Virus record (IMG/VR): IMGVR_UViG_3300028588_000027
Location: 1 to 59,103 of that record
DNA length: 59,103 nucleotides
Source: a virus
Taxonomy: Duplodnaviria; Caudoviricetes
Reading direction: 5' to 3' (one strand)
Shown here: piece by piece, positions 1 through 59,103 of the stretch
Layout of the letters: every line of letters starts with the position of its first letter
How positions within the stretch are numbered: the stretch's first letter is position 1
Notes under the pieces: generated by a model
What the model was told of the DNA's origin: nothing
Seen by the model: the letters and a program-made list of their open reading frames with translations, nothing else
Databases searched by the model: none
Translations under genes and position numbers: made by a program

Positions 1-126
1 CGCCGGTGCTGCAGCTGCAGGCGCGGCCGGCTGGCCAGGCTGGCCACCTTCGTCGCCCGGGTTCTTGAAGCGCTCGAGTACGCCCTGTACGGCCAGTTCG
101 ACGGCCTGGCCCAGCACCTGCATGGT
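1..126. repeat. Direct terminal repeat, left copy (circular-assembly overlap)
   Basis: Bases 1-126 are identical to 58976-59101; only the last 2 nt of the window differ from the continuation. Confidence 0.95.
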
Positions 127-486
127 CGCTTCCTGATCCTTGGCCAGCAGCAGGAACTGGAAAGCGCGCAGGGTCAGCACCAGCGTGGCTGGAATCATCA
201 GCTGCGGCGGGATCGTCTTGTTCGACTGTTGCCACAGCATGAACATCAGTTTGATGATGCCTTTGGACAGGCGCTGTTCGAGTGGGCCGCCCTGGTCGAG
301 CTCGTCCAGCATCATCTGGTGGCTGGACTTGTCGAACATGATGCGCATGCCCGACAGCACAACCTTGTCGAAAACAGGCTGCATATTGGCTGGAATCTTG
401 GCGCGGGCCTCGGCGATCGCGCGGGTAATGTCGTCGGCGCCGCCGGCGGCTTTGGCCGGCTTGGCGCCTGGTGCTGGTTTTTTCAT
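1..486 (-). CDS. 5' part of a 180-aa gene spanning the circular junction (probable internal virion protein)
   Basis: ATG at 486 after an AGGA SD; reads MKKPAPGAK...ERFKNPGDEGGQPG and continues in frame at 58975 to TAA at 58919. Not in the ORF track. Confidence 0.85.
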   Translation of the reverse strand, partial: MKKPAPGAKPAKAAGGADDITRAIAEARAKIPANMQPVFDKVVLSGMRIMFDKSSHQMMLDELDQGGPLEQRLSKGIIKLMFMLWQQSNKTIPPQLMIPATLVLTLRAFQFLLLAKDQEATMQVLGQAVELAVQGVLERFKNPGDEGGQPGQPAAPAAAAPA

Positions 487-498
487 GGCGTGGTCCTT

Positions 499-1368
499 TT
501 ATTGGGTGCGGCCCGAGCCCCACAGGGCGCGGCGTTCGGCGGTGGCGGCCGATTGTTTGGCGGCTTCGGCTTGTTGGCGGTACTGCTCCATCATTGCCTT
601 GTCCTTCTCGGACGGAGCGACGTTGTTGGCGATCGCGCCCACGCTCTCGAGCGCAGCCTTGGCCAGCAGCGGGTTTGCCTTGGCCCATGCCTGGACGTTC
701 TGCAGCATGGACGAACCTGCAGCGCTCGAGGCGGCGCCGGTGGCTGCCGTGGTCGGCGCGGCGAAGGCGTTGCCGGCGGCGTTGGTGGCGGCGAATTTGC
801 TGGTCGTATCGGCGGCAATCGCGCCGGCGACGTCGGTGGCGCCGCCAGTGGCGGCCGGCGCGACGGTACCCAGCAGGCCGGTATCGCTGGCCAGGTTGGC
901 GGCGCTGGACGCGGCGGCGCTCGAGCCGGTCGTTCCCATGCTGGCCATGTCGATCATGCCGCCGCCGGCGGATTCCGCTGCAGCAGAGGCGGCGGCGCCC
1001 ACGGCGTCGGCCGTGGTGGCCGCTGCGGCATCGGTGACGGCTCCGGCGGTGGCCTGTGCTGCAGCATCGGCAGCTGCAGAGCTGGCCGCATCGGTGGCGG
1101 CGCTGCCGGCGACGTCGGCGGCAGAGGCTGCAGCAGCGCCCGAGCTGGCGAGGTTGCTGGCCAGCGTGCCGAGGCCGCCAGCAATGCCGATGATGCCGCC
1201 GATCTTCGTCAATTTCTCGTTGCCGGTCAGCGTGCCGACGATGGTAAGGGCAGAGCCCACCATCGTGGCGCCGGCGGCAACCATGGCAAAGACGCCGGTG
1301 GCGGCGGCAAAGGCGGTGGCGCCGGCGGCGAAAGAGCCGGCAGCGAGTGCAATTACAGCGACGGGCAT
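499..1368 (-). CDS. Ala/Gly-rich DNA ejection/pilot-type internal virion protein
   Basis: Hydrophobic Gly/Ala N-terminus, low-complexity middle, charged helical C-terminus; position in podovirus ejection module; AAGGA SD. Confidence 0.65.
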   Translation of the reverse strand: MPVAVIALAAGSFAAGATAFAAATGVFAMVAAGATMVGSALTIVGTLTGNEKLTKIGGIIGIAGGLGTLASNLASSGAAAASAADVAGSAATDAASSAAADAAAQATAGAVTDAAAATTADAVGAAASAAAESAGGGMIDMASMGTTGSSAAASSAANLASDTGLLGTVAPAATGGATDVAGAIAADTTSKFAATNAAGNAFAAPTTAATGAASSAAGSSMLQNVQAWAKANPLLAKAALESVGAIANNVAPSEKDKAMMEQYRQQAEAAKQSAATAERRALWGSGRTQ

Positions 1369-1724
1369 GGGGTGGTTCCTTTACGTTGGTAGGGCAGTTC
1401 GGTAATGGCCCAATAGGAGTAGTAATCGTCAGACCAGGTGTGTTGGAAGCCGAGCGCTTCGCGCAGGCGGTGGTCTGTTTCCGCGATCGGCACGCGGGTG
1501 GTGGCGTAGCCGTACTTCTCGAGCAAGGGCGCCACGAACTCGGCGATGTTCCGGCGCGACATGGCCCGGTTGCCGACAATCGAAACGAAGTGGATTTCCG
1601 TCCACCTGGTGATGACGAAGGCGACGTCGACGCCGGCGCGCTTGGCTGTTTGGATATTCCAGCCGGCCAGGGCGCCGGCGCTGGCGCCGATTGACGCCAG
1701 GTACTGCTCGAGGCGCGCGTCCAT
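1353..1724 (-). CDS. Small protein, possibly GNAT-fold acetyltransferase-like
   Basis: EIHF...ATTRV...REALGF pattern resembles small GNAT-like genes found among podovirus ejection genes; start coupled to the upstream stop. Confidence 0.45.
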   Translation of the reverse strand: MDARLEQYLASIGASAGALAGWNIQTAKRAGVDVAFVITRWTEIHFVSIVGNRAMSRRNIAEFVAPLLEKYGYATTRVPIAETDHRLREALGFQHTWSDDYYSYWAITELPYQRKGTTPCPSL

Positions 1725-2953
1725 CAGCGGGTGTTGTAGTAGTTGTCCTGCGCCTGCGCCGCGCGAATGGCACTTCGGGCCGTGTCATTGACCATTGATC
1801 CGGTCGGCCCGGTCGCGTTGGCCCAGCTGCTGCCGCCGCCACCGCCGCCCGCACCGCCGCCACCGCCGCCGCCGAAGTCAAGGTCGCTCGAGACGGAGCC
1901 GAGTACATAGACGGCGCCGGCTAGGCCGCTGCCTGGCTGGTAGACGCCGTTGACGTACTTGGCCATGGTTCCCTGGCCCAGCGCTTCGAGCATGGCCGCC
2001 TTGCGATCCGGCGACATATCCATGTTCTGGATGATGTTGTTGGCCATCGACAGGCGCGACTCGTCGGCATTCTTGCGGTAGCCGGCATCGGTGTTATAGC
2101 GGCTGGTCGCGTCCTGCATCTCCGCGGTGTAACGGCTGGTGGCGTCGGACACCTGGCGTTCCCACTGGCTGTTCAGCAGCTGCTGCTCGGTCGTCCACTT
2201 CGCGGTGTCGTTCTGCAGCTGGGTTTGCCACTGGCTGTTCTGCAGCTGCGCGCCGGTCTGCCAGCGGGAAGTGTCATCCTGCATCTGCGCCAGCTGCGCG
2301 GCCTGCGCGCGTGCCTTGGCGGCGTCGGCATACTGCGCATCCAGGCGGAAGCCCTGGTTCGTTTGATCCGCGTTCCACATGGTCGCCTGGTTCTTGAGCG
2401 CGACGTTGTAATCGGCGGCGCCGGCGTAAGTGCCGGCATCGGCCGTGGCGATCGGAAGCGCCGAACGGATTGCCGCGTCGGTACCGCCCGATGCCGCCAT
2501 GGCCGAATTGAGCATGCCGCGCTCGTTGGCCGTGCGCAGCGCGTCCGCCCTGGCCTGCTGCATGTACTGGCCGTTCTCGTCCATTAAGCCCTGCATCTGG
2601 CCCTGGACGGTTTCGGTTGTCTTGTCGACGGTGCGCGTCGCCAGGTCGGCCTGGTTAATCGTTGCGGTCTTTACCGGGTCCGTGGTGGCCGGCGCGAAGG
2701 TCGGCCGTTCCGGCGCGGTTGGGATCGTCGGCGCAGCTGCAGATGCTGGCGCTGGCTTGACGCCAGGCGCGGCCGGCGAACTGGCGGCGCTGGCCCAGCT
2801 GGTAGGCGGCGCGGTCGCCGTAGGCGTGGCCACGGCCGTTGGCTGGGGCGAGTAGTAGCCCGTCAGCGACGGCGCCGCCGTGGCATAGCGCGCTTGCGCC
2901 CAGCCGGTAATCTGTGCCGTCGTGTTCGGATCGGCATAGCTCGTTTGTTGCAT
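1724..2953 (-). CDS. Internal virion/ejection protein (409 aa)
   Basis: Likely start MQQTSY at 2953 with GAGGA SD; Gln/Ala-rich helical repeats and poly-Gly tail. Confidence 0.65.
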   Translation of the reverse strand: MQQTSYADPNTTAQITGWAQARYATAAPSLTGYYSPQPTAVATPTATAPPTSWASAASSPAAPGVKPAPASAAAPTIPTAPERPTFAPATTDPVKTATINQADLATRTVDKTTETVQGQMQGLMDENGQYMQQARADALRTANERGMLNSAMAASGGTDAAIRSALPIATADAGTYAGAADYNVALKNQATMWNADQTNQGFRLDAQYADAAKARAQAAQLAQMQDDTSRWQTGAQLQNSQWQTQLQNDTAKWTTEQQLLNSQWERQVSDATSRYTAEMQDATSRYNTDAGYRKNADESRLSMANNIIQNMDMSPDRKAAMLEALGQGTMAKYVNGVYQPGSGLAGAVYVLGSVSSDLDFGGGGGGGAGGGGGGSSWANATGPTGSMVNDTARSAIRAAQAQDNYYNTR

Positions 2954-2988
2954 AGTGGGTTTCCTCGTTGGGCGATTCGCAGCAGAAA

Positions 2989-3609
2989 CTATTTTACCGC
3001 CGGAACATTCCCATCCGAAACAATTTCGGAGGCGGGTACCGGGCCGTAAAAGCCGTTCGCGCGTATCCAGGCCTGGCACGCGCGGGCCGTCTCGGTTACT
3101 TCGTCGGCGAGGTTTGCTGCAGCCCAAAGGTCGTCTTCAATTTGTTGCGGAAGGCGGACGGTGGCGGCAGGGGTTTCATCGCGCTGGCCGACGCCTGCGG
3201 CTTCGGTTCCGGTTCCAGCGCCACCGGTTGGACAGGCTGGGGCCGCGATGCGCAGCCCGCCAGCACGATCTGCAGCAGCACGATCAGCGTCACGATCGCG
3301 GTGTAGGTTGGCAATTTCAGTTTCATAGTTTTCCTCCAGGGTGCGGTTGATGGTGTTGTACTTCTTTTGCAACTCTGTGATTTCACGGCTGTGCGCCATG
3401 GCCAGGTCCAGAGCGCCCAAGCGGCGGGCTTCTTCCAGGTTCTGCCATTCGTTGCGTTCCTCGAGCTGGCCAGCGTGGGCGCCGGCGCGGTAGATGAGGA
3501 AGCCGGCGCCGATCGTGGCCAGCACCAGGGCCAGCAGGATGATGAGGCGCGTGGCCATGCGCTCGGGCGCCTTGGCGATGTCGGTAGCGGTTTTTGCGAG
3601 GTCGATCAT
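2989..3609 (-). CDS. rz: Inner-membrane spanin (Rz-like)
   Basis: N-terminal TM helix, coiled coil, GGLRI...C and LxACQAW motifs; directly downstream of endolysin; contains an embedded lipoprotein gene. Confidence 0.8.
   Translation of the reverse strand: MIDLAKTATDIAKAPERMATRLIILLALVLATIGAGFLIYRAGAHAGQLEERNEWQNLEEARRLGALDLAMAHSREITELQKKYNTINRTLEENYETEIANLHRDRDADRAAADRAGGLRIAAPACPTGGAGTGTEAAGVGQRDETPAATVRLPQQIEDDLWAAANLADEVTETARACQAWIRANGFYGPVPASEIVSDGNVPAVK
3096..3326 (-). CDS. rz1: Outer-membrane spanin lipoprotein (Rz1-like), embedded in rz
   Basis: MKLKLPTYTAIVTLIVLLQIVLAG-C lipobox followed by a Pro-rich segment; GGAGG SD; different frame inside rz. Confidence 0.8.
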   Translation of the reverse strand: MKLKLPTYTAIVTLIVLLQIVLAGCASRPQPVQPVALEPEPKPQASASAMKPLPPPSAFRNKLKTTFGLQQTSPTK

Positions 3610-4244
3610 GCGATTGCCTTTTTGGTCAGGTTGGTGAGCATCAAGCGCTCGGCATAGCCCACGGCATCGCCGATGCGCGTGGTGCGGCGCCCAATGTTGA
3701 TGAGGTCGGAAATTGCGTCACAGTTGTCCTGGTCGGCCAGGGCGTTGCAGCCGGCGTTCTTCCAGTACCAGGCGGCCGACAGCGCAGCACCGTCCGGCGT
3801 GCACAGCCATTCGCCGATCGTCTCGGGGTCGACGTCGAAGAACAGCGCCGCGGCCAGGTGGTTTTCCTTGCCGGTCAGCTGAATCCAGCCGGCGCCACGG
3901 TAGCGGTAGCCGTCGCCGCTTTTCATGTCGCCGTTGCCCATGCGGTTCGCGTAGACGTAGTTGGCGATCGCCTCGGGCATATGCGCGTAGCCCTTGGCCG
4001 AGGCCTCGCTGGGGAAGCGCGACGGCCACACGCGCATCAGCGTCGACGCCTGGTAGTTCAGGTTCTCGCGTGCGCGCAGGAACTGGCCGCTTTCGTGCGC
4101 GGTCTGGCCGATGAAGTGGGCCGTGCGCGCTGGCGTGGTGATGCCGAAGCGTGGCATTGCCGCCGACAGCGCAGCGGCCACCACGGCCGCGCGCGAACCG
4201 ACTGCAGGCGCCACGCGCAGCAGCTGCTCGGGAGTGATCGTCAT
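3606..4244 (-). CDS. Endolysin, glycoside hydrolase family 19
   Basis: AHFIGQTAHESG, ENLNY, YANRMGNG, GDGYRYRGAGWIQLTGKENH and SAAWYW motifs. Confidence 0.92.
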   Translation of the reverse strand: MTITPEQLLRVAPAVGSRAAVVAAALSAAMPRFGITTPARTAHFIGQTAHESGQFLRARENLNYQASTLMRVWPSRFPSEASAKGYAHMPEAIANYVYANRMGNGDMKSGDGYRYRGAGWIQLTGKENHLAAALFFDVDPETIGEWLCTPDGAALSAAWYWKNAGCNALADQDNCDAISDLINIGRRTTRIGDAVGYAERLMLTNLTKKAIA

Positions 4245-4660
4245 GGCTTCACCTCCGGCATTTTCTTATCCATGGCCCAGCTGTAAGCGCGCTTGATGAA
4301 GGTGTAGCCGCCAAACGACGCCACCATGATCGCGGCGGCCAGCCAGCCGGTACGGATTTCCTGCGACTCCGCGCCGAAGAACACAAGCAAGCCGGCAGCA
4401 TTCGCGGCCAGCAGGCGGCTGGAAACGAACAGCCACAGGCGCGGGATGACTGGCGCCTGTTCGTACTTCTCGATCATCGCGTGCAGGAGCGAAGTGCCGC
4501 CCATGACAGTCGACAGCGTGACCGTCATCAGCAAATCCAGCAGCGGAATCTGTGACATCTGGCCGCCGAAGGTGATCGCCGCCGCCCAAGCCGAGAAGGG
4601 CCACAGGAGGATCAGCGTTCCCTGTGCGACGAACAGGGCTTGCTTGAGTTCTTTTTTCAT
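4241..4660 (-). CDS. Holin-like multi-pass membrane protein
   Basis: 3-4 hydrophobic segments and a basic C-terminus; immediately upstream of the endolysin. Confidence 0.65.
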   Translation of the reverse strand: MKKELKQALFVAQGTLILLWPFSAWAAAITFGGQMSQIPLLDLLMTVTLSTVMGGTSLLHAMIEKYEQAPVIPRLWLFVSSRLLAANAAGLLVFFGAESQEIRTGWLAAAIMVASFGGYTFIKRAYSWAMDKKMPEVKP

Positions 4661-5073
4661 TCACATGCCTTATTTTTGTAGCGTTTATGGACGTCGACAA
4701 AAGCCGATGCCGGGACCAGCACGATGTACTGCAGGTAGAACGGGATGGGCGAGAGGGGTAGGCCGTAGTGCACGCATGTCCAGGCCTGGCTGGCGAAACA
4801 GCCGGCTATGGCCATCGTCACCAGGTGGCGATCGCGCAGCGCCGGCCGGATGACGAAGCGGTCGGGCATCAGGTCGTTCACCACCAGGTCGACCGCGCCC
4901 AGCACCGTCAGCACGCCCAGCGCCCACATGGCATAGGTGGCGAAGCTGCTGGCGTGCGCCACCTGGTACAGCAGCGTCTCCGGCTGCGTCAGGGCGGCGA
5001 CCGCGTACAGGGCTGAAGCCACCATCGTGTAGGTGCGCAGCAGCACGCCGCAATCCAGGAAGCGGGCCATCAT
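4657..5073 (-). CDS. Multi-pass membrane protein (holin/antiholin candidate)
   Basis: Start MMARFLD overlaps the upstream stop (ATGA); about 4 hydrophobic segments; basic tail. Confidence 0.6.
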   Translation of the reverse strand: MMARFLDCGVLLRTYTMVASALYAVAALTQPETLLYQVAHASSFATYAMWALGVLTVLGAVDLVVNDLMPDRFVIRPALRDRHLVTMAIAGCFASQAWTCVHYGLPLSPIPFYLQYIVLVPASAFVDVHKRYKNKACE

Positions 5074-5561
5074 GCGGCGCACTCCAAGATGGCCGTGAGC
5101 CGCGCGGCGTTGTAGACCTCGACCATGCGCTGTAGGACCGGGAACAGCGTGTTCGGCTCGAGGCGGAAAGCCTGGTCGATGCCCAGCGCCGCGGCGACGG
5201 CTTCGGAGCAAAACGCCTTGTCGTTCGACTCCGAGAAAAAGCCCAGCGCCAGGAACACATTGCCCATGGTGTCGTAGGGCATGCCCTCGTTCTTCACGAA
5301 CCAGGCGCGCGCCGCGCCTTCCCATTCCGCCGGCAAGTCGATGACGTCCCACTTGCCGGGCTCGAAGGCGATTTGCTTAAAGCGCACGCCGCCGTCCGAG
5401 AACGACGACGACGCCGCCACGCCATCGGAGAAGATCAGTTCAACATGGCTGTATGGACCACGCCCGCGCGTGCGCACCAGGTAGTTGTAGATGCCGGCCA
5501 GGCCGGGACGGTTGGCGCGAAAAAAAGCGGCCCGGAAGCCGCGTTGGTTTTGCTCTTTCAT
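5070..5561 (-). CDS. Permuted papain-like NlpC/P60 (YiiX/YebB-like) enzyme
   Basis: YSHVEL (His) precedes G.PYD and FCSEAVA (Cys), the permuted catalytic order; start MKEQNQ with GAGGG SD. Confidence 0.75.
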   Translation of the reverse strand: MKEQNQRGFRAAFFRANRPGLAGIYNYLVRTRGRGPYSHVELIFSDGVAASSSFSDGGVRFKQIAFEPGKWDVIDLPAEWEGAARAWFVKNEGMPYDTMGNVFLALGFFSESNDKAFCSEAVAAALGIDQAFRLEPNTLFPVLQRMVEVYNAARLTAILECAA

Positions 5562-5583
5562 GGAACCCTCTGTGTGGTTTGAA

Positions 5584-6069
5584 CTAGTTGATTGCGCCGA
5601 TTTCAAACGCCACCTGGACGCCGGTGACGGTGTACGTCGTGTTGTTGTAGGTGTCGGTAACGACGCATTGCAGCGTGCCGTACAGGCTGGCGTTTCGGCC
5701 AGTGAACGACACGCGGCAGGTGGCGCTGTTGGCGTCGGACAGCACCAGCAGGCCCGGCGGCGAGCCTTGCCAGGACCATTGATAGTTGAACGGCCCTTTG
5801 CCGTTGGAGACGATCACATACGGGGTGATAGTGGTTGTCTTGGTCGTGGTCTGGCTCGCCGTCTGGCGGTAGCTGTCACCAATGCCCTGCAGGGTCACAG
5901 GCACGTAACTGGCTTTGCCGCGGAAGTCGGACATGCTGACCGAGCCGGACGGGCGCTGTGCCAGGTTGCGCATGGCCTGGCTGCCGAACGATGTGCCGGT
6001 ATTCGCGCCCACGCCCATTTCGACGTTGATCTGCGAAGCCGAGATCGCGCCGGTAGGGGAGAGCGCCAT
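5584..6069 (-). CDS. Tail-fiber-associated adhesin/tip protein
   Basis: MALSPTGAISASQINVE...SMSDFRGK N-terminus typical of fiber-tip adhesins, followed by a beta-rich domain. Confidence 0.6.
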   Translation of the reverse strand: MALSPTGAISASQINVEMGVGANTGTSFGSQAMRNLAQRPSGSVSMSDFRGKASYVPVTLQGIGDSYRQTASQTTTKTTTITPYVIVSNGKGPFNYQWSWQGSPPGLLVLSDANSATCRVSFTGRNASLYGTLQCVVTDTYNNTTYTVTGVQVAFEIGAIN

Positions 6070-6734
6070 TACAGCGTCTCGCGGATCGTGTAGGCCTCGC
6101 CGATGATGCGCAGGTATTCAGCCTGTGCGTCCTCGATGGCCGGCGTGTTCGCCTCGAGCATGCGGTATTTCTGCATGCGCAGCTTTTCCAGATTCTTGTT
6201 GGCCGTGCGCAGGTGATCGGCCTGCGCCGCGATCAGGTCGGCCGCTGCTGGATACTCCATCTTCGCCTCGTCGGCGAAGTCGGTGATCCAGGCGTCGACG
6301 TCGCCCTGGTAGCCGGCGGCGATGTATGCCCGCGCCGCGGCCTCGCGTTCGACATAGCCCAGCTGGAAGCGCATCTTGTCGCCGATGATGCCGCCGATGA
6401 TGGCGGTAATGCTGGCGGTCCAGGTGGTGCGCTTCTGCTCGTCGGTCGGTTCGGACATGCCTGGCGGTGCTGCAGCTGCAGCTGCATCGCGGGCGCGGCG
6501 CTCGGCAATGCGCACTTCCAGCGGATCGGCCAGGCCCAGCGCGCGCGCGATCTGGTCGCACTTGGCCAGGTAGTCGGCCTCGGTGTAGCCGCCGGCCGGC
6601 GCCGGCATGGCGCAGGGGCCGAGCCAGCTGGCGGTTTCCTCGTAGCCGTCCTCACTGACCACCAGCATGAAGCCGATGCTGGCCAGCACGCCGGCGGACA
6701 GGACCGGGTTGATGTGTTTGAAGGTGTGGTTCAT
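6069..6734 (-). CDS. Tail fiber assembly/chaperone-like protein
   Basis: Start MNHTFK overlaps the fiber stop; Y..RE..A..Y...GY motif of fiber-associated proteins. Confidence 0.55.
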   Translation of the reverse strand: MNHTFKHINPVLSAGVLASIGFMLVVSEDGYEETASWLGPCAMPAPAGGYTEADYLAKCDQIARALGLADPLEVRIAERRARDAAAAAAPPGMSEPTDEQKRTTWTASITAIIGGIIGDKMRFQLGYVEREAAARAYIAAGYQGDVDAWITDFADEAKMEYPAAADLIAAQADHLRTANKNLEKLRMQKYRMLEANTPAIEDAQAEYLRIIGEAYTIRETL

Positions 6735-9403
6735 TTGCTCTGAATGCCTTTCAGTTGCTGGGTCAGGGAATCGACCAGGTTGGCCAAGTCGAGGATTTGC
6801 TGCGCTTGCTGTTCGATGCGCGCGTCGTGGTCGACCGCCACCTTTGCGAGTTCGACAGCCGCCACCATCGCGCCGGCGCCGTAGTTCACGGACAGCTTTT
6901 TGCCAGGGATAACTACTTCGGGCAGCACCTCGCGCAGCGACTGCGCGCCCACGCCGGCCTGCGTCGCCTTGATGTCGATGCGGTCGAAGATGCCCGACTT
7001 GACGCCGGCCAGCTTGGCCACGAAGTTGTCTGTAACCGGCCGCCAATTCGTTTTCAGCGTCTGGTCGGAAAACGCGGTGATGTCGCCGTACATGGTCAGG
7101 TTGCTGCCGCTGATGTAGCCGCGCTCGGCGGCGCCAGTGCCGAACACGATACCGCTGTAACCGCTGAGAACCGTCGTCCCTCCGGCAGCGGTCATGCCGT
7201 AGTTCAGGACTGAGATTCCCTGATAGTTCCACCTGTCAAGCAAGTTAACGCCGATCCAACCCGCGTGATAACCGGCAGAGGTCAAGAAACCATTACCGTC
7301 GCGTAAAGCAACAGAGTTAGCCGCCCCATAAAACGTTGGGCCGTAGCCCTGCAGCGTATTCGCGTTGCCAGCGGTGAAGGCGGTTGCCGTGCCCATCAGG
7401 CCCACGCCATTGCCATAAAACGCGCCGCTTGACTGAATATCTTTTGCCAGGAAACTTGCGCCGTTGTAGGTCTTTACATACCCGTCGTTCATGTCGGCGA
7501 AGATGCCGACACCATAACTTTCGTTGAACCAGCCAGTAGAACCCTGCGAACGGAACCAGCCATCCGTACCGTTCGTGTAAGCCGGACCGTTGATGCGCGT
7601 GGCTGCGTCGGCTTGCAAGGCGTATGCCGGCGTGGCGTTCTTGGCCATGGCATCCTGCGCGATCCGCGCCACCACGTAGGCCGTCGTCGGCACCCGCTGG
7701 CTGTTGTCGGCCACGCCTGGCGTCGGCACGGTCAGGATGCCGGTCGGCGTGACGGACCAGGGCGTCGCCCAGGTGGAGAAATCAGTCGCGGCCGAAGTGT
7801 CGAGCAACATATTCAGGTAGCCGCCTGAGCACATCAAGCGCCACTGTCTGCCTGTTGCGGCGGGCTGCGCACTATCAAGCAGCGTGAGGCCTGCTGTGCT
7901 TGCCACCATAAGGGCGCCGTTGATGTCAACGTTGCCGGCGACTTTCAGGCCCGTTACCTTGGCCGTGCCGGCCACCTGCAGCTTGGCGCCGCTGCCGTCG
8001 TCGGTGGCGCGGCCCACCACCACGTTGCCGGTACCGCTTTCCGCGATCGCCACCAGGCCAGTCGGGCCGACGAAGCGCAGGCGCGTCGCGCCGTTGCCGC
8101 TGCCGTCCTGGACATGCAGGCCTGCGTTCAGGTCGGCGATGCGGTAATACAGCGTGACATTGCCGGCGCCAGAGCGCGCGCTGAACCTGGCCTCACCCGT
8201 CGCATGCTGCGCGTTGACGGTCGTGGCGCTGGCGTCGCCGGTGAACGTCGGGTTGACGAACACGGAGCCCGTCAGCAGCGCCACGCCGTTCCAGGTCACG
8301 GTCTGCGCCAGGATGTTCAGCGAACCCTTGCCCAAGGCGCCGGAATCGCCGCCGGTGGCCTCCAGGCGCACATCGTAGTCGCCGCTGTTGGCCACGCTGT
8401 GGAAGTCGACGTATGCGTTACCAGCAGCACCACGGCCGGCGCGCCCGATTTCGATGCCGTTGCTGGCCAGCTGTACCTGACCGTCGGCGTTGGCGTTGGC
8501 GGTGATCGCGCCGGTCGCCGACGCGCTGCCGGTAAATGCCGGGTTGGCCTTCGGTGCGTAGCTGGCCAGGCTCGGCTTGTTCCAAATGAATGCCTTCGAC
8601 GCCGTATTGGCTTCGTTCCAGTCGGCTTGCACCTGGCCGGCCGCGGTCTGTTCGGCGTAGGCCTGCGCCTGGCCAGCCCAATAGCGGGCCGAGTACAGAC
8701 CACCCGAGACGGCCGCCCCCAGCTTGGTTGCCCAATCCTGTGACAGCTGCGCCGCGGCGCCGGCGTCGATCGCGTATTTCTTCGCGCCGTAGTTGGTGGC
8801 GTCGACCAGCGCCAGGCTCGTCGCCCAGCTGTTAGCCGCGGTGGCCGCGTTGGCGGCGGCGTTGGCGTAGTAGCGCGCGCCGTACAGGCCGCCCGAGACG
8901 GCCGCCAGGCTGGTCGCCCACGCCTGCGACAGCGCCGCGCTTTCGGCTGCAGCCGTCGCTGCAGCGGTCGCCATCACCACCTGGGAGTTGACGACAGGCG
9001 GCAGGACGAAGGCCTTGAGCGCGCTCGAGTAGACCAGGTAAATCGTAGCGTTCGCCTGCAGGTCGCTGGCCTGCGGGTTGCTGCCGTCGGTGCGCTTGAT
9101 CGGCATGTTGCCGATGCCGTTCACGTTCAGGGTGCAGGCGCCGGTGTTGTCGCGCAGCGGGCGCAGCTTCACCTCGAGGCCGTCGACGTAGGCCGCCACC
9201 TTGGCCGGCAGCTCCACCAGGTAGGTGTTGTCGGCCTGGCCGGTGTTCGCCGCGAAGTTGACAAGGCCACCTTTCAGCGCCAGCTCGCCCGGGAGCTTGT
9301 CAAAGGCGCCAGCGATCCGCTGGTTAATCTGATTGATGTCGGCCGAGCGTGCTTTGACGCCAGGCGCCAGCAATTCCGGCGGATCGTAAAATTCATTGCT
9401 CAT
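6731..9403 (-). CDS. Tail fiber with C-terminal S74-type intramolecular chaperone
   Basis: NTGACTLNVNGIG, YVDFHS...DYDVRL and GWFRSQGSTGW fiber motifs; FSDQTLKTNW...GVGAQSL...LSVNYG chaperone domain with terminal coiled coil. Confidence 0.88.
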   Translation of the reverse strand: MSNEFYDPPELLAPGVKARSADINQINQRIAGAFDKLPGELALKGGLVNFAANTGQADNTYLVELPAKVAAYVDGLEVKLRPLRDNTGACTLNVNGIGNMPIKRTDGSNPQASDLQANATIYLVYSSALKAFVLPPVVNSQVVMATAAATAAAESAALSQAWATSLAAVSGGLYGARYYANAAANAATAANSWATSLALVDATNYGAKKYAIDAGAAAQLSQDWATKLGAAVSGGLYSARYWAGQAQAYAEQTAAGQVQADWNEANTASKAFIWNKPSLASYAPKANPAFTGSASATGAITANANADGQVQLASNGIEIGRAGRGAAGNAYVDFHSVANSGDYDVRLEATGGDSGALGKGSLNILAQTVTWNGVALLTGSVFVNPTFTGDASATTVNAQHATGEARFSARSGAGNVTLYYRIADLNAGLHVQDGSGNGATRLRFVGPTGLVAIAESGTGNVVVGRATDDGSGAKLQVAGTAKVTGLKVAGNVDINGALMVASTAGLTLLDSAQPAATGRQWRLMCSGGYLNMLLDTSAATDFSTWATPWSVTPTGILTVPTPGVADNSQRVPTTAYVVARIAQDAMAKNATPAYALQADAATRINGPAYTNGTDGWFRSQGSTGWFNESYGVGIFADMNDGYVKTYNGASFLAKDIQSSGAFYGNGVGLMGTATAFTAGNANTLQGYGPTFYGAANSVALRDGNGFLTSAGYHAGWIGVNLLDRWNYQGISVLNYGMTAAGGTTVLSGYSGIVFGTGAAERGYISGSNLTMYGDITAFSDQTLKTNWRPVTDNFVAKLAGVKSGIFDRIDIKATQAGVGAQSLREVLPEVVIPGKKLSVNYGAGAMVAAVELAKVAVDHDARIEQQAQQILDLANLVDSLTQQLKGIQSK

Positions 9404-11445
9404 CGGGAAAGCCTTCTAATGGAAAAGTGAATCAACATGCCCTGCAGGACATGCCCTAAGTCGATGGCCGAGACGGTGTAAAACAGCAGGGACATATTCA
9501 GTCCGGTGCCTTCGATGCTGAATTCGGGCGCCGTCACCAGCTGCGCGTCGAAGAAAAATTCGTCCCAATTGTCGACGTCCCAATAGCCGCCCTGGCCGGT
9601 CGTCTGGCCCGACTGCAGGCGGTGCGTGCCGATGTCCGGATCGCCGAACGAGAATTCGGGCTGGAAGCGCACCGTCGTGTAGCCCTTGGAGCTCAGGTCC
9701 ATGACAGCCTTGCGGAACCGCTTGCGGTACCGCGGGCTGCTGATGTTGTTGAACGGCATGCGCAGCAGCGCCTCGATTGGCTCGCCGTCGAAGCTGCTGC
9801 CGGCGTCGGCCTGGTAGACCATGCCGTTGTCGGCGCCGAAGAACACGGCATCGTTGCCGGCGGCGTCCTCGCAGGTGGCGAAGCATGTCGGCTTGATCGG
9901 GTATTGCCCCATGGTGAAGCCGAGCGTTCCGCCGTCGCTCATGCCCAGCATGAGGATGCTGCCGTCGGTACCGAACAGCCGGTACTGGTTGCGGTTGCGG
10001 TAGACGGTCGAGCCGGCAACGTGCTTGCGCATCATTTCGACAGCCGGCTGGATGGCGGCGCTGATGGTCGCCTGCAGGAAGTTACCGTAGGCCTGCGTGC
10101 GATCGGTCGACACCACGCCGCGGTCATCCAGCGCCAGCGTCTTGCCGACGGTCTGCACCGTGTACGGCATGGCGCCGGATTCGGCCGAGATAGGCAGCAG
10201 CGAAAAGCTGTTGCTGGTGTTGCCGTTCAGCTGCCAGCTGGAATTCCTGGTGAAGATGGCCAGCGTATCGCCGGCCTGGATGGCCATGCCGGTGATGTCG
10301 TCGCCCATGCCGATTTCGTTGGCGCCCACCAGCACAGTCCACTGGTAGGGCAGGCCGTCGCCGGAATACTGGACGGAGCCGCCGAACGCCAGGAACAGCT
10401 TTTTCTTGTGCACCGTGATGAACTTCGGTGCGTCGATGGCCATGCCGGTGCTGATTGGCACGAACGTGGCGCCGTCGAACTCGAACGCGCGGTTCACGCC
10501 GTCACAGCCGTACATGCGCCTGGTGGCGGTGGAGCCGGTGAAGTTGGACGACACGAACTCATACCGGCCGCCAGGCTGCAGCACGATCTGCGAGTGCCCA
10601 CCCTTGAGCGTGATCGCCTGGCCGCCGACGGTGGCGGCGCCTGCAGCGAAGTTGCCGCCGGCGCGGTTGGCCAGCACCAGGCGCCCGGCGTTCACGTTGC
10701 CCTGCAGGGCGCCCGTCTGCAGCACTACGCGGCGGATTGTCGCGGTCACGGCGCCTTGCGTGAGCGTCGCGCCGTCGAGCAGGTTCAGGCCGCCATTCTC
10801 GAAGACGATTTCCTCGGGCATGGCGACAAGTGCCCAGCCTACGGCGGTCGCCTTCCACATGACGCATGCGGTCTTGGCCACGTTGTCGCGGAAGGCGTAC
10901 AGCACGCCGGCGTGCATCCACACGCCGCGCACCGGGCCAGAGCCAGGCACGGCGCCGATGTCAGCCCGGTACAGGTCTGCAGCTGCAGCCAGGGCCATCG
11001 AATCGCCGTAGGCGTCGCGGCATCCTCGAGGCGATGGCGTCGTGTTCAGGGCGGCCTTGGCCACGCCGGCGACGCGCAGCTGGTCCGCCTGGTTGAACTC
11101 GCCGGCCACCTTCGAGACGCAAACGCCCTTGTAGCGCGCGTCCAGGTAGACCACGACGCCGCTGGCGCCGGACACCGAGCCCGTCACCAGCTGGCCGGGC
11201 GCCAGGTCGCTGTAGCCGTCCGTCTGCAGGTAGGTGTAGCTGGCGGCCGATGGCTGCGGCCGGCCGTCGGCGCGCTCGAAGCCGTCGATGCGCTTATAGC
11301 CACCGTTCAGGCCGGGCTCGTAGTTCACGGCCGACAGGGCGCAGCCTGGCGCAATGGCCATGACAGGCGTTGTCATGTCGACGCCGCCCCCGAACTTGGT
11401 GTACTGCGTTTCGATGGCCGTGCTGGGAAGGCGAATTTGTCTCAT
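9400..11445 (-). CDS. Tail tubular/nozzle (stabilisation) protein
   Basis: Start MRQIRL with GGAG SD; beta-rich 681 aa; RKRFRKA and YWDVDNWDEFFFD C-terminal motifs; follows the adaptor. Confidence 0.7.
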   Translation of the reverse strand: MRQIRLPSTAIETQYTKFGGGVDMTTPVMAIAPGCALSAVNYEPGLNGGYKRIDGFERADGRPQPSAASYTYLQTDGYSDLAPGQLVTGSVSGASGVVVYLDARYKGVCVSKVAGEFNQADQLRVAGVAKAALNTTPSPRGCRDAYGDSMALAAAADLYRADIGAVPGSGPVRGVWMHAGVLYAFRDNVAKTACVMWKATAVGWALVAMPEEIVFENGGLNLLDGATLTQGAVTATIRRVVLQTGALQGNVNAGRLVLANRAGGNFAAGAATVGGQAITLKGGHSQIVLQPGGRYEFVSSNFTGSTATRRMYGCDGVNRAFEFDGATFVPISTGMAIDAPKFITVHKKKLFLAFGGSVQYSGDGLPYQWTVLVGANEIGMGDDITGMAIQAGDTLAIFTRNSSWQLNGNTSNSFSLLPISAESGAMPYTVQTVGKTLALDDRGVVSTDRTQAYGNFLQATISAAIQPAVEMMRKHVAGSTVYRNRNQYRLFGTDGSILMLGMSDGGTLGFTMGQYPIKPTCFATCEDAAGNDAVFFGADNGMVYQADAGSSFDGEPIEALLRMPFNNISSPRYRKRFRKAVMDLSSKGYTTVRFQPEFSFGDPDIGTHRLQSGQTTGQGGYWDVDNWDEFFFDAQLVTAPEFSIEGTGLNMSLLFYTVSAIDLGHVLQGMLIHFSIRRLSR

Positions 11446-12119
11446 GCCATAGCTCCACAGGTACCGAACTCGGGCAGGTAGACGTTTTCCATCTGCTCGA
11501 GCATGCGGGCGTAGTTGGTCTGTGCCGAGGCGAACAGGCCGGCGTCGCCCTCGAAGGCGGCGTACAGCATCAGCGCGCGGTGCACCACGATCCGATGCCA
11601 GCGCATGGCAAACACTGGTACGTCCGTGTTGGTGGCCAGGTCGGCCGGCTGGCTCAACTGCTCGCCGTGGATGGTGTACGGCTTGTCTGGCAGCGGCCAC
11701 AGCAGCAGCGTCTGGCCCGGCCCTTCGGCGATCGCCAGTGGGCGGCCGGTCAACTCGCCTTGCGCGCCGAACAGGCAGGCCCGGCGAAAGCGGTCGTATT
11801 CCATGTAGCGCAGCGGCTGTTCGTCGCGCGCGCCAACGGCCGCATCGAAGCACGACCACGTACCATTGAAGCGCCATTCGCCGAAGTCGGCCACGCCTGC
11901 AGCTGCAGCGGTATAGCTGCGGCTACCGACGTTGGCCAGGAAAGCGACGTCGGCGCGCAGGAAGGTCCAGTCGCTGTGTGCGTTCAGCACTTCGCGGTAG
12001 CCTTCAATGATCCAGTTGACCACGCGCAGCGCCTCGCCGGCCTGGTCGGTGACAGAGGGGATGGAGCCGGAAATGCCGGCCTCGCGCGCAAGCGCTTTGC
12101 AGAGGTCGAGGAAGTTCAT
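11442..12119 (-). CDS. Head-tail adaptor protein
   Basis: MNFLDLCKALAREAG, WTFLR, LLWPLPD and HRIVVHRA motifs of podovirus adaptors. Confidence 0.75.
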   Translation of the reverse strand: MNFLDLCKALAREAGISGSIPSVTDQAGEALRVVNWIIEGYREVLNAHSDWTFLRADVAFLANVGSRSYTAAAAGVADFGEWRFNGTWSCFDAAVGARDEQPLRYMEYDRFRRACLFGAQGELTGRPLAIAEGPGQTLLLWPLPDKPYTIHGEQLSQPADLATNTDVPVFAMRWHRIVVHRALMLYAAFEGDAGLFASAQTNYARMLEQMENVYLPEFGTCGAMA

Positions 12120-12122
12120 GCG

Positions 12123-12659
12123 TTACGCTTCCGCCAGGACGCGCTGCAGCCAGGCCTTGCCGGCTGGGTTCTTGTCGCGCATGTCGAACGGGTACAGCAG
12201 GCCGGCCGTGGTGCGGATCGAAGTGGTACGGCCGCCGTCGCCGTCGTCAATTTCCGGGGTGGCCACGCTGAACGGCTTCGAGCGCGCCAGCACTTCGACA
12301 TACTTGCGCTTGGCGATCGTCCATTCGCCGCGCACGAAGCGCTGCGGCGTGCCATCGTTGAACACGTTGATGACTTTTTCAGCGTTCTTTTCGTTGCTAT
12401 CGAAGATGAAGACCAGCACCTTCTCGTCCATGAAGGCCAGTTCTTCCACCGTGCTGCGGAAGTCCGGGGAGCTGATGTCGATAGTGCCGGGCTTGTTCAG
12501 CGAGTCGCGCAGTTCTTCCAGGGTCATTTCCGAGCCGAGGGAAATTTCGCGGTCGTTCGAGTCGTCCAGTTCGTGGGCTTCTGCCAGGGTCGTGCCGGTC
12601 AGGGAATCGTTAGGGACCACAGGGGTGCGGGAACGGTTTGCATTGCGGTTGTTGGACAT
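12123..12659 (-). CDS. Conserved phage head-module hypothetical protein
   Basis: ELAFMDEKV...RG...KRKYVEVLARSK...YPF...D.NP.G.AWL pattern; GGAG SD. Confidence 0.7.
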   Translation of the reverse strand: MSNNRNANRSRTPVVPNDSLTGTTLAEAHELDDSNDREISLGSEMTLEELRDSLNKPGTIDISSPDFRSTVEELAFMDEKVLVFIFDSNEKNAEKVINVFNDGTPQRFVRGEWTIAKRKYVEVLARSKPFSVATPEIDDGDGGRTTSIRTTAGLLYPFDMRDKNPAGKAWLQRVLAEA

Positions 12660-12672
12660 CGTTTTATCTCCA

Positions 12673-12702
12673 AGAAAAGGAAAGGGCGCCCGAAGGCGCC
12701 CC
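12673..12702 (-). terminator. Rho-independent terminator
   Basis: Minus strand GGGCGCC-TTCG-GGCGCCC followed by TTTCCTTTTC, after the 12734-13216 gene. Confidence 0.65.
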
Positions 12703-12733
12703 TGGTGCTGCTACTGGTTGGGTTGGGGTTGCG

Positions 12734-13216
12734 TTACGCCAGCTGCGGGCGCGATGGCAGGCTGATGACGTCGGTGACGGTGTGCGTCAGGCCGGCCGTG
12801 TTCCAGTTCGACACGCCGATGGTGAACGTGCCGGCCAGGTTCGCCGCGGCCTTGTGGATCGTGTACGCGAAGGGCGTCAGCGTGTCCGGGATGAACGGGA
12901 ACAGCGGGTAGCTGGTCACGAAGTCGCCGCTGCTCATCGTTTCGACCGAGCCGGCCACCAGGCGCACGTTGCCGCCGGCGTCGACGCACCACACGATCAC
13001 CATGCCCTGATTGGCCACCAGGGCCATCGGCTTGCCGGTCACGAAGTCCAGGGTAGGAGTGACGCCGCCGGCGATGGCCGCGCGCGAGATTGCCTTGCCC
13101 AAGATGGAGGCGACGATTGCCGAGCCGGTGGCGAAGGTGGTAGCCGCGCCGGACAGGCCAGTGAGGCCGGCTTTAACGAGGCACAGGGTCAGGCCGAAGA
13201 TGCGGGATGCTTGCAT
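12734..13216 (-). CDS. Capsid decoration/cement protein candidate
   Basis: Small beta-rich Ala/Gly/Thr protein immediately after the MCP, followed by a terminator. Confidence 0.55.
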   Translation of the reverse strand: MQASRIFGLTLCLVKAGLTGLSGAATTFATGSAIVASILGKAISRAAIAGGVTPTLDFVTGKPMALVANQGMVIVWCVDAGGNVRLVAGSVETMSSGDFVTSYPLFPFIPDTLTPFAYTIHKAAANLAGTFTIGVSNWNTAGLTHTVTDVISLPSRPQLA

Positions 13217-13293
13217 GATTGATTGCTTTCTTGAAATGGGTTTGGATCAGCACCAGGCTTGCGGCCTGGCGCTGGGTTCAGTTCAGCGGCCGA

Positions 13294-14322
13294 TTACAGC
13301 GCGCTGACGCCGACTTCTGCGACCGCCATCCAGCCGTGGTTCAGCACGTTGGCGGTGAAGTAGTTGGTGGCGCCGATGTAACCACGCTGGCCGAGTGGGT
13401 CGTTCTTGTCCTTCTTGCCAGGCGGGATGTAGGTGACGTCGATGGAGTCTTTGCCGCGCAGGGCAACCTGGCCCCATGCGTCCTGGCCGCACACGATCAG
13501 CGGGTAGACGTCGACGTTGACGCCGCCGATCGAGCTCAGGCCGGTGGCGCCCACAGGTGCGCCGGCGCCAGGGATCGACTGCAGCTCAGGCGACAGGATG
13601 AAGCGGAACGATTCGGCCGAGCCGAGTTCCATTTCGTGGGCCAGTTTGCGCTGGCCGTAGTTCGCGGTCGGGGTGAAGCCCGGCAGGTCACGAATGTCCT
13701 GTTCGGTATCGGTGTGCGCGAACACCAGGAAGGCCTGTTCGATTGCCTTGGTCGAGATCATCGCCGACGGCGCCAGCACGCCGGTGATGAACTTGGCGTG
13801 GTTGGCGCGCAGCGCGCGGGTCATCTTGCGCAGCAGCGGCAGGGTGACTTTGCCGGCCACGGTCGAACGGCTGGTACCGTTGGCGTAGAACTTGTTGGTG
13901 CAGGCCTTGACGGCGCCGTAGCGGACCATTTCGCGGACCAGGCCGAGGCGTTCGCCGGTCTGCTTTTTCATCTCGTCCACGATGTCGTCGCCGTCTTCGT
14001 GCAGGTCGACCATCTGATTCGTCAGCGCGTACAGCACCGCGTATTCGCTCAGGGTCTGTTCGACGTCCTGCGGGGTCAGGGTGTCGGCCGCCGGCGTGAC
14101 GCCTTCGGTGGTGATGTGCGCGAAGGCGTCCACGGTCCACTGGTTCGGGTTCTGCTGGGTCGAGCCATATGGCAGGTAGCGGCGGAAAACGACGGTCTTG
14201 CCGACGTTCTTCGGCTGCTGGCGCTGCTGGCCAGTGATGCCCAGCACTTCGACAGCGGTGGCGTGCGCCAGGATTTCGCCTTTCAGCTTGTTAATCCGGG
14301 CTGGGGTGTTGTAAGTCTGCAT
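13294..14322 (-). CDS. Major capsid protein, N4-gp56 family
   Basis: FRRY, EGVTP, HTD...DIRDLPGF, ELG..E.FRFI.SP, DVYP and DPLGQRGYIG motifs; follows the scaffold. Confidence 0.9.
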   Translation of the reverse strand: MQTYNTPARINKLKGEILAHATAVEVLGITGQQRQQPKNVGKTVVFRRYLPYGSTQQNPNQWTVDAFAHITTEGVTPAADTLTPQDVEQTLSEYAVLYALTNQMVDLHEDGDDIVDEMKKQTGERLGLVREMVRYGAVKACTNKFYANGTSRSTVAGKVTLPLLRKMTRALRANHAKFITGVLAPSAMISTKAIEQAFLVFAHTDTEQDIRDLPGFTPTANYGQRKLAHEMELGSAESFRFILSPELQSIPGAGAPVGATGLSSIGGVNVDVYPLIVCGQDAWGQVALRGKDSIDVTYIPPGKKDKNDPLGQRGYIGATNYFTANVLNHGWMAVAEVGVSAL

Positions 14323-14352
14323 GTTGTTACCTTATAGAAAGAGAGGAAATTG

Positions 14353-15366
14353 TTACGTGCGGCCGTTGACTTTGTTAAAGCCAGCCATGAATGCCGCGTC
14401 TTCATCGACTGCGTGCTGCCCGGTCGGGCGTCCGCTGGTGGGCGGTACCGCGTCGGCCAGGCGCTTGTCGCGTTCCTTGCTTGCGCTTGCCGCGGCCTGG
14501 CGGTCGGCCAGGTGCTTCTTGAAGTCGGCGAATGCGTCGGTCAGTACCGACGAATCCCACGACGTCGCCAGCAGCTGCTTCGCCTGCTCAGGCAGGCCTT
14601 GGCGCCATTGGGCGAACTCGGGCGTGCGCACCATGTCACGCCAGTCCGGGTGGTTCTTGTCCACCACAGTCGCGTGCAGCTGGCGCTGTACGGTTTCCTG
14701 CTGCTGCAGGCGTTCCTGCACGCGCGGGTCGGTGAACGGGTCATCCTGGCCAGCATCGGCGCCCGGCGCTGCTGCGCCACTTGCTCCTGCATCCTGGTCG
14801 ACCTGATCGCCCGCCGGCTGTTGTTCCGCGCCGGCGCCGGTGGCGTCAGCGAGGTCTTGCACCAACAGGTTCGCCAGCTCGGGGAATTCCGCCTGCAGCC
14901 TGGTCAGCTGCTTGACGGAGAAGCCCGGGCCGGCCTTCGAGGCTTGCGCCTTGAAGCCTTCGACCATCTGCTGCAGGTTGCCCAAGCGGCCGGCGGTCTT
15001 GTCCCGCGTGGTCCGCAATTCATCCTGCAGCGCCGTTACCTGCTCGGCGGCCTGCATGATGCGATTGAAGTCCTTGCGCGACACCGATACCGGCGCGTCG
15101 TCTTCGGCTGCTGCAGCAGCTGCAACGGCTGCGGCTTGGGCGGCGGCGTCTGCCTCCGCTGCGGCTGCGGCTGCTGCTGGGTCAACGTTCGGCTTCGCGT
15201 CGTCCAGTTCGAGCGCCTGGCTCGCGTCGTTCTTGTCGGTCGGTCCCTCGGCGTGTGCATTGCTGCGCGCGCTGTTGAAGGCGGCCTCGAAGTCCGCATT
15301 GCCCTGCTCATCGTCCTGGTTCAGCTCTACCTGGTCGTTGTCCTGGTCATCCTGTTCAAGTGACAT
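14353..15366 (-). CDS. Capsid scaffolding protein
   Basis: Acidic, Ala-rich, coiled coil, HPDW...EF..W motif; between portal and MCP. Confidence 0.7.
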   Translation of the reverse strand: MSLEQDDQDNDQVELNQDDEQGNADFEAAFNSARSNAHAEGPTDKNDASQALELDDAKPNVDPAAAAAAAEADAAAQAAAVAAAAAAEDDAPVSVSRKDFNRIMQAAEQVTALQDELRTTRDKTAGRLGNLQQMVEGFKAQASKAGPGFSVKQLTRLQAEFPELANLLVQDLADATGAGAEQQPAGDQVDQDAGASGAAAPGADAGQDDPFTDPRVQERLQQQETVQRQLHATVVDKNHPDWRDMVRTPEFAQWRQGLPEQAKQLLATSWDSSVLTDAFADFKKHLADRQAAASASKERDKRLADAVPPTSGRPTGQHAVDEDAAFMAGFNKVNGRT

Positions 15367-15383
15367 TGGTATTTCTCCACAAA

Positions 15384-15406
15384 CAAAAAAACCGCCGTGA
15401 GGCGGT
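15384..15406 (-). terminator. Rho-independent terminator/attenuator before the scaffold gene
   Basis: Minus strand ACCGCC-TCAC-GGCGGT followed by a T tract. Confidence 0.65.
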
Positions 15407-15443
15407 CAATACGACAAGGGCCGTCGGTCCCTGTCACTGGTTG

Positions 15444-15653
15444 CTAGTCCTGGCTATCGCCAGCGGCCAGCAAATGCTTAATTTCTGCGATCCGGCCGCG
15501 CACATCGGCGGTATCGGTCGGGTCAAGGTTGCCGTCGTTTTGCCGGCGCAGCAGGTCAAGGCGCGCCTGCAGGTGCGTGCGCATCTTCATCCACATGCCG
15601 CTGACCAGCTCGGCGTCGGTCAGCTTGAGGTCGCGGGGGTTTCCGTCGCTCAT
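15444..15653 (-). CDS. Small conserved protein downstream of portal
   Basis: W......L..RL..LR.QND...T..VRGRIAEIK pattern; ATGA overlap with the portal stop. Confidence 0.7.
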   Translation of the reverse strand: MSDGNPRDLKLTDAELVSGMWMKMRTHLQARLDLLRRQNDGNLDPTDTADVRGRIAEIKHLLAAGDSQD

Positions 15654-18001
15654 GCCTGGTATGCCTCGCCTTTCTCAGCACGCCCGGCCGGCTCGGTCGG
15701 TGGTGCGCTCACTTGTGGGCTGGCGCCCTTTCCGCCGGCGGTGGCCAGCGACAAGCGTTCTTGCGCCTGCAGCTTCATGGCCGTTTGCGCCAGCTGCGAC
15801 TTGACCTGCTCGAGCGTCAGCTGGTGCTTGCTTGCGTATTCCAGCTGCGCCAGCTGCAGGCGCATGTCCAGCTCGCGCTGCTGGCCTTCCTGGAAGATGC
15901 CTTCGCGGTCGGTATCGGCGGCGATCTTCTTCTCGGCCGTCTGCGCCTTCAGCTGCTCGCGCTCCATGGCCGCCTTCGCGGCGATGTTGGCCGCCTCGAT
16001 GCGTGGGTCGGCCGGTGGCGGCGCGTTCTTCTGCGCTTCCAGCAGCTTTGCCCATTCCTCGGGCGTGTACTGGAACCGGGCCGGGTCCAGGCGCTGGGCC
16101 TTGAGTGCTTCCACGATCCACTTGGCCGGGTCCAGCTTGAAAGCCGGGTCGTGGATCAGCGGCGCCATGGCCAGGATTGCCTGGTTCTGTGCGTCGCGCT
16201 CGAACAGGGCGCCAGAGCCGCGCGCCACGATCTTGAATTCACCCTTCTCGTCGTCGGCGCCGTACAGCAGCAGCCACTCGTAATAGCGGGTCAGGTGCGG
16301 CGTGGTGATGCGGTCGTCGTACTGCTTGGCGATCGCGCGCAGCGGCGTGTTGCTGTTGTTCGTCAGGATCGTCATGCCGCCCACGGTGTCCGTGGCCTGG
16401 CCTTGCTGGCCCTGCAGCAGCATCGGCAGGCCGGTGACGTCTTCGGCCATCTTGAGCGCCGCCTGCACGATCGACATAAGCTCGGCGGTCATCATCGGGA
16501 TGACGACGCTGGCCATGGCCTTGCTGACGTCATCAACCTTGGCGTCGGCGATCAGCTTCCACATCTTGCGCGGGCGCAGGTTGTAGTCGTCGTCCTTGCC
16601 CAGCGGCTTGACGATGCCGTCCATGATGATGATTTGCGGGCCTGCAGCCAGGCCGGCGTTGTCCATCATGTTGCGCCAGGCGCCGTTCAGGATGCGCTGC
16701 GCGGTGCGCACCTGGCGCGCCACGCCGATGCCGGCCCAATGGTCTTTGCGCGCCTGCCAGACCATGACGTCGTAGGGGAATCCGCCGGCGTCCAGGGTCG
16801 AGCGTGCCGCCTTGATGACGCGATCGTTGACCATCGTGATGACGACGGGAACAACCGAACCTTCTTCGACCGTCACGCCGGCCGCCGCCAAGTCTTCGGC
16901 GCTGGCCACGCCGTGGTAGTACCAGATTTCAAACTGCTCGGCGTCTGGCGCCTGGTAGTGGTGCGAACTGTCGAACTTGCGCTGTGCACCTTCGGCCAGG
17001 CACAGCTTGATGGTGTCCTCGAGGTACATCGGGTTGCCCTCGGTGTCGACGGTACCCAGCAGGTCGCGCAGCTGGCGCGCCGTGATGCGGTCGCGCTCCC
17101 ACACGAAGTTCCCGTTGTGAATGTCGTCGCCACAGGATGCGTCCGGGAAGAAATTCCAGTGGTCGATGGCCTTGGAGACGGGCGCCAGCTTGTTCTGCAG
17201 CTTCATCGTCAGGTTGCCGGCCTCGTCCTTTACCACGGCGCGAGACACGGACTTGCGCGGCGTCGGGCCTTTCAGGATCGACACGCCCACGCGGGCAGCG
17301 TCCTGGATGATCTTGCGCTGCTCGGCGTGGTACTGCGCCTCGCTGTGCCAGTCCTCGATGCGCTTGCGCGCCTTGTCGACCTTGGCTCCGGCTTCCTGCG
17401 CCATCATGCGCGCGGCCTGGCCGATCGTCGTCGGCGCACCTGGTGCGGCGTTCTGCAGCTGCAGCGGGCGGTCGTCGGTGAACGCGCCGATGATGTCAGG
17501 CACGATGGTGGAGCTGATGTCCCAATTGCGGTCATCCGTCGGCAGCAGCATGTCCGCCGCCCGGCCGGCCGAGAAGTCGACGTAGGGGCGCGTGATGTTG
17601 GCGAAGATGGTCGAGCCAGTGCCAACGGTGGCCTCTTCCTTGATCGAAGCGCCGCCCCGGCCGTTCAAGTCGCGCGGCTTGACCGTGTGCACGTTCTCGT
17701 GGCGGTTGGCGTCGTCAATGCCTTCATAGAATTCTTCATCCTCGCGCCAAATGTCCTCGATGCCCGAGCCGGCCCGGCCTTCGACTGCAGACTGGCGCTT
17801 CTTGGCCAGCGCCGCGGCTAAGGCGTCCAGCTTGGCCTGCTTGTGTTCGGCTTCCTGCAGGCGCTGCGCGGCGGCTTCCTCGTCCTCGAACGGGTCTTCC
17901 GTGTCCAGCTGGTCCAGGGCGCCGGGCGCTTCCTGTTCGCGCTTGGCCTGGTCGGCAGCAGCGCGCAGCGCCTGGCGGCGCCGTGCCTTCTGTTTGTCCA
18001 T
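15650..18001 (-). CDS. Portal protein
   Basis: 783 aa directly after TerL; NITRP, FFPD, FPYD and TVGGM motifs; C-terminal coiled-coil barrel. Confidence 0.85.
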   Translation of the reverse strand: MDKQKARRRQALRAAADQAKREQEAPGALDQLDTEDPFEDEEAAAQRLQEAEHKQAKLDALAAALAKKRQSAVEGRAGSGIEDIWREDEEFYEGIDDANRHENVHTVKPRDLNGRGGASIKEEATVGTGSTIFANITRPYVDFSAGRAADMLLPTDDRNWDISSTIVPDIIGAFTDDRPLQLQNAAPGAPTTIGQAARMMAQEAGAKVDKARKRIEDWHSEAQYHAEQRKIIQDAARVGVSILKGPTPRKSVSRAVVKDEAGNLTMKLQNKLAPVSKAIDHWNFFPDASCGDDIHNGNFVWERDRITARQLRDLLGTVDTEGNPMYLEDTIKLCLAEGAQRKFDSSHHYQAPDAEQFEIWYYHGVASAEDLAAAGVTVEEGSVVPVVITMVNDRVIKAARSTLDAGGFPYDVMVWQARKDHWAGIGVARQVRTAQRILNGAWRNMMDNAGLAAGPQIIIMDGIVKPLGKDDDYNLRPRKMWKLIADAKVDDVSKAMASVVIPMMTAELMSIVQAALKMAEDVTGLPMLLQGQQGQATDTVGGMTILTNNSNTPLRAIAKQYDDRITTPHLTRYYEWLLLYGADDEKGEFKIVARGSGALFERDAQNQAILAMAPLIHDPAFKLDPAKWIVEALKAQRLDPARFQYTPEEWAKLLEAQKNAPPPADPRIEAANIAAKAAMEREQLKAQTAEKKIAADTDREGIFQEGQQRELDMRLQLAQLEYASKHQLTLEQVKSQLAQTAMKLQAQERLSLATAGGKGASPQVSAPPTEPAGRAEKGEAYQA

Positions 18002-18013
18002 ACGGTTGTTTCC

Positions 18014-19555
18014 TTAATAGCCCACGCCGGCATCGTGCGGGCGGTGGGTGGTGACTACTGGCGCCGGGTCGCGGCTCACAGGCTGGACGTTCTCGGCAAA
18101 CGTCAGGGAAAGCGCGTCAGCGACGTCCGGAGACAGGCCGCCGCGCTTCTTGATCTTCTCTTTCGACTCGATGAGGATGCGGCTCTTGCTGTCGTAGGTG
18201 TAGCCGGGCTCCACGATGTCGGCCTGCAGGTCGTCGTCGTCTGGCACGCGCACCGGCTTGGCGGCAAACCAGTCACGCATGCGACACCACATTTCCGCGC
18301 GCTTGTTGTAGTACAGGTCGTCCTCGTCGGCGCTCTCGCTGCCCTGGACAGCCACCACGACATCGCCGTAGCCAAGTTCCTCGAGGCGGTCGTACACGCC
18401 CACGCCCAGGCCCACGATGTCGATGAACAGCTTCGTCGGCTTGTCGGTGTCGATGATCTTGGCCAGGATGCCGGCCACCTGCATCGTGTTCTTCTTGGCC
18501 AGCGTGCGAATCTTCGTCACCACGCGGCCACGACGCCAGATGATCGCCGTGCGGTCGTCGCCGTAGCGCGCCGGGTCGCAGCCGATCAGCAGCGGCGCCG
18601 ATACCGACGGCAGCAGCGTGCGTTCCTTGCGGGCTGCGACGATGTGCGGTACCGGGATCAGGGAATCGCGCTTGGCGCTGACGAATGCCTCGCTCGAGGT
18701 GTTCGGGTATTCCTGCTCGAAGCGGCTGGCGTCGCCCTTGAAGTCGTCGTCAATCTTCCGGCGCCGGAAATATAGCTGGCCGTCGTTCAGGCCGTGCAGG
18801 TGCGCCAGCTCGTCTTCCTCCACCGTGCGCTGAAAGTCGCGCGGCGGCGTCTTGGTGTATTCCTCCTGCCAGAACCACGGCACGAAGATGGCCAGGTAAT
18901 CAGACTGGCCACGCTCGGCCATGCGCCAGCGGGTGTGGAAGTCGCCGCCCACGCCGTTCGCCGTCGACTCGAGGAATACTTCGCTGTCGTCCATATCGGT
19001 AATCGCCTGCCCGAGACCGGGCCAAATCTTGTCCGGGTTCGGCCAGAAGCCGACTTCCGAGCCGTGGAAATACTGAATCGTGCCGCCGCGACCGACCTCG
19101 GCATTGCCGGCGGTGGCCACGCCATAGCGACTTTTCAGCTTCGAGAAGAACAGTTCCTTCGCGTTGGCCTTGCCGGCGACGGGCTTGCAAATCCTCGGCA
19201 GCTGTTCGTGAAACAGCTTCGTCATGTTGAACAGGCCGTCGGTCGAGTCCGCCAGGTGCGTCAGGATGAAGGCGCGCTTGCCCTTGTTCAGCGACGTCCG
19301 CCACATGAACCGGCCCTCCACGTAGGTGCTGATGCCTTGCTGCCGGCCTTTCAGCACCAGCACGCGAACCTTGCCGGTCTTGGCCAGCTGTTCCTCTACC
19401 TTTTCGTGCACGTACAGCTGCGCGCGGTTGAGCGTGAACGACTGGATCGTGCCTTTTTTGGTCAGCACCTTGAGGCAGCGCGACGAGTAGAGTGGGAAGT
19501 CCGCCTTAAGGACGTCAATCTTGCGATTCCGTTCTGCTCGCTCTGCTGGGGTCAT
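18014..19555 (-). CDS. terL: Terminase large subunit
   Basis: Walker A KGRQQGIST, FHGSEVGFW, ESTANG, nuclease IGCDPA..GDD and SPDVADA. Confidence 0.95.
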   Translation of the reverse strand: MTPAERAERNRKIDVLKADFPLYSSRCLKVLTKKGTIQSFTLNRAQLYVHEKVEEQLAKTGKVRVLVLKGRQQGISTYVEGRFMWRTSLNKGKRAFILTHLADSTDGLFNMTKLFHEQLPRICKPVAGKANAKELFFSKLKSRYGVATAGNAEVGRGGTIQYFHGSEVGFWPNPDKIWPGLGQAITDMDDSEVFLESTANGVGGDFHTRWRMAERGQSDYLAIFVPWFWQEEYTKTPPRDFQRTVEEDELAHLHGLNDGQLYFRRRKIDDDFKGDASRFEQEYPNTSSEAFVSAKRDSLIPVPHIVAARKERTLLPSVSAPLLIGCDPARYGDDRTAIIWRRGRVVTKIRTLAKKNTMQVAGILAKIIDTDKPTKLFIDIVGLGVGVYDRLEELGYGDVVVAVQGSESADEDDLYYNKRAEMWCRMRDWFAAKPVRVPDDDDLQADIVEPGYTYDSKSRILIESKEKIKKRGGLSPDVADALSLTFAENVQPVSRDPAPVVTTHRPHDAGVGY

Positions 19556-20223
19556 ATGTCTTTCAGGTCGTCCTCGTAAGAGTCGCCGCCTTCTTTCTCG
19601 TTGGTAATGCCGTAGGCTTCGCGCTCGAGGCCCACCAGCACCTTGAGGGTGTCGGCCAGCTTCTTCATGCTGTCGATGCGCCCGGCGCTGGAAATGATCT
19701 TCATGTACGTGTCGTTGAGCTTGTCCCGGCCCTTGTCGTCCGGGGCGTACATGAGCATGCCGAGTTGCTGCAGCGCGTCGAGGTTCATCGTCTGGCCCTC
19801 GAGCTCGTTCAGCAGCGTCATGGCCAGGCGTCGGTTGCGCCCGATGTCTTTGCGCTGGGACAGCATCACAGAGGCCACCAGCCCGGCATTGGCCTCGATG
19901 ATCGCCGCGTCGCTTGGTTTCAGCGTCGAAGTTTCAGCGCCGGGTTCTGTTGAAACTTGCGTTGAAACTGCGTCGGCTGAAACCAGCGATTCCGCCTTGG
20001 CCTGAACCTTCGCGGCCAAGTCACGCGGAATGTCCTTTTCCCGGAAATGCTTGTTGATCGCCGTGTGCGAGACGCTGTTGCCCGTTACTGATTGGTAATC
20101 TGCAGCCAGCTGCAGCACGCTCTTGATGCCGGCGCGCCAACCTGGTTCGATGCGGTCCCAATCGACGGGAGCCCGCTTAGGCTTGGCGGCGGCTGGCTGC
20201 TTCTTCGCGTCGCCTTTCGCCAT
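19552..20223 (-). CDS. terS: Terminase small subunit
   Basis: DWDRIE N-terminal HTH and LEREAYGI C-terminus; overlaps the terL start. Confidence 0.8.
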   Translation of the reverse strand: MAKGDAKKQPAAAKPKRAPVDWDRIEPGWRAGIKSVLQLAADYQSVTGNSVSHTAINKHFREKDIPRDLAAKVQAKAESLVSADAVSTQVSTEPGAETSTLKPSDAAIIEANAGLVASVMLSQRKDIGRNRRLAMTLLNELEGQTMNLDALQQLGMLMYAPDDKGRDKLNDTYMKIISSAGRIDSMKKLADTLKVLVGLEREAYGITNEKEGGDSYEDDLKDI

Positions 20224-20225
20224 GG

Positions 20226-20453
20226 TTACTTCCTTTCTTTCCAGTAACAGTGGTAGCGCGTGTCGCGCTGGGTGGCGTTGATCGCCTCGGCCCGGCTGTT
20301 ATGGATGGTCGCCACCTTGATGTGCTTAGGCAGCGGGGTGAAGGCGCACAGCTCGACAGAGTTGTTGCTGAACACCTTCGTGACGATGGCAGGGCGATCG
20401 CCGGCCATGTCGGCCAGCAGGATCGTCTCGCCCAGGGATGGGGTGCGAATCAT
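20226..20453 (-). CDS. Hypothetical protein
   Basis: PSLG...RPAIVTKV small phage protein; SD present. Confidence 0.65.
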   Translation of the reverse strand: MIRTPSLGETILLADMAGDRPAIVTKVFSNNSVELCAFTPLPKHIKVATIHNSRAEAINATQRDTRYHCYWKERK

Positions 20454-20455
20454 GG

Positions 20456-20650
20456 TCAGGCCTTCCAGTTGACGGAAACTTTGCCTTCTTGGCCCAGCGG
20501 GTCGTCGGCAGCTTTGCGCCCGAGCAGTTCAATGCGAACGACCATGCCCTCGTTGATAGAGCTACAGCGCGCGATGTCCTTCACGATGGCCTCGAGTTCT
20601 TCCAGGTTCGTGTAGGTGAATTCCTTGCCGCGTGTGAGGATTGCCTGCAT
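20456..20650 (-). CDS. Hypothetical protein (64 aa)
   Basis: Start MQAILT coupled to the upstream TAA; GGGAG SD. Confidence 0.6.
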   Translation of the reverse strand: MQAILTRGKEFTYTNLEELEAIVKDIARCSSINEGMVVRIELLGRKAADDPLGQEGKVSVNWKA

Positions 20651-20943
20651 TACATTCTCCCGCGTGCTTTGTCGAAGGCCTGGCCGAACAGCGCGTCGGC
20701 GTCGGCGTTTTCCTGCTTGGCCTGGTCGGGCTGGCCAGCACCAGGTGCGCCGGCGGAACCTTCCAGCAGCTCGGCCGCGTAGTCGAGCGCGGCGTCCAGG
20801 TCCATCGGGGCGGCATTGCTGGCTTCGCCGCCTTCCGGGTAGACCATGAAGGAACCGTCCGGGGCGGCAGCAATGCAAATGACGTTACCCTGAGCTGCAG
20901 GTGGCTGGCCAGCTGGGGCGGCCTGTTGGGTCGGGTCGATCAT
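20650..20943 (-). CDS. Hypothetical acidic protein
   Basis: AGGA SD; typical codon usage. Confidence 0.65.
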   Translation of the reverse strand: MIDPTQQAAPAGQPPAAQGNVICIAAAPDGSFMVYPEGGEASNAAPMDLDAALDYAAELLEGSAGAPGAGQPDQAKQENADADALFGQAFDKARGRM

Positions 20944-20965
20944 GGTCTACGTCCTGGTGGTGGGG

Positions 20966-21337
20966 TTACTTGTCGCCGGCGGGCGCGGTGGCCTGCGGAT
21001 CGGCGTCGGGTGCTGGTGCTGCAGCCTCGGCCGCTGCGGCCGCGTCGGTTGCAGTCTCGGCCGCTTCGGGCTCGGTCGGCGCAGGGAGATTCATGTACGC
21101 CGGCACGCCGTTGCGCACAGGGCGCCAGTCGGCTGCGTCGGTAGCGTTGCGGGCGAAGTTGGCGGCCTGGTCTTCGGTGTCGAACTCGAGCACCTGTTCG
21201 GTGGCGCTGTGCTTGATGCGGAATTTGCCGTCGTCGGGGAACTCGGGCGCTTCGGCCGCGATGCTGATGGCGCTGCCGCCGGCGGACATCAAGGCAGCTG
21301 CAGCGGCGAAGATCATGGAATGGCGTTTGCGAAACAT
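20966..21337 (-). CDS. Hypothetical protein, first gene of the late operon
   Basis: AGGAG SD; acidic Ala-rich C-terminus. Confidence 0.65.
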   Translation of the reverse strand: MFRKRHSMIFAAAAALMSAGGSAISIAAEAPEFPDDGKFRIKHSATEQVLEFDTEDQAANFARNATDAADWRPVRNGVPAYMNLPAPTEPEAAETATDAAAAAEAAAPAPDADPQATAPAGDK

Positions 21338-21567
21338 GGGGTTGCTCCTGGTGGTGGTGATGAAGTGGTGGTTGCCGCCGGCCTGCCCTGCTGGCGTGGC
21401 TAGGAATGAACCCGCTGCAGGCTGCGCATCCGGCGATCGTGCGGCCCTTTTTTGTCCTGCGGGAGTGACCGCCGGCCCGCGTCGCGCAGTAATAAAAGCC
21501 CGGCGCGCCAGGCGGCCGGGAACCCGTCGGAGACGAGAGAGAGAGGGGGATGACCTTATCGACAGGC

Positions 21568-21600
21568 GAAAAAAAAGCCCGCTTTCGGCAGGCTTTTTTC
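21568..21600. terminator. Bidirectional intrinsic terminator (tR'-like on the minus strand)
   Basis: A tract-GCCCGC-TTTC-GGCAGGC-T tract. Confidence 0.7.
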
Positions 21601-21634
21601 CTTAGTGACAATGATAGAGGGTATCAAGGTTTGG

Positions 21635-21664
21635 ATTCTGCCGCACAAGATTGTGCGGCGTCAA
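21635..21664 (-). promoter_or_regulatory. Putative late promoter with palindromic operator in the spacer
   Basis: Minus strand TTGACG-18 nt-CAGAAT; perfect inverted repeat GCCGCACAA-N2-TTGTGCGGC at 21640-21659. Confidence 0.55.
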
Positions 21665-21689
21665 CTAAATTTCGACAGAGAATGTTTTG

Positions 21690-22025
21690 TCACTCCTGTT
21701 CGGCGTCAATCAATCCCTCGTTTTCGCGCATGGCGTTGGCCAGGCGGTACAGCTGGCGGCCTGCCGGCGTGCGTTCCTCGGTACTGGCCATATAGGCAAT
21801 ACCCTGCGGGCAGGTGATGACGACATTGCCGCCAGATGCCTTGGTGATCTTCCAGCCGGCCGGCGCTGTGCCTTCGCGCGCCTCCGATCGGGTGGCCAGC
21901 AGCAGCGCCAGCGAGGCGCCACCCAGCACGATCGACGTCAGCGCCTGCATTGACGGGTTCATGTCGTGGTCCAGCGCCAGCAGGCCAAGCGTGAAACCTA
22001 TCACGATTGCTAGGGTCGTTCTCAC
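21690..22025 (-). CDS. Hypothetical membrane protein
   Basis: Two N-terminal hydrophobic helices; GTGA overlap; GGAGG SD. Confidence 0.6.
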   Translation of the reverse strand: MRTTLAIVIGFTLGLLALDHDMNPSMQALTSIVLGGASLALLLATRSEAREGTAPAGWKITKASGGNVVITCPQGIAYMASTEERTPAGRQLYRLANAMRENEGLIDAEQE

Positions 22026-22471
22026 TTGGCGCCTCCCTCGATGCGGATATAGCCGGCCGCCGCCGAGGCCTCGAGTACGCTTTGTCCGTTCGGCAGTACG
22101 ATCTGGCCGAGGAATGCAGCCTCGAACGACAGCATGCCCACCTCGATCGCCGTAATCTGCGCCTTGATCCAGTCGCGCAGGATGGAGTTCACGCTAATCT
22201 TGGCCTGGTCGAGCGCCTTGGCCTTGTACTGCGCCTCGGTGGTCTTCCGGCGGCTCGAGTAAGGATTCTCTTTCAGCCAGGCGGCGGCGTAGCCCTTGAA
22301 GCTGGCGCGCAGCGTGACGTCCCGGCCGCGATGCGTGAACTGGACGATCAATTCGCCGGCGCGGTTGTCGGTCATCACGCCGAAGCGATCGCAGCCGAAA
22401 GAATCCAGGATGCGCTGCGCTTCCTCGAGCGCGGCGGCGCCGCTGCTGGCGTTGGAGTAGGGAAGTGTCAT
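22022..22471 (-). CDS. Conserved phage hypothetical protein
   Basis: FGCDRFG and SILRDWIKAQITAIE.G motifs; GAGAG SD. Confidence 0.7.
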   Translation of the reverse strand: MTLPYSNASSGAAALEEAQRILDSFGCDRFGVMTDNRAGELIVQFTHRGRDVTLRASFKGYAAAWLKENPYSSRRKTTEAQYKAKALDQAKISVNSILRDWIKAQITAIEVGMLSFEAAFLGQIVLPNGQSVLEASAAAGYIRIEGGAK

Positions 22472-22489
22472 GCTCTCTCTCTTGTGTGG

Positions 22490-22861
22490 TTAGAAAAGGT
22501 GCATCTGTCCTGCAGCTGGCGCCGCTGGCGTCGACCGCTGGGCCGGGCCGGCGCGCAGCTGCGGGTTGTCGTGCAGGCGCAGCAGGTGCTGGCCACGGTC
22601 GACCGCCCATTCGTATTGCGGCAGGTGATGGCCGGTCGAGCCGTCCCAATCGGCGAAGTCCTGGTCGTGGAACCCGATCGGCTGCGGGTGGTTCTGCTGC
22701 AGCAGCGCCAGCTCGCGCGCCCACTGGTCGAACTTGTGGTCTTGCACGATCGGACTGTCCAGGGCGTAGTACAGGTACGAGTGCACCAGCATTTGCGTGC
22801 GGCGCTGGATAATCCGCCTGGCCGCTGCAGACAGCGAGGCCGGCTGTCCGGCCTTCTTCAT
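22490..22861 (-). CDS. Stand-alone NAD-dependent DNA ligase domain Ia-like protein
   Basis: HSYLYYALDSPIVQDHKFDQWARELALLQ matches the LigA Ia consensus H...YY..D.P.ISD..YD.L..EL..LE; no adenylation domain follows. Confidence 0.7.
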   Translation of the reverse strand: MKKAGQPASLSAAARRIIQRRTQMLVHSYLYYALDSPIVQDHKFDQWARELALLQQNHPQPIGFHDQDFADWDGSTGHHLPQYEWAVDRGQHLLRLHDNPQLRAGPAQRSTPAAPAAGQMHLF

Positions 22862-23976
22862 GCCTGGCTCCCAAACCCAGCGAAGCCGGCCGGGCAGTTC
22901 TTGGCCAGGCCACAGCGCGGGCAGGATTTCGGGATCGCCGGCGCGCCTTGCTGCAGCAGCTGGTTGCGGCACACTTCGGCCAGCGGGACGGGCGGCGTCC
23001 ATTCAGACAGCACATGCTTGAGACAGCGGCGCTCGTCGCTGTGAGTGCGCACCTGGTCCATGGTCTTGTCGTCCCAGCCGAGGAACGCCTGCAGCACCTT
23101 GATGCGCTCGGCGCGTACCAGGTTCTTGAAGAACCGTTGGGCGATGTCATCGAAGTCGCGGATCAGCTTGCGGCCGGGGCCAGGGTCTGCCGGTGCCGCT
23201 GCGCGCTCGCTTGCACGCACAACCTCGAAGAAGCTGTCGAAGTCCATGGGTTCCTTCGCCACCTGACCGGCTTGCCCTGCGCTGACCTCGGCAGGCTGGG
23301 CGGCGAGAGCGACGAGAACCATTTCGGCGGCAAGATCATCAACTGCGGCTTTGAGCTTGCTGGCGCGCACAGGCATGGCTCCCGGCAGGCGCATATCCTC
23401 CAGCCCCTCCAGGACATCGCCAGCGCGGCGCAGCACTTCCTTTATCGCTTTTTCTGGCAGCACCGAGCCGGCTTGCCCTGCGCTGGCAGGTGCAGGAGTG
23501 GCGAAACCAGCGCGAGCGCGAAGCCACGCCACGACGGTGGACCGCTGAACCCAATCGGTGCCGTTCGCGTAGTCACTGGCCGCCTCGCGCAGCGCCGCGC
23601 TTGCCTCGCCCCCAGCAGCACGGCGGGATGCGGCGATAGCGAGCGCCCCGAAGCTCATCAAGCGTTCGTGTGCCTCGACGTTCCCCGCCAGCAGCTCGAC
23701 GCCGGCCGTGGTCGTGCGCGCGAAAGTGTAGCCGGCCAGCTTCGCCAGCTCGATCAGTTCGGCATCCTTCACCTTCTCCGCTACCTGCGGGGATGGGGCT
23801 GGCCTCCACAGTGCAATGCGCTCGGCAAGGCGGTCACGCAGCGGGTCAGCGCCTGGCTCCATGCTCCCCGATGTGCGCTGGCCGAGGAAGACCATGATCT
23901 TGCGGGCCAGTTCGCTATCGTCCACCGTGTAATCGGCTGCGCCTGCGGTGATCTGGTCGTTCGTGAGGGTGGACAT
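22858..23976 (-). CDS. Modular hypothetical protein
   Basis: GGAG SD; short helical modules separated by repeated SAGQAG linkers; C-terminal CPRCG..C. Confidence 0.65.
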   Translation of the reverse strand: MSTLTNDQITAGAADYTVDDSELARKIMVFLGQRTSGSMEPGADPLRDRLAERIALWRPAPSPQVAEKVKDAELIELAKLAGYTFARTTTAGVELLAGNVEAHERLMSFGALAIAASRRAAGGEASAALREAASDYANGTDWVQRSTVVAWLRARAGFATPAPASAGQAGSVLPEKAIKEVLRRAGDVLEGLEDMRLPGAMPVRASKLKAAVDDLAAEMVLVALAAQPAEVSAGQAGQVAKEPMDFDSFFEVVRASERAAAPADPGPGRKLIRDFDDIAQRFFKNLVRAERIKVLQAFLGWDDKTMDQVRTHSDERRCLKHVLSEWTPPVPLAEVCRNQLLQQGAPAIPKSCPRCGLAKNCPAGFAGFGSQA

Positions 23977-24971
23977 TACTTCGCTCCTTCTGTGGTTTGG
24001 GTTGCAACCTTGGACATGGCTGCATCAATGGCTTCGCGCACGGTCGATCCGCGTACCGTTGGCGACCCGGAAAAGTCAAGATCAATGGCGATATACGCCT
24101 CCCCATCGCTTGGCTCGTACTGGTGCATACTCACAACAGCGGGGCCTCCCAAGAAATTCAGCCGCTGTGTGTCAGCCTGGTCGGCAGTCTGTGCCGCTCC
24201 AATAGTGGAGGCGGCAGGGGCAGCGCCGAGCATGGCGTTGAAAATCATTTCCACGTCGCTGCTGTCGGCATCACAATCGCGCCGGTTCGCCTCGGCCAAG
24301 CCTGCGGCGCGCATTTCCTTCGTCACACTCGCCAGAATTCGATCTGCCAGCGCTGCTGCTGGCTTGGTGGCGAGAAGGGATGCGCCCCACTGCTTGATGT
24401 AGTCGATTAACCGCGCGGATCGCGTCGGATAGTCTTCGCTGTGAATCACGCATGCACGCAGCAGATTGTGAAAATCCACGCCCTCGATGCTCAGGTCGGC
24501 GGTCGGCTTGGTGGCGGCAGATACAGCAGCGCCAGGTAACAGGGCAATAATTCGGTCTGCCAGCGGGTCGATGTCATTCGCGCTGCACCAGTCGATTCCG
24601 ACCTGGCCGCCGGGGTTCATGTGTTCGGCAGCATAGTCTGCAATGGTCTGGCCGATCTGATCGCGCAGCGCCAGCAGATTCCCGGCGACGTCGGCCGTGC
24701 GCTGCTCGAGCTCGGCCAGCTTGGCCGCGGCCGTCAGCACGGTGGTAACGGGCCGGTTGGCCAGCTGCGCCAGGTGGTCGGCGCTGAACGTGTAGAACTT
24801 GCGCAGCTGCAGGCCTTGGCCCTCGCGCACGGCGTCCAGCGTCTCGCGGTTGGTAATCTCGAGGTAGACGTTGTTCAGGCCGCCCGCGCGGTAGAAGTAG
24901 ACCACGCCAGGTTCATTGGTCGGCGTGCCGGCCAGGATGTTCGACAGAGTAGGGACGGGCGCCTTATCCAT
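23976..24971 (-). CDS. Modular hypothetical protein
   Basis: Start MDKAPV with AAGGA SD; repeated ATKP and LADRI motifs; DT.RL.FL...VREAIDAAM C-terminal module. Confidence 0.65.
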   Translation of the reverse strand: MDKAPVPTLSNILAGTPTNEPGVVYFYRAGGLNNVYLEITNRETLDAVREGQGLQLRKFYTFSADHLAQLANRPVTTVLTAAAKLAELEQRTADVAGNLLALRDQIGQTIADYAAEHMNPGGQVGIDWCSANDIDPLADRIIALLPGAAVSAATKPTADLSIEGVDFHNLLRACVIHSEDYPTRSARLIDYIKQWGASLLATKPAAALADRILASVTKEMRAAGLAEANRRDCDADSSDVEMIFNAMLGAAPAASTIGAAQTADQADTQRLNFLGGPAVVSMHQYEPSDGEAYIAIDLDFSGSPTVRGSTVREAIDAAMSKVATQTTEGAK

Positions 24972-25626
24972 GGCTCGGTCCTTTCGGTGCGGCCAGGATG
25001 GCATCAATCACGCGCGCGTAGCCGTGGCGGTGCGCCTCGGACCACAGCCAGCGGTAGACGTCGGCATAGTCCTTGTCGCCGCGCTCGCGTGCCAGCAGCG
25101 CGGCCTCGGGGTTCAGCTGGCGCGGCAGCGTCGACGCGGTGGGCAGCGTGCCGTCGGCCAGGTAGCCGCGGCGCGCGCACAGGCGTTGCGCGGCCTGCGC
25201 GATAGGGCGGGTATGGTGCAGCGGGTGTTCCGGCCGGGCCGGCATACCGATCGGGTCGAACGGCGTGCGCTTCGGGTGGAAGTTGATTTCGTCCACGATC
25301 GCGGCCAGGGCGCGCACGACTTCCATGGACTCCACCAGCTGCGGGCGCAGCACGCTGGCCACTTCCTTTTCGACGGCGTGCGCCAGGCGGATCGCCAGGT
25401 CCGGGCCTTCCGGCAGGCCGGTCACGATCGCCTGCAGGCGCGATTCGGACAGGACGGGCGCGTGCTCGTCTTCCCACTCAAGCGGGCCAGGCGGCAGGTA
25501 GTCCAGTTTGCGGCGTTGCGGCACGCCTTCGCGCACCAGGTGCGTGCGGGCCACGTTGGCCAGGTCCGGCATTTCGCCGGCGCGCTCCATGGCGGCAATC
25601 GCCAGCGGGTTATTTGTTGCAGACAT
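24964..25626 (-). CDS. Hypothetical protein
   Basis: GAGAG SD; typical codon usage. Confidence 0.65.
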   Translation of the reverse strand: MSATNNPLAIAAMERAGEMPDLANVARTHLVREGVPQRRKLDYLPPGPLEWEDEHAPVLSESRLQAIVTGLPEGPDLAIRLAHAVEKEVASVLRPQLVESMEVVRALAAIVDEINFHPKRTPFDPIGMPARPEHPLHHTRPIAQAAQRLCARRGYLADGTLPTASTLPRQLNPEAALLARERGDKDYADVYRWLWSEAHRHGYARVIDAILAAPKGPSHG

Positions 25627-25676
25627 GCTCTCTCTCTTTCGGGGGTTGTGCGCCCACCGTAGCGGGCGCGGGGTTG

Positions 25677-25811
25677 TTATTCGTTGGCGCGGTAGGCTTT
25701 GACCAGGGCATCGCGGTCCACGTTGAACAGCCAGGCCACGGTATCGGCCACGGCGGGCAGATGCCCACCGTTGGCAATACGCCTTTTGAAGTTGACAAGT
25801 GCTTCTTCCAT
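25677..25811 (-). CDS. Small hypothetical protein (44 aa)
   Basis: MEEALVNFKRRI; GGAG SD. Confidence 0.5.
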   Translation of the reverse strand: MEEALVNFKRRIANGGHLPAVADTVAWLFNVDRDALVKAYRANE

Positions 25812-25831
25812 GTGCGGTTTCTCCGGTATGG

Positions 25832-26047
25832 TCAGGCGCCAGGGAAACCAGCGCGCTCGCTGGCGCGCTTGGCGATGTGGTCGTTCAGGATGCCGCGGGC
25901 CAGCTGGATGCGCAGCTGCTCCTGCGATGCGTGGGCTTCGTCCAGCACGCGGATCATTTCGCGCTCGGCCTTCGCTTCGCGCTTGTTCTCGAGGTAGATG
26001 GCCGTGGCCACCATCACCACGGCGACGATGATAAGGAAGATGGTCAT
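25832..26047 (-). CDS. Small single-TM protein
   Basis: N-terminal TM helix; ATGA overlap. Confidence 0.6.
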   Translation of the reverse strand: MTIFLIIVAVVMVATAIYLENKREAKAEREMIRVLDEAHASQEQLRIQLARGILNDHIAKRASERAGFPGA

Positions 26048-26211
26048 TGCACCACCTGCGCATCATGTTGCTTGGCCAGCGCCAGCGCTTCGCGCACGGC
26101 CTCGACGGCCGCCACGCTGACGGTCCCGGTTTGCTCGACGTCGACGTCGACCAAGTTGCAGGCGTGCTGCATGGCGCTCAGGATCGGCAGGGGATAGTTG
26201 ATGGTCTTCAT
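26044..26211 (-). CDS. Small hypothetical protein (55 aa)
   Basis: MKTINYPL; GAGG SD. Confidence 0.55.
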   Translation of the reverse strand: MKTINYPLPILSAMQHACNLVDVDVEQTGTVSVAAVEAVREALALAKQHDAQVVQ

Positions 26212-26218
26212 GGCCGCC

Positions 26219-26332
26219 TCAGACTGGAAAGCTGGCGCGCTCGATGGCGCCGACGATGACCAGGCACAGGGCGATGCCGACGAAGCACGCCCACGGATTT
26301 GCGTCCAGGAACTCGTTGAATTTGCGAAGCAT
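26219..26332 (-). CDS. Small single-TM protein (37 aa)
   Basis: MLRKFNEFLDANPWACFVGIALCLVIVGAIERASFPV; GAGAGGG SD; first ORF after a promoter; below the ORF-track cutoff. Confidence 0.55.
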   Translation of the reverse strand: MLRKFNEFLDANPWACFVGIALCLVIVGAIERASFPV

Positions 26333-26369
26333 GGGAACCCTCTCTCGTTATTAATCTGCAACATGAGAG

Positions 26370-26398
26370 AGTGTAGACGAAAGGGAACTACACAGCAA
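26370..26398 (-). promoter_or_regulatory. Sigma70-like promoter
   Basis: Minus strand TTGCTG-17 nt-TACACT in an intergenic gap. Confidence 0.55.
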
Positions 26399-26755
26399 CT
26401 ACTTTCCGAACTTTTGTTCTTCTTCCGCGATCGCTTGGTACAGCTCGCTGCAGCGCTTGGCCAGGATGGCGCCGACTTCCATCTTCGTGCTGCACAGCTG
26501 CATGCGGTGCAGCTGGTACCGGGCCGTGAGTGGCGCGCCGTTGGCGCCAATGGTGCGCAGCTGCAGCTCGACCGTGCCAGGCATCGGGCCGTAGCGGTCC
26601 AGGTTGCGGTGCTGCTCGAGCGTCGCCTGCAGGCGCTTTTCCCTGGCCAGCGCCGCATCCAGTGCGGCCTGCAGGTCGTCGGCGCGTGCGCGCTGCCGGT
26701 TCGCTTCCAGTTTGTCCTGGCTCGGGCCGAAATACTGTTTCAGGATGGTGTGCAT
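26399..26755 (-). CDS. Hypothetical coiled-coil protein
   Basis: Start MHTILK coupled to the upstream TGA. Confidence 0.6.
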   Translation of the reverse strand: MHTILKQYFGPSQDKLEANRQRARADDLQAALDAALAREKRLQATLEQHRNLDRYGPMPGTVELQLRTIGANGAPLTARYQLHRMQLCSTKMEVGAILAKRCSELYQAIAEEEQKFGK

Positions 26756-27291
26756 CAGTCTTCCCCGCACAGGTCGCCCAGCTGCTCGCCGATGAGTGTG
26801 CGCGCGCGCTTGTCCAGGTCGGCCAGGTGTGGCCAGATTTTTTTCTTTTGGTCGTAGGCGGTGCGCTTCGGGACGTTCAGCTTTTCGGCTTCCTTGCCCA
26901 GCATGTTGCCGCGCTCGAAATACTCCTGGACGATCGCGTACCGAATGCGTTGCACTGACTCGGCGTTGCCAATGAAAGCGCACGCCCAATTGGCGAGATT
27001 CAGGATTGCATTCTTGTATTCGTCAAGTGCCTTGTCGTTTCCGCAGCATGGGCAGGTGTCGACCCTTGCCGAATACCTGGCGATAATCGCAGCGCGCTCC
27101 AATTCGCCCAGCCTCTCGATGCGGTTCTTGATGATGCCGGCCTGCGCGGCGCCATCCAGGCCGATCATTCCCTTGCCGCCGCCGATGCCTGGTGTGCGCA
27201 TCAGCTTGGCCAAGTCGGATTGCGGGTACTGCTGACTGGTGAAACGCATCGCAAACGTTAATGCGTCGTCGTGATTCCGAAATAAAAACAT
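26755..27291 (-). CDS. Putative late-gene regulator/antiterminator (Zn-ribbon plus C-terminal HTH)
   Basis: GLDGAAQAG, CPCCG and C-terminal A.KLNVPKRTAY HTH; position after the replication genes. Confidence 0.55.
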   Translation of the reverse strand: MFLFRNHDDALTFAMRFTSQQYPQSDLAKLMRTPGIGGGKGMIGLDGAAQAGIIKNRIERLGELERAAIIARYSARVDTCPCCGNDKALDEYKNAILNLANWACAFIGNAESVQRIRYAIVQEYFERGNMLGKEAEKLNVPKRTAYDQKKKIWPHLADLDKRARTLIGEQLGDLCGED

Positions 27292-27335
27292 TGGCTCTCT
27301 CTGCTATTCTTCGTGCTTGCACAGGAAATGGGGTT

Positions 27336-27359
27336 GGCCGCTTTACGCGGCCTTTTTTT
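27336..27359 (+). terminator. Intrinsic terminator facing the antisense (+) direction
   Basis: GGCCGC-TTTAC-GCGGCC followed by a T tract. Confidence 0.5.
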
Positions 27360-27401
27360 ATTTCCGTCAGGATACCGCTTTCGTTTCCTGTTCGCACGTT
27401 T

Positions 27402-28007
27402 TTATGCCGGCGCCACCTCGTATGTCAGGCCTTCCTTGACGCGCTGTTGTACCGTTGCGCGCGCCTGGTCGATTTCGCGGCGCGTGGCCACCTCGAGCTG
27501 CGCAATGTGGACGTCCAGGCCTCGCCGCACGGACACAATCGCCGGGCCGTCGAATCCCCAGCGGCCGGTACGCTCGCCGCGCACCTTGGCCGCGAATAGT
27601 CCGTCCAGCGCCGTCCGGATTTCCTCGGTGTGGTCTTCGCCGAGGCCCATTTCGGCCAGCACCATCGCCACGTTCATCGCCACGGCCAGCATGTTCCAGG
27701 ATTCATCACTACCCTGGCCCTGCACCATGTTCAGGTAGGCGAACTCCGAATAGGCTTCGACCTCGAGCGCGTCGCCGCGCGTCATCGGCTGGTCCGGGAT
27801 GCGGCGCGCAGCGTACAGCATCGGGGCGATGTCCCACACGGCCGACGCCGGGCGAGGGCGATTGTCTGGCATCCAGCGGCGCACGCGCGGGTCTGGCCAG
27901 GTGGCGGCTGTCAGATCGCGGTTCAACTGCTGCAGCATGGCCAGGGTGATTGCGGTGGACGTCGACAGCCCTACGGCGCGGGTTTTCTTGATGATGAGAT
28001 TTTTCAT
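27402..28007 (-). CDS. Conserved phage hypothetical protein
   Basis: W..LA.AMN...LAE.GLG and LDVH.AQL motifs; ATGA overlap. Confidence 0.65.
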   Translation of the reverse strand: MKNLIIKKTRAVGLSTSTAITLAMLQQLNRDLTAATWPDPRVRRWMPDNRPRPASAVWDIAPMLYAARRIPDQPMTRGDALEVEAYSEFAYLNMVQGQGSDESWNMLAVAMNVAMVLAEMGLGEDHTEEIRTALDGLFAAKVRGERTGRWGFDGPAIVSVRRGLDVHIAQLEVATRREIDQARATVQQRVKEGLTYEVAPA

Positions 28008-28447
28008 ATTTCCTTGATATCAATTCCTAGAACGGTTTTCATCAGGTGCTTCTTGATCCGGAACGCCTCGAGCTTGCGCGTTGCCTCGCTTTTCGTGTCC
28101 TCCACCACCAGCACGCCGCCCTGCATGTACGTGGCGTCAGCGAAGTATCGGAGCGCGGGTTTCATGCGCGCTTCGCCGGCCAGGCGCACGGCCGGCGCCA
28201 GCACAAACGGAACCTGGCGCCGCAATTCGGTGATGACGCCGCCGGCCTGCAGCTGCTCGAGCTGCGCCCAGCGCCGGGCTTCCTTCTTGCTGTCGAACTT
28301 GATGCCGTCCTGCTCGGTCTTCTGGCGCCGGTACTTCTCGCGTGGCGGCTCGGCCTTCTCGGGCGCCGCCGGCGCCGGCCGTGCTGGCCGCCGGCGGCCG
28401 TGGTAGGCGTCCAGTTCTTCCTGGGTCCAGCGTATTGCGTTGCTCAT
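28004..28447 (-). CDS. DUF1064-family PD-(D/E)XK endonuclease
   Basis: DGIKFDSKKEARRW, LRRQVPF, Y.AD..Y, VVEDTKS and FRIKKHLM motifs. Confidence 0.85.
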   Translation of the reverse strand: MSNAIRWTQEELDAYHGRRRPARPAPAAPEKAEPPREKYRRQKTEQDGIKFDSKKEARRWAQLEQLQAGGVITELRRQVPFVLAPAVRLAGEARMKPALRYFADATYMQGGVLVVEDTKSEATRKLEAFRIKKHLMKTVLGIDIKEI

Positions 28448-28451
28448 GCGG

Positions 28452-28700
28452 TCAGTGGATGCGCGCTTCTGGCGGCCTGGCATGGCGGCCGTTCGGGTTG
28501 TTGGTGACGTATGCCGTTGCGCTCGACATGCGCCGGATGGCATCGTTATGGCTGGTGGCCTGCACGATGCTCAAGCCGGTCACGCCCAGCAGCATCGTCA
28601 GCACGTTGGCGACATCGCGCATGTTCGTGCAGCCGGCATCGTTCACCAGCTGCTTGACCAGTGCTTGCGCGCGGTTTTCCGCTTCTTGTTCATCAATCAT
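28452..28700 (-). CDS. Hypothetical protein
   Basis: Start MIDEQE with GAGGG SD. Confidence 0.6.
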   Translation of the reverse strand: MIDEQEAENRAQALVKQLVNDAGCTNMRDVANVLTMLLGVTGLSIVQATSHNDAIRRMSSATAYVTNNPNGRHARPPEARIH

Positions 28701-28900
28701 GGTTTTGCCCTCGTAATGACAGCCATGACGGCGCTGCGCAGCGCGTCGCGGCGCCCGTCTCGAATACCGCAATACTTCTGCGCCATGCCGAAGGCAATCA
28801 GCACCAGGTAGGTCCAGCTCGAGGAATCCAGAGCATACAGGGCGCCAATCGCTCCGACGGTCGATACCCAATCGACCAGGATGGGGGTTATTTTTTTCAT
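28697..28900 (-). CDS. Small membrane protein
   Basis: MKKITPIL; two hydrophobic segments. Confidence 0.55.
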   Translation of the reverse strand: MKKITPILVDWVSTVGAIGALYALDSSSWTYLVLIAFGMAQKYCGIRDGRRDALRSAVMAVITRAKP

Positions 28901-28950
28901 GTCTATCTCGGTAGGAAGTGGGAAACGCCCGGAAAACCGGGCGTATGGCA

Positions 28951-29436
28951 CTACTGGACGATGAACCAGTCTTCTGCCAGGGCGTCGCTGCAGCTTGGCG
29001 CCCAAGTGCTTACGGTGTCGTCGGCGCCTTTCAGCGCCAGGTAGGCGTTGTACGGGACCAGCACGCCGCGCCCGAAGTGATCGGCGGCCACGCGCGTCGT
29101 TACCGGGTACGCATTCGACGGGACCAGGTAGACGAACATGCCGGCGCCGTTCCAGCCAGCCCTGGCGATCGCCTTGCCCTGCTTGAGTGCTTCCAGGGCC
29201 AGGCCGAACGTCATGGCGCTGCAGGGGCGGTAGGCGGCGTCAAACGCGGCTTTCGGGCTCCAACTGACGTAGCCGGCCCGGTCTGGCATGTTCGGCTCGG
29301 TACCGTCCAGGTACTCGACCAGGTAGCCGTCGTCGGCGCCGTTCTCGTTGGCTGGCAGCGCCCAACCGCGGTATTCGTTGTAGGCCAGGCGCGTCATCGG
29401 CTGGGCCGCGACGATCTTGGTACCGATGAAGTTCAT
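28951..29436 (-). CDS. tad2: DUF2829/Tad2-family signal-sponge domain fused to an N-terminal IGTK...SWSPK domain
   Basis: C-terminal MTFGLALEALKQGKAIARAGWNG...W.PS.SD.LAEDW is the DUF2829 signature. Confidence 0.8.
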   Translation of the reverse strand: MNFIGTKIVAAQPMTRLAYNEYRGWALPANENGADDGYLVEYLDGTEPNMPDRAGYVSWSPKAAFDAAYRPCSAMTFGLALEALKQGKAIARAGWNGAGMFVYLVPSNAYPVTTRVAADHFGRGVLVPYNAYLALKGADDTVSTWAPSCSDALAEDWFIVQ

Positions 29437-30086
29437 GCCGGGCTCCCGAAGGCGGCGATGCGCTCGGCGAGAATATTGGCGTAGGTCTGCATCGCCGTCA
29501 GCTGGCGATACAGACGATTCTTTTCCAGGCAGTCCAGGCCTTCATGCGCTGGCGTCGACTGGAAAGCGCGCAACTTCTCGATGCGAGCCTTCAGTTCCTG
29601 GTGTTCCTCGAGCACGCGCTGCTGGTGCGGCGGATAGTCGGCGTTCGGCTGGCCAGCCTGGTGCTTGCCCAGCGCGTCGAGCTGTGCGCGGTGGTAGTCC
29701 AGGCCGACAGGCTTCGACGGCAGCGCGCTGGATGGGTGCACCTGGCTGTAGGACGGATGAATCACCTGGTTCGTGCTGCCCAGCGCCTCGAGCTGGCGCG
29801 CCAGCACGTAGCCCTCGAATTCCCACAGCTTTTGGCGGGCCAGGCCGACGGCGTTCTTGATGGCGTACTTGCGGCCCTTCTCGGCATCGAACAGCAGCGC
29901 GCTGACGCATGCCGACATGCCCAGCGCCACGTTGAACCCGTTTGGCAGGGTGGCGGTGGCGATCGTGGTATTCGTGTTCGGGATATGCGCCGTCTCAAAT
30001 TTCAGGCTGGCCACCAGGGCGTTGATGCGTTCTTCGGAGACGCGCGGCGCCGTCGTTTCCGCGGTTTTGGATGGGTTCAAATCCAT
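29433..30086 (-). CDS. Fusion of Gp49-family (Acb4-like) and crAss001_48/Sequestin-like domains
   Basis: LPNGF.V..G.SACVS...FDAE.G...A...A.QKLW.FEGY (N4 gp49/Sf6 gp66 family); C-terminal HQQRVLEE..EL..RIEKL..F...QL.AM..Y..IL.ERI..F. Confidence 0.75.
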   Translation of the reverse strand: MDLNPSKTAETTAPRVSEERINALVASLKFETAHIPNTNTTIATATLPNGFNVALGMSACVSALLFDAEKGRKYAIKNAVGLARQKLWEFEGYVLARQLEALGSTNQVIHPSYSQVHPSSALPSKPVGLDYHRAQLDALGKHQAGQPNADYPPHQQRVLEEHQELKARIEKLRAFQSTPAHEGLDCLEKNRLYRQLTAMQTYANILAERIAAFGSPA

Positions 30087-30113
30087 GGTCTATTTCCTCT
30101 TGTTAGTATTTAC

Positions 30114-30599
30114 TTATGGTGCCAGCACGATTGCCGGGGCGTCTGGCTCCGTGGTCGGGGCGGTCATCGCCGGCGCCGTCTCGAGCAAGGCATGCGCCAG
30201 GAAGTCGGCCATGCGATCCTGGTCGGCTTCGGTGCGCTTGTCTTCCGCCGGCAGGCCGCCGCCTTCCTCGAACTCCTGCAGCATGCCGTTGACGACCTCG
30301 AAGCGCACCGGGTCGGCTTGGGCCATGACGGCAAAGGTGCGCAGCGCGCGGTAGCGGTCGGCGTCGGTCAGGCTTCCGGATACGCGGGCGATCAGGTTCG
30401 GCTGTTCGTCGGCGATCGCCTGCAGCATGGCGTGCGCGGCGTCCAGGCCGGGCTGGAAGGGCGCGTTCTTCGGCACGCCGACGGTTTCCAGGCGCCCGTC
30501 ATCGGTAACGGTGATGAGGACCAGTGCGTCGGCGGCCAGGATGCGCTGGGCCAGGCTTGCCGGCAGGTCGCTGGCGGGATTGGTGCTTACGGTTTCCAT
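30114..30599 (-). CDS. Hypothetical acidic protein
   Basis: AAGGAG SD; DADRYRALR motif. Confidence 0.65.
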   Translation of the reverse strand: METVSTNPASDLPASLAQRILAADALVLITVTDDGRLETVGVPKNAPFQPGLDAAHAMLQAIADEQPNLIARVSGSLTDADRYRALRTFAVMAQADPVRFEVVNGMLQEFEEGGGLPAEDKRTEADQDRMADFLAHALLETAPAMTAPTTEPDAPAIVLAP

Positions 30600-30628
30600 G
30601 GTGCTTCTCTCCTTCGGGTTGAAAAAAG

Positions 30629-31765
30629 TTACTCGTCTACTACTTCGGCCGGCTTCCTGTTGATGCCGGTTTGCTGGCGGAGCTCGGCCAGGCGGGCCTG
30701 GCGTTGCTCATTCGTCAAATCTTCCTCACCACCGGACGGCATTGGTGGTGTGTACGGCGTTGGTACCGCACCTGCTGCCGGGTCTTCTCCGCGGTCCAGC
30801 TTGTCCAGGTGGGCCTGGATGCGCGCCACGAAGTCGCGCGGGTATTCGCCTGGGGTCGGCTTCAACGGCGGCGTCAGCGTCATGCCGAAGGCCTCCATGC
30901 TTTCCTTGGTCGCCCACCAGGCGCCGCGGTTGTTCTTCGCTTTCGGCTCCACATACGGCCGCACCTCGTCTTTCCAGCGGCCTCCGTTCAGCCAGGTGGC
31001 AGCACGCGGAATGTACTGGCCGTTCTCACGCATCCAGTCGTTCCCCTCCTTTTGCGCTGCAATGGCGGCCAGCAGGGTGTCGAGCATCGGCGCATCAGGG
31101 TCGTGCTTGTTCAGCTTGGCCCAATTCTTCTCGACCGTGATCCAGGCCCGCTGTGCGTCCTGCTTGCCGGCATTCCATGGGTAGGCTTCCCAAAATTTCT
31201 CGAATGGCTCCACGCCGTCATCGCCAGATGACGAAGGGGTTAAGGTTTTAGTCTTACTCTTACTCTCCCTCTTCTTCTTAGGGCGTTTCGTGCCGTTTCC
31301 GTCCGTTTCATCCGTTTCACCGTTTCCGGTGTCTTTGTCGTCGTCGTTACCGCCTTGTTCGCCGCCTAAGTCTTTGTTTTCTTGGGCCTGTTGAGCTAGT
31401 CGTTGCTTCTCTCGGAACTGCTGCACGCGCTTGGTGCTGGCGCCTGCTGGCTCGGATTTTTCGCGCTTTCCTTGCCGTTCCTCCCACTTCGTTACGTCTC
31501 CCGTTTCGTGTAACAGCTTTCTCCGTTTCATAGCGTTACATAGCGTTTCACAGTCGGGAATCTGCAGCGTGTACGACATTTCCTCGTAGTCGATGCCCAC
31601 GATAGAGCCACGGTCGACGGAGTGTGATGCGTACTCGAGCAGGTAGGCCCATGCACCAACAACAGAAGCAACTGGCAGCGCACATTCCTCTGCCACCATC
31701 CGAAACTTCATGTCTGCAGCGGTGCCGTCCCACCATTTGAACCACGGCATCCGGTCCATCGTCAT
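30629..31765 (-). CDS. Replication initiator (lambda O/DnaD-like)
   Basis: MPWFKWW N-terminal wHTH, KWEERQ, STKRVQQFRE, FEKFWEAYP and YIPRAATWLNGGRWKDE; internal iteron-like repeats. Confidence 0.8.
   Translation of the reverse strand: MTMDRMPWFKWWDGTAADMKFRMVAEECALPVASVVGAWAYLLEYASHSVDRGSIVGIDYEEMSYTLQIPDCETLCNAMKRRKLLHETGDVTKWEERQGKREKSEPAGASTKRVQQFREKQRLAQQAQENKDLGGEQGGNDDDKDTGNGETDETDGNGTKRPKKKRESKSKTKTLTPSSSGDDGVEPFEKFWEAYPWNAGKQDAQRAWITVEKNWAKLNKHDPDAPMLDTLLAAIAAQKEGNDWMRENGQYIPRAATWLNGGRWKDEVRPYVEPKAKNNRGAWWATKESMEAFGMTLTPPLKPTPGEYPRDFVARIQAHLDKLDRGEDPAAGAVPTPYTPPMPSGGEEDLTNEQRQARLAELRQQTGINRKPAEVVDE
31284..31550. repeat. Iteron-like CGTT(T/A)C repeats; candidate replication origin
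   Basis: Copies start at 31284, 31294, 31304, 31313, 31321 and 31490, 31502, 31524, 31534, 31544, mostly about 10 bp apart. Confidence 0.6.
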
Positions 31766-31767
31766 GT

Positions 31768-32145
31768 CTACGCTCCGGCCACCGTGCGCGGCTGGCGGGT
31801 CGAACGATCGGCCTTCCTGGTGGCGCGCGGACGGGGTTCGAGTGGCGCCGGCGCTGGCTGTTGGCCAGTGACGTACAGGTACAGGTCGCGGTGCTCGAGG
31901 AACGTCATCAGGTCCAGGGCGCGCAGCGGCTGGTCGCTCGGCTTCTGCGCGCGCTCGAGGCGGACGGCCAGCTCGAAGGTGATCGGCAGCCAGCCCGTTT
32001 TCAGCTTGGTGATGAGAGGGGCGAACAGGCCGCGGTCGATCTTCTCGAAGTAGGCGCCGCGGCCCTTCTCTGCATCGAGCCAGGCGACGAAATGCGCCGG
32101 CGCCGTGTAGGGCGCTTTGGCTGGGGTAGGGGTTGGATTCGTCAT
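31768..32145 (-). CDS. Cro/YdaS-like HTH protein
   Basis: WLDAEKGRG...LITKLKTGWLPITFELAVRLERA resembles YdaS/Cro; GGAG SD; upstream of the initiator. Confidence 0.55.
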   Translation of the reverse strand: MTNPTPTPAKAPYTAPAHFVAWLDAEKGRGAYFEKIDRGLFAPLITKLKTGWLPITFELAVRLERAQKPSDQPLRALDLMTFLEHRDLYLYVTGQQPAPAPLEPRPRATRKADRSTRQPRTVAGA

Positions 32146-32233
32146 GTAACTCTCCGGTATCGTTTCTAATAAATAACGTTCAGCATATTGAGGCGTATCA
32201 ACGGAAAAAGCAATGCCGTGCGTGAAACTTTTT

Positions 32234-32710
32234 TCAGAAGATTTTGTTCATACCCATCAGGACAGCGCGATCGTGGCGCCATCGCTCGAATGCCTGGTCC
32301 CACAAGGCGAACTTCTCGAGCCGGGTGAAGCGGTTGCCCTGGTCCAGCTCGGCATGGCAGAGGAAACAAGCCGGGACCGTGTAGACGTCGTGCGCCTTGA
32401 TGCCGCGGCCCTTGCCGTGCTGGGCCTGGTTGGAGTGCGCTGGCACGACCGTGGCGACGTCGTTGCGGCACAGGCCTGGTATGGCCAGATAGCAGCTGCG
32501 TCCGCGGCATAGCGCGGCCTCTCCGGTCGCTGGGCGGGGGTTCGCGTTGGTCTTGCTTCGGGATCGGATCGGGGTGGCCTGGCGGGCCAGCTGGGCCTGG
32601 CCGCGCGCCAGGGGTTTCTTCTGCTGCAGCACGCTGGTGCCGCGTGCCATTGGGGTCTTGCGCTGCAGGCCTTTCGTGCCTGGCTTCATGGGGGTGCGCT
32701 TCAGGGTCAA
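32234..32710 (-). CDS. DUF1364/DUF968-like Zn-binding nuclease
   Basis: C...IPG.C...TVVPAHSN...GKG.GIKAHD...AC..CH..LD. Confidence 0.75.
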   Translation of the reverse strand: MTLKRTPMKPGTKGLQRKTPMARGTSVLQQKKPLARGQAQLARQATPIRSRSKTNANPRPATGEAALCRGRSCYLAIPGLCRNDVATVVPAHSNQAQHGKGRGIKAHDVYTVPACFLCHAELDQGNRFTRLEKFALWDQAFERWRHDRAVLMGMNKIF

Positions 32711-33033
32711 AACGGGGCTTCCTCGGGTTGATGATCGGGTACCGGCGCCAGCATGGCTATCTCGAGCTGGACGTCCAGGCGATCCTCGCCATAGCGCTCG
32801 GTGCGCACGTTCAATTCGTAGTCGGGGTGGTGGATGCAGAACTTGCTTTTCTGGCGGTGTCGGTGGTGGTATCCCTCACAGCTGCAGTAGTCGCTTCGGT
32901 ACTGGCGCGATTTGTCCAGGTAGAAGTTTTTGTGGCCGCAGCTGTGGCACTTCGGGATGCGCACATAATCGGCCAGGCGGCGCGGCAGGGCTCGCCGGGC
33001 CTGGCACTTGGTGCAGCGGTAAGCGTAGCTCAC
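32707..33033 (-). CDS. Cys/His-rich Zn-finger protein
   Basis: CxxC, CxxC, C.C.GYHH.HR..S..C; GTG start with GAGG SD. Confidence 0.65.
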   Translation of the reverse strand: MSYAYRCTKCQARRALPRRLADYVRIPKCHSCGHKNFYLDKSRQYRSDYCSCEGYHHRHRQKSKFCIHHPDYELNVRTERYGEDRLDVQLEIAMLAPVPDHQPEEAPF

Positions 33034-33036
33034 GCC

Positions 33037-33582
33037 TCAGTCACCACGGACATGCTCACGAATCATCTTGATGGCCAGCGCCGCGTCGTCGCGTGACATG
33101 CCGCCCTTACGGGCGCCGGCGATGATCTCCACCACGCGGCCCAAGGTGAACGGCAGGCGCCAGCGTTTGACCACTTCCAGCACGGTCAAGCGGCGGCGAT
33201 CGGGGGCGCGGCGCTCGACCTGGATGGGGCCGACCGGCTCGACAACCTCGGGCTCTGGATGCCAGCCGCCGCGACCGAGAATCTTCACGACTTCATCGGT
33301 GGTCAGGGGTTCCGCCGGCGGCGGCGTCTCGGGCAGTTGGGCGCTGATGCCGCGCGCGGTGCGCACGGCCAGGGCATAGAAGCCGTAGTAGCGGCCCTTC
33401 GGTCCCATGATCTGCACGCGGCAGATTTTGCCCTGCATGTACAGGTCGTTGGTCAGGCGCTTAATTTCCGGCTCTGGATGGTTCGGCAGCAGCTGTACCA
33501 GGCCTGTCATGTTGATGGCGCAGCCCTCCATGTCCAGCAGCGACAGCACGGCGTCGGCGGTGTCCAGGTCGACGGCGCTCAT
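33037..33582 (-). CDS. Hypothetical protein (possible N-terminal wHTH)
   Basis: GGAG SD; ATGA overlap. Confidence 0.6.
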   Translation of the reverse strand: MSAVDLDTADAVLSLLDMEGCAINMTGLVQLLPNHPEPEIKRLTNDLYMQGKICRVQIMGPKGRYYGFYALAVRTARGISAQLPETPPPAEPLTTDEVVKILGRGGWHPEPEVVEPVGPIQVERRAPDRRRLTVLEVVKRWRLPFTLGRVVEIIAGARKGGMSRDDAALAIKMIREHVRGD

Positions 33583-34199
33583 GCTACAGCTCCGGCGTGG
33601 TGGCGCTTGATGCCGTAGTAGACCTCTTTCGCCGCCAGGACGTCGACCATGGCGTTGTGTGCGCCGTCCAGGGTCTTGCCGGTGAAGTGGGCGTAGGCCT
33701 CGGCTAGCTTGGCCGTCTTCTTCTTGTCGCCGGCCGGGCGGGCCGCGTTGACGATCTTCGTGCTATTGCCCTGCGTGCAGTAGGCCGGGCCGGCCTTCCA
33801 GTGGTCGGCGAACGGCACGCCGGCCACCAGCTGGTTGACGAACGTAGGGCTGCGCACCAGTTCAATCCGGATCATGCGCATGTCGAACGACTCGTTGTGA
33901 CCGCAGCGCATGCCGGCCTGTTTCCACATTTCGATGAACTCGGGCAGCACGATGTCCATGCGCGTGCCTTCGATCAGCGCCAGCTCGGTCGTCAGGCCGG
34001 TCAGCTGCGCGACGTCCTCGGGAATCGTCCAGCCTTCCGGCAGGATGATGCGGTCAATCTGCGCCAGCACTTCGCCGGTTTCCTCGACGCACAGCTGCGC
34101 GGCCAGCTGGGTAACGCGCGGCTGGCTCGGATCGTTGCTTGGGATGCCGTATTTAATCAGGCCGGTGCTTTCGTTGTCGTAGAACAGGATGGTTTTCAT
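33579..34199 (-). CDS. DEDDh 3'-5' exonuclease (DnaQ-like)
   Basis: FYDNESTG, GHNESFD and AHNAMVD motifs. Confidence 0.9.
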   Translation of the reverse strand: MKTILFYDNESTGLIKYGIPSNDPSQPRVTQLAAQLCVEETGEVLAQIDRIILPEGWTIPEDVAQLTGLTTELALIEGTRMDIVLPEFIEMWKQAGMRCGHNESFDMRMIRIELVRSPTFVNQLVAGVPFADHWKAGPAYCTQGNSTKIVNAARPAGDKKKTAKLAEAYAHFTGKTLDGAHNAMVDVLAAKEVYYGIKRHHAGAVA

Positions 34200-34711
34200 G
34201 GGCAATATGGGTGGTTTGGGTGGTTTGGATGGTCGTTTTGGGGTTCGGTAAGACTGCGATCGCCATAAAGGCGCATGGTCAGGTCGACGCGCTGGGAAAG
34301 GTAGACACGGCCGGCACGACGCGATCGAAGCACCACGCGCGGCTGGTCGTCCTTGCGGGCCTCTAGCACGATCACGGTGCCGCAAGTGATGCAGCCCATG
34401 AAGCGCAGGCCCATTGTGCGGCCACAATCTGCAAGGGCCGGCGTGGTGCAGTTGGGGCAGATGCCATGCTTGCGCACCATGCGTTGCTGTATGTCGGTCA
34501 GCAAGGGCGCCTTCGGGAACACCTGGCCAGTGGTCGGCTCGCCAAGGTGGTAGCGTGCGAATTCGCGGCGAGGGTCTTCCTCTGGCGGGTGCAGCGCGCA
34601 CGACGTTGCATTGATCGCCGCTTCGTGGCGTGGCCAGCCGTCGGCATGTTTCGGCTCCGAGGCAATCAGGGCCGAGTTGGCCAGCTCCAGCAATTCGCGG
34701 GGGTAGGTCAT
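34196..34711 (-). CDS. Hypothetical Zn-ribbon protein
   Basis: CPNC...CITC; ATGA overlaps at both ends. Confidence 0.55.
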   Translation of the reverse strand: MTYPRELLELANSALIASEPKHADGWPRHEAAINATSCALHPPEEDPRREFARYHLGEPTTGQVFPKAPLLTDIQQRMVRKHGICPNCTTPALADCGRTMGLRFMGCITCGTVIVLEARKDDQPRVVLRSRRAGRVYLSQRVDLTMRLYGDRSLTEPQNDHPNHPNHPYCP

Positions 34712-34914
34712 GCTTCACGCTCCACCAGGTGATCGCCGCCGCCGATCGCGTTGCCGGTGGCGGCGTCGAAGTTGGCGCCAAGGTAGCCGTTCACGCGGCC
34801 GTCGACATAGGCCGTCTCGATGACGTCCGGGCGCTGGCTGCTGATGATCCGGACACGATGCCCGGCCGCCGTCTTCCAGACCTCCCCGTTTCGGGCATCA
34901 ATCTTTTTTGTCAT
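34708..34914 (-). CDS. Hypothetical protein
   Basis: AGGAG SD. Confidence 0.6.
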   Translation of the reverse strand: MTKKIDARNGEVWKTAAGHRVRIISSQRPDVIETAYVDGRVNGYLGANFDAATGNAIGGGDHLVEREA

Positions 34915-35146
34915 GGTTGTTCTCCTGCAGCGCTTTGGCTGCGTCTTTTTCCTGGAACTTCTCGAGCCAGCGCCTCCGGTCCATCATCGTCGCGGCCGGC
35001 GTGTACAGCACGCTTGCCCAATCCCAGCGCGTCGGCCGTTCGTAGATCGTGCACAAACCCATGCCTTCCTTCGCACCAGGTTGCCCTTTGAGCTTGAAGT
35101 GATCGCATGTCATGCAGACAGCGTTCGGATCGCGCCGGATGCCCAT
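34898..35146 (-). CDS. Small Cys-containing hypothetical protein
   Basis: CMTCDHF...G.C; start coupled to the upstream TAA. Confidence 0.6.
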   Translation of the reverse strand: MGIRRDPNAVCMTCDHFKLKGQPGAKEGMGLCTIYERPTRWDWASVLYTPAATMMDRRRWLEKFQEKDAAKALQENNHDKKD

Positions 35147-35379
35147 TACTCGGCCGGGGCCGCTTCGGCCTTCTTCATCACCTCGAACAGCGCCATCACG
35201 TTGCGGTACTGCGCGCCGTTGCCCTTGTTAATGTTCTGCAGCGTGCGCAGCGACAGGCCGGCATCGGTAGCGAATCGCATCCACTCTTTCGCCTTCGTGG
35301 CCGCCAAGCGCTCGCGCACATAAACCAGCGGGTCGACCACGGCAGCGGTGTCTTGCGTGGTTGCTTCGGTAGTGTTCAT
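35146..35379 (-). CDS. Cro-like HTH transcriptional regulator
   Basis: FATDAGLSLRTLQNINKG HTH; AAGGA SD; first gene of the leftward arm. Confidence 0.7.
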   Translation of the reverse strand: MNTTEATTQDTAAVVDPLVYVRERLAATKAKEWMRFATDAGLSLRTLQNINKGNGAQYRNVMALFEVMKKAEAAPAE

Positions 35380-35517
35380 TGGAAATCCTTTCTGTAGATG
35401 AATGCCGAATCGTACCATAATATTCGGAAGAAAAATGCTACAACATTTTTCTGAAAGTTATTGCGTGCCGGTTCCTCTTTCGTTACCATGGCGTTTCTTT
35501 CAGCAAAGAGGCCCAAC
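35380..35517. promoter_or_regulatory. AT-rich divergent promoter region
   Basis: Plus strand TTGCGT(35461)-17 nt-TACCAT(35484); minus strand extended -10 TGGTACGAT at about 35409-35417; the two gene arms diverge here. Confidence 0.7.
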
Positions 35518-36456
35518 ATGGAAACGAAGACAGAACAGCAGCTGCAGGTGGCGCTCGAGCAGCGCCAGCCGGCGCCGCTGGTGGTGCAAAACCCTGCGCC
35601 GATGACGCCGATGGATATGGTTGCGCGCATGGTCGACCGCGGCGCCAGCATCGAGGAACTGCAAAAGATGATGGACTTTGCCGAGCGCATCGAAAAGCGC
35701 GACGCCGAAAAGTCTTTCGTCGGCGCCATGGCGGAATTCAAGCACAACCCGCCGCGCATCGAGAAAAACCGCAGAGCAAACGTCAGCTCGAAAAAGGGCG
35801 AAGGCGCCAGCTATGCCTACCTGTACGCGAACCTGGCTGACGTATGCGCGGCCGTCGTTCACGGCCTGGCGGCCGTCGGCATCAGCCACAAGTGGCAAAC
35901 CAAGCAGCAAGACGGCCATGTTGCCGTTACCTGCACCCTGACGCATGAGCGCGGTCACAGCGAAAGCACGATGCTGTCCGCCGGCCTGGACCTGTCCGGC
36001 GGCAAGAACAACCTGCAGGCGCTGGGCTCTACCGTCTCCTACCTCGAGCGCTATACCCTGTTGGCGGCGACGGGCCTGGCGGTGGACGATGGCCAGGACG
36101 ACGACGGCGAAGCCGGCATCACGCAAGCCGAGCGCCAGGAACTGCGCGGCGCGGCAAGCGACATGCGCCGCAATGCGTCGCCGGCAGCGGCGGCCGAGAA
36201 GCGCCAGGGAAAACAGGCGCCACCGCCGTCCCAGCTGCTGCAGCGCGCACAGACCGCAGCGGACCAGGGCCGCGACGCCTTCGGCAAGTTTTGGGCAGCG
36301 CTGCAGCCGGCCGAACGCGGCACGCTGCGCCACGATGTCCCGGACCTGGAAACGCGCGTCAAGAACGCCGACAAGCGCGCCGGCGCCGGTAGCTTCGAGC
36401 GCACCTTGGACGATGGCGTGGCCGAGCTCGAGCAGCTGCACCAGGGCGGTAAATAA
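35518..36456 (+). CDS. erf: ERF-family single-strand annealing protein
   Basis: YA.LADV, VTCTLTH..GHSE, QALGSTVSYLERYTL.A..GL....DDDG; GAGG SD. Confidence 0.9.
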   Translation: METKTEQQLQVALEQRQPAPLVVQNPAPMTPMDMVARMVDRGASIEELQKMMDFAERIEKRDAEKSFVGAMAEFKHNPPRIEKNRRANVSSKKGEGASYAYLYANLADVCAAVVHGLAAVGISHKWQTKQQDGHVAVTCTLTHERGHSESTMLSAGLDLSGGKNNLQALGSTVSYLERYTLLAATGLAVDDGQDDDGEAGITQAERQELRGAASDMRRNASPAAAAEKRQGKQAPPPSQLLQRAQTAADQGRDAFGKFWAALQPAERGTLRHDVPDLETRVKNADKRAGAGSFERTLDDGVAELEQLHQGGK

Positions 36457-37076
36457 TGGCGCTGGGTCCACGCTTCCTGGATGCGCCACAAGGTTCTGAC
36501 TTGTGGTTCGAGCATCGCGCCGGCCACGCTACCGCGTCCCGCTTCATCGACATCATCAGCAGCCAGGCCAGCCGCGATGCCTATATGTGGCAGCTGGTGG
36601 CCGAGCGCCTGGCCGGCATCGGCCGCGACAGCGGCGGCCGGGCCAAAGAATGGGGCCACGAATCCGAGCCGCTGGCCCGGCGCGAGTACAGCATCCGGAC
36701 AGGCCACCGGCCGATCGAAGTCGGGTTCGCCGTGCACGGCCGCATCAAGTGGCTGGGTTGCTCGAGCGATGGCCTGGTGGGCGATGAAGGCAGCATCGAA
36801 ATCAAAAGCCCGTTCAACCACGGCATCCACGCGCGCACGCTGGCGCTGGGCATGCCAGAGGAACACAAGCCGCAAACACAGGGCAACCTGTGGGTTCTCG
36901 AGCGCAAGTGGATCGACTTTAACTCGTTCGACCCGTCGTTCCCGGAACCGTACAACCTGTTCGTTGAACACTTCGAGCGCGACGAGAAATACATCAAGTA
37001 CCTGGAAGGTGAAGTAAAAAAATTCCTGGCCGAAGTGGCCATTGCCGTCAAAGACATCAAAGCGAAGTACAACTAG
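36456..37076 (+). CDS. YqaJ/lambda-exonuclease family protein
   Basis: QGS..W...RAG..TAS, WG.E.EP.AR, SSDGLV, EIKSP, Q.QGNLWV. Confidence 0.92.
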   Translation: MALGPRFLDAPQGSDLWFEHRAGHATASRFIDIISSQASRDAYMWQLVAERLAGIGRDSGGRAKEWGHESEPLARREYSIRTGHRPIEVGFAVHGRIKWLGCSSDGLVGDEGSIEIKSPFNHGIHARTLALGMPEEHKPQTQGNLWVLERKWIDFNSFDPSFPEPYNLFVEHFERDEKYIKYLEGEVKKFLAEVAIAVKDIKAKYN

Positions 37077-37088
37077 GAGAAACCACGC

Positions 37089-38411
37089 ATGAACACCCAA
37101 GCAAACGAACCGCTGCAGGACACCAAAGTAATCGACGGCGAAATCATCGAAGTCAAGACGCCGGCCGCCGCCCTGGCGGTGCTGAACCCGGGCGAGTACG
37201 GCAAGCAGCTGATGGAGCCGTTCGCCAAGCAGCTGACGCTGGCGCGCCGCAAGGTCGGCCGCGAGAAGTTCGACATCACCACCAAGGAAGGCATGGCCAC
37301 GGCCAAGGCGCTGCGCAAGCTGTTCGTGACGATCCGCACCGATGCCGACGCCGCCAAGTCCGAAGCGAAGCGCCCGATCGACGCCGCCGGCAAGGCCATC
37401 CTGGCCGAGTTCAAGCCGATCGAGGAAGGCGCCAAGGCCGAGGAAGCGAAGATTGCCGCCGTCATCGCGGCCGAGGAAAAACGGATCGCCGACGAGAAGG
37501 CCGCAGCGATCGCCGCCGAGCGCGCGCGCATCGAGGCCATCGAAGCCCGCCTGGCGCATATCCGCAGCCTCCCCAGCAGCATGCAGATGGCCGATTCGAC
37601 CGCCATCCAGGGGAAGATCGACGCCCTGCTGGCCAAGCAGCTCGACCCGGCCCTGTACGACGAGTTCCTGGACGAAGCAGCCGAAGCGATGATCGAGACG
37701 GTCGACCAGCTGCGCGCCCACCTGCAGGCCGCCCTGGACCGCGAGGAAGCGGCCCGCAAGGCCGAGGAAACCGCGCGCGAACTGCAGCGCATGAAGGACG
37801 AGCAGGCCGAACGCGAGCGCAAGGAACGCGAAGCGCAGGCCGAGCGCGATCGCCAGGCCGAGGAAGCGCGCAAGGCGCAGGCGGAACGCGAGCGCCAGTT
37901 CGCCGAGCAGCAGGCGGCCGTCCAGCGCCAGCAGCAGCAGATGAGCGAAATCATGGCCATGAACACCCTGGCCAGCACCGCGCCGACGATCGAGCTGCAC
38001 GGCGAACTGGAGCGCCAGCTGGCCAAGGTCCAGGCATTCGACCCGGCCAGCTACGGCGACATGGCGCCCATGGCCACGATGGCGCGCGACATGGCCCTGC
38101 AGGCGCTGCAGGCGCGCTACGCGCAGCTGCCTGACCCGTACATTGCGCCAGTGCCGGCGGCCGTCGAGGAAGCGCCTGCAGCCGCAGAGCCTACCGCGCA
38201 GTACGTCGACCAGGATGCGCCCGACGTCATCACGCCGGCTGCGATCGACAACCTGACGGAAACGCTGGAAGCAAATCGCCAGGCGCCGCGCCGCCCCGAG
38301 CTGGTGGAAGTGGTCAACGTCCTGGCCAAGCACTACCAGGTGGAAAAGCTGACGGTCCTGGCCTGGATGATGGACTGGAACGTCGAAGCCATCGCCGTCA
38401 TGGAGGAATAA
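37089..38411 (+). CDS. Long coiled-coil protein of the recombination module
   Basis: Glu/Ala/Arg-rich helical sequence; AGGAG SD. Confidence 0.75.
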   Translation: MNTQANEPLQDTKVIDGEIIEVKTPAAALAVLNPGEYGKQLMEPFAKQLTLARRKVGREKFDITTKEGMATAKALRKLFVTIRTDADAAKSEAKRPIDAAGKAILAEFKPIEEGAKAEEAKIAAVIAAEEKRIADEKAAAIAAERARIEAIEARLAHIRSLPSSMQMADSTAIQGKIDALLAKQLDPALYDEFLDEAAEAMIETVDQLRAHLQAALDREEAARKAEETARELQRMKDEQAERERKEREAQAERDRQAEEARKAQAERERQFAEQQAAVQRQQQQMSEIMAMNTLASTAPTIELHGELERQLAKVQAFDPASYGDMAPMATMARDMALQALQARYAQLPDPYIAPVPAAVEEAPAAAEPTAQYVDQDAPDVITPAAIDNLTETLEANRQAPRRPELVEVVNVLAKHYQVEKLTVLAWMMDWNVEAIAVMEE

Positions 38412-38413
38412 GA

Positions 38414-38878
38414 ATGCCGGGCCGTATCTGCAAGCATGAGGGATGCGGCCGGCTTGTGACCGGCCGCGGCATGTGTCAGAACCATTACGAATATTGGCGC
38501 CGGCACAATCCCGAAAGCATCACCATGCGCGTGCGCGATAACGCCGTACTTGAAGCGATGCCGGGAACCGTTCACCAGCTGGCCGAGCGCGTCGGCATTT
38601 GCTTGGCGTCGGCCCGGCGGGCGATCGAGTCGTTGAACGTGAAGGGCATTGAGCGCCAGGCCTTCATTACCGACTACGTGCCGCCGGCCAGCAAGGGTAA
38701 GCGCTGGGAACCCATCTATGCAATGGGGAAGAAACCAGATTTGAAACTGACAGCGGAGCGCCGGCGCGAACACATGCTCATGCTGCAGCGTGCTGGCCAC
38801 GCCCGTCGCACAGGGCGCCAGGCTCCGCCTGCAGCGCGGGCCAGCTGGATCGACGCGCTAGGAGCGATCGCAGCATGA
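38414..38878 (+). CDS. Hypothetical protein with Zn-finger-like N-terminus and HTH
   Basis: C...GC......GMC..HY; TVHQLAERVGI; GAGG SD. Confidence 0.6.
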   Translation: MPGRICKHEGCGRLVTGRGMCQNHYEYWRRHNPESITMRVRDNAVLEAMPGTVHQLAERVGICLASARRAIESLNVKGIERQAFITDYVPPASKGKRWEPIYAMGKKPDLKLTAERRREHMLMLQRAGHARRTGRQAPPAARASWIDALGAIAA

Positions 38879-39147
38879 CGAAACCGATGGACCCGACGCG
38901 AATGCGGTTCAGCATGTCCGCACCGCGTCGACAGCTGGACGACGACGACAACAGCGGCCTGAACTGCCACGGCTGCATTTTCCGGCGCCAGAAAGCGGCC
39001 GTGTGCAAGGTGGCCGGCCTCGAGGCGGTCGACCGCGGCATGCGCGACTGTGATGCGGTCGACCAGTTCGGCGAAGTGGTCGTCTACGTGCCGTACAACC
39101 AGGTACAACCCGAAATAACTACCGAGGAACAAAATGAACAAAAGTAA
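38875..39147 (+). CDS. Small Cys-rich hypothetical protein
   Basis: CHGCIF...C...C; AGGAG SD. Confidence 0.6.
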   Translation: MTKPMDPTRMRFSMSAPRRQLDDDDNSGLNCHGCIFRRQKAAVCKVAGLEAVDRGMRDCDAVDQFGEVVVYVPYNQVQPEITTEEQNEQK

Positions 39148-39406
39148 ACTTTTCCCAAGCCTTGACGGAGCAACCACGCCGGCCGACATGCGCGCCGCGA
39201 TCGAGCGCCACGCGCGCAATTGCCCGGTCGTGCACCACGCGCTGCTGGTGGCCGACATCAACCAAATGACGCCGGAAGACCGCTATTCAATGCTGGCCTA
39301 CCACGCCCTGCAGGCGCTGGCCGAGACGCAGCGCGCGCTTGTCGAGATGGCCGCACGCATGCCGCCGGTGGCGATGGTCGTGCACCTGCAGGGCGTCAAG
39401 GGATGA
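39134..39406 (+). CDS. Hypothetical protein
   Basis: GAGGA SD. Confidence 0.6.
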   Translation: MNKSKLFPSLDGATTPADMRAAIERHARNCPVVHHALLVADINQMTPEDRYSMLAYHALQALAETQRALVEMAARMPPVAMVVHLQGVKG

Positions 39407-39768
39407 ATCGCCAGCTGCAGCTGCAGCTTGAGGAACCGGCGCCGCGCAAGCTGGGAGGCGGCCCGCCGGGCGTCCAGGCGGCGTGGTTGCGCGGGTTCTC
39501 CGAGCCGGTGCTGGCCGAGATTGAGGCCCGGCTGAACGAACGGCCGGGCGAGTGGCTGGGCTGGGCTGACTTCGCCGACATTCGGGAGCGCCACAACATC
39601 GGCTGCTGTATGGGGCATGTCAAATTCCACCTGGCGCAGACGGGCCGCGCGATCCGGAAAAACATCTACTACGGTTCGGAGCGCCCTGGCGATCCTGATT
39701 ACAAAGGCTACAACACGGTGTACGGGTCGACCTTGTGCGGCCCGGCGCCAGAGAGGAAGCGGAAATAA
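39403..39768 (+). CDS. Hypothetical protein
   Basis: Start MNRQLQL by ATGA overlap. Confidence 0.6.
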   Translation: MNRQLQLQLEEPAPRKLGGGPPGVQAAWLRGFSEPVLAEIEARLNERPGEWLGWADFADIRERHNIGCCMGHVKFHLAQTGRAIRKNIYYGSERPGDPDYKGYNTVYGSTLCGPAPERKRK

Positions 39769-40055
39769 TGGAAATGGAAATGGAAATTGGCACGATTGAA
39801 TCGTTCCGGTTCATCCTGAGCCCGGCCAGGCCGGCCGTGGTGAATCGGCCGCGCCGGCGCCGGCCCGCGCGGCCTGCTGCGCCAGCGCCCACCGGCAACT
39901 GGCAGCCGCTGTTCCTGGCAATCCCTGCAGGCGCGCCACGCACGACGTCGCGCCGATCGGCGTCGGCCAGGAAGCGCAAGGCGATCCGCCATTCCCTGGC
40001 CCAGCGGGTACCGGCCGGCTGGCTGACGTTTGTGCACACGGAGTATTCGCTATGA
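39768..40055 (+). CDS. Small basic protein with N-terminal major-capsid-like peptide
   Basis: TAATG coupling upstream and ATGA coupling downstream; MEMEMEIGTIESFRFILSP resembles MCP HEMELGSAESFRFILSP. Confidence 0.65.
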   Translation: MEMEMEIGTIESFRFILSPARPAVVNRPRRRRPARPAAPAPTGNWQPLFLAIPAGAPRTTSRRSASARKRKAIRHSLAQRVPAGWLTFVHTEYSL

Positions 40056-40549
40056 AGACGCCGCGCTGGGTGTTACCCATCACCAGGGAGTCGCGCGCGC
40101 ATGTCGGCCGCATCCTGGCCGAAGCCGTGCAGCTGGCGCCAGTGGGTACCGTGCTGGCCATCTTCGAGGCCCGCAAGACGCGGGACCAGGAAAGCAAGTA
40201 CCACCCGATGCTGCGCGACATCGCCGCCCACTGTACGTTTGCCGGTGCGAAGTGGTCAGAGGATGACTGGAAGCGCCTTATGGTCGACGGATTTGTGTCG
40301 GTCGAGCGCGAAGCCGCGGCCGATCGCGGCGAACCCGATCCGTTCCCGGCGCAGGCATTCCTGATGCCGAGCATGGACGGGCGCCGCGTGGTGCAGCTGG
40401 GGGCGCAAACCCGGGAGTTCACGCGCGCACAGTCGTCCGACTTCATCGAACACCTGTATGCGTTCGGCTCGGAACAGGGCGTTACCTGGTCCGAGAAAGC
40501 GCAGCGCGTGATTCGTCATTTCACGCGGGCGCGTAGGGCGGTAAAATAA
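40052..40549 (+). CDS. ninB: NinB-family recombination protein
   Basis: KTRDQ..KYHPML.DIA, W..DDWKRL, LG.QT..F......DFIE.LYAFG.EQGV.W. Confidence 0.88.
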   Translation: MKTPRWVLPITRESRAHVGRILAEAVQLAPVGTVLAIFEARKTRDQESKYHPMLRDIAAHCTFAGAKWSEDDWKRLMVDGFVSVEREAAADRGEPDPFPAQAFLMPSMDGRRVVQLGAQTREFTRAQSSDFIEHLYAFGSEQGVTWSEKAQRVIRHFTRARRAVK

Positions 40550-40600
40550 CTCAGCGGTCGCGCCCTGGTTGGCGGCCTCTGCAAAATAGCCAGGTGGACG

Positions 40601-40630
40601 AAGGCCCGCATAACGCGGGCCTTTTTCTTT
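40601..40630 (+). terminator. Intrinsic terminator at the convergence of the two arms
   Basis: AAGGCCCGC-ATAAC-GCGGGCCTT followed by a T tract. Confidence 0.75.
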
Positions 40631-43600
40631 ACGGCGTGGTGCTGGTGCGCGCCTCCACCTTCTCGTTGAAGCGCTCCATCAGGGTCCGGATGCGCAGCTC
40701 GGTTTCCTTCACCCTGGCCTTGTCGCCCTTCTCGAGCAAGTCAGACTTGCGTTTGCGCAGGGCGGCAATTTCACGCTGCACCGCCTGCGCCTGGTCGGCC
40801 ATCTTCGCTTCTGGATGGTCGGCCAGGTATTCCCGCGCGCCATCCTTCGCCTGGCGCCGCCCCTCGAGCTCCTGTTCCGCCTCATTCAACTGTTTCAGGT
40901 TGTCGTAGAAGCGCGTCGACACGCTGGACTTATCGCCGGCGTCTCCGTAGAAGCGGCCGGCCAGCGGTATTTTGTACGCTGGCAGTTCCTCGCCGGTGAT
41001 GATCGCCGAGACGGTTTGCTGTGCCTTCAATGCCTCGCGCCCCACGCCTCCGGTGAGCTGGCCAATCAGGTAATCCACCTGGTCTGGCGTCGGGCTCCAC
41101 TTCCCGGGCGTGTACTCGTTGCCGCCAGTGATCGTGTTCAGGGCGTAGGAAACGGCCTTACCGACGCCGCTGGCCGTGTCCTTCGCCCGGGTATGGCCAG
41201 GCGTCGGCTTGAGGCTGTTGAAGTCTTCCTTGGCGATCTTCTTGCCCTTCCAGTCCTCGTTCATTTCCAGCGCCACGATAGGATCGGTCACGGTGAACGA
41301 CAGCGTTTGCGTCACCGATCCGCCGGCGCCGATCGGGTTGAAGGTGTCCATGATCGCGCTGGCCAGGTGCGAGACATACTTGCCTGGCTTCTTGGCGCCG
41401 CCCAGCGCGAACTCTGTCACCAGGCGGCCGGTCGTCGGCAGGAATGCGAAGCCCAGCGGGTACGGGATCGAGACGTATTTCTTTCCCCCTACCGGGATCA
41501 CCAGGTTTTTCGCGCGCACGTACTCCGGTGGCTCCTGGTCATCGAAGCCGGCCGCCGCCAAGAGGAACGCCTGCAGTACGCCAATCATCAGGCCGCCGGC
41601 GATGATCTTCTTGCCGGCCGGGCCGTTCAGGGTCTTGGCCATACGGGCTATGCCCTGTGTTGCCGCGTTAAAGAACGCATACAGGGAGTTGACCTGTGCA
41701 CCGACGGCGCCCTTGCGGTTGAAGTTGACCGTGAGATTCTTGGCCAGGCTTGCCGCGCGCTGGGGCGTCATGCCTTCGGCCTTGGCGATCTTGTACGCGG
41801 CCATCCTGGTGACGTTCTCGAGCGCCTCGTTGTAGTCACTCAGCCAGTCCAGCACGGCCTTGCCGGCCTTGCCTGCCGGGTTCATGGTCATGGCGCGCAG
41901 TTCCTTGGCCAGCTCCTTTGCGCGGTCGTCGCTGGTACTGAACATGGCGCGGTGGCCAGTAATCCCGCCTTCCTTCTGGAACTCGGCCCACAAGGCAGCA
42001 TCGGCGCCGGTCATCTGGTCCAGGCGCAGGCCATGCTTGCCGGCGGCCAGCAGCATGCGCGATGCCTCGGCCACGAATTCGACCTGCTTGCCGGCGATCG
42101 GAGTCGATGACAGGTTGACGGCGCCCTCGCCCAAATCGCGCGTCAGGTTGACCACGCCGAAAATGGGGTTGTACTGCGTGTTGACGGACGCAAACCAGCG
42201 AGTGGCCACGCCGATAATCGACAGCACGCGGTTGACGCCATCGTTGCCGATGTTGTTGATTGTCTCGGCCATGCGGCGGGCGCGCGGCTCGTCCTTGTTG
42301 AAGAAAATGAAGCGGTCTTCGCCGCCCACGCGCACCGAGACGACATGATCGCCAAGCCGTTCGCGCAGGTCCAGCACGCGCTCCACCAGGCCGGTCTTAG
42401 GGTTGACGCGGCGCTTGCGCACTTCCTCCACCAGCGCCGCGGCGTGCGCCGGCGTCAGGCCCATGGCCTGCAGTTCAGCGTCCAGGGCGGCCGGGTTCTT
42501 TTGCGGGTTGACCGGCTTCCAGAATGCTGGGTTCGGCGCCTGCAGGGCCAGGCCATACAGCGCCAGGTCCAGACGGTTCTTTTCGCCGCGCACCACGGCG
42601 CGTTCGCGCGCCATGGCCAGGTTGGCCAGGATGTTCACGACCTTGCGTTTCGAGCCCATGCGGCGCTTGCTGGCCGGGCCGCGCACGGAGAAGCCGCGGC
42701 CGGTACCGTTGCCGCCGCCGGCGTCCATGTCCTCGCGCATCAGCGGGACATAGTGCTGGTACGTGGCATTCCAGGCGTCGATAGTGTTCTGCGATTCCAG
42801 GCCATAGTCGACCAGCATCTGCTGGGTTTGCGCCGTCATGGCGTCGACGCGCGCGGCCAGGGCGTTATACGCGGCGCGCTTTGCCGGCGGCAGGCCGGCC
42901 AGGTAGTTGCGGGCGTCGGCCGTGTCGATGCCCGAACCGCCATCCTGCATGGCTGGATCGTTCGGATTGATGCTGGCGATCTGGTCGTTTGCTTCCTCGG
43001 CGTGGCGCATGTGCAGGAACTGCTCGAATTCCTCGAGCGCGACGCCGCGCGCCTGCATGTCGGTCAGCAGCGGGCGCAGCTCGCTGTTCAGGTATTCCTT
43101 GAAACCGGTTGCTGCGCGGCCGTGGAACAGTTCTTCCTGCAGGTAGGGGTCCCACTTGTCCTCGAGGCCGGTCACGACGTCGCGCACGGTGTCAACGGTG
43201 CGTTTGATGTCGATATGCTTGTCCTGCAGGACTTGAATGACGTCATCCAGGCGCGTCATGTCTGGCGCGGTCCAGGTTGCCGCCGGCGGCGGGTTGGCCA
43301 GCGCGCGCAGGGCATAATCGCCCTGGCCAAAAGCCTGCTCCACCAGCATGCGCGGAGACAGCTTCTCGCCGGTTCCTTCCAGCACGGCCTGCAGGCCGCG
43401 CAGCACAGCCGCATCCGACGGCAGGCCCAGCCAGCCGCGGGCCTTCTGCACCAGTTCGCCCAGCCAGGTCTTGGCCTTGGCCACCCACGAACCGGCCTCA
43501 TAGCGCTCGGACAGGATGCGCGTCGCGTTGACGGCCCAATACTCGGACGGGTTCGACAGCTGGTAGTGCTGGTCGTAGTCCAGCACGCCGTCGGCGAAGG

Positions 43601-46600
43601 CCTGCTTCGCACGCTTGGCTGCGGCGCTGCTGCTGGCCATGGTGAGCAAGTCGTCCATGGCGGTGCGGGTCTTCTCGTCGGCGGCAGCGTAGGCGCGGCC
43701 GAATGCCTTGCGCCAGGCCTGCACAATCTTGGCCTGGACGTCGGCCGGCATCATCCGTTCAGTGTGGTGCAGGATTTCGTGCACGGCCGTGCCTTCGTTC
43801 GCCGCGCCTTTGAACAGCGATATCACGCGCGACACCGGGTTGTACATGCCGGCGGTACCGCTTTCGCCGGCGGCGCGCAGGGAAATGCCCAAGTCCTCGG
43901 CGATCGCCGGGTTCTTGTTCAGCGCCCACAAGGCAAAGCTGACGGTCGCCTCGTCCAGTTCGCCAGTGCGGCGCGCGCGCATCAGGCGCTCCATGATCCA
44001 TTCCGGGCCACGCTCGCGCGGCTTCGGGGTTGCCTTGCTGGCGTTGCGGTCCTCGAGCGCGGACACGATGACGTCGACGCGCAACTGGAAGTCCTTGTCG
44101 GTAATCCGGCCTTCCTCGAGCGCGCGGCGCGCCGCTTTCAGCTTGGCCAAGGTGGCCACGCGCTTTGGCTCGCTGTCGGTCGGCGTGCCGGCCATCAGCG
44201 GCGGCAGCTGGTCGGAAACGTCGCGCAGCATCGACGGGTTCGACGGGTCGAACATGCCGGCGTTGCCGATGGCCGACTTCACCTGCTCAGGGGAGAACAC
44301 GACATACTGGTTTTCGTTGGCGCTTCCTTCGTAGCCGGTTTCCTCGTTGCCGTTGAAAGCGCTGGTGATGATAAGCCCGTCGTGGCCGTTTTCCTTCGCG
44401 TAGGCGATCGCGTCTTCGACGGCATACGATTCATAGTCGAGCTTCCCATTCAGGTCGATCCGGTGCGGGTTCTGCAGCGACAAATAAACCGGCATGACAT
44501 GCTCGCCCTCGCCGTAATAAATGCCGCTGCCACCGCTGGCATACCACGATGCCTCGTCTGTCTCGTCGGTGAACCAGATTGCGCCTTCGACGGATTCACC
44601 ATTACGGAAGGCGTCGCCCTCGAACTCGCCGCTGCGGCCGTGATAGACAACCATCGGCTGGCCACCTTTCATCACTTTGCTATTGCCGAACCATTTTTTA
44701 AAAGCTGCCGTATTGGTCTGGCGCTCGGCGATGTCGCGCAGCGTTGGCGCCACGATCGGGCGCCCGCGCTCGTCGGTCTGGCCGTCGAACTCGCGCCAGA
44801 ACTTGATTTGCGCCATGAAGTCCGGCGCCACCAGGTTGCCGTTGGTGTCGCGGATCGGCCGGCGCACGCCGTCGACCTCGATGGTGCGTTGGTCGGTGAT
44901 GTCGCGCAGCACCGTCTCGCCCAGCCCTGCAGAGACTTCATCCAGGGCGCCGGCTTCGTCCATGAATGCCGTGCGATCGGCGGCCGACTTGAACAGGAAC
45001 CCGCGCAGCGCGCCGCCGCCCACGAACTTGTTGTACCGGCCACCGTGTTGCTTGGCGATGGCCAGCGCCTGCTTGTACGTCTCCGGACTGGTGCGGTTGA
45101 GCATGGCGGCGCCGAACAGCGCCTCGCCGGTCTTCGTGTGCTTGAACTCGAACTGCGCATAGAAGCGCTCGGCGCCGGTGGCGCCTTCGGCCGCGGCGCG
45201 TACCTTCTTGCTGATTGGCGCGGCCGGCTTGGCTTCCTCGATTGCGATGTCTTCGGCTACCGTCTTGACGCGGCCCGGTACCGTGCTGTGTTCGAGGCGG
45301 TCGAACAGGTCTTCCACCGTCTCGGCGCTGACGTAATCGCGGCGCACCTGGTTGGGCGCCTTCTCCGGATCGGCGATCTTGTCCAGGATGATAATTTTCG
45401 TCATGGCGCCGGTACCGGCCCGGCCGAACGTGGCGGCCGGCAGATTGATTTCCGCTACCAGGTGCATGTCCTTCGGCGCATCCTCGGCGTAGAGGAAAGC
45501 ATCAAGGCGCTTGTCTGCCATGTTCCCGGTCGGCAGCAGCGCCACGATCCGGCCGCCTTCGCGCAGGTGCTTGAAGGCTTTGGCCAAGTGTGGCGTCGAC
45601 AGCGAACCGCCTTTGCCGAATGGCGGGTTCATTACGATGGCGTCGTACTTGTTGGAAACGTGTAGGTCTTCAAAGTGCTGTTGCTCGAAGCGGGCATTGC
45701 TGCCTTCGATGACCAGGCGGGCGCGGTTAATCAGCGGCGTCTCCGGCTCCACGATCGTCTTGTTCGTCTGCGCCGGGAACCAGCGCGCGATGGCGCCGTG
45801 GCCGGCGGACGGCTCCATGACGTCCTCGCCCACGCGAATATCGGCCCACTCGACCATCTTCATGCCGACGGGCTCGGGCGTGGCAAAGTAATCATTGCCC
45901 TCGGCCGACTTGCTGGCGCTGTTGCGCTTCAGCTGGCTGTAGTAGAAGGTCTTCGCCTTGTCCCATTCGGTCAGCGCCTTGGCCGTGTTGCGGTCCCGGG
46001 CCTTGCCGCCAGTGCCGTCGGTGTCGCTGACTGTCGCCGGCGCGCTGTCCTGGAAGGCTTCAATGATTGCTTCCTTCAGGCCGCGGGCCTGGTCGCCCAT
46101 GGCCAGCGCCTCGGCCGTGTCGGCGCGCTGCGCGATCGTCTCGGCAAAGGTGCGGCGTTCCCATTCGGTCCCGGTGTTCGCGTAGTGGAACAGGGCGTTC
46201 GATACCTGGCCGGTGCGGTAGATGCGGCCCTCGAGCTGAATCAGGGCGGTAGGCGTGCCTTGCATGCCGATGTTGACCATCACGCGGCGGTACTTGCCGG
46301 TGGTGTCGTGCAGGCTGATACCCTCGCGGCCCTTGTCGGACTGCAGGATGATGAGGCGAGCGCTGCCGTTGTCGTCGTTGAACTGGACTTTGTTGGCCTC
46401 GAGCTGCTTGGCCGGTACCGAACCGTTGTGCACCAGGGCGTCAGGGAATGCCGCCTGCAGCGTCTGCAGCGCCGATCGCGCCGGCACTTGTAGGCTGGCG
46501 AGGTCCGGGCGCGCGGCCTGAAATTCGCGGCCCAGCGCGGCCAGGTCGATTTCCTTGGGTGCGTTGTTCTCGTAGACCGTCGACACGCCGTTGATGCCGC

Positions 46601-48779
46601 GCATGCTGAACGGGTTGAAGGAACCGCCTTTTTTGTAGTCGTGCACGACGACGACCTTGCGGCCGGCGTCCAGCTGCGCCTGGATGCTGGGAATGGCTTC
46701 CTCGGCCTTGATCGCCTCGAGCAAGTACCGGCGCGACAGGTAATCGAACTGCTTCATCACCGGCTGATACAGGTGCTTGAATTTCGGGTGCTCGCGCATG
46801 AACTCGAGGCCTTCGTCAATGGCCGAACCCAGCGCGGATTCCACCATGACGAACTTGCGCTCGTAGTCGGCTTCCACCTCGAGCATGCGGCCCGACAGGG
46901 CGCCCTCGGCCTTGAGCCAGTTATTGAACTGGCGCGCCATCAGTCCCTGGTCGACGTTGCCGTCTGGCTCGGTCAGCTTGTGGTACCGGATGCGATAGCC
47001 GAAGTGCTGCACGAAGAAATGCGCGCGGCCGTCCTGGTTGCTGTTGCCGATCCGGCCGCCGTCGCCGTAGTTGAACAGGTAGCCCTCGGCATAGTCCACC
47101 GCCTTGACGTAGGCGAATGGCGTCGCCGACAGCATCAGGGTTTTCGGGCGCTTGATGGGGGCGTTGGCGATCGCCTCGTACTCGGCGCGCTGGCTTTCCT
47201 CGCGCTCGCTGATTTCCTTCATCAGCTTGTCGAACTCGGTACGCGCGGCCTGGTTGCCGTCGGCCTTGGCCGGCGCCGGCGGCAGCGCGGCCAGGCGGTC
47301 GTACAGGTCGCGGTTCTTCATCCGGGTGTAGGCAGACCATCCGGACGGGTGATAGGTGAGTGCCTGCAGGGACTCAAGCGCCAGCGTCTTCTTGCCGTCG
47401 GCCGCCGCCATGACGCGGTGCGATTCGTCCAGCGTCACCAAGTCCCAATTGCGGTCTGCGAGGGTACGGTTCTGGCCAAAGTTGGCGTAGGTGGTGATGA
47501 CGATGCCGGCGTCGCCGTTGTCGTCCAGGCCGTCGAGCATCTTCGCTTCCAGGCCCAGCTCGGCCAGCGAACGAATCCAGTCCTGGCCAATGCCGTCGTT
47601 CGGTACCACGACAATCTGATTGTCTTTGCCCTGGCGGGCGAAGCGGGCGATGATACCGCCGCCGGTGAAGGTCTTGCCGGTACCGGTCCCGTTGGTGAAC
47701 ATGACGCCCGGCTGCTTTTCCGGGTTGGCGAATCGGGCTTCGGCAAAGGCGACGTCTTCGCGCTGACCGTCCAGCAGGTACGGCAGCGTGGCGTCGATGT
47801 TGGCGCGGTCGCCCGGCTTGACGGGTACCGCGTTGGCTTTCTTCTGTGCTGCGCGCTTTCGGTCTAGCGGGTTGCGTGCGCCAGCAACTGCAGCAGGTAA
47901 TGCTTCTGCGTCGGGTCCAGGTTGCGATTCTTGGCGCCCAGCTCGGCCGCTTCCTCCGGCGTCTCCATCGGTGGAATCGCTTGCGCCAGGTCGCCCTTGC
48001 CCGGCTTGGCCAGGTACGTCGATATCGCTTTGCGCTCCACCAGCAACGGCACGACGTCCAGATACGCCAGCGCTACCGGCGCTTCCGCGCCCTGGCTGGT
48101 CAGTCGCTCCATCAGTGCCTGGTGCTCGTCCGTCAATTCCTGGTCCGACATCGAAAAGACTCGCTCGAGCTCCGAGTTCACCATCTGCCCGGTCGCCTTC
48201 ACGCCCTGCCACACTTCCGCGGGTACCATCAACATTGTTCTCTCCCTCGAGTTTTCCATCCCGGTAATCACGGACAAAGCGCGTGATGTAGGGTTTCATA
48301 TTAGCAGCAACTGGCTTGCCGAATTTGTCCACGACGGCCTGCACCACGGCGCGCATAACGTCCATGATGTCGCTGCCGGCGCTGGCGTAATCCTTCGCCG
48401 CTTCCTGGAACAGCGGCTTTGCCTTCGCATAGGTTTCATCGTTGAACGTCAGGCCGCTGTTGAGCTTCGTGCCGCCGAACAGCTCGCCCAGCGCGTCGAT
48501 GGCATTCACCGTGCCGCTGGCCAGGTTCTTGACGGCCGACACGGCCGCATCGCCGGCGCCGCGTTTCTTGCCGCCGCGGGCGGCGTACTGGTCGGCGACG
48601 GTCTGTTCGATGCTGGCCTGCTCCATCTTGGCCAGGTCGATCTTATCCAGGACTACCTGCTCAATCGCCGCGGCCGGGGAGAACCCGCGGGCCTCGTACT
48701 CGTCGGCCAGCGTGAGCATTTCGTTAATCGGTAACTTGTCGGCCAGCGCCAGGCGGTCGATGCAGTTAGTAAATGGCAT
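40629..48779 (-). CDS. DarB-like polyvalent injected protein: SF2 helicase, N6-adenine methyltransferase, ART-like domain, HExxH peptidase, LPD38-like C-terminus
   Basis: NGTGTGKT, DESH, SAT, QLEGRIYR; YFATP, EPSAGHG, NPPF; FKKWFG...VYHG; HEILHH; VNFNRKG...LYAFFNA. Start MPFTNC after a GGAG SD. Confidence 0.88.
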   Translation of the reverse strand: MPFTNCIDRLALADKLPINEMLTLADEYEARGFSPAAAIEQVVLDKIDLAKMEQASIEQTVADQYAARGGKKRGAGDAAVSAVKNLASGTVNAIDALGELFGGTKLNSGLTFNDETYAKAKPLFQEAAKDYASAGSDIMDVMRAVVQAVVDKFGKPVAANMKPYITRFVRDYRDGKLEGENNVDGTRGSVAGREGDRADGELGARASLFDVGPGIDGRAPGTDGATDQPGRGSAGSAGVSGRRAVAGGAQSDIDVPGQAGQGRPGASDSTDGDAGGSGRAGRQESQPGPDAEALPAAVAGARNPLDRKRAAQKKANAVPVKPGDRANIDATLPYLLDGQREDVAFAEARFANPEKQPGVMFTNGTGTGKTFTGGGIIARFARQGKDNQIVVVPNDGIGQDWIRSLAELGLEAKMLDGLDDNGDAGIVITTYANFGQNRTLADRNWDLVTLDESHRVMAAADGKKTLALESLQALTYHPSGWSAYTRMKNRDLYDRLAALPPAPAKADGNQAARTEFDKLMKEISEREESQRAEYEAIANAPIKRPKTLMLSATPFAYVKAVDYAEGYLFNYGDGGRIGNSNQDGRAHFFVQHFGYRIRYHKLTEPDGNVDQGLMARQFNNWLKAEGALSGRMLEVEADYERKFVMVESALGSAIDEGLEFMREHPKFKHLYQPVMKQFDYLSRRYLLEAIKAEEAIPSIQAQLDAGRKVVVVHDYKKGGSFNPFSMRGINGVSTVYENNAPKEIDLAALGREFQAARPDLASLQVPARSALQTLQAAFPDALVHNGSVPAKQLEANKVQFNDDNGSARLIILQSDKGREGISLHDTTGKYRRVMVNIGMQGTPTALIQLEGRIYRTGQVSNALFHYANTGTEWERRTFAETIAQRADTAEALAMGDQARGLKEAIIEAFQDSAPATVSDTDGTGGKARDRNTAKALTEWDKAKTFYYSQLKRNSASKSAEGNDYFATPEPVGMKMVEWADIRVGEDVMEPSAGHGAIARWFPAQTNKTIVEPETPLINRARLVIEGSNARFEQQHFEDLHVSNKYDAIVMNPPFGKGGSLSTPHLAKAFKHLREGGRIVALLPTGNMADKRLDAFLYAEDAPKDMHLVAEINLPAATFGRAGTGAMTKIIILDKIADPEKAPNQVRRDYVSAETVEDLFDRLEHSTVPGRVKTVAEDIAIEEAKPAAPISKKVRAAAEGATGAERFYAQFEFKHTKTGEALFGAAMLNRTSPETYKQALAIAKQHGGRYNKFVGGGALRGFLFKSAADRTAFMDEAGALDEVSAGLGETVLRDITDQRTIEVDGVRRPIRDTNGNLVAPDFMAQIKFWREFDGQTDERGRPIVAPTLRDIAERQTNTAAFKKWFGNSKVMKGGQPMVVYHGRSGEFEGDAFRNGESVEGAIWFTDETDEASWYASGGSGIYYGEGEHVMPVYLSLQNPHRIDLNGKLDYESYAVEDAIAYAKENGHDGLIITSAFNGNEETGYEGSANENQYVVFSPEQVKSAIGNAGMFDPSNPSMLRDVSDQLPPLMAGTPTDSEPKRVATLAKLKAARRALEEGRITDKDFQLRVDVIVSALEDRNASKATPKPRERGPEWIMERLMRARRTGELDEATVSFALWALNKNPAIAEDLGISLRAAGESGTAGMYNPVSRVISLFKGAANEGTAVHEILHHTERMMPADVQAKIVQAWRKAFGRAYAAADEKTRTAMDDLLTMASSSAAAKRAKQAFADGVLDYDQHYQLSNPSEYWAVNATRILSERYEAGSWVAKAKTWLGELVQKARGWLGLPSDAAVLRGLQAVLEGTGEKLSPRMLVEQAFGQGDYALRALANPPPAATWTAPDMTRLDDVIQVLQDKHIDIKRTVDTVRDVVTGLEDKWDPYLQEELFHGRAATGFKEYLNSELRPLLTDMQARGVALEEFEQFLHMRHAEEANDQIASINPNDPAMQDGGSGIDTADARNYLAGLPPAKRAAYNALAARVDAMTAQTQQMLVDYGLESQNTIDAWNATYQHYVPLMREDMDAGGGNGTGRGFSVRGPASKRRMGSKRKVVNILANLAMARERAVVRGEKNRLDLALYGLALQAPNPAFWKPVNPQKNPAALDAELQAMGLTPAHAAALVEEVRKRRVNPKTGLVERVLDLRERLGDHVVSVRVGGEDRFIFFNKDEPRARRMAETINNIGNDGVNRVLSIIGVATRWFASVNTQYNPIFGVVNLTRDLGEGAVNLSSTPIAGKQVEFVAEASRMLLAAGKHGLRLDQMTGADAALWAEFQKEGGITGHRAMFSTSDDRAKELAKELRAMTMNPAGKAGKAVLDWLSDYNEALENVTRMAAYKIAKAEGMTPQRAASLAKNLTVNFNRKGAVGAQVNSLYAFFNAATQGIARMAKTLNGPAGKKIIAGGLMIGVLQAFLLAAAGFDDQEPPEYVRAKNLVIPVGGKKYVSIPYPLGFAFLPTTGRLVTEFALGGAKKPGKYVSHLASAIMDTFNPIGAGGSVTQTLSFTVTDPIVALEMNEDWKGKKIAKEDFNSLKPTPGHTRAKDTASGVGKAVSYALNTITGGNEYTPGKWSPTPDQVDYLIGQLTGGVGREALKAQQTVSAIITGEELPAYKIPLAGRFYGDAGDKSSVSTRFYDNLKQLNEAEQELEGRRQAKDGAREYLADHPEAKMADQAQAVQREIAALRKRKSDLLEKGDKARVKETELRIRTLMERFNEKVEARTSTTP
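47864..48235 (-). CDS. Nested out-of-frame gene (123 aa) inside the polyvalent protein linker
   Basis: GAGGGAGAG SD before ATG; G/C-ending codons favour this frame; globular helical composition. Confidence 0.65.
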   Translation of the reverse strand: MLMVPAEVWQGVKATGQMVNSELERVFSMSDQELTDEHQALMERLTSQGAEAPVALAYLDVVPLLVERKAISTYLAKPGKGDLAQAIPPMETPEEAAELGAKNRNLDPTQKHYLLQLLAHATR

Positions 48780-49068
48780 GGGCGGCAATCTCCATCAGGA
48801 TAGCGGTAATGATTTCTTCCTCGTCGTCGCTGTCGACGTCGAGGGGAATAAAATATTGCTGGGAAGAACGACTATGATACCGGGCAACACCATCGCCAGG
48901 TGCAAAAGGTGGGACTGGCGCGGCGCTGGTGGCGCGCATGTCCAGCTCGGCCCAGCCGACAGCCACATGGAACGACCTGGCCTGCAGGTCGAGCTCGGCC
49001 CAGCCCACCGCGACATGGTGCGGCCGGGCCAGGACGTCGAGCGCGGCCCATCCGACGAAGACCGCCAT
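48766..49068 (-). CDS. Small protein with three V.VGWA.LD repeats and acidic C-terminus
   Basis: Start coupled to the upstream TAA; 16-aa repeats visible in DNA and protein. Confidence 0.65.
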   Translation of the reverse strand: MAVFVGWAALDVLARPHHVAVGWAELDLQARSFHVAVGWAELDMRATSAAPVPPFAPGDGVARYHSRSSQQYFIPLDVDSDDEEEIITAILMEIAAHAIY

Positions 49069-50702
49069 TACAGTGCCTCGAAGTCGAAGCGCAAGGCGTT
49101 GCCGTCCGTGATGGCGGCCACCTGCTGGGGCGTGAGCGATTGCGCGAAGATCGTCGGTTCCGCCGGCAGGGCTTCGTGCACCCACGCGGCAATCTCCACG
49201 GCGCCCTGCAGCAGCACCACGCGCACGCCGTCGCCGGTATTGCTCCACAGCTGGTATCGCATCACTGGTGTGGCGCCAGGCGGCGGCAGCGCCACCGCGT
49301 TGGCCTTCGTGCTGCAGCGCGCGCCAGGCATGTCGGCCTCGATGTACCTGGTAGCGTCGGCGCTTGGCTCGTTGATCGCCGCGGCCAGGTCGCCGCCGTC
49401 CGACGCGCGCCAGCCGCCGGGCGCGATTGTGCTGTCCGGACGCGAGTAGCGTGGGTCGACGTCGACGGTGATCGCGCCGGCGCCGGCCTCGTTGTGCTGC
49501 TGGCCAGCGGCGCCGGCAAGGTTCTGGACCTGGCTGATTGCGCCGGTACCGGCCACGTTCACTTGTGCGCCTGGCGCGCCGGCCAGGCCTTCGGGCTCGG
49601 GCTGCGCGTCGACCGTGATCGCGCCGGTACCGCCCTGGTTCTCCTGCAGGCCGCCGGCGCCCGTCAGGCTCTGCACCTGGCCGATGCCGTCGGCGCCGCC
49701 TTCATTGCCCTGCAGGCCTGGCGCGCCGGCCAGCTGCTGCACCTGGTCGATTGCGCCGGCCGCGCCGGTGTTGGTCTGCACGCCTGCAGCGCCGGCCAGG
49801 TTCTGCTTCTGGCCGATCGCGCCGGCGCCGCCGGTATTCGCCTGCGTGCCGCCGGCGCCGGCGACGTTCTGCACCTGGCCGATCTTGCCCACGCCGCCCT
49901 GGTTGGCCTGCAGGCCGGCCGCGCCTACCAGGTTAATCGGGCCTACTGGAGCCGCTGCCAGCATGATCCGATCATCGTCGGAGTCGATGTCGTCAAACAT
50001 GCTCCACGGATTCGCCGACAGCAAGCGCGCTTCTTCCAGCGCAAACGCGCCGGTCATGTGCGCGAACAGCGACACCGTGCCGTCCAGGTAGCTGCTGCCA
50101 GTGTTGCGCCGGCCGATGTTGATGTCTGCCGTAGTGCCGTTGTTTGAGGTGACGAACGACGACGGCGAGCTGCCGGTCTGGCGCGCGCCATTCAGGAACA
50201 TGAAGTGGGTCGAGCCATCCCAGCCGAAGACGACCGTGTACGGTTTGTGCGCCACCATGGCGGCGTTACTGGCTGCTTGCGCAGGCTGGCCAGTTGAATT
50301 GCCGAACCAGTATCCTAAGCGTCCATTGGTCGTGTACCCCAGCTGGATGCCGTTTGTTGAAGCACTGGCCGCCACTTGTCGGTAGCTCAACATGCGGGTT
50401 GCAACGGTCGTCACGGCCAGCGTGAACGAACACACGATCATAAACGGCTGCGCCAGCGAGAAGTCGACCACGCCGGCCGGTGGCGAGATAAGCGCGTATG
50501 CGGATTTGCTGGCTTCAAACCGGCGAGCTACGCCATGCGCCGATGCGGCTTGCGTCGGCCCATTCAGGTAAGTGATCCGGGCGCTACTGCCGAAAATGTC
50601 ATCTATCGAGGCGCCAAGGATGGCGCCCACTCCCTTGAATCTGGCGAACTCAGGGCGCAGGCGTGCGATGCCTTGCGGCTGGCGGAGCATCGGAACGCCC
50701 AT
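49068..50702 (-). CDS. Virion-associated protein with LamG/ConA-like domain and 20-aa repeats
   Basis: VVFGWDG....FLNG...INIGRR...LDG.V...AL...E...L..NPW; about seven (Q)NLAGAAG.Q.N.GGAGAI repeats. Confidence 0.7.
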   Translation of the reverse strand: MGVPMLRQPQGIARLRPEFARFKGVGAILGASIDDIFGSSARITYLNGPTQAASAHGVARRFEASKSAYALISPPAGVVDFSLAQPFMIVCSFTLAVTTVATRMLSYRQVAASASTNGIQLGYTTNGRLGYWFGNSTGQPAQAASNAAMVAHKPYTVVFGWDGSTHFMFLNGARQTGSSPSSFVTSNNGTTADINIGRRNTGSSYLDGTVSLFAHMTGAFALEEARLLSANPWSMFDDIDSDDDRIMLAAAPVGPINLVGAAGLQANQGGVGKIGQVQNVAGAGGTQANTGGAGAIGQKQNLAGAAGVQTNTGAAGAIDQVQQLAGAPGLQGNEGGADGIGQVQSLTGAGGLQENQGGTGAITVDAQPEPEGLAGAPGAQVNVAGTGAISQVQNLAGAAGQQHNEAGAGAITVDVDPRYSRPDSTIAPGGWRASDGGDLAAAINEPSADATRYIEADMPGARCSTKANAVALPPPGATPVMRYQLWSNTGDGVRVVLLQGAVEIAAWVHEALPAEPTIFAQSLTPQQVAAITDGNALRFDFEAL

Positions 50703-50705
50703 CGG

Positions 50706-51086
50706 TTAATCCGTCACCGAAACAACAACCGCCTCGAAGGAAACGCCGTTGGTGATGTTGTCATATGCCAGCGCGCGCAGCGTCTTGTAGCCACGCGGTA
50801 GGACGGTGGACATGGTGACTTCATCATCTGCCGTCGTCGTGCCGGCGATGTTGGCGACGTCGAACCAGGTGGCGCCGCCATCGGTCGAATGCTGCACCGT
50901 CAGGCGGCCAGGCGCACCTGGTGCGCTGCCGCTGTTCTTCACGCGCATGGACAGCGTGCTGCCGATTGACATGCCAGTGACGTCAAGCGGCAAGCCCACG
51001 CCGGCGGCCACCGGGGCGGCCTTGGTCCCGCCTGGCGCCACCAGCGTCAGCGGGAATAGATTTTTTACTTCCTTGGTCTGCGCCAT
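50706..51086 (-). CDS. Beta-rich virion accessory protein candidate
   Basis: VQHSTDGGATWFD motif; adjacent to the LamG gene. Confidence 0.6.
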   Translation of the reverse strand: MAQTKEVKNLFPLTLVAPGGTKAAPVAAGVGLPLDVTGMSIGSTLSMRVKNSGSAPGAPGRLTVQHSTDGGATWFDVANIAGTTTADDEVTMSTVLPRGYKTLRALAYDNITNGVSFEAVVVSVTD

Positions 51087-51503
51087 TTACTTTTCCGTTC
51101 CGTCAGGGTTGTACATTGCGATCGCCACTTGTTCCTGTGTGACGATGAGGGGCTGCAGGGCCAGCGCCTTGAGGGCTTGGCCCTGTGCCTCGGTCAGCAC
51201 CTCGCCGCCCACCAGCTGGTCGATCATGCGGCGGGTGTAGGAGTCGCCGATGTCCAGGCCCGCCTCTTGGGCCAGGAAGCGCATGGCCCAGGCCACGGCC
51301 GGCTTGTCGCTGGCCGCCTCGAGCGCCTGCAGGATGGCCACGCCATCGACGCAGTTGGCCATGATCGCGCGCGCGGTCACGAACCGCTGCTGCGGGAATT
51401 GCACGCCTTCGGCGTTCAGCGCGGCGGCCAGGCCGGTGATGTCGCGCGCGGCGCGCAGCCCGTTCAGGTCGCCGCGCGCCAGGATGCGAGTGCGGATATC
51501 CAT
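51087..51503 (-). CDS. Hypothetical protein
   Basis: Typical codon usage; tight operon spacing. Confidence 0.65.
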   Translation of the reverse strand: MDIRTRILARGDLNGLRAARDITGLAAALNAEGVQFPQQRFVTARAIMANCVDGVAILQALEAASDKPAVAWAMRFLAQEAGLDIGDSYTRRMIDQLVGGEVLTEAQGQALKALALQPLIVTQEQVAIAMYNPDGTEK

Positions 51504-51506
51504 GGC

Positions 51507-51890
51507 TTAGACCGGGTATTTGCTGGTGTACGGCAAGGCCGGGAAGTTGATCCCGTTGCCGGCGGTCACAGCCATGTCGCTCGTCTCGTCGGTCACGTAC
51601 AGCACGCGGTTGTCGGACGTCAGGAAGGCGAAATGCAGGTCATTGCCGGCGGCCACGGTGGCGGTGGCGTTGGCCTGCTTGGCCGGGCTGGTGCAAACGC
51701 GGTCGTCGCCCACGCTGGCCAGGGTGAATTCTGCCGCGGTGGTGGCGATCTGCGCCAGGATGCGCCCGGCCACGGTGGCATAGCTGTCGTTCTTCGCGTA
51801 GGCGCTGATGAGCGCGATGCGGTTCACGTTGGCCTTCATGTGCGCCGGGCCATTGTCCAGCAGGTCGGTGTGTGCGTGCTTGATACCCAT
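51507..51890 (-). CDS. Small virion structural protein candidate
   Basis: LLD.G, H.A......LYVTDETSD and GN.INFP motifs; AAGGAG SD. Confidence 0.6.
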   Translation of the reverse strand: MGIKHAHTDLLDNGPAHMKANVNRIALISAYAKNDSYATVAGRILAQIATTAAEFTLASVGDDRVCTSPAKQANATATVAAGNDLHFAFLTSDNRVLYVTDETSDMAVTAGNGINFPALPYTSKYPV

Positions 51891-51905
51891 GGGGTGTTGC
51901 TCCTT

Positions 51906-52190
51906 TTAAGAAATGATGTCGACCACAAGCCGTTTCAGCTTGCCGTCGTGATCGCGCTCGGGGGTGGCGATCATTTGCTTCGGTACGGGTTTCGGCTGGG
52001 TCGCCGCGGCCAGCAGGGCCGGCAGCTGCGCCATGCTTTCGGCCATGGTGGCCATGGCGGCCTGCATGGCCACCAGCTGCGTGTTGTCGACGGCCGGGGC
52101 GGTCAATTGACGGTCAATTGACGGTTGCTTGACTGGCGTGGTCGGTTTGCCCTGCAGGCGGTCGACGTCGGCGCGGTTCATGGTGCGCAT
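51906..52190 (-). CDS. Hypothetical protein
   Basis: C-terminal ERD.DGK; directly after the stop of the large protein. Confidence 0.6.
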   Translation of the reverse strand: MRTMNRADVDRLQGKPTTPVKQPSIDRQLTAPAVDNTQLVAMQAAMATMAESMAQLPALLAAATQPKPVPKQMIATPERDHDGKLKRLVVDIIS

Positions 52191-52191
52191 G

Positions 52192-55100
52192 TCAGCCTTT
52201 CATGCACTTGATGAGTGCTTCGAGATTGGTGATGTCTTCGGCGACGTTGGCCAGCGCCTGGTCGGCCGGTACCTGGATCGTCTCGGTAACGCCTTCGTCG
52301 GCGACAAATACTTCCTGGTCGACCTTGACGCGCTTGTAGAAGGCCAGCGGGATCGCCGGCGCCGGCGGGCGCGGCTTACGGGCCTTTGCCACCTTTGCCT
52401 TTTCGTCGGCGAGGGTGGTCGGCTTGGCCTCGACTTCCTCGAGTACGGTGTCAAACATCGCGTCGATGTCGGCATCGCTGGCCATCGCCGTCGCTGCCTT
52501 GCCGCCGTTCTCGATCTTCGACAGGCCGGCCTCGAATGCTTCGATTTCGAGGTCGCCATTTTGGTACTGCTCTACCAGGCTATCGGCCGCGGTACCGATG
52601 ACGGCGGCGCGCTCGAAGGCATCTTCCTGGCGGCGCGTTTCCGGGTCGTTCATCTGGCGCTCTGCGATCTCGCGCAGCACCGACGGACGGCGCGCTGGCG
52701 GTAGGCGCTTCAGCACGAAACCCTTGTCCTTGGGCTCGATTTCGTGCGTGTCCTCGAGGTCATAAGTCTGCTGGAATGCGATCGCTGACTTTTCGCTCTT
52801 GAACGGCTTGCCGTTTTGCTGGGTGACGGTGTTATCGCCCTGTAGGCGGCGCACGACCGCATCACGCTCGGCGCGCGCAACCTTCTCGTTGTAATCGCCT
52901 TCGACGGCAACAGGATCGGTACCGGACTGAACCAGCTTGACGTAGGCGTTTGCCTGGTCCGCCAGCGGCATGTCGCCGAAAGCATCGGCATTGCGCACGC
53001 CGCCGGCCTTGTACAGCGCCTTGAGGTCACCGCGCTGGCCCAGCGCTTCCAGGATTTCGACGGGGTTCACCTGGAAGTCGGTACGAAGCGCCAGCGCATC
53101 GTATTCAGTGCCAGATTTGGCACTTTTTCCCGGATTCGTTGCAGTTTTTCCCGATTCCGTTGCGCTTTTCCCGCTTTCCGATGCAGTTGATGCGCCGAAC
53201 GGCTCGCCCTGGCGCTTGACGATGAACTCGTAGTAGCCGTTGCGCTGCACGTTCAGGCCGATAACGTCGTTCAGGTCGACCGTGTAGGCTTCGACCGTGC
53301 GCCCATCGTTGGCGAACCTCTTGGCCAGCTTCTTGTCGCCCATGTAGACGACTTGGGTATCGGCATTCCACTTTTCGCGCGGCGCCTCGGCGCGGTACAG
53401 CGTTACCGTGTTGCCGTACTGCTGGCGCAGGTGTTCGCGGGTATTGGTCCAGGCCGCACGCATTTCATCGAGGGTGTAGGTTCCCTTCTTGAGTGCGCGA
53501 TTGATTTGCGTCGGCTTGCCAGGCATGACGCCCTGCTGGTCTTCCAGCATGTCCCACTTCAACATCGAGTCGATGCCGGCGGTTTCCCTTTCAGCGATGG
53601 CCAGCAGCTCGTCGGTTATTGCGATGTCCGGCGCTGCGGCCTTGGCTGGCGCGGCTGGTGCCGACGCATCGAACAGGCCGCCCTGGCCAGCCAGGGAATC
53701 CATGGCGTCCTGGCCCAGCTGGAAGTTTTCGGCGCTAGCGTCCTGGCGTGCGCGAATGTCGGCGTCGTCGCGCTCCTTCTTGCGCTGCGCCTCGAGCTTG
53801 TCGCGCTCGGCCTGGCGCGCCTTGGTCGCGGCTTCGTCAGAGTCCTGGCGGGCGCGGACTTCGGCCGGGGTGTAGCTGCTTAGGAGGTCGCCGCCCGGCG
53901 CAGCAGTTCCGCCAGCAACTGCCGGCGCTGGCTCGGCGACAGCTTGGCCAGCGTCGCCTGGATTTCTGCTCGAGCCTGGTCGGCTTTGGAGTCCGAAGAT
54001 TGCATCTAGTTCCTCATCAGTAATGTTATCGGACGACAGGCCGCCGTCCAGGGGAATATCGGCATCCTGCAGCAGCTCGACAGCGAGCGCGGCGGCGGCC
54101 GGGGAAAGGGAATCGGCTACGTCCTCGACGGTGGCCTGGTCCTCGACGGTGATCGCTTCGCCGGTGGCGGCCTCGATCGCCTGGCGCTGCTGCTCGAGCG
54201 CGGCGTGCGCGGCCACGACTTCATCATAGACCTGCTCGGCCGTTTTGCCGTCGGTGTCGATGTCCAGGCTGCGCGCCTCGTCCTGCAGGCGCTGGTCGGT
54301 GGTCGGCATGTCGGCCTCGAGCATGCCGGCCGGCTGGATGACTTCGCGGCCAGCGACGGCGCGCTGGATCATGTCGGCCAGCTTGCGCGTGCCGCCGGTG
54401 TCGTCGTTCGCGTCGACGTCCTGCTGGGTCAAGAAACCCTCATCGACAGCCAGCAGCGCCAGCTCGTCCAGGCGTTTGCCGGCATGGCGCAGGACCGGGC
54501 CATAGCCTGGCGCCATGCGGTTGCCCTTGCGGCCCTTCTCGAGCCCGATGTCTGCCTGGTCCTTGAGGGATACGCCGTGGTTGGCTAGGAATGCCAGGAA
54601 CGGGTTATCGCGCTGCAGGCGATCGCGCAGGCGCTTGGCCTGCTGTTTCGCCTGCAGGCTGCGCACTTCCGGATTGCTGACGCCGGCGCCGAGGGTGATC
54701 GGGTTCGATGCGTCGACGCCGCGGTGCTTGCGGGTGTCGATGCCCAGCACGCGCGTGGCGTTGTCTTCCTCGCGGTCCAGGTGCTTCTTGTCGAACTTCT
54801 CGACCTTCTTGCCGGCCTTCTTGGCCTTGGCCTCGCGTTCGCCGTGCTTGGCCTGCTGGTACCGGCGCGGCGCCAGGCCGTGCATGGCCTGCACGATGTC
54901 AGTCAGCTGGCGCTGCAGGTCGCGCGCTTCGGGCGCGGCGTCGCTGTGCACTTCGCCGTCCTTGTAGCCCAGCTTGGCCAGCTGGGGCGCGATCGCGTTC
55001 CACTTGGCCACCGCGGCGTCAACGATCGGGCGCGGCAGGGCGCCGGCCGTGTCGGCCTTCTCGGCAATGAAGCGCTCCGCGGTCATCGGCTCGATGTCGG

Positions 55101-57807
55101 CCTGCTTGATGTTGCCGCCGGCGGTGGCGGCGCGGCGCGCGATCGTCTGGCGCGCCTTGCCTTCGCGGAAAGCCACCGTGCTTTCGGTCAGCTGCCCATT
55201 GCGGGCGTCGACTTCGGCGCCGTCCATGATCGCGCGCGCCATACCTTCGTCGCCGGCGGCGCGCAGCTCGTCGGCCATGGACTGGATGCGCGGCGCGAAC
55301 TCGCTCGAGCGCCATGCGGCATCCGGGCTCGAGCCTGGCGATTTCAGGCGCGTCTCTGCATTGGCTGCAGCCTGGCGCACTTCGTCGTCCTGGCGCTGGT
55401 GCTTCTGGCGCGCGGCCTCGATGCCGGTCGATGGCGCGGCCGGTGCGCTCGAGGTGTCGACGCCGGCGCTGGGGAACTCGCGCACAGCGTCCAGCAGCTG
55501 CGCGATCGGCGCGTTCAGGCGGATCGCCTTGACCGGGGCGCCCTGCTCGGCCGCCGCCAGCCATTGGTGGTGGCCGTCCAGCACATGGCCGTCGCTCGAC
55601 ACCAGGATGGAACGATTGCCGCCCTCGTAGTCGATGGCCTTCTGCACCTTCGACAGCGAGAATTCCGCCTGCGTCGGCTTGAGAGAATCCGCCGGCACTT
55701 CCACCTGTTCGTGGGTGATGCCGCGCGCGTTCAGGAACTGCGTCATTGCGCCGCGGTGTTCCGCTTTGATCTGTGGCATTTCCGCGCGCGGGATGCCCAG
55801 CGTGCCGGTTTCGGTCGGGAATGCGTGCCAGTCGGCCGCCTGGTCGACGTCTGGAGTAATCCGGTCGGTCAGGGTCGGGATGTCGGCGGCCATGCGCCAT
55901 ACGCTCGGGGAGCGTTGATTTTTACCAGCAGAATCCAGCACTGGCGCGGCCTGGCCAGGTGCTGGTAAATTTTCGCCGGTCATTGCTGCCGGATCGTTAC
56001 CAGGTGCTGCAGCCGGACCGTCTTCCCAATTGCTGAAAAAGTCGTCGGGCAGGCCCAGCTCGCGCGCCATTTGGGCGTCCTGCGCGCGCGTGTCGACCGG
56101 CGCCGGCGCAGCAGCTGCAGGTGCACCAATGCCGGCGGCCTGCTCGAGCGCGTCAATATCGGCGGCGGTGGCGTGCGGAGTCGACACGACAGCCTGCGCG
56201 GCGGCGATTGCTTCGTCTACGGTGGTTGCGGCGCCAATGTCGGCGATGGTGGCAGCTGGAGCCGCTGCAGGCGGCTGGCCAGCGACATCGGACCAGGTTG
56301 GCTCTACGCGCCCGCCTGGCGCTGCAGGCGCTGCACCTGGTGCTGCAGGCGCGCCGTTCGGGCTCAGGCCGTTGGTTCCCCACTTGGCCAGGGCCGCCTG
56401 GCGCGCGGCCTCGGCGGCGGCGCTGCCATCGTCCGGAGCGACGTTCTCGCCCAGCGCCAGATGCGTGCCGCCGCCCATGGCGGCGCCCAGCGTAGCGGCG
56501 AATGCCATGCGCTTCATGGTGTTGTTCGGGTCCAGCATGACGCGGCCGGTACCGACTTGTTCGCCCAGCGCGTTGCCGAATTCCTCGCCGGCTTCCTGCG
56601 CGCCTTCCTTGCCGGCGGCGGCGATGAACTTGCCGGCCGCCTGCAGGGTGGTGCGGCCGGCGGTCAGGTCGCCGGCGATGCGGCGCGCAATCTCGCCTTC
56701 GGCGCCGCCCTTGGTGGCGATGCCGGCCAGCATGGAAACGGCCGCCGACACCATGGCCGCCTGGTAGCGGTTGCCCATGCTCTCGTTTTTCAGGGATTCG
56801 CTGGTGAACGTGTCGGATGCGTTCTGTGCGGCGATCGTGCCGATTGTGGCGGTGGTGGCCGCGCCGCGGATCGCGTTCGCGCCCATGCCCAGCGCTACGC
56901 CGCCGCGCACGGTACCGGCGGCGACGCCGGCCGGCAGGAACATGCTGCCAATGGTGGTGATGCCCTGGTCTACCAGCACTTCCGGATTGTCCGCCAGGTA
57001 GCCGAACAGGTCGCCCACGCTGGCGTTTTGGTCGGCCATCATCGCGCCGAATTCCTTGCCCTGCTCGGTCAGGCTGGCATGCGCAACAACCTGGTCGATG
57101 GCCTTCATGCCTTCGGCCAGGTAGTCGGACGTATCTTTACCCACCTTGTCGGCCGACATCAGGCGGCCGATGTCAGCCACGCCTTTTACTGCAGTCGGGC
57201 CGATCTTGAGCGCGGCTGCAGCGACGTTGCGCACGTTCTTGACGGTGTTGCCGGCCAGGTTCTTAGCCGAATACTTTTCGGCGTCCAGCTTCGCATTGCG
57301 CGCATCCAGGGCGTTGTCCTCGCGGGCCTTGGCCATGATGCGGGCATACGATGCGTTGGCGGCGTTCGCCTTCTGGCTGGCCAGTTGCTCGGCGCGCGCC
57401 ACGTTGTCGGCCGGCGCAATCGCCGCCATGCGCGGGTCCAGCGGCTCGGCGCGTTCCTTGGCCGTCACCCTGGCCCAAGTGAAGTCGCCGATGCCGTCCG
57501 GCGCCGGCGCGCGCTCGCCGCTGGCCATTCGGTCCAGCACGGTCTTTTCCTTGCCTTCCGGCGGCACGATTGGCACGTTCCGGATTGCGTCAGGTGCGCC
57601 GTCCACCAGGCCGCCGACAGCACGCGCGGCGCTGCCGATCAGGCCAATTAGGCCGCCGGATTCTTCGGGCGCCGCTGGTGCGGCTGGTGCGGCGGCTTTG
57701 GATGCCGCCGGCGGGAATTTCTTACGGATGACGGCCGTGATAGCGGCGTCGTCCATGTCGTCCGGAAATTCGGCTTCTGTGCCGTCTGGCAGTTCAACGA
57801 TTTGCAT
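52192..57807 (-). CDS. Large injected polyvalent protein (ejection-type N-terminus, ParB/Srx-like domain, ART-like domain)
   Basis: VELPDG...EFPD N-terminus; Gly/Ala hydrophobic region with KEG.QE..EE; LKPTQ...ILVSSDGHVLDGHHQW; TLYRA...EFIV. Confidence 0.8.
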   Translation of the reverse strand: MQIVELPDGTEAEFPDDMDDAAITAVIRKKFPPAASKAAAPAAPAAPEESGGLIGLIGSAARAVGGLVDGAPDAIRNVPIVPPEGKEKTVLDRMASGERAPAPDGIGDFTWARVTAKERAEPLDPRMAAIAPADNVARAEQLASQKANAANASYARIMAKAREDNALDARNAKLDAEKYSAKNLAGNTVKNVRNVAAAALKIGPTAVKGVADIGRLMSADKVGKDTSDYLAEGMKAIDQVVAHASLTEQGKEFGAMMADQNASVGDLFGYLADNPEVLVDQGITTIGSMFLPAGVAAGTVRGGVALGMGANAIRGAATTATIGTIAAQNASDTFTSESLKNESMGNRYQAAMVSAAVSMLAGIATKGGAEGEIARRIAGDLTAGRTTLQAAGKFIAAAGKEGAQEAGEEFGNALGEQVGTGRVMLDPNNTMKRMAFAATLGAAMGGGTHLALGENVAPDDGSAAAEAARQAALAKWGTNGLSPNGAPAAPGAAPAAPGGRVEPTWSDVAGQPPAAAPAATIADIGAATTVDEAIAAAQAVVSTPHATAADIDALEQAAGIGAPAAAAPAPVDTRAQDAQMARELGLPDDFFSNWEDGPAAAPGNDPAAMTGENLPAPGQAAPVLDSAGKNQRSPSVWRMAADIPTLTDRITPDVDQAADWHAFPTETGTLGIPRAEMPQIKAEHRGAMTQFLNARGITHEQVEVPADSLKPTQAEFSLSKVQKAIDYEGGNRSILVSSDGHVLDGHHQWLAAAEQGAPVKAIRLNAPIAQLLDAVREFPSAGVDTSSAPAAPSTGIEAARQKHQRQDDEVRQAAANAETRLKSPGSSPDAAWRSSEFAPRIQSMADELRAAGDEGMARAIMDGAEVDARNGQLTESTVAFREGKARQTIARRAATAGGNIKQADIEPMTAERFIAEKADTAGALPRPIVDAAVAKWNAIAPQLAKLGYKDGEVHSDAAPEARDLQRQLTDIVQAMHGLAPRRYQQAKHGEREAKAKKAGKKVEKFDKKHLDREEDNATRVLGIDTRKHRGVDASNPITLGAGVSNPEVRSLQAKQQAKRLRDRLQRDNPFLAFLANHGVSLKDQADIGLEKGRKGNRMAPGYGPVLRHAGKRLDELALLAVDEGFLTQQDVDANDDTGGTRKLADMIQRAVAGREVIQPAGMLEADMPTTDQRLQDEARSLDIDTDGKTAEQVYDEVVAAHAALEQQRQAIEAATGEAITVEDQATVEDVADSLSPAAAALAVELLQDADIPLDGGLSSDNITDEELDAIFGLQSRPGSSRNPGDAGQAVAEPAPAVAGGTAAPGGDLLSSYTPAEVRARQDSDEAATKARQAERDKLEAQRKKERDDADIRARQDASAENFQLGQDAMDSLAGQGGLFDASAPAAPAKAAAPDIAITDELLAIAERETAGIDSMLKWDMLEDQQGVMPGKPTQINRALKKGTYTLDEMRAAWTNTREHLRQQYGNTVTLYRAEAPREKWNADTQVVYMGDKKLAKRFANDGRTVEAYTVDLNDVIGLNVQRNGYYEFIVKRQGEPFGASTASESGKSATESGKTATNPGKSAKSGTEYDALALRTDFQVNPVEILEALGQRGDLKALYKAGGVRNADAFGDMPLADQANAYVKLVQSGTDPVAVEGDYNEKVARAERDAVVRRLQGDNTVTQQNGKPFKSEKSAIAFQQTYDLEDTHEIEPKDKGFVLKRLPPARRPSVLREIAERQMNDPETRRQEDAFERAAVIGTAADSLVEQYQNGDLEIEAFEAGLSKIENGGKAATAMASDADIDAMFDTVLEEVEAKPTTLADEKAKVAKARKPRPPAPAIPLAFYKRVKVDQEVFVADEGVTETIQVPADQALANVAEDITNLEALIKCMKG
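53120..53182. repeat. Three imperfect 21-bp tandem repeats
   Basis: gcactttttcccggattcgtt / gcagtttttcccgattccgtt / gcgcttttcccgctttccgat. Confidence 0.75.
53880..54005 (-). CDS. Nested out-of-frame small gene (41 aa) inside the large protein linker
   Basis: GAGGA SD 5 nt before ATG; MQSSDSKADQARAEIQATLAKLSPSQRRQLLAELLRRAATS, amphipathic helices. Confidence 0.5.
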   Translation of the reverse strand: MQSSDSKADQARAEIQATLAKLSPSQRRQLLAELLRRAATS

Positions 57808-58926
57808 TTACTCGAGTTCCTGGGTTGCTGCGTTGTACTTTCGGCGCTTCGGCGCGGCGCCTGCAGCTGCTGGTGCTGGCGCTGGCGCCTTGACGGCATC
57901 GGTAACGCCGCGCACCTTGGCGACGGCATCTTCGACAGTCAAATCACCGAACTTGTCGGCAAGCATTAGTTTAAAGACTTTTTCCGCTTCGGAACTATCT
58001 TTTGCCGAGAACAACACCTTCTCGGCTTCCTGCGACGATTTGCCCAGCTTTTCGACAAGGAACTGGTAGTTCTGCATCAGGGCGGTGGCCTTGGCGCCTT
58101 TGCCTCCGGCCAGGGCCGTGACGCGCTCCTGTGCGGCCTTGTAGCGCAGCTGGTCCGCTTCGGTCTTGCGGGCCGTCTCGGCGGCGGCGATTTCGCGGCG
58201 CGCTTCGACCTGCTCGCCGGCAATCTCGCGGCGGGTGTCGGCCTGGATGCCGGCCACCTTCTCGCGGCTCTCGCGGTCGGCATCCTTGTCGGCGGCGGCG
58301 ATCGCGTGGTCCTTGGCCTTGTCCTCGCGTGCGAAGGCATCCTTCCAGGCGCCGTTCGCGGCCGTGAATGCGCCGAAGTCGCTGCCGGCGGCTTCTTCCA
58401 TGGCCGCGCGCGCGGCTTCGGTGTCGGTGCGCTTGCGGGTCTTGCCTTCCACGCTGGCGGCGTTGACGTCCTTCTGTTTCGCCTTCTGCGCCTGCAGGGC
58501 GGCCAGCGCGTCGCGCGCGTCCTGGCGCTGCTCGTCGGTTGCGTCCGGATTGCCGGCGGCGCGCTTCAGCTGCTGCTCGAGCGCCGCCAGGTCGGTCGGG
58601 CTCTGCGCGAAGTCGGCGCCAGGCTTGTCGGCCGTGGCTTCGACAGCGCTTTCGCGCGTGACGCCGGTTTGCTCGAGCGTCGGCGCGTCGACGGGGATTT
58701 CCTCGCCCATCTTGGTCTTGTAGATGGCCGTGAAGCGATCGCCGGCGCGGTTGCGCATGGCTTCCTCAATGGCCATCATCCGTTCGGCGGTGTTCAGCTT
58801 GATGTCGGCCGCGCGCTGCTCGGCCATCACGGCCGCGTCCAGCTTGAGCTGCGTGTCGATCCCGTCGGTACCCACCTTGGCCACGGCCGCGATGCCCTGG
58901 CCCAGCGCTGCGCCCCACTTAGACAT
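57808..58926 (-). CDS. Internal virion/ejection protein (372 aa)
   Basis: Start MSKWGAALGQGIA with GGAGG SD; charged helical sequence; directly before the large injected protein. Confidence 0.7.
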   Translation of the reverse strand: MSKWGAALGQGIAAVAKVGTDGIDTQLKLDAAVMAEQRAADIKLNTAERMMAIEEAMRNRAGDRFTAIYKTKMGEEIPVDAPTLEQTGVTRESAVEATADKPGADFAQSPTDLAALEQQLKRAAGNPDATDEQRQDARDALAALQAQKAKQKDVNAASVEGKTRKRTDTEAARAAMEEAAGSDFGAFTAANGAWKDAFAREDKAKDHAIAAADKDADRESREKVAGIQADTRREIAGEQVEARREIAAAETARKTEADQLRYKAAQERVTALAGGKGAKATALMQNYQFLVEKLGKSSQEAEKVLFSAKDSSEAEKVFKLMLADKFGDLTVEDAVAKVRGVTDAVKAPAPAPAAAGAAPKRRKYNAATQELE

Positions 58927-59101
58927 TGGCGCCTCCCAGCGAGTCCAGCATGCCGCCGCCTTGCGCCGGCGCCGGCGCCGGTGCTGCAGCTGCAGGCGCG
59001 GCCGGCTGGCCAGGCTGGCCACCTTCGTCGCCCGGGTTCTTGAAGCGCTCGAGTACGCCCTGTACGGCCAGTTCGACGGCCTGGCCCAGCACCTGCATGG
59101 T
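58919..59101 (-). CDS. 3' part of the junction-spanning 180-aa gene
   Basis: In-frame continuation of 1-486, ending ...GGGMLDSLGGANV-stop. Confidence 0.8.
   Translation of the reverse strand, partial: TMQVLGQAVELAVQGVLERFKNPGDEGGQPGQPAAPAAAAPAPAPAQGGGMLDSLGGANV
58976..59101. repeat. Direct terminal repeat, right copy
   Basis: Identical to 1-126. Confidence 0.95.
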
Positions 59102-59103
59102 AG

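Follow-up and report, generated by a model that had tools for sequence, protein, structure and literature searches.

A tailed-phage Acb4-Sequestin fusion protein that probably acts as a two-headed immune-signal sponge

A gene in the replication module of an uncultured tailed phage raises the question of whether one polypeptide can take up the immune signals of two defence systems, CBASS and Thoeris. The window (the whole stretch of 59,103 nucleotides that was analysed) is a complete 59-kb phage genome (CheckV 100%) in which head, portal and terminase genes are present, and no isolate has a terminase more than 47% identical to its own. The replication initiator lies to one side of the gene and a DUF1064 gene to the other, a Tad2 gene adjoins it, and this context fits a counter-defence locus. 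A first-pass annotation had placed Acb4-like and Sequestin-like domains in its product, and this product is, in our view, probably an immune-signal sponge with two heads. Its features, with the evidence used for each, are as follows.

29433..30086, minus strand: whole gene, encoding the 217-aa Acb4-linker-Sequestin fusion protein (ORF list, Pfam, PHROG, GC3)
30095..30100, minus strand: ribosome-binding site AGAGGA, 8 nt 5' of the ATG (read off the sequence)
29793..30038, minus strand: Acb4 domain, PF13876 Phage_gp49_66, residues 17-98 (Pfam, six-frame search, AlphaFold2, fold search)
29634..29789, minus strand: polar linker of 52 residues (100-151), in which a single short helix is predicted at 131-140 (pLDDT, composition)
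29454..29633, minus strand: Sequestin domain, PF21825 crAss001_48, residues 152-211, a helical hairpin (Pfam, six-frame search, AlphaFold2, residue conservation)

The position given in the annotation agreed with the ORF list, in which the ORF at 29433..30086 on the minus strand starts with ATG and has a product of 217 aa. The GC3 of the gene was 0.83, similar to that of the adjoining genes, and its protein was matched to PHROG 3934 over residues 8-214 (E 1.2e-32). An assembly or frameshift artefact as the origin of the fusion was rejected on the basis of the single open frame, the even GC3 and the architecture shared by relatives. A promoter scan of positions 27800-32200 returned no sites; three terminator-like sites were found in the same interval, all on the plus strand, with none on the minus strand within the gene block. 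NCBIfam returned no families for the four proteins of the block, and a search of the ESM Atlas with the upstream 161-aa ORF gave no usable match.

Domain content was determined with the two profiles that the annotation had proposed for an HMM search (Phage_gp49_66 and crAss001_48), and both families were matched far above their curated cut-offs. The gp49/gp66 signature that had been read in the N-terminal part corresponded to PF13876 at residues 17-98 (E 1.2e-15, 58.2 bits, cut-off 27), and PF21825 was found at residues 152-211 (E 3e-18, 65.9 bits, cut-off 24.8). In six-frame searches of the whole record, each profile gave one match (PF13876 at 29793-30038, 60.4 bits; PF21825 at 29454-29633, 67.6 bits), and neither matched any of the 14 control genomes.

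The annotation had equated the C-terminal family with the Thoeris-signal sponge Sequestin, and this was borne out by Tal et al. (10.1101/2025.07.12.664507), where PF21825 is so named, T4 Y16Q is shown as a member, and of the 13 PF21825 proteins tested 10 were inhibitors of type I Thoeris and 3 were not. The helical hairpin that it had described was also recovered: the AlphaFold2 model of this domain of about 60 aa is all-helical (helices 153-176, 179-182 and 186-212; pLDDT 93-98), with the hairpin formed by the first and the last helix, in keeping with the 60-80 aa helical domains of the family. Identity to Ab09 gp59 and T4 Y16Q was 27-31% (alignment A2), and in the same alignment R157, E161, Q195 and R209 were invariant with T4 Y16Q (R7, E11, Q45, R59), Ab09 gp59 and six database relatives. 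The corresponding residues are reported to contact 3'cADPR in SequestinA (R8, E12, Q47, R61) and SequestinB (R7, E11, Q45, R59), and alanine at the E, the Q or the last R abolished activity (10.1101/2025.07.12.664507; the Q is printed as 'O' in the source text and was taken as Q). Among the matches of the PDB fold search with the AlphaFold2 model there was no solved Sequestin structure.

For the N-terminal half, the proposed identity of the gp49 family with the anti-CBASS sponge Acb4 is borne out by Chang et al. (PMC11722364), by whom SPO1 Acb4 is placed in PF13876. Structure prediction of the protein alone, another of the checks proposed in the annotation, gave an AlphaFold2 model whose Acb4 domain (helix 18-26, strands 29-34, 40-46 and 52-59, helix 68-106; pLDDT 90-98) shows a dsRBD-like protomer fold with three antiparallel strands and flanking helices, as in 9e4w. 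The top match of this model in the PDB by Foldseek was 9e4w itself, SPO1 Acb4 with 3'3'-cGAMP (E 7.6e-4, prob 1.00, target-normalised TM 0.61), and all five fold matches at E<=1e-3 were chains of that entry. A PDB sequence search with the 217-aa protein returned five matches, all ClpP at E of about 0.25, which were taken as chance, and a search with a nine-sequence profile returned a single match (E 0.83). The fold search was the only one of the PDB searches to reach Acb4.

Below 9e4w the fold search returned dsRNA-binding domains (E 0.02-0.2). Together with the location of the gene within the replication module, these matches could suggest a protein with no part in counter-defence at all, one whose dsRBD-like fold binds RNA or which serves replication in a structural or regulatory way. 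We regard this as very improbable, given that the best fold matches are to Acb4, for which dsRBD likeness is a published trait (PMC11722364), that direct experimental sponge evidence exists for both families, that the Sequestin ligand residues are conserved and that a Tad2 gene adjoins.

The ligand contacts of SPO1 Acb4 were compared with the Acb4 domain in alignment A3, in which 2 of 10 were identical (F48 as F51 and F62 as F66). The guanine-reading residues K36 and E49 are replaced by N39 and N52, the phosphate-binding K81 by E89, and the remaining contacts V56, Y57, N63, I66 and T70 by C60, V61, D67, K70 and Y74, respectively. N63 of SPO1 Acb4 touches the ligand through its backbone. G71, A75, W88, G92, Y93 and L95, near-invariant in 150 relatives, are all kept in the 217-aa protein. 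Because 8 of the 10 SPO1 contact residues differ, sequence does not tell which ligands the Acb4 half would bind; the mismatch does not exclude binding, since the Acb4 family is diverse and 3'3'-cGAMP was bound by all eight homologs tested (PMC11722364).

Two other readings bear on this half, and both draw on Ab09 gp59, a homologous fusion for which biochemical results have been reported (10.64898/2026.06.04.730250). This protein is described as binding 1'',3'-gcADPR tightly and 3',3'-cGAMP more weakly, and also 2',3'-cAA; type I Thoeris is strongly inhibited and type II-A CBASS partially; and the protein is a tetramer, as is its isolated Acb4 domain, the Sequestin domain alone being a dimer. 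On the first, only the Sequestin half of the present protein would be an effective inhibitor; the Acb4-like half would capture CBASS signals to little or no benefit, and its main role would be to tetramerise the protein and so concentrate Sequestin pockets locally. The eight differing contact positions and, in Ab09 gp59, the weaker cGAMP binding, the partial CBASS antagonism and the tetrameric state of the Acb4 domain all favour this reading, which we nevertheless judge unlikely in view of the cGAMP binding by eight of eight homologs despite their divergence, the binding of c-di-AMP by N4 Acb4 at about 111 nM (PMC13640721) and the retained near-invariant residues. It is also conceivable that both halves are sponges and that the specificity of the Acb4 half has moved off 3'3'-cGAMP, perhaps towards c-di-AMP, cUA-type or 2'3'-linked dinucleotides; the CBASS types countered would then be other than those the annotation had in view. 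Such a shift would agree with the loss of the two guanine-reading residues, with the additional binding of 3'3'-cAA by Acb4 homologs of phages of Gram-negative hosts (PMC11722364) and with the 2',3'-cAA binding of Ab09 gp59, but every tested homolog still bound 3'3'-cGAMP, and we give it a slim chance.

The two domains are joined by the polar linker that the annotation had noted, here residues 100-151, of which 63% are polar, Pro or Gly and in which pLDDT is 50-64, as against 90-98 in both domains. This linker is unusually long: the gap from Acb4 to Sequestin in 70 relatives had a median of 15 residues and was at least 48 in 16 of them. Its sequence is clearly common to one other protein alone (P0131; 49% over 41 aa, E 2e-8).

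Returning to the reading of the protein as a dual sponge, the analysis itself establishes that both domains belong to their families, that the Acb4 domain has the Acb4 fold, that the C-terminal part is a helical hairpin and that the Sequestin ligand residues are conserved, while its oligomeric states, ligands and in vivo effect are what we infer here from published relatives. The Acb4 domains would be expected to form a homotetrameric pinwheel, and its four pockets for cyclic dinucleotides, set where protomers meet, would take up CBASS signals, among them 3'3'-cGAMP and related dinucleotides. The Sequestin hairpins would be expected to form antiparallel dimers with two interface pockets, which would take up the type I Thoeris signal 3'cADPR (1''-3' gcADPR) via R157, E161, Q195 and R209. 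The flexible linker would allow both assemblies in one particle, and with the signals captured, CBASS and Thoeris effectors would stay off. The proposal in the annotation that one polypeptide could serve both signals is supported for this protein by homology (family scores, fold and Sequestin ligand residues), and it is reported as an experimental result for Ab09 gp59 (10.64898/2026.06.04.730250).

The gene directly downstream extends the locus, and its features are as follows.

29433..29436, minus strand: 4-nt stop/start overlap ATGA between the Acb4-Sequestin gene and the X-Tad2 gene (coordinates and sequence)
28951..29436, minus strand: X-Tad2 gene, 161 aa, whose start overlaps the Acb4-Sequestin stop (ORF list, Pfam, PDB)
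29221-29436, minus strand: X domain, conserved and unannotated, residues 1-72 (relatives, AlphaFold2)
28957-29214, minus strand: Tad2 domain, residues 75-160 (PF11195 and PDB relatives)

The ATGA overlap suggests translational coupling of the two genes, and the Acb4-Sequestin protein is probably co-translated with the X-Tad2 protein, which would add a third known sponge domain. The Tad2 assignment was made by PF11195 Tad2-like (E 2.8e-24, 85.9 bits, cut-off 25) and by sequence matches of residues 74-161 to the PDB entries 9eib (ModTad2) and 8v3e (Tad2) at E 3e-25. The X domain of about 70 aa had relatives in 1288 proteins at E<=1e-3 and an AlphaFold2 model with a pLDDT of 91.9; it matched no Pfam family, its fold search against the PDB gave no match at E<=1e-3, and no description of it was found in the literature searched. 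Median identity to the copy in the window was 74% for X as against 45% for the fused Tad2 domain. X can be N-terminal, internal or C-terminal in its protein, and among the matches listed it occurred with at least one known sponge-type domain in 135 of 136 proteins.

Several identities for X were considered and set aside. Diverged Acb4, Sequestin or Tad2 was rejected at hhalign probabilities of 0.1-0.4%. TadIV-1 is unlikely by distribution, its homologs being reported from Straboviridae; Lockin was dropped on its published description alone (a curved, mostly beta hexamer). X stands between Acb4 and Sequestin in six proteins (P0151, P0286, P0288, P0290, P0291 and P0293), and the long linker of the 217-aa protein was for that reason considered as a decayed X domain; this was rejected, as the X profile does not match the 217-aa protein. 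We tentatively suggest, as a possibility of modest weight, that the Acb4-Sequestin gene is half of a four-module counter-defence cassette in which X is an undescribed unit, either an eighth signal-binding sponge family or a protector of sponge-carrying phages, for example against the sponge-sensing guard systems Panoptes and PanDA.

For the Acb4-Sequestin protein, the value of the analysis is confirmation: a reading made from the sequence alone had correctly recognised a probable dual CBASS/Thoeris sponge. It is the X domain that could lead to something new, and the argument from fusion partners by which Tal et al. arrived at Sequestin (10.1101/2025.07.12.664507) applies equally to it. Because the guard systems Panoptes and PanDA target sponge-carrying phages, a cassette of three or four sponges would be a useful natural test of the costs of sponge stacking.

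The order of the domains, Acb4 before Sequestin in one reading frame, is that of the published fusion architecture (single ORF), of which 91 examples in Pfam were counted by Tal et al. (10.1101/2025.07.12.664507). Both families were present in 7 of 8 relatives of the 217-aa protein from a collection of 5.8 billion proteins and in at least 74 of the best 150 cluster representatives (PF13876 in 147, PF21825 in 77), among which Acb4 preceded Sequestin in 62 and followed it in 9. By tblastn against 50,697 phage records, 65 records were matched and one match covered at least 80% of the protein (Vibrio phage 1.138.O, 26.6% identity); the 12 kb surrounding the gene gave no megablast match to the same records.

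The closest studied counterpart, Ab09 gp59 (Pseudomonas phage, HG962375 ORF59, 147 aa; a similar YH6 protein is shown in Fig. 1C of Tal et al., 10.1101/2025.07.12.664507), contains the same two families, Acb4 N-terminal and Sequestin C-terminal, and likewise keeps the Sequestin R/E/Q/R positions. Its Acb4 (1-83) and Sequestin (84-147) parts are described as adjacent, without a separate linker, whereas 52 residues separate them here; its Acb4 part is 40% identical to the 217-aa protein over 65 aa, and its Sequestin part was undetected by BLASTP. Ab09 is an N4-like Litunavirus in which gp59 has Bes1/Bes2 as neighbours, whereas the present gene neighbours X-Tad2, and the published architecture is thereby extended to a high-GC lineage of uncultured phage, 59 kb in size, that is not related to the N4-like phages where it was tested. 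SPO1 Acb4 (9e4w), the founding member of PF13876, has the family and fold of the Acb4 domain in common and its stacking residues F48 and F62 recur here, but it is a stand-alone protein of 96 aa with 19-21% identity by structural alignment and eight of ten ligand contacts different. T4 Y16Q (64 aa) is 31% identical to the Sequestin domain (A2), with the hairpin and the four ligand residues in common; PF21825 members are mostly reported as stand-alone proteins (10.1101/2025.07.12.664507), whereas here the family forms the C-terminal domain of a fusion. The same principle is found in the Acb4-Tad2 fusion of Pasteurella phage Pm86, reported to cancel type I Thoeris as well as type I CBASS (10.1101/2025.07.12.664507), in which the partner of Acb4 is Tad2 and not Sequestin; here Tad2 is on the neighbouring polypeptide. 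All four modules occur in single X-Tad2-Acb4-Sequestin proteins (L010:3332-4618, 428 aa, and also P0281, P0283, P0284 and P0287), the first in a syntenic 58-kb phage, where it takes the corresponding genome position and where the flanking genes are common with the window at 33-64% identity (HNH, replication initiator, orf161, DUF1064, orf201 and orf178). In that relative the modules form one polypeptide, whereas here they are divided between two overlapping genes in the other order, Acb4-Sequestin and then X-Tad2, and sponge modules are thus freely reshuffled. The Acb4-Sequestin design is already published, and the 217-aa protein is a new, diverged example of it with an unusually long linker.

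The fusion gene has an ATG start preceded by a ribosome-binding site (AGAGGA, 8 nt 5' of the ATG), and its third-position GC of 0.83 is similar to that of neighbouring genes. The locus was resolved into the following features (ORF list for the fusion and X-Tad2 genes, Pfam for the two families; X is the N-terminal domain of the downstream gene).
30114-30599, minus strand: 161-aa ORF directly upstream of the fusion gene
29433-30086, minus strand: Acb4-Sequestin fusion ORF, 217 aa
Fusion residues 17-98: PF13876, Phage_gp49_66, E 1.2e-15, 58.2 bits (curated cut-off 27)
29634-29789, minus strand: linker, fusion residues 100-151
Fusion residues 152-211: PF21825, crAss001_48, E 3e-18, 65.9 bits (curated cut-off 24.8)
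28951-29436, minus strand: X-Tad2 gene, 161 aa
29221-29436, minus strand: X domain, residues 1-72
28452-28871, minus strand: short ORF between X-Tad2 and DUF1064

The first-pass annotation had described an ORF here whose N-terminus carries the gp49/gp66 signature and whose C-terminus forms a helical hairpin, with a polar linker in between, and had proposed an HMM search. The 217-aa ORF was confirmed on the minus strand, both families matched well above their curated cut-offs, PF21825 coinciding with the hairpin, and the residues between them were 63% polar, Pro or Gly. Both domains were also covered by a match to PHROG 3934 (E 1.2e-32). Six-frame searches with PF13876 and PF21825 returned one match each in the whole record, at the expected coordinates, and none in 14 control genomes.

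The fusion protein was modelled with AlphaFold2 from a 96-sequence alignment (mean pLDDT 85.7; 90-98 in residues 11-100 and 150-213, 50-64 in the linker), with a single short helix predicted in the linker at residues 131-140. When the model was compared to the PDB using Foldseek, five matches were obtained at E ≤ 1e-3, all of them chains of 9e4w, SPO1 Acb4 with 3'3'-cGAMP (E 7.6e-4, prob 1.00, TM 0.61 by target length, 19-21% identity). Next in the ranking were Rv2632c/Rv1738 and dsRNA-binding domains, the latter in agreement with the dsRBD likeness of Acb4 described by Chang et al. (PMC11722364). No solved Sequestin structure was among the PDB matches.

Ligand residues were compared separately for each half. 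For Sequestin, the window domain was aligned with that of Ab09 gp59, with T4 Y16Q (found in NC_000866 as a 64-aa ORF by PF21825, E 1.8e-19) and with six relatives from the database. Six columns were invariant, among them window R157, E161, Q195 and R209, which correspond to T4 Y16Q R7, E11, Q45 and R59; this numbering is that of SequestinB (R8, E12, Q47 and R61 in SequestinA), and alanine at the E, the Q or the last R is reported to abolish activity (Tal et al., 10.1101/2025.07.12.664507). For Acb4, the window domain was set against that of Ab09 gp59, SPO1 Acb4 (located with PF13876, its numbering agreeing with the residues named in PMC11722364) and nine homologs that stand alone. Two of ten SPO1 ligand contacts were identical in the window (F48 to F51 and F62 to F66), and K36, E49 and K81 aligned with N39, N52 and E89. 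For the Acb4 half, fold and family are secure assignments, but the contact-residue alignment does not reveal its ligand range.

Within the searched length range, a collection of 5.8 billion proteins held eight relatives of the fusion, seven with both families (41-51% identity) and one with PF21825 alone. When 1.84 billion cluster representatives were searched exhaustively with HMMER, 2605 matched at E ≤ 1e-3, of which 200 reached E ≤ 1e-10 and seven E ≤ 1e-30. Domains were tallied on the best 150 of the 2605, query included; Pfam assigned PF13876 to 147, PF21825 to 77, Tad2-like domains to five and RyR domains to three. Domain orders were assigned using custom domain profiles.

Domain orders among the best 150 of 2605 cluster representatives (custom profiles)
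Acb4 only: 72
Acb4 then Sequestin: 62
Sequestin then Acb4: 9
Acb4-Tad2: 2
Sequestin only: 2
Tad2-Acb4-Sequestin: 1
Tad2-Sequestin-Acb4: 1
Acb4-X-Sequestin: 1

By these counts, the Acb4-Sequestin fusion is a common architecture among the best 150 representatives. Its long tether is an unusual feature of the window protein: the gap between domains had a median of 15 residues in 70 Acb4-then-Sequestin proteins, 16 of which reached at least 48, and measures 52 here. The linker sequence was clearly common only to the database relative P0131 (49% over 41 aa, E 2e-8). Within the linker, a core of 28 residues resembled the Tad2-to-Acb4 junction of the four-module protein of the related locus L010 (E 0.005 against ~280 sequences, 54% identity), a weak hint from sequence that the linker may be left over from module shuffling and not a plain spacer. 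The RyR domains (PF02026) in three of the best 150 representatives were fused to Acb4. In addition, two or more small N-terminal domains, rich in beta structure and without annotation, recurred in relatives as fusions with Acb4 and/or Sequestin (P0007, P0135, P0142, P0174, P0175, P0191 and others; P0008, P0250 and P0258). The fusion-partner approach seems to have much more to yield.

Relatives of the fusion were encoded on three viral contigs. L010, on a 58-kb contig, was syntenic with the window, with HNH, orf125, replication initiator, orf161, DUF1064, orf201 and orf178 genes in common at 33-64% identity. At the equivalent position (L010:3332-4618, plus strand) it carried one 428-aa ORF with the order X-Tad2-Acb4-Sequestin, whereas in the window the four modules are divided between two genes in another order. 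The four-module build was also found in P0281, P0283, P0284 and P0287. Locus L008 encoded Acb4-Sequestin, with X and Tad2 absent within 4 kb on each side. The locus behaves as a variable counter-defence slot in which modules are fused, split and reordered. A conserved counterpart of the upstream 161-aa ORF lies beside the sponge gene in both L008 and L010, at 59% and 39% identity.

The window is a whole linear virus record (CheckV completeness estimate 100%) with a GC content of 61-68%, and no isolated phage had a terminase more than 47% identical to the one encoded here. PHROG matches also included a tail fibre and an Erf-like recombinase, and the landmarks with coordinates were as follows.
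13294-14322: major head protein (PHROG)
15650-18001: head-tail adaptor / portal (PHROG)
18014-19555: large terminase (PHROG)
30629-31765: replication initiator (PHROG)
40629-48788, minus strand: giant ORF, 2719 aa
52192-57807, minus strand: giant ORF, 1871 aa

The two giant ORFs take up a large share of the 59-kb phage genome; parts of the 2719-aa one resemble a DNA methyltransferase and a helicase, and it matched giant-protein PHROGs (phrog_10691, 1424 bits). The fusion gene lies in a same-strand block ordered replication initiator, 161-aa ORF, Acb4-Sequestin, X-Tad2, short ORF and DUF1064, inside which no promoter-like or minus-strand terminator-like site was seen. Searches of Pfam, PHROG, NCBIfam and Atlas gave no match for the 161-aa ORF, which may be a further counter-defence gene. 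The true start of the short ORF is probably an internal Met, since only residues 58-120 matched phrog_3691 (E 1.1e-9).

The fusion stop overlaps the X-Tad2 start by 4 nt (ATGA). Residues 75-160 of X-Tad2 are Tad2 (PF11195, E 2.8e-24, Pfam), with PDB matches to ModTad2 (9eib) and Tad2 (8v3e) at E 3e-25. X itself matched no Pfam or NCBIfam family, and 1288 proteins matched it at E ≤ 1e-3. The best 120 of these of near length, classified with custom profiles, were 101 X-Tad2, 13 X-Sequestin and six X-Tad2-Sequestin proteins (one of the 120, P0023, is a 95-aa fragment without a precomputed Pfam family). All 16 longer X-bearing proteins also carried Acb4, Sequestin, Tad2 or RyR domains, with X at the start, middle or end. 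Median identity to the window copy in 106 X-Tad2 proteins was 74% for X (70-80%) and 45% for Tad2 (36-76%), a contrast inflated by the choice of these proteins by X similarity. Whether fused to Tad2, Sequestin or Acb4, X showed 70-80% identity.

The predicted fold of X is strand-helix-strand-strand-helix (pLDDT 91.9, pTM 0.76); against the PDB, the best match had E 1.7 and none reached E ≤ 1e-3. BFVD matches were confined to uncharacterised phage proteins, including a Tad2-like-domain protein and, more weakly, an RyR-domain protein. A relationship to Acb4, Sequestin or Tad2 was rejected, with no profile similarity (hhalign probability 0.1-0.4%). The net charge of -3 argues mildly against a nucleotide pocket, published sponge pockets being typically positive. 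A review of October 2026 (PMC13712596) counts, in its available text, seven sponge families characterised by experiment; a full-text search for a domain N-terminal to Tad2 found no papers, and the term 'N-terminal' is absent from the available part of Tal et al. (10.1101/2025.07.12.664507). X is a candidate for a new sponge or an accessory module, and the lead worth following up.

The links to sponges that the first-pass annotation gave for both families agree with the accessible literature. SPO1 Acb4 was assigned to PF13876, with 1,331 homologs, by Chang et al. (PMC11722364). Tal et al. (bioRxiv 10.1101/2025.07.12.664507) built on the observation that Tad2 and Acb4 are often fused; the uncharacterised Pfam family most often joined to them was PF21825 (60 fusions with Tad2, 91 with Acb4). 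Ten of 13 PF21825 proteins tested inhibited type I Thoeris via 3'cADPR sequestration, the family was named Sequestin with T4 Y16Q as a member, and a PF21825-Acb4 fusion of Pseudomonas phage YH6 appears in the Fig. 1C legend. According to the text available of a 2026 preprint (10.64898/2026.06.04.730250), the 147-aa fusion Ab09 gp59 (Acb4 at 1-83, Sequestin at 84-147) has very high affinity for 1'',3'-gcADPR and a lower one for 3',3'-cGAMP, and 2',3'-cAA is a further ligand; it is a tetramer (Acb4 part alone tetramer, Sequestin part alone dimer), a strong inhibitor of type I Thoeris and a partial one of type II-A CBASS.

With high confidence, the window protein is a member of this published double-sponge class, and by analogy it most likely works in the same way. 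From its relatives, we infer its oligomeric states, ligands and in vivo effect: Acb4 domains would build a tetramer holding cyclic dinucleotides, Sequestin hairpins would pair as dimers holding 3'cADPR, and the long linker would let both assemblies form in one particle. A likely cost to the phage, by the same analogy, is exposure to sponge-sensing guard systems; sensing has been reported for Acb4 with PanDA (PMC13640721) and for Ab09 gp59, which renders the phage visible to Panoptes (10.64898/2026.06.04.730250). The first-pass proposal that one polypeptide could sequester both CBASS and Thoeris signals was right and already in print, as Ab09 gp59 was characterised directly and the window protein follows by its relatives; given the 2025-2026 literature, the double sponge is a correct but ordinary finding.

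Follow-up and report, generated by a model that had tools for sequence, protein, structure and literature searches.

Why would a small gene in the recombination arm of a tailed phage begin with what looks like a piece of the phage's own major capsid protein (MCP)? The gene lies in a window of 59,103 nt that spans the whole of IMG/VR record IMGVR_UViG_3300028588_000027 and represents a phage of 59 kb that carries MCP, portal/adaptor and large terminase genes itself. An earlier note on this DNA had pointed out the likeness and proposed that the gene encodes an early decoy of the capsid. Here we ask whether the gene and the likeness are real, whether the copied piece follows the capsid protein of each phage that carries it, and what the copy could be for.

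An accessory gene in the recombination operon

The open reading frame, here called ORF95 (P0001), runs from an ATG at 39768 to a TGA at 40055 on the plus strand, just as the earlier note had it, and encodes 95 amino acids with a pI of 12.0 and the N-terminus MEMEMEIGTIESFRFILSP. It is coupled to its neighbors on both sides, sharing the sequence TAATG (39766-39770) with the upstream stop codon and ATGA (40052-40055) with the start of the NinB gene. A purine-rich, Shine-Dalgarno-like site, GAGAGGAAG (39751-39759 on the plus strand, with GAGG/AGGA at 39753-39757), is located about 10 nt 5' of the ATG. The gene opens with three copies of the hexamer ATGGAA (39768-39785, plus strand), which encode MEMEME and provide three in-frame ATG starts. 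Residues 2-23 (39771-39836, plus strand) make up an N-terminal module that is homologous to a hairpin of the MCP, as described below, and that includes the 16-residue core originally noted (39777-39824). Searches of Pfam-A and PHROGs returned no family for ORF95 or P0002 at E <= 0.01. ORF95 has an unusual coding signal, with GC fractions by codon position of 0.635/0.625/0.781 compared with 0.627/0.431/0.866 in the MCP gene. The ESM Atlas model of the protein, which comes from a language model, has a low confidence (pLDDT 0.34); a structural resemblance to FlgM-like proteins that depends on this model was treated as noise, and so was a resemblance to Y2 transposase fragments, for which the best Atlas feature score of 0.80 is at chance level.

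The description of the surroundings as a recombination arm holds well. ORF95 belongs to a nine-gene operon (35461-40549, plus strand) that encodes an Erf-like annealing protein, a RecE-like exonuclease, a 440-aa protein, an HNH/HTH protein, the products of three small genes, ORF95 and NinB. Among the 54 open reading frames kept by the GC-position filter, this operon is the only plus-strand block apart from 14350-15363; the latter is an antisense frame of a scaffold-like gene at 14353-15366 on the minus strand. The gene directly upstream of ORF95 (39403-39768, plus strand) is translationally coupled to it and encodes 122 amino acids with no family match, and the final gene (40052-40549, plus strand) encodes a NinB/Orf recombination mediator (PF05772, E 1.4e-17; phrog_72, E 1.6e-18). 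A terminator-like hairpin of 10 pairs, seven of them G-C, with a T-run (40600-40624, plus strand) ends the operon, and no promoter-like or terminator-like sites were reported within 38597-40519. From its position in the operon we infer that ORF95 is expressed early.

The gene is variable in its presence. In one 39.4-kb X2 contig, an 861-nt stretch (39335-40195) is replaced by 623 other letters, with flanks that are about 92% alike. None of the five nearest relatives searched has ORF95; the MCPs of the nearest relatives are 74-76% identical to that of this phage (four aligned, A5). In genome G005, both ORF95 and the upstream 122-aa gene are missing, and NinB stands immediately after the gene on the 5' side of the insert. 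Genome G001, which carries a homologous small gene, has a Lar restriction-alleviation gene two genes upstream of it, and a Tad2-like gene is located elsewhere in the ORF95 genome. Searches of INPHARED phages with both DNA and protein gave no match to ORF95. Pattern searches confirmed no homolog among 50 matches in genome contigs, among 246 and 244 matches in metagenome contigs, or among 41 matches in viral contigs with the A4 query; with the A1 query, 81 matches in viral contigs yielded four confirmed cases, all of which are MCP genes. One further candidate, G002:37750-37911 (E 1e-3), was rejected as an Arg-rich stretch in a non-coding frame. ORF95 is a real accessory gene of the plus-strand recombination operon, and it behaves as a gene of the conflict type.

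Homology to a hairpin of the major capsid protein

The MCP had been correctly identified: the protein of 342 amino acids encoded at 13294-14322 on the minus strand matches phrog_1357 ('major head protein') with E 2.7e-58. Its placement among the N4-gp56 coats, with their HK97 fold, draws on phrog_1357, its name in sequence sources, AF2 and Foldseek. The AF2 model, built with 125 sequences, has a pLDDT of 85.8, and in Foldseek the predicted fold matches the capsid chains of N4, B2, Moo19 and DEV (9e99, 9d82, 9d7z and 9bgn, respectively). The match to the family is full-length, and the family itself is large, with 2,759 matches at E <= 1e-10. Over 125 MCPs, the most invariant stretch is residues 228-249 (13576-13641, minus strand), which are predicted to form a hairpin with one strand at 232-236, a turn at 237-238 and a second strand at 239-244. 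Residues E232, G234, R240, S244 and L247 are invariant in all 125 sequences, the motif of the hairpin reads E-x-G-S-x-E-x-[FY]-R-F-[IV]-x-S-P-[ED]-L, and by alignment the pattern extends to the solved coats of N4 and Moo19. In N4 gp56 the hairpin aligns with roughly residues 280-300, immediately ahead of the A-domain loop 300-328 described in PMC11768535.

Residues 4-19 of ORF95 match the MCP at 13 of 16 positions, nine of which are consecutive, and the DNA beneath agrees at 37 of 48 bases; both the match and the three synonymous differences named by the earlier note were found. The same codon is used at 10 of the 13 identical residues, compared with 7.5 expected from the codon usage of the genome (P = 0.11), so the likeness of the DNA is no greater than the match in protein needs. 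Pairwise searches depend on the direction of the query. With ORF95 as the query, BLASTP finds the MCP at E 9e-5, and with the MCP as the query it finds ORF95 at only 25.4 bits and E 0.22, which is still the best non-self match of the MCP; without composition correction, an Arg-rich frame at 4854-5132 scores slightly higher than the MCP does. Profile comparisons settle the homology. Aligned by hhalign with 125 MCPs, the family of ORF95 gives a probability of 96% and E 2.8e-9 over 22 columns, and an HMM built from the N-termini of the four other family members and run against 56 proteins recovers the MCP of this phage (E 1.4e-8; runner-up, E 2.2). Across residues 2-23 of ORF95 and 228-249 of the MCP, identity is 59%, and the invariant E, G, E, R and I are common to both. 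The match is a trait of the whole family of small proteins, beyond the single pair.

The earlier note had allowed for such matches arising by chance, and a spurious ORF in a GC-rich genome could produce one: ORF95 is rich in Arg, Pro and Ala with high GC at the second codon position, the MCP query reaches only the modest BLASTP value given above, and six-frame translations of this genome (811 ORFs, 99,341 aa) do have six 9-mers in common. Five of these six are rich in Arg and Ala and lie mostly in non-coding frames, however, and ESFRFILSP is the sole one with seven different residues; no 10-mers are held in common in that comparison. The frame and the motif are kept in five homologs with synonymous substitutions under the conserved residues, the profile E-values are 2.8e-9 and 1.4e-8, and the opposite-strand ORF (39811-40446) overlaps the Pfam-matched NinB gene. 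We therefore regard a chance match as very improbable, and the self-comparison and family HMM bear out that the likeness of ORF95 and the MCP is not accidental.

Outside the module, the remaining 70 or so residues of ORF95 are unrelated to the MCP, as had been claimed: profiles of the middle and the C-terminus have no MCP match, and C-terminal HMMs of the family, run against 56 proteins, did not retrieve the MCP. Two apparent similarities were rejected. That between residues 81-92 (VPAGWLTFVHTE) and MCP residues 194-205 (IEQAFLVFAHTD) is at chance level (P 0.013-0.018 and a probability of 2.5% in hhalign alternative alignments), and hhalign did not reproduce the other, between the two C-termini (GWMAVAEVGVSAL in the MCP). 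At 95 amino acids and 22 aligned columns, compared with about 340-400 amino acids and an HK97 fold for a full-length MCP, ORF95 has the E, G, E, R and I positions of the hairpin in common with the N4-gp56 coats (PHROG 1357; 9e99 and 9lbz of N4, 9d7z of Moo19, 9d82 of B2 and 9bgn of DEV) without having their fold, and is not a capsid protein.

Conservation of the copy across small proteins and capsid proteins

ORF95 is the founder of a family of five small, basic proteins, the other four being singletons of 85-107 amino acids with the same architecture; these five are singletons among 5.8 billion clusters. All have a pI of 11.2-12.0, two conserved basic stretches and a C-terminal hydrophobic strand, the stretches and the strand being unrelated to the MCP, and indels among them are of whole residues. 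Mean pairwise identity drops from 0.62 in the N-terminal module to 0.32 in the middle part and rises again to 0.50 at the C-terminus. The peptide is retained in all five, with synonymous changes beneath the conserved residues, so that a check proposed in the earlier note is passed. Compared with its homolog L007, ORF95 has 11 of 16 identical residues and five synonymous codon changes in the motif, and 28 of 67 identical residues with 19 synonymous changes outside it. Since the changes under conserved residues are synonymous, selection acts on the protein.

The family-invariant residues E6, G8, I10, E11, R14 and I16 correspond to E232, G234, position 236, E237, R240 and I242 of the MCP, all of which are invariant or nearly so across the MCP family. 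The small proteins retain the E, G, E, R and I of the MCP motif throughout and its F and [ST]-P mostly, and P0003 also retains the HEME that precedes the module. Other features are peculiar to the small proteins. Position 10 is Ile in all five of them and in none of the 125 MCPs; Ser235, present in 117 of the 125 MCPs, is replaced by T, Y, F, T and I, leaving no Ser at position 9; E246 is missing in all five, and L247 is kept in just two. By comparison of these sequences we show that ORF95 begins, over some 20 residues, with an old copy, maintained by selection, of the predicted beta-hairpin in which the MCP family varies least.

The earlier note had suggested that the peptide should co-vary with the MCP of each phage, and this was not seen in the two genomes that have both genes. 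The MCP of the ORF95 phage is among the nine of 125 most like the copy (top 7%), whereas in G001, the one further genome where the two genes occur together, the phage's own MCP is among the nine least like it (bottom 7%), so that 116 of the other 124 MCPs resemble the G001 copy more closely. The G001 copy has 7 of 20 identities with its own MCP, compared with 13 of 20 between the small proteins of G001 and ORF95. The peptide follows the consensus of the MCP family together with features of its own. In both genomes where the context of the small gene is known (n = 2), the MCP is of the N4-gp56 type.

Possible roles of the hairpin copy

We favor, with a probability of about 0.45, the reading that ORF95 acts on its own as a competitive mimic of the MCP hairpin, with a target that we leave unassigned. 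The exposed hairpin would occupy the site where the hairpin of new, unassembled MCP normally docks, and the conserved basic RSASARKRK and hydrophobic C-terminal RVPAGW.xF would add a second contact, for example with nucleic acid or with ORF95 itself. Recognition would go through residues invariant in the whole family, rather than through the variant of its own phage. Within this reading, an immune sensor or a holdase of the host that examines capsid protein as it is made has slightly better than even odds of being the target, which would make ORF95 an anti-defence antagonist; the MCP itself, through a contact of its A-domain, falls a little short of even odds, and ORF95 would then resemble a microProtein that caps assembly. 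A target on the MCP side must be a folding or assembly intermediate, because in the folded MCP the place of the hairpin is already filled. The copy has kept E, E and R, which are polar and invariant in the MCP, across a divergence that erased the middle of the protein, and this argues that the hairpin is still making MCP-like contacts. Also in favor of the mimic are protein-level selection on the gene, the pairing of the best-conserved parts of both protein families, the N4-gp56-type MCP of both known carriers and the accessory, conflict-type behavior of the gene. On the other side, imitating an immune trigger might activate the sensor rather than block it, and the copy is not faithful, differing at Ile10, Ser235, E246 and L247. 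The tiny family, the unusual coding signal, the low-confidence model and the poor likeness of the G001 copy to its own MCP likewise count against the mimic. A complex prediction for the MCP (alignment A6) and ORF95 (A2), run without controls, returned 'no answer' with a score of 0.00 against a mark of 0.32, which speaks neither for binding nor against it.

Competition by a short copy is known from the satellite SaPI1. The C-terminal 16 residues of CpmB, an RIIK helix-and-hook, copy the C-terminus of the scaffolding protein of the helper 80alpha and compete for coat protein, with the binding known from cryo-EM and genetics (PMC5644958). ORF95 is likewise small and carries at one terminus some 20 residues homologous to a conserved element of a capsid assembly protein, here the MCP hairpin as a candidate binding element, and competition for the partner of that element is our proposal by analogy. 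The two differ in that CpmB copies a scaffold and ORF95 a coat protein, in that CpmB is a satellite gene acting on a helper while ORF95 belongs to a phage with its own capsid, portal and terminase genes, and in that binding by ORF95 is putative.

Hosts can read a short stretch or surface of an MCP. The Gol peptide of T4 triggers Lit. CapRelSJ46 senses both the MCP and the small protein Gp54, the latter being described as unrelated to the MCP (review PMC13728456). ORF95 copies the most invariant part of the MCP, which by analogy is the kind of target that a sensor would favor. According to the preprint on HigBAC (bioRxiv 10.1101/2024.02.24.581848), this toxin-antitoxin-chaperone system senses unfolded beta-strands of the lambda tail protein gpV, and a gpV peptide alone binds and competes in ITC. 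On that account, a host holdase whose ligands are linear beta-strand stretches in a structural protein still being made can be engaged by a free peptide of hairpin length; its target is a tail protein, however, with a motif of spaced aromatic residues unlike the MCP hairpin, and a plain copy would be harmful there because binding triggers the defence. The literature search returned no published anti-defence protein that copies an MCP peptide.

Several other readings have to be weighed against this competition by a free hairpin. It is possible, if rather less than probable, that a fragment of an MCP gene was exapted and now serves the fold or self-association of ORF95 in a function independent of the capsid, such as nucleic acid binding by a regulator through its Arg/Lys-rich stretches. 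The high pI, the basic stretches and C-terminal strand unrelated to the MCP, the hairpin residues peculiar to the family (Ile10, the non-Ser position 9 and the loss of E246), the failure of the G001 copy to follow its own MCP and the location in an operon of DNA metabolism would all agree with this, yet no other part of the small proteins is as well conserved as the hairpin, the residues kept are exactly the polar ones invariant in MCPs (E, G, E and R) beside a middle only 32% identical, and both known carriers have MCPs of the N4-gp56 type (only n = 2). We consider it unlikely that ORF95 is an antagonist decoy, a copy of the hairpin with a few altered residues that binds a capsid-reading sensor or holdase of the host without activating it; it would then belong to a broader class of mini-proteins, not yet described in print, that phages build from parts of their capsid proteins.

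The stricter form proposed in the earlier note, a special case of hairpin mimicry in which an early copy of the phage's own peptide pre-occupies a sensor of the CapRel or Lit type and co-varies with the MCP, is improbable in our judgment. ORF95 does agree with its own MCP at the variable positions 230, 231, 238 and 243, in keeping with the rank of that MCP among the nine best; the gene is in an accessory location, and the same genome has the Tad2-like gene and a fusion of an N4 gp49-family and a crAss001_48 domain. This fusion has been read, in an earlier note, as a putative sponge. Capsid-sensing immunity is also documented (review PMC13728456). The low rank of the G001 MCP speaks against such a decoy, however, as do codon identities with no sign of recent copying or conversion; there is no known sensor for MCPs of the N4-gp56 type, and a copy acting as an agonist would harm the phage. 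Interference, in which the hairpin would poison the assembly of capsids in co-infecting phages whose coats are of the N4-gp56 type, we regard as quite improbable. A copy closer to the family consensus than to the phage's own variant, in an accessory cassette, would suit that role, but self-poisoning is expected because the hairpin of the own MCP is nearly identical (13/16), and a late block of a rival's assembly in a shared cell brings little gain.

A free-standing mimic of the capsid hairpin would have no close precedent that we could find: the literature searched (full texts) yielded no small phage protein bearing a coat-protein peptide, and by analogy the nearest case is the copied scaffold tail of the satellite, with no published description found of a coat-protein element carried by a phage. 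ORF95 by itself is a lead rather than a discovery, because its family is tiny and its function still putative. If the mimicry is true, the phage has put part of its shell protein to another use, which could be to blind a host factor that reads capsids, or to control or poison capsid assembly. The copied segment also flags residues 228-249 of the MCP as a stretch of candidate functional importance, a possible hot spot, in the N4-gp56 coat family.

ORF95 and its protein family

We show that ORF95 is a real gene and that its N-terminus copies the most invariant hairpin of the phage coat protein; the copy is old and under selection. The gene runs on the plus strand from an ATG at 39768 to a TGA at 40055, with its start overlapping the upstream stop (TAATG), its stop overlapping the start of NinB (ATGA), and a GAGG/AGGA site located about 10 nt 5' of the ATG; the description in the earlier note was right in every detail checked. 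The reading frame opens with three tandem ATGGAA hexamers (39768-39785, encoding MEMEME), which offers three in-frame starts and could change in length by slippage. The codons GAAATGGAA for E-M-E are found in the major capsid protein (MCP) gene as well as in this repeat. An unusually high GC content at codon position 2 (0.625) and a poor ESM Atlas model (pLDDT 0.34) count against an ordinary gene, and are compatible with an Arg/Pro/Ala-rich, largely disordered protein. ORF95 has no match among Pfam or PHROG families.

HMMER, run exhaustively against 1.84 billion representatives, identified five proteins, two of them forming the query profile, and a 5.8-billion-cluster index contained the same five, every one a one-contig singleton. 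The members (ORF95 itself, or P0001, with 95 aa; P0002, 107; P0003, 93; P0004, 85; P0005, 91) have a pI of 11.2-12.0, and the others are 40-59% identical to ORF95. All five share the N-terminal motif x-E-[IV]-G-x-I-E-x-[FI]-R-[FL]-I-x-[ST]-[PE] followed by a basic stretch, the segment P-R...R-[ST]-[AT]-S-[AS]-R-[KR]-R-K, and the C-terminal end R-V-x-x-G-[WFY]-x-x-F; W-x-[PS]-[LM]-[FY] is present in four, with P0002 retaining the Trp alone. The motif is the best conserved part, with a mean pairwise identity of 0.62 compared to 0.32 and 0.50 elsewhere. When ORF95 is aligned to its homolog at L007:1771-2031, identity covers 11 of the 16 motif residues and 28 of the 67 residues outside the motif; synonymous codon changes number 5 in the motif and 19 outside it. 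Identical residues encoded with synonymous changes indicate purifying selection on a protein.

The capsid hairpin and its copy

Residues 4-19 of ORF95 (EMEIGTIESFRFILSP) match residues 230-245 of the MCP (EMELGSAESFRFILSP; 342 aa, 13294-14322, minus strand) at 13 of 16 positions, and 37 of the 48 underlying bases agree, confirming the observation of a capsid-hairpin copy. The same codon is used at 10 of the 13 identical residues, where 7.5 are expected from codon usage alone (P = 0.11), which gives no hint of recent copying of DNA or of gene conversion and places the resemblance in the protein sequence. A six-frame self-comparison of the window (811 ORFs, 99,341 aa) found six common 9-mers, all but one of them rich in Arg/Ala, and no common 10-mer; the exception, ESFRFILSP, is the only complex one. 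BLASTP is asymmetric, with an E-value of 9e-5 when ORF95 is the query and of 0.22 when the MCP is the query, yet ORF95 is still the best non-self match of the MCP. The match is settled by profile comparisons.

In a profile-profile alignment of the five small proteins with 125 MCPs, residues 2-23 correspond to MCP residues 228-249 with 96% probability (E 2.8e-9). A hidden Markov model of the four other N-termini, with ORF95 left out, detects the window's MCP at E 1.4e-8 in a set of 56 proteins, where the runner-up has E 2.2, and at E 2.1e-7 in the six-frame set. P0003 also retains H-E-M-E preceding the motif. As judged from these profiles, the capsid resemblance is a trait of the whole small-protein family, whose invariant residues E6, G8, I10, E11, R14 and I16 align with MCP positions 232, 234, 236, 237, 240 and 242.

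The MCP matches phrog_1357, and its relatives (2,759 matches at E <= 1e-10) are named 'N4-gp56 family major capsid protein' by their sources. An AlphaFold2 model built with 125 sequences (pLDDT 85.8, pTM 0.80) finds the coats of N4, B2, Moo19 and DEV in Foldseek, with E-values of about 1e-20 to 1e-22. The copied segment is a predicted beta-hairpin (strand 232-236, turn 237-238, strand 239-244; local pLDDT ~91-94) preceded by a helix at 204-211. No other stretch of the MCP family is as invariant as this hairpin: E232, G234, R240, S244 and L247 are present in 125 of 125 sequences, and S235, E237, F241 and P245 are near-invariant. Its pattern, GE[VI]G[ST]IDKFRIIQVPEM, also persists in the solved coat structures of N4 and Moo19, where it lies, at an approximate position taken from the alignment, directly before the A-domain loop, which is placed at 300-328 for N4 (PMC11768535).

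The earlier note had proposed, among other readings, an early capsid decoy and predicted that the peptide would co-vary with each phage's own MCP. Two genomes with both genes could be compared, the window and G001, the IMG/VR record behind L007 and L008. The copy in the window agrees with its own MCP at 13 of 20 positions, a level reached by only 9 of the 125 MCPs. In G001, MCP GEIGKVERLRYVLSPDL and small protein AEIGTIENFRFIMTP agree at 7 of 20 positions, and 116 of the 125 aligned MCPs, a set that includes G001's own, are closer to the small protein than is its own MCP. Co-variation was thus not seen in these two genomes. Ile at position 10 occurs in all five small proteins and in none of the 125 MCPs, Ser at position 9 is absent from the small proteins, and MCP E246 is lost in all five. 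The hairpin module follows the consensus of the MCP family, not the variant of its own phage.

Gene neighborhood and accessory status

The window is a complete virus record of 59,103 bases with a G+C content of 64.8%, classified in IMG/VR as linear and 100% complete. An exact direct repeat of 126 bases (1-126 and 58976-59101) links both record ends, and is either a short terminal repeat or, with the genome being circular or permuted in a circular way, an assembly overlap. The minus strand holds 44 of the 54 ORFs kept by a GC-position filter. Two giant minus-strand ORFs (40629-48788, 2,719 aa; 52192-57807, 1,871 aa) account for nearly one quarter of the genome. The coat is N4-type, and none of the ORFs listed is the size of an N4-like virion RNA polymerase. 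Also on the minus strand, within 28951-30086, are a Tad2-like domain (PF11195, E 2.8e-24; residues 75-160 of a 161-aa protein) and, in the next gene, a fusion of the N4 gp49/Sf6 gp66 family and crAss001_48 (Pfam PF13876, E 1.2e-15; PF21825, E 3e-18).

ORF95 belongs to a plus-strand block (35461-40549) that encodes an Erf-like annealing protein (phrog_155, E 8.6e-32), a RecE-like exonuclease (phrog_149, E 3.2e-32), a 440-aa protein, an HNH/HTH-like protein, three small genes, ORF95 and, as the last gene, NinB (PF05772, E 1.4e-17), and that ends at a terminator-like hairpin (40600-40624). A site scan reported no promoter-like or terminator-like sites within 38597-40519. A small repressor-like gene (35146-35418, minus strand; phrog_9425, E 2.7e-5) is oriented divergently to the Erf operon (35461, plus strand), and the 42-base gap between them is likely the control region of the plus-strand operon; a simple promoter scan of this gap found no site.

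ORF95 is a rare accessory gene. The family profile detected no homolog in five related records (G002-G006, of which one has terminal repeats and one a completeness rating of 100%), matching only MCP hairpins and one Arg-rich artefact; the four of these records that were aligned have MCPs 74-76% identical to the window's. In G005, NinB is directly 3' of the homolog of window gene 39134-39406. Relative to that record, which lacks both genes, ORF95 and the 122-aa gene coupled to its 5' side (39403-39768, plus strand; no Pfam or PHROG match) therefore form an insert. In a 39.4-kb contig of run X2, whose two flanks are about 92% alike to the window, 39335-40195 (861 bases) is exchanged for 623 different letters. 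The exchanged interval extends from the last part of gene 39134-39406, across the 122-aa gene and ORF95, into the first part of NinB, and resembles a hot spot for swaps immediately 5' of NinB. The neighbors of P0004 in G001 differ from those of ORF95: compared by eye only, its 213-aa neighbor is distinct from the 122-aa gene; a Lar restriction-alleviation family gene (L007:677-1051, plus strand; PF14354, E 1.4e-11) lies two genes upstream; and a DUF3307 membrane protein (L007:2682-3056) follows downstream after a ~650-base stretch without a convincing ORF.

Possible action of ORF95

The interpretation in the earlier note is partly supported; a decoy in the strict sense, which gets no support from co-variation in the two genomes compared, is an unlikely candidate. 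We tentatively favor, at a probability of about 0.45, a candidate mechanism in which ORF95 would act through its hairpin as a competitive mimic, mainly because the polar MCP invariants survived a divergence in which the middle of the protein was erased. In the chief rival, which we consider rather unlikely, the hairpin would have been exapted as a building block by a basic protein with a function unconnected with capsids.

Our full-text literature search found no small phage protein with a coat-protein peptide. The closest published logic is that of SaPI1 CpmB, whose competition for the coat protein relies on a 16-residue copy of the C-terminus of the helper scaffold (PMC5644958); mimicry by ORF95 would be analogous. 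The target of a competitive mimic could be a host factor reading new coat protein, examples of possible host targets being capsid-sensing immunity (CapRel), as outlined in a review (PMC13728456), and a holdase that senses unfolded strands of a tail protein, as described in a preprint (bioRxiv 10.1101/2024.02.24.581848). Alternatively, the target could be the coat protein's own A-domain contact.

Follow-up and report, generated by a model that had tools for sequence, protein, structure and literature searches.

Can one stretch of a large phage gene be read in two frames, and if so, which frame came first and what does the smaller product do? Gene finders forbid long same-strand overlaps. The question arises here from a 59,103-nt stretch of DNA (hereafter the window), which is a complete virus record of 59 kb and includes genes for terminase, portal and tail fibre. 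On its minus strand, a giant polyvalent-protein ORF (40629..48788) runs for 2719 codons from TTG 48788, ATG 48779 being its likelier start. An earlier note, made from the letters of the window, had proposed that a second gene is overprinted inside this "DarB-like" giant. The nested gene (47864..48235, minus strand) has 123 codons from an ATG to a TAG stop, and its frame is +1 to that of the giant ORF, because 48788-48235 = 553 = 3x184+1. Its product is acidic, with a pI of 5.0.

Architecture of the giant gene

The giant protein consists, in order, of an N-terminal region of ~184 aa, a linker, an SNF2/ResIII helicase, a methyltransferase, an ART-PolyVal domain and an LPD38 domain. Pfam places ResIII at residues 354-463, Helicase_C at 784-860, Helicase_C_4 at 810-906, MTS at 990-1083, ART-PolyVal at 1375-1513 (E 3e-20) and LPD38 at 2418-2609 (E 6e-40). 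By these matches, many unrelated enzymatic and LPD domains are joined in one phage polypeptide, as in polyvalent proteins, a class known from phages and conjugative elements, and the helicase, methyltransferase, ART-PolyVal and LPD38 make-up is that of the class to which P1 DarB and the "DarB-like" proteins of Bcep22 and JC1 belong (Iyer et al. 2017, PMC5512222). The text of that paper contains neither "overlap" nor "frameshift", and both of its uses of "nested" refer to hairpin structure. A passage of the JC1 report describes the DarB-like protein of that phage as found in virions by mass spectrometry (PMC9144972). "DarB-like" is also the name that relatives carry in their annotation. For the window, "DarB-like" is best kept as a label only: nested homologues are absent from P1 darB (region, E<=10) and from Bcep22 gp75. 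Orthology with P1 DarB was rejected, since the P1 darB region lacks the nested homologue and P1 is not among the matches to the helicase segment at E<=1e-10.

The linker is what the main frame makes of the overlap (47865..48236, minus strand; giant-protein residues 185-308). It is rich in G, A, D, R, S and P, is predicted to be disordered and has 11% hydrophobic residues, against 32% in the nested product; the earlier note had described this span as a low-complexity linker ahead of the helicase. Upstream, the N-terminal region (48237..48788, minus strand) matches no PHROG family and is not conserved among relatives, with the exception of Ruegeria phage 45A6 (only L004 is similar, phmmer E 7e-6). 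Downstream, a conserved N-terminal lead-in of the helicase module (47673..47863, minus strand) reaches as far as Walker A (residue 367). From 48212 to 47702 the main frame contains no ATG, GTG or TTG, so that the helicase lead-in is translatable only if the overlap is read through. The place of the nested gene just ahead of the helicase is constant, whatever lies upstream: its stop falls 34-65 residues ahead of Walker A in 100 of 107 loci.

Start signal and codon composition

The strong Shine-Dalgarno sequence that had been noticed ahead of the nested ATG is there: GAGGGAGAG (48240..48248, minus strand) is separated from it by 4 nt (AACA), and is read in the main frame as Glu-Gly-Glu. Such signals recur in the relatives. 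A core motif (GGAG, GAGG or AGGA at -18..-4) precedes 90 of 111 nested starts, compared with 984 of 10214 other ATGs (9.6%) in the same giant ORFs, and is missing from the other 21 nested starts. The start codon is ATG in 109/111 and GTG in 1/111. Judged from the conserved ATG and Shine-Dalgarno, the embedded gene is provided with a start signal of its own.

Codon composition changes frame at the same place. In a GC frame plot, main-frame GC3 is 0.78-0.95 outside the span and drops to 0.33-0.47 between ~48300 and 47890. Within the span, GC at main position 1 (the third position of nested codons) climbs to 0.80-0.85 (nested GC3 is 0.82-0.85 in the gene), in agreement with the G/C-ending codons reported before. 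Thus, across the span, it is the nested frame that bears the normal GC1/GC2/GC3 coding signature of the genome, and this switch is the single instance in the whole 8.2-kb gene.

Recurrence among relatives

A nested homologue is present in 142/142 loci, comprising 111 distinct sequences at GC contents of 0.36-0.70, and the main frame spans it in 110 of the 111. When IMG/VR loci were fetched by the helicase alone, the homologue again lay at +1 with the main frame open, in 28/28 and 80/80 cases (108/108), with profile matches from E ~1e-50 to 1e-9. The protein alignment of the family is gapless from 36% to 70% GC. In GenBank, tblastn with the 123-aa product matched 6 records, and every match falls at +1 inside a giant CDS of the annotation; the nested arrangement is also that of Pseudomonas phage Skulduggery and of a Comamonas replicon, and the cultured phages that have it number six. 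The nested gene is unlisted in the giant-gene annotations inspected, those of Serratia phage Parlo, Klebsiella phage ZX1, Vibrio phages D274 and 1.232.O, Ruegeria phage 45A6, Skulduggery and the Comamonas replicon. In metagenome protein sets, 573 cluster representatives match the family at E<=1e-3, most of them 115-140 aa long and aligned from residue 1; "hypothetical protein" was the most specific name carried by the ten representatives that were checked. The nested gene accompanies one helicase clade, recognisable by its motif TNGTGTGK. At E<=1e-10, the helicase segment of the window finds matches in only 8 phage records of GenBank, from 6 phages.

A few loci differ from the common pattern. 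L059, the one relative of its kind, has an in-frame TAA within the nested gene. In L056, a 1.2-kb contig, the main frame is closed and the helicase is absent downstream. In L129 and L136 the profile match starts at position 28 only.

Two open frames under different selection

In the window, both frames are open, as had been claimed, and the main frame has no stop within the span. For this single sequence the observation is not significant: with the nested protein fixed and its codons resampled, the main frame is open in 22.6% of resamples. The relatives are another matter. Across 109 distinct regular sequences, 462 main-frame stops are expected under synonymous resampling that keeps the nested protein and 0 are seen, and 150 nested-frame stops are expected when the linker peptide is kept (n=109) and 0 are seen; the loci in these counts, as in the conservation counts below, are related to one another and so cannot be taken as independent events. 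Per locus, 1-21 stops interrupt the third frame, with a mean of 10 (n=109). In genomes at 36-46% GC, 6-14 main-frame stops would be expected per locus. The contrast of 462 (main) and 150 (nested) expected stops with none seen puts the openness of both frames beyond chance.

Substitutions tell which product is being kept. They are most frequent at nested codon position 3, then position 1, then position 2, in each of 5 divergence bins, and identity is higher in the nested than in the main-frame protein in 655/666 pairs. This comparison of the two frames across homologues, which the earlier note had called for, indicates that purifying selection acts on the nested protein. A 39-kb contig from an independent run (X2) spans 47600-48600 with 47 substitutions and 0 indels, so the frames are not an assembly artefact and the main frame is not broken here. 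Main position 3 takes 21/22 of the X2 changes outside the overlap versus 2/18 inside, these being listed changes that do not include 22 of 62 differences (four runs). As far as comparative sequence evidence goes, region 47864-48235 is a real dual-coding region. The proposal of a real nested gene is thus upheld by its conservation, by the periodicity of substitutions, by the conserved ATG and Shine-Dalgarno, by stop avoidance in both frames and by a confident predicted fold, to which we now turn.

Predicted fold and family

The folded-looking helical product of the earlier reading has its counterpart in structure prediction. For the nested protein, AF2 returns 8 helices at pLDDT 85 and pTM 0.77 (9 sequences), a confident model that predicts a soluble all-helical fold. 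For the main-frame product of the same DNA, it returns no secondary structure at pLDDT 47 and pTM 0.13 (31 sequences), and the linker is accordingly predicted to be disordered.

Searches with Pfam and NCBIfam gave no consistent match for 33 members of the nested family. PHROGs gave none for the protein of the window or the L002 member, and L028, alone of the three nested proteins scanned, matched weakly (E 2e-4). On these profile comparisons, the family is absent from Pfam, NCBIfam and PHROGs. Foldseek against PDB and BFVD found nothing at E<=0.001 (best E 1.4), and a PDB profile search found only designed TPR proteins (E 7e-4). Family, fold and sequence searches of the nested protein thus gave no functional lead.

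Origin of the overlap

Same-strand embedded genes with their own ribosome-binding sites are familiar from phiX174-type phages (B in A, E in D, K), whose genomes are tiny and single-stranded and in which compression is the usual explanation. Here, by contrast, the genome is 59 kb long and the overlap is a single conserved exception in an 8-kb gene. Among large dsDNA phages, for which compression of the genome explains dual coding poorly, a case as clean and as deeply conserved as this locus is unusual.

Which frame is the older? The earlier note had the small gene overprinted inside the giant one. The overlap stands, and the direction is probably the reverse. Codon usage is closer to that of the genome in the nested than in the main frame in 84/109 loci (in the window, r = 0.67 for nested versus 0.12 for main), the linker is disordered and fast-evolving, and one free-standing nested homologue exists as DNA (L056). 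Because of these features, the nested frame is probably ancestral and the linker of the giant protein the younger frame, an ancestry read from codon usage and one free-standing homologue and not from a rooted tree. Longer called homologues with varied C-terminal extensions also exist, and are known from protein calls alone.

A similar arrangement is found in hepatitis B virus, where the polymerase spacer lies over the preS/S gene: passages of PMC8227390 describe a poorly conserved spacer between two enzymatic parts, in another frame of a smaller and better conserved gene, and propose as its origin a short gene between two coding segments that were later joined across it. The arrangement is shared here, and so is the proposed origin. 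The differences are that hepatitis B is a reverse-transcribing animal virus with unrelated proteins, whereas here a small gene is wholly embedded, with an overlap of ~370 nt, in a dsDNA tailed phage.

We consider it very likely that 47864-48235 is read in two frames, with a linker laid over an older gene and a small protein that is initiated internally; this reading best explains the observations jointly. Ribosomes coming from the start of the giant gene would read through the overlap and make a disordered spacer of ~124 residues, which would connect the N-terminal part with a body made up of the SNF2-type helicase, methyltransferase, ART and LPD38. Other ribosomes would start on the same mRNA at the internal Shine-Dalgarno and ATG, one base out of phase, and their product would be a protein of its own, 123 aa long, folded, all-helical and mildly acidic. 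Selection keeps the sequence of the small protein and asks of the main frame little beyond openness and a polar composition. Part of the G/R/A/D bias of the linker is mechanical, since the second position of main-frame codons is the first of nested codons. We envision that an older small gene once sat between an upstream gene and a helicase gene, and that translation across this small gene in a different frame gave rise to the giant protein.

Possible roles of the small protein

Dual coding may well be real and the small protein still unrelated to the giant one: an independent factor, for example in anti-defence or host takeover, that the overlap has welded in place. We regard this as quite possible, at somewhat less than an even chance. 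The free-standing form seen as DNA in L056 and the called homologues with varied C-terminal extensions are consistent with such a factor, and the overlap by itself would explain co-inheritance. On the other side stand the constant place just before the helicase and the presence of the gene in 108/108 helicase-first loci; a partner role predicts both of these as well.

That the small protein works with the helicase module encoded on its own mRNA, for instance by helping in its assembly or packaging or by curbing its activity in the producing cell, is a tentative suggestion; the link to the helicase is one of co-occurrence, which physical overlap would force even without interaction. The stronger version, in which the embedded gene is a dedicated, internally initiated partner of the helicase-methylase module, needed for its folding, capsid loading or restraint, and the overlap is an evolved device, appears rather unlikely. 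If a partner role were true, the birth of the linker by reading across would have welded the two genes so that neither can be lost or exchanged alone, and the locus would be a dsDNA-phage counterpart of hepatitis B P/S and of Rz/Rz1, conserved from 36% to 70% GC.

Two phage systems serve as models for such a partner. In P1, the small Dar accessory proteins Ulx, DdrA/B and Hdf are needed to load DarB into capsids. Here, too, a small protein is genetically tied to a giant protein of anti-restriction type, and this likeness is our model for a packaging helper; in P1, however, the genes of these accessory proteins stand apart, with no overlap. In lambda-like phages, Rz1 has its own start at +1 within Rz, and the two spanin products bind each other. 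In both cases a longer phage gene wholly encloses a small one that is read from the same strand in a different frame, and the binding of the two spanin products is the model for the partner hypothesis. The systems differ in that our nested protein is predicted to be soluble and helical, its host gene encodes a polyvalent helicase/methylase rather than a lysis protein, and there is no sequence relation. An embedded class of spanins is mentioned for phage JC1 in part of the report on that phage (PMC9144972).

Both kinds of protein were considered as identities for the nested product and rejected. An o-spanin (Rz1-type) does not fit, since the 123-aa product has no cysteine, hence no lipobox, and is predicted to be a soluble 8-helix protein. 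As for a Ulx-type protein, hhalign of A3 against P1 Ulx gave a probability of 0.1% (E 0.41).

Whatever its role, the nested gene points to a component that has so far been missing from the phage proteins acting against host defences, a widespread class. With one frame folded and conserved and the other disordered and fast-evolving, the locus is a natural test bed for the origin and persistence of overlapping genes, and also for the assembly of multi-domain polyvalent proteins by reading across intervening genes. The nested gene is directly testable, because a mutation that silences it can be silent in the giant gene: in the window, AAT to AAC turns the nested ATG into ACG and keeps Asn.

Alternatives to two-frame reading

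Could the locus instead hold three cistrons (an upstream protein, the small protein and the helicase protein), in which chance or hitch-hiking would keep the main frame open and the helicase would start by reinitiation or at a non-canonical codon? The open main frame of the window, not significant taken singly, a linker frame that is off-frame in composition and predicted disordered, and the closed main frame of L056 would all suit this arrangement. It is nevertheless very improbable given that main-frame stops are absent from all 109 loci, genomes at 36-46% GC included, while the third frame is full of them; that in the window no ATG, GTG or TTG is available to start the conserved lead-in of the helicase; and that the upstream part has no stop codon of its own in any of the 109 loci.

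Dual coding by internal initiation has also to be weighed against a +1 ribosomal frameshift, which would yield a shorter product, a fusion of the N-terminal part and the nested domain. In favour of this, the offset is +1 throughout, and in one called protein from Bradyrhizobium (P0151) the tail of an upstream-type domain is fused in frame with the nested domain. Against a frameshift, 109/111 nested frames begin with an ATG exactly at the first aligned residue, behind a core Shine-Dalgarno at the frequency given above; a nested-frame stop lies at most 5 codons (0-5) upstream of that ATG in 24/109 loci, and in 9 it adjoins the ATG; the alignment of most called homologues begins at their own residue 1; and the upstream domain is variable among relatives. 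We think a frameshift hardly likely.

That the nested ORF is a silent by-product, conserved through the main-frame protein or a nucleic-acid constraint, would sit with its low language-model recognition score (a score that, according to the tool, says nothing either way), but is strongly disfavoured by the lesser conservation of the main-frame product in nearly all pairs, by the gapless alignment and confident predicted fold, by the conserved Shine-Dalgarno sites and avoided nested stops, and by the concentration of substitutions at nested position 3, the first position of main-frame codons.

An open frame inside the giant gene

The window, 59,103 bp long, is a complete virus record and contains terminase, portal, tail-fibre and replication genes. 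Its giant polyvalent-protein ORF occupies 40629-48788 on the (-) strand (2719 codons), and Pfam places along the protein a ResIII/SNF2 helicase (residues 354-463), Helicase_C (784-860), Helicase_C_4 (810-906), a methyltransferase (990-1083), ART-PolyVal (1375-1513) and LPD38 (2418-2609). The ORF is listed from TTG 48788; ATG 48779, three codons downstream and 10 nt after a GGAG, is more likely to be the start.

Within it, on the same strand and in the +1 frame, lies the nested ORF at 47864-48235 (-), which runs from an ATG through 123 aa to a TAG. Its start is preceded by the strong Shine-Dalgarno sequence GAGGGAGAG at 48240-48248 (-) and the spacer AACA. Both frames are open, and the earlier note, which had reported this shifted frame and its ribosome-binding site, was right on each count. 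It had also called the main frame a low-complexity linker. The main-frame reading of the overlap is rich in G, A, D, R, S and P, with 11% hydrophobic residues vs 32% in the nested product. This frame has no ATG, GTG or TTG from 48212 to 47702, which is four codons short of the Walker A motif, and therefore the conserved helicase lead-in can be made only by reading through the overlap.

The codon bias claimed for the nested frame appears as a clean switch in the codon-position GC plot. Main-frame GC3 is 0.78-0.95 on either flank and 0.33-0.47 within the overlap, where GC at main position 1 (nested position 3) climbs to 0.80-0.85. This switch is found nowhere else in the 8.2-kb giant gene. An assembly frameshift, the reading in which the main frame is broken here, is excluded because an independent sequencing run (X2) yielded a 39-kb contig that spans 47600-48600 with 47 substitutions and zero indels. 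Chance is harder to dismiss from the window alone: when the nested protein was fixed and its codons were resampled, the main frame of this 65% GC window stayed open in 22.6% of trials. An open main frame in the window alone is thus not beyond chance, and the case was built on relatives.

A second giant ORF at 52192-57807 (-), of 1871 aa, has PHROG matches to families of unknown function only, and several of its stretches have a fading GC3 signal where the main frame encodes Ala/Pro/Gly-rich linkers. One of these stretches, 56457-55828, was translated in all frames; stops interrupt the other frames, which excludes an overlapping gene there.

Recurrence in relatives

When 50,697 phage records were searched by tblastn with the 123-aa product, six records matched, representing five phages (Serratia Parlo, Klebsiella ZX1, Vibrio D274, Vibrio 1.232.O and Ruegeria 45A6), at 28-33% identity and 93-96% coverage, each time within an annotated giant CDS and +1 to it. 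Pseudomonas phage Skulduggery carries a homologue (E 7e-41), again +1 to the annotated CDS, as does a 57.7-kb Comamonas replicon (NZ_CP083940.1). The nested gene is absent from P1 darB and Bcep22 gp75.

Pooling gave 142 loci with 111 distinct nested sequences, at a locus GC of 0.36-0.70. Since 34 loci were retrieved for their similarity to the nested product and so contain the gene by construction, co-occurrence is tested only by the loci retrieved with nothing but the helicase segment. All 28 such loci have a nested homologue immediately upstream of the helicase, at +1 and with the main frame open; the same +1 homologue and open main frame recur in 80/80 of a second set (the best 80 of 326 matching stretches), which has some contigs in common with the first. 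In GenBank, the helicase segment at E<=1e-10 is found in only 8 records, from 6 phages, and the nested gene is present in 6/6.

In 110 of the 111 distinct sequences the main frame runs across the whole nested gene. Between the nested stop and the helicase Walker A that follows it there are 34-65 residues in 100/107 loci; the other seven have an extra main-frame segment inserted between overlap and helicase, which widens the gap to 125-252 residues. At the nucleotide level, several hundred bases separate the end of the nested gene from the helicase match in L013, L015, L016, L100, L102, L105, L121, L123 and L140. In a low-GC group (L028-L035, L130, L137, L139 and L141; GC 0.36-0.41) the host ORF has only ~1245 codons, some of these records being long (67-89 kb). 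It contains hardly anything beyond a ~190-aa N-terminal part, the overlap and the helicase, and it marks the minimal conserved module. In L129 and L136 the match to the family profile begins only at position 28.

Nested-frame stops in homologues, which could have spoken against the gene, were looked for among the 111 distinct sequences, and a single broken frame was found: L059:1904-2290, on a metagenome contig of GC 0.41, has an in-frame TAA after ~44 codons while its giant frame is open. A recoded stop, decay of this copy or an error in sequencing could each account for it.

Genes embedded on the same strand are already known, with Rz/Rz1, phiX174 and the hepatitis B P/S overlap as examples. 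In the main texts of the literature searched, among them the paper that introduced polyvalent proteins, no description was found of this family, of the gene that hosts it or of how widely it occurs. None of the seven inspected giant-gene annotations (Parlo, ZX1, D274, 1.232.O, 45A6, Skulduggery, Comamonas NZ_CP083940.1) lists the nested gene, and the giant gene goes under five product names across them: DarB-like antirestriction, PLxRFG protein, N-6 adenine-specific DNA methylase, LPD38 domain-containing protein and hypothetical protein.

Selection compared between frames

To compare the frames we resampled synonymous codons in 109 loci, leaving out L059 and L056, a free-standing homologue. 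With the nested protein kept, 462 main-frame stops were expected (0.75-13.5 per locus) and 0 observed; with the linker peptide kept, 150 nested-frame stops were expected and again 0 observed, counts that are not independent events because the loci are related. These loci range over 36-70% GC and down to ~20% identity, and their third frame holds 1-21 stops per locus (mean 10).

The substitutions follow the nested frame. Among 37 distinct sequences (666 pairs), differences fall in the order nested position 3, position 1, position 2 in all five divergence bins (0.34, 0.20 and 0.13 in the 15-30% bin), and amino-acid identity is greater in the nested than in the main frame in 655/666 pairs. The X2 contig, from a close relative, repeats this on a short scale: outside the overlap, main position 3 takes 21 of 22 listed changes, and inside it the 18 listed changes divide into 2 at main position 3, 8 at nested position 3 and 8 at nested position 1 (counts that refer to the 40 listed of 62 differences found over four runs). 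Judged from these patterns and from stop avoidance, the nested frame is under purifying selection at the protein level, and the main frame is held open and otherwise drifting.

Start signal and predicted fold

The nested gene could be entered by frameshifting or by initiation of its own. Starts in the 111 distinct sequences comprise 109 ATG and 1 GTG, the remaining one being the 3' piece of the broken L059 gene. In 90/111 of them a Shine-Dalgarno core (GGAG, GAGG or AGGA) is found at -18..-4, against 984/10,214 (9.6%) of the other ATGs in the same giant ORFs, and a nested-frame stop lies 0-5 codons upstream of the ATG in 24/109 loci, immediately upstream in 9. Both features speak for independent initiation over frameshifting. 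A promoter/terminator scan of 47600-49200 found one weak site only, upstream of the giant ORF. Nothing promoter-like was detected internally ahead of the nested gene, which would most simply be translated from the giant gene's mRNA.

The nested product was said to look folded and helical, and AlphaFold2 agrees: from only 9 sequences, it predicts eight helices with pLDDT 85 and pTM 0.77. The main-frame peptide (31 sequences) has pLDDT 47, pTM 0.13 and zero secondary structure. Selection, start signals, stop avoidance, the predicted fold and recurrence together make it very probable that this is a real nested gene, as the earlier note had held.

Which frame is older

The earlier note's title had the small gene overprinted inside the giant one; the reverse is probable. 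In 84/109 loci, codon usage in the nested frame is the closer match to that of the remaining giant gene, with r = 0.67 for the nested and 0.12 for the main frame in the window. The linker is disordered and fast-evolving, and the domain upstream of the overlap varies among relatives. Moreover, the 1158-bp metagenome contig L056 (GC 0.65) has a free-standing homologue of 162 aa at 195-680, with the main (-1) frame closed at both ends and no helicase after it, which suggests that the family also exists outside the overlap. From these four observations we infer that the small gene is ancestral and the linker the overprinted frame. By the criteria that review PMC8227390 summarises, they make the linker the younger frame. 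The review also outlines a model for hepatitis B virus, in which two polymerase segments flanked a short S gene and became joined by a spacer in another frame, and this matches the origin proposed here for nested gene and linker. The linker's G/R-richness follows partly from geometry, main codon position 2 being nested position 1, which is G-rich.

Possible functions

Family, fold and sequence searches gave no functional lead. For the nested protein and its family, Pfam, PHROGs and NCBIfam returned nothing consistent; Foldseek against PDB and BFVD gave nothing at E<=0.001 (best E 1.4), a PDB sequence-profile search returned designed TPR proteins only, and ESM Atlas held no usable match for the nested protein. 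A relationship to P1 Ulx was rejected by hhalign, and the product lacks cysteine and so is not an Rz1-type lipoprotein. The idea of a DNA mimic was dropped because the family (median length 124 aa) is only mildly acidic, with a median pI of 4.9 and a net charge of -4.

From strict co-occurrence and constant position we tentatively propose that the small protein, translated from the mRNA it shares with the helicase module, may act as a partner of that module, perhaps by aiding its folding or packaging or by restraining its activity. The overlap would by itself enforce both co-occurrence and position, so a function unrelated to the helicase module is about as likely as this partner role.

The wider protein family

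A 33-member profile searched against 1.84 billion proteins matched 573 cluster representatives (50% identity level) at E<=1e-3 and 455 at E<=1e-10. Among the 150 matches listed, most are 115-140 aa long, with alignments that begin at residue 1, and about a quarter are longer; ten representatives checked had no name beyond 'hypothetical protein'. The gene occurred in only 2 of a sample of 401 genomes from one bacterial phylum, one of the two being the centre genome. Pfam gave no match on 10 longer homologues, and no locus was found among viral contigs with the called homologues P0130, P0061, P0013 and P0094 as queries. In six called homologues of 250-557 aa (P0130, P0061, P0094, P0128, P0078 and P0151) the nested domain is N-terminal and is followed by varied extensions that lack Pfam matches. 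P0151 is encoded on a Bradyrhizobium chromosome, and in it the nested domain is joined in frame to the tail of an upstream-type domain.
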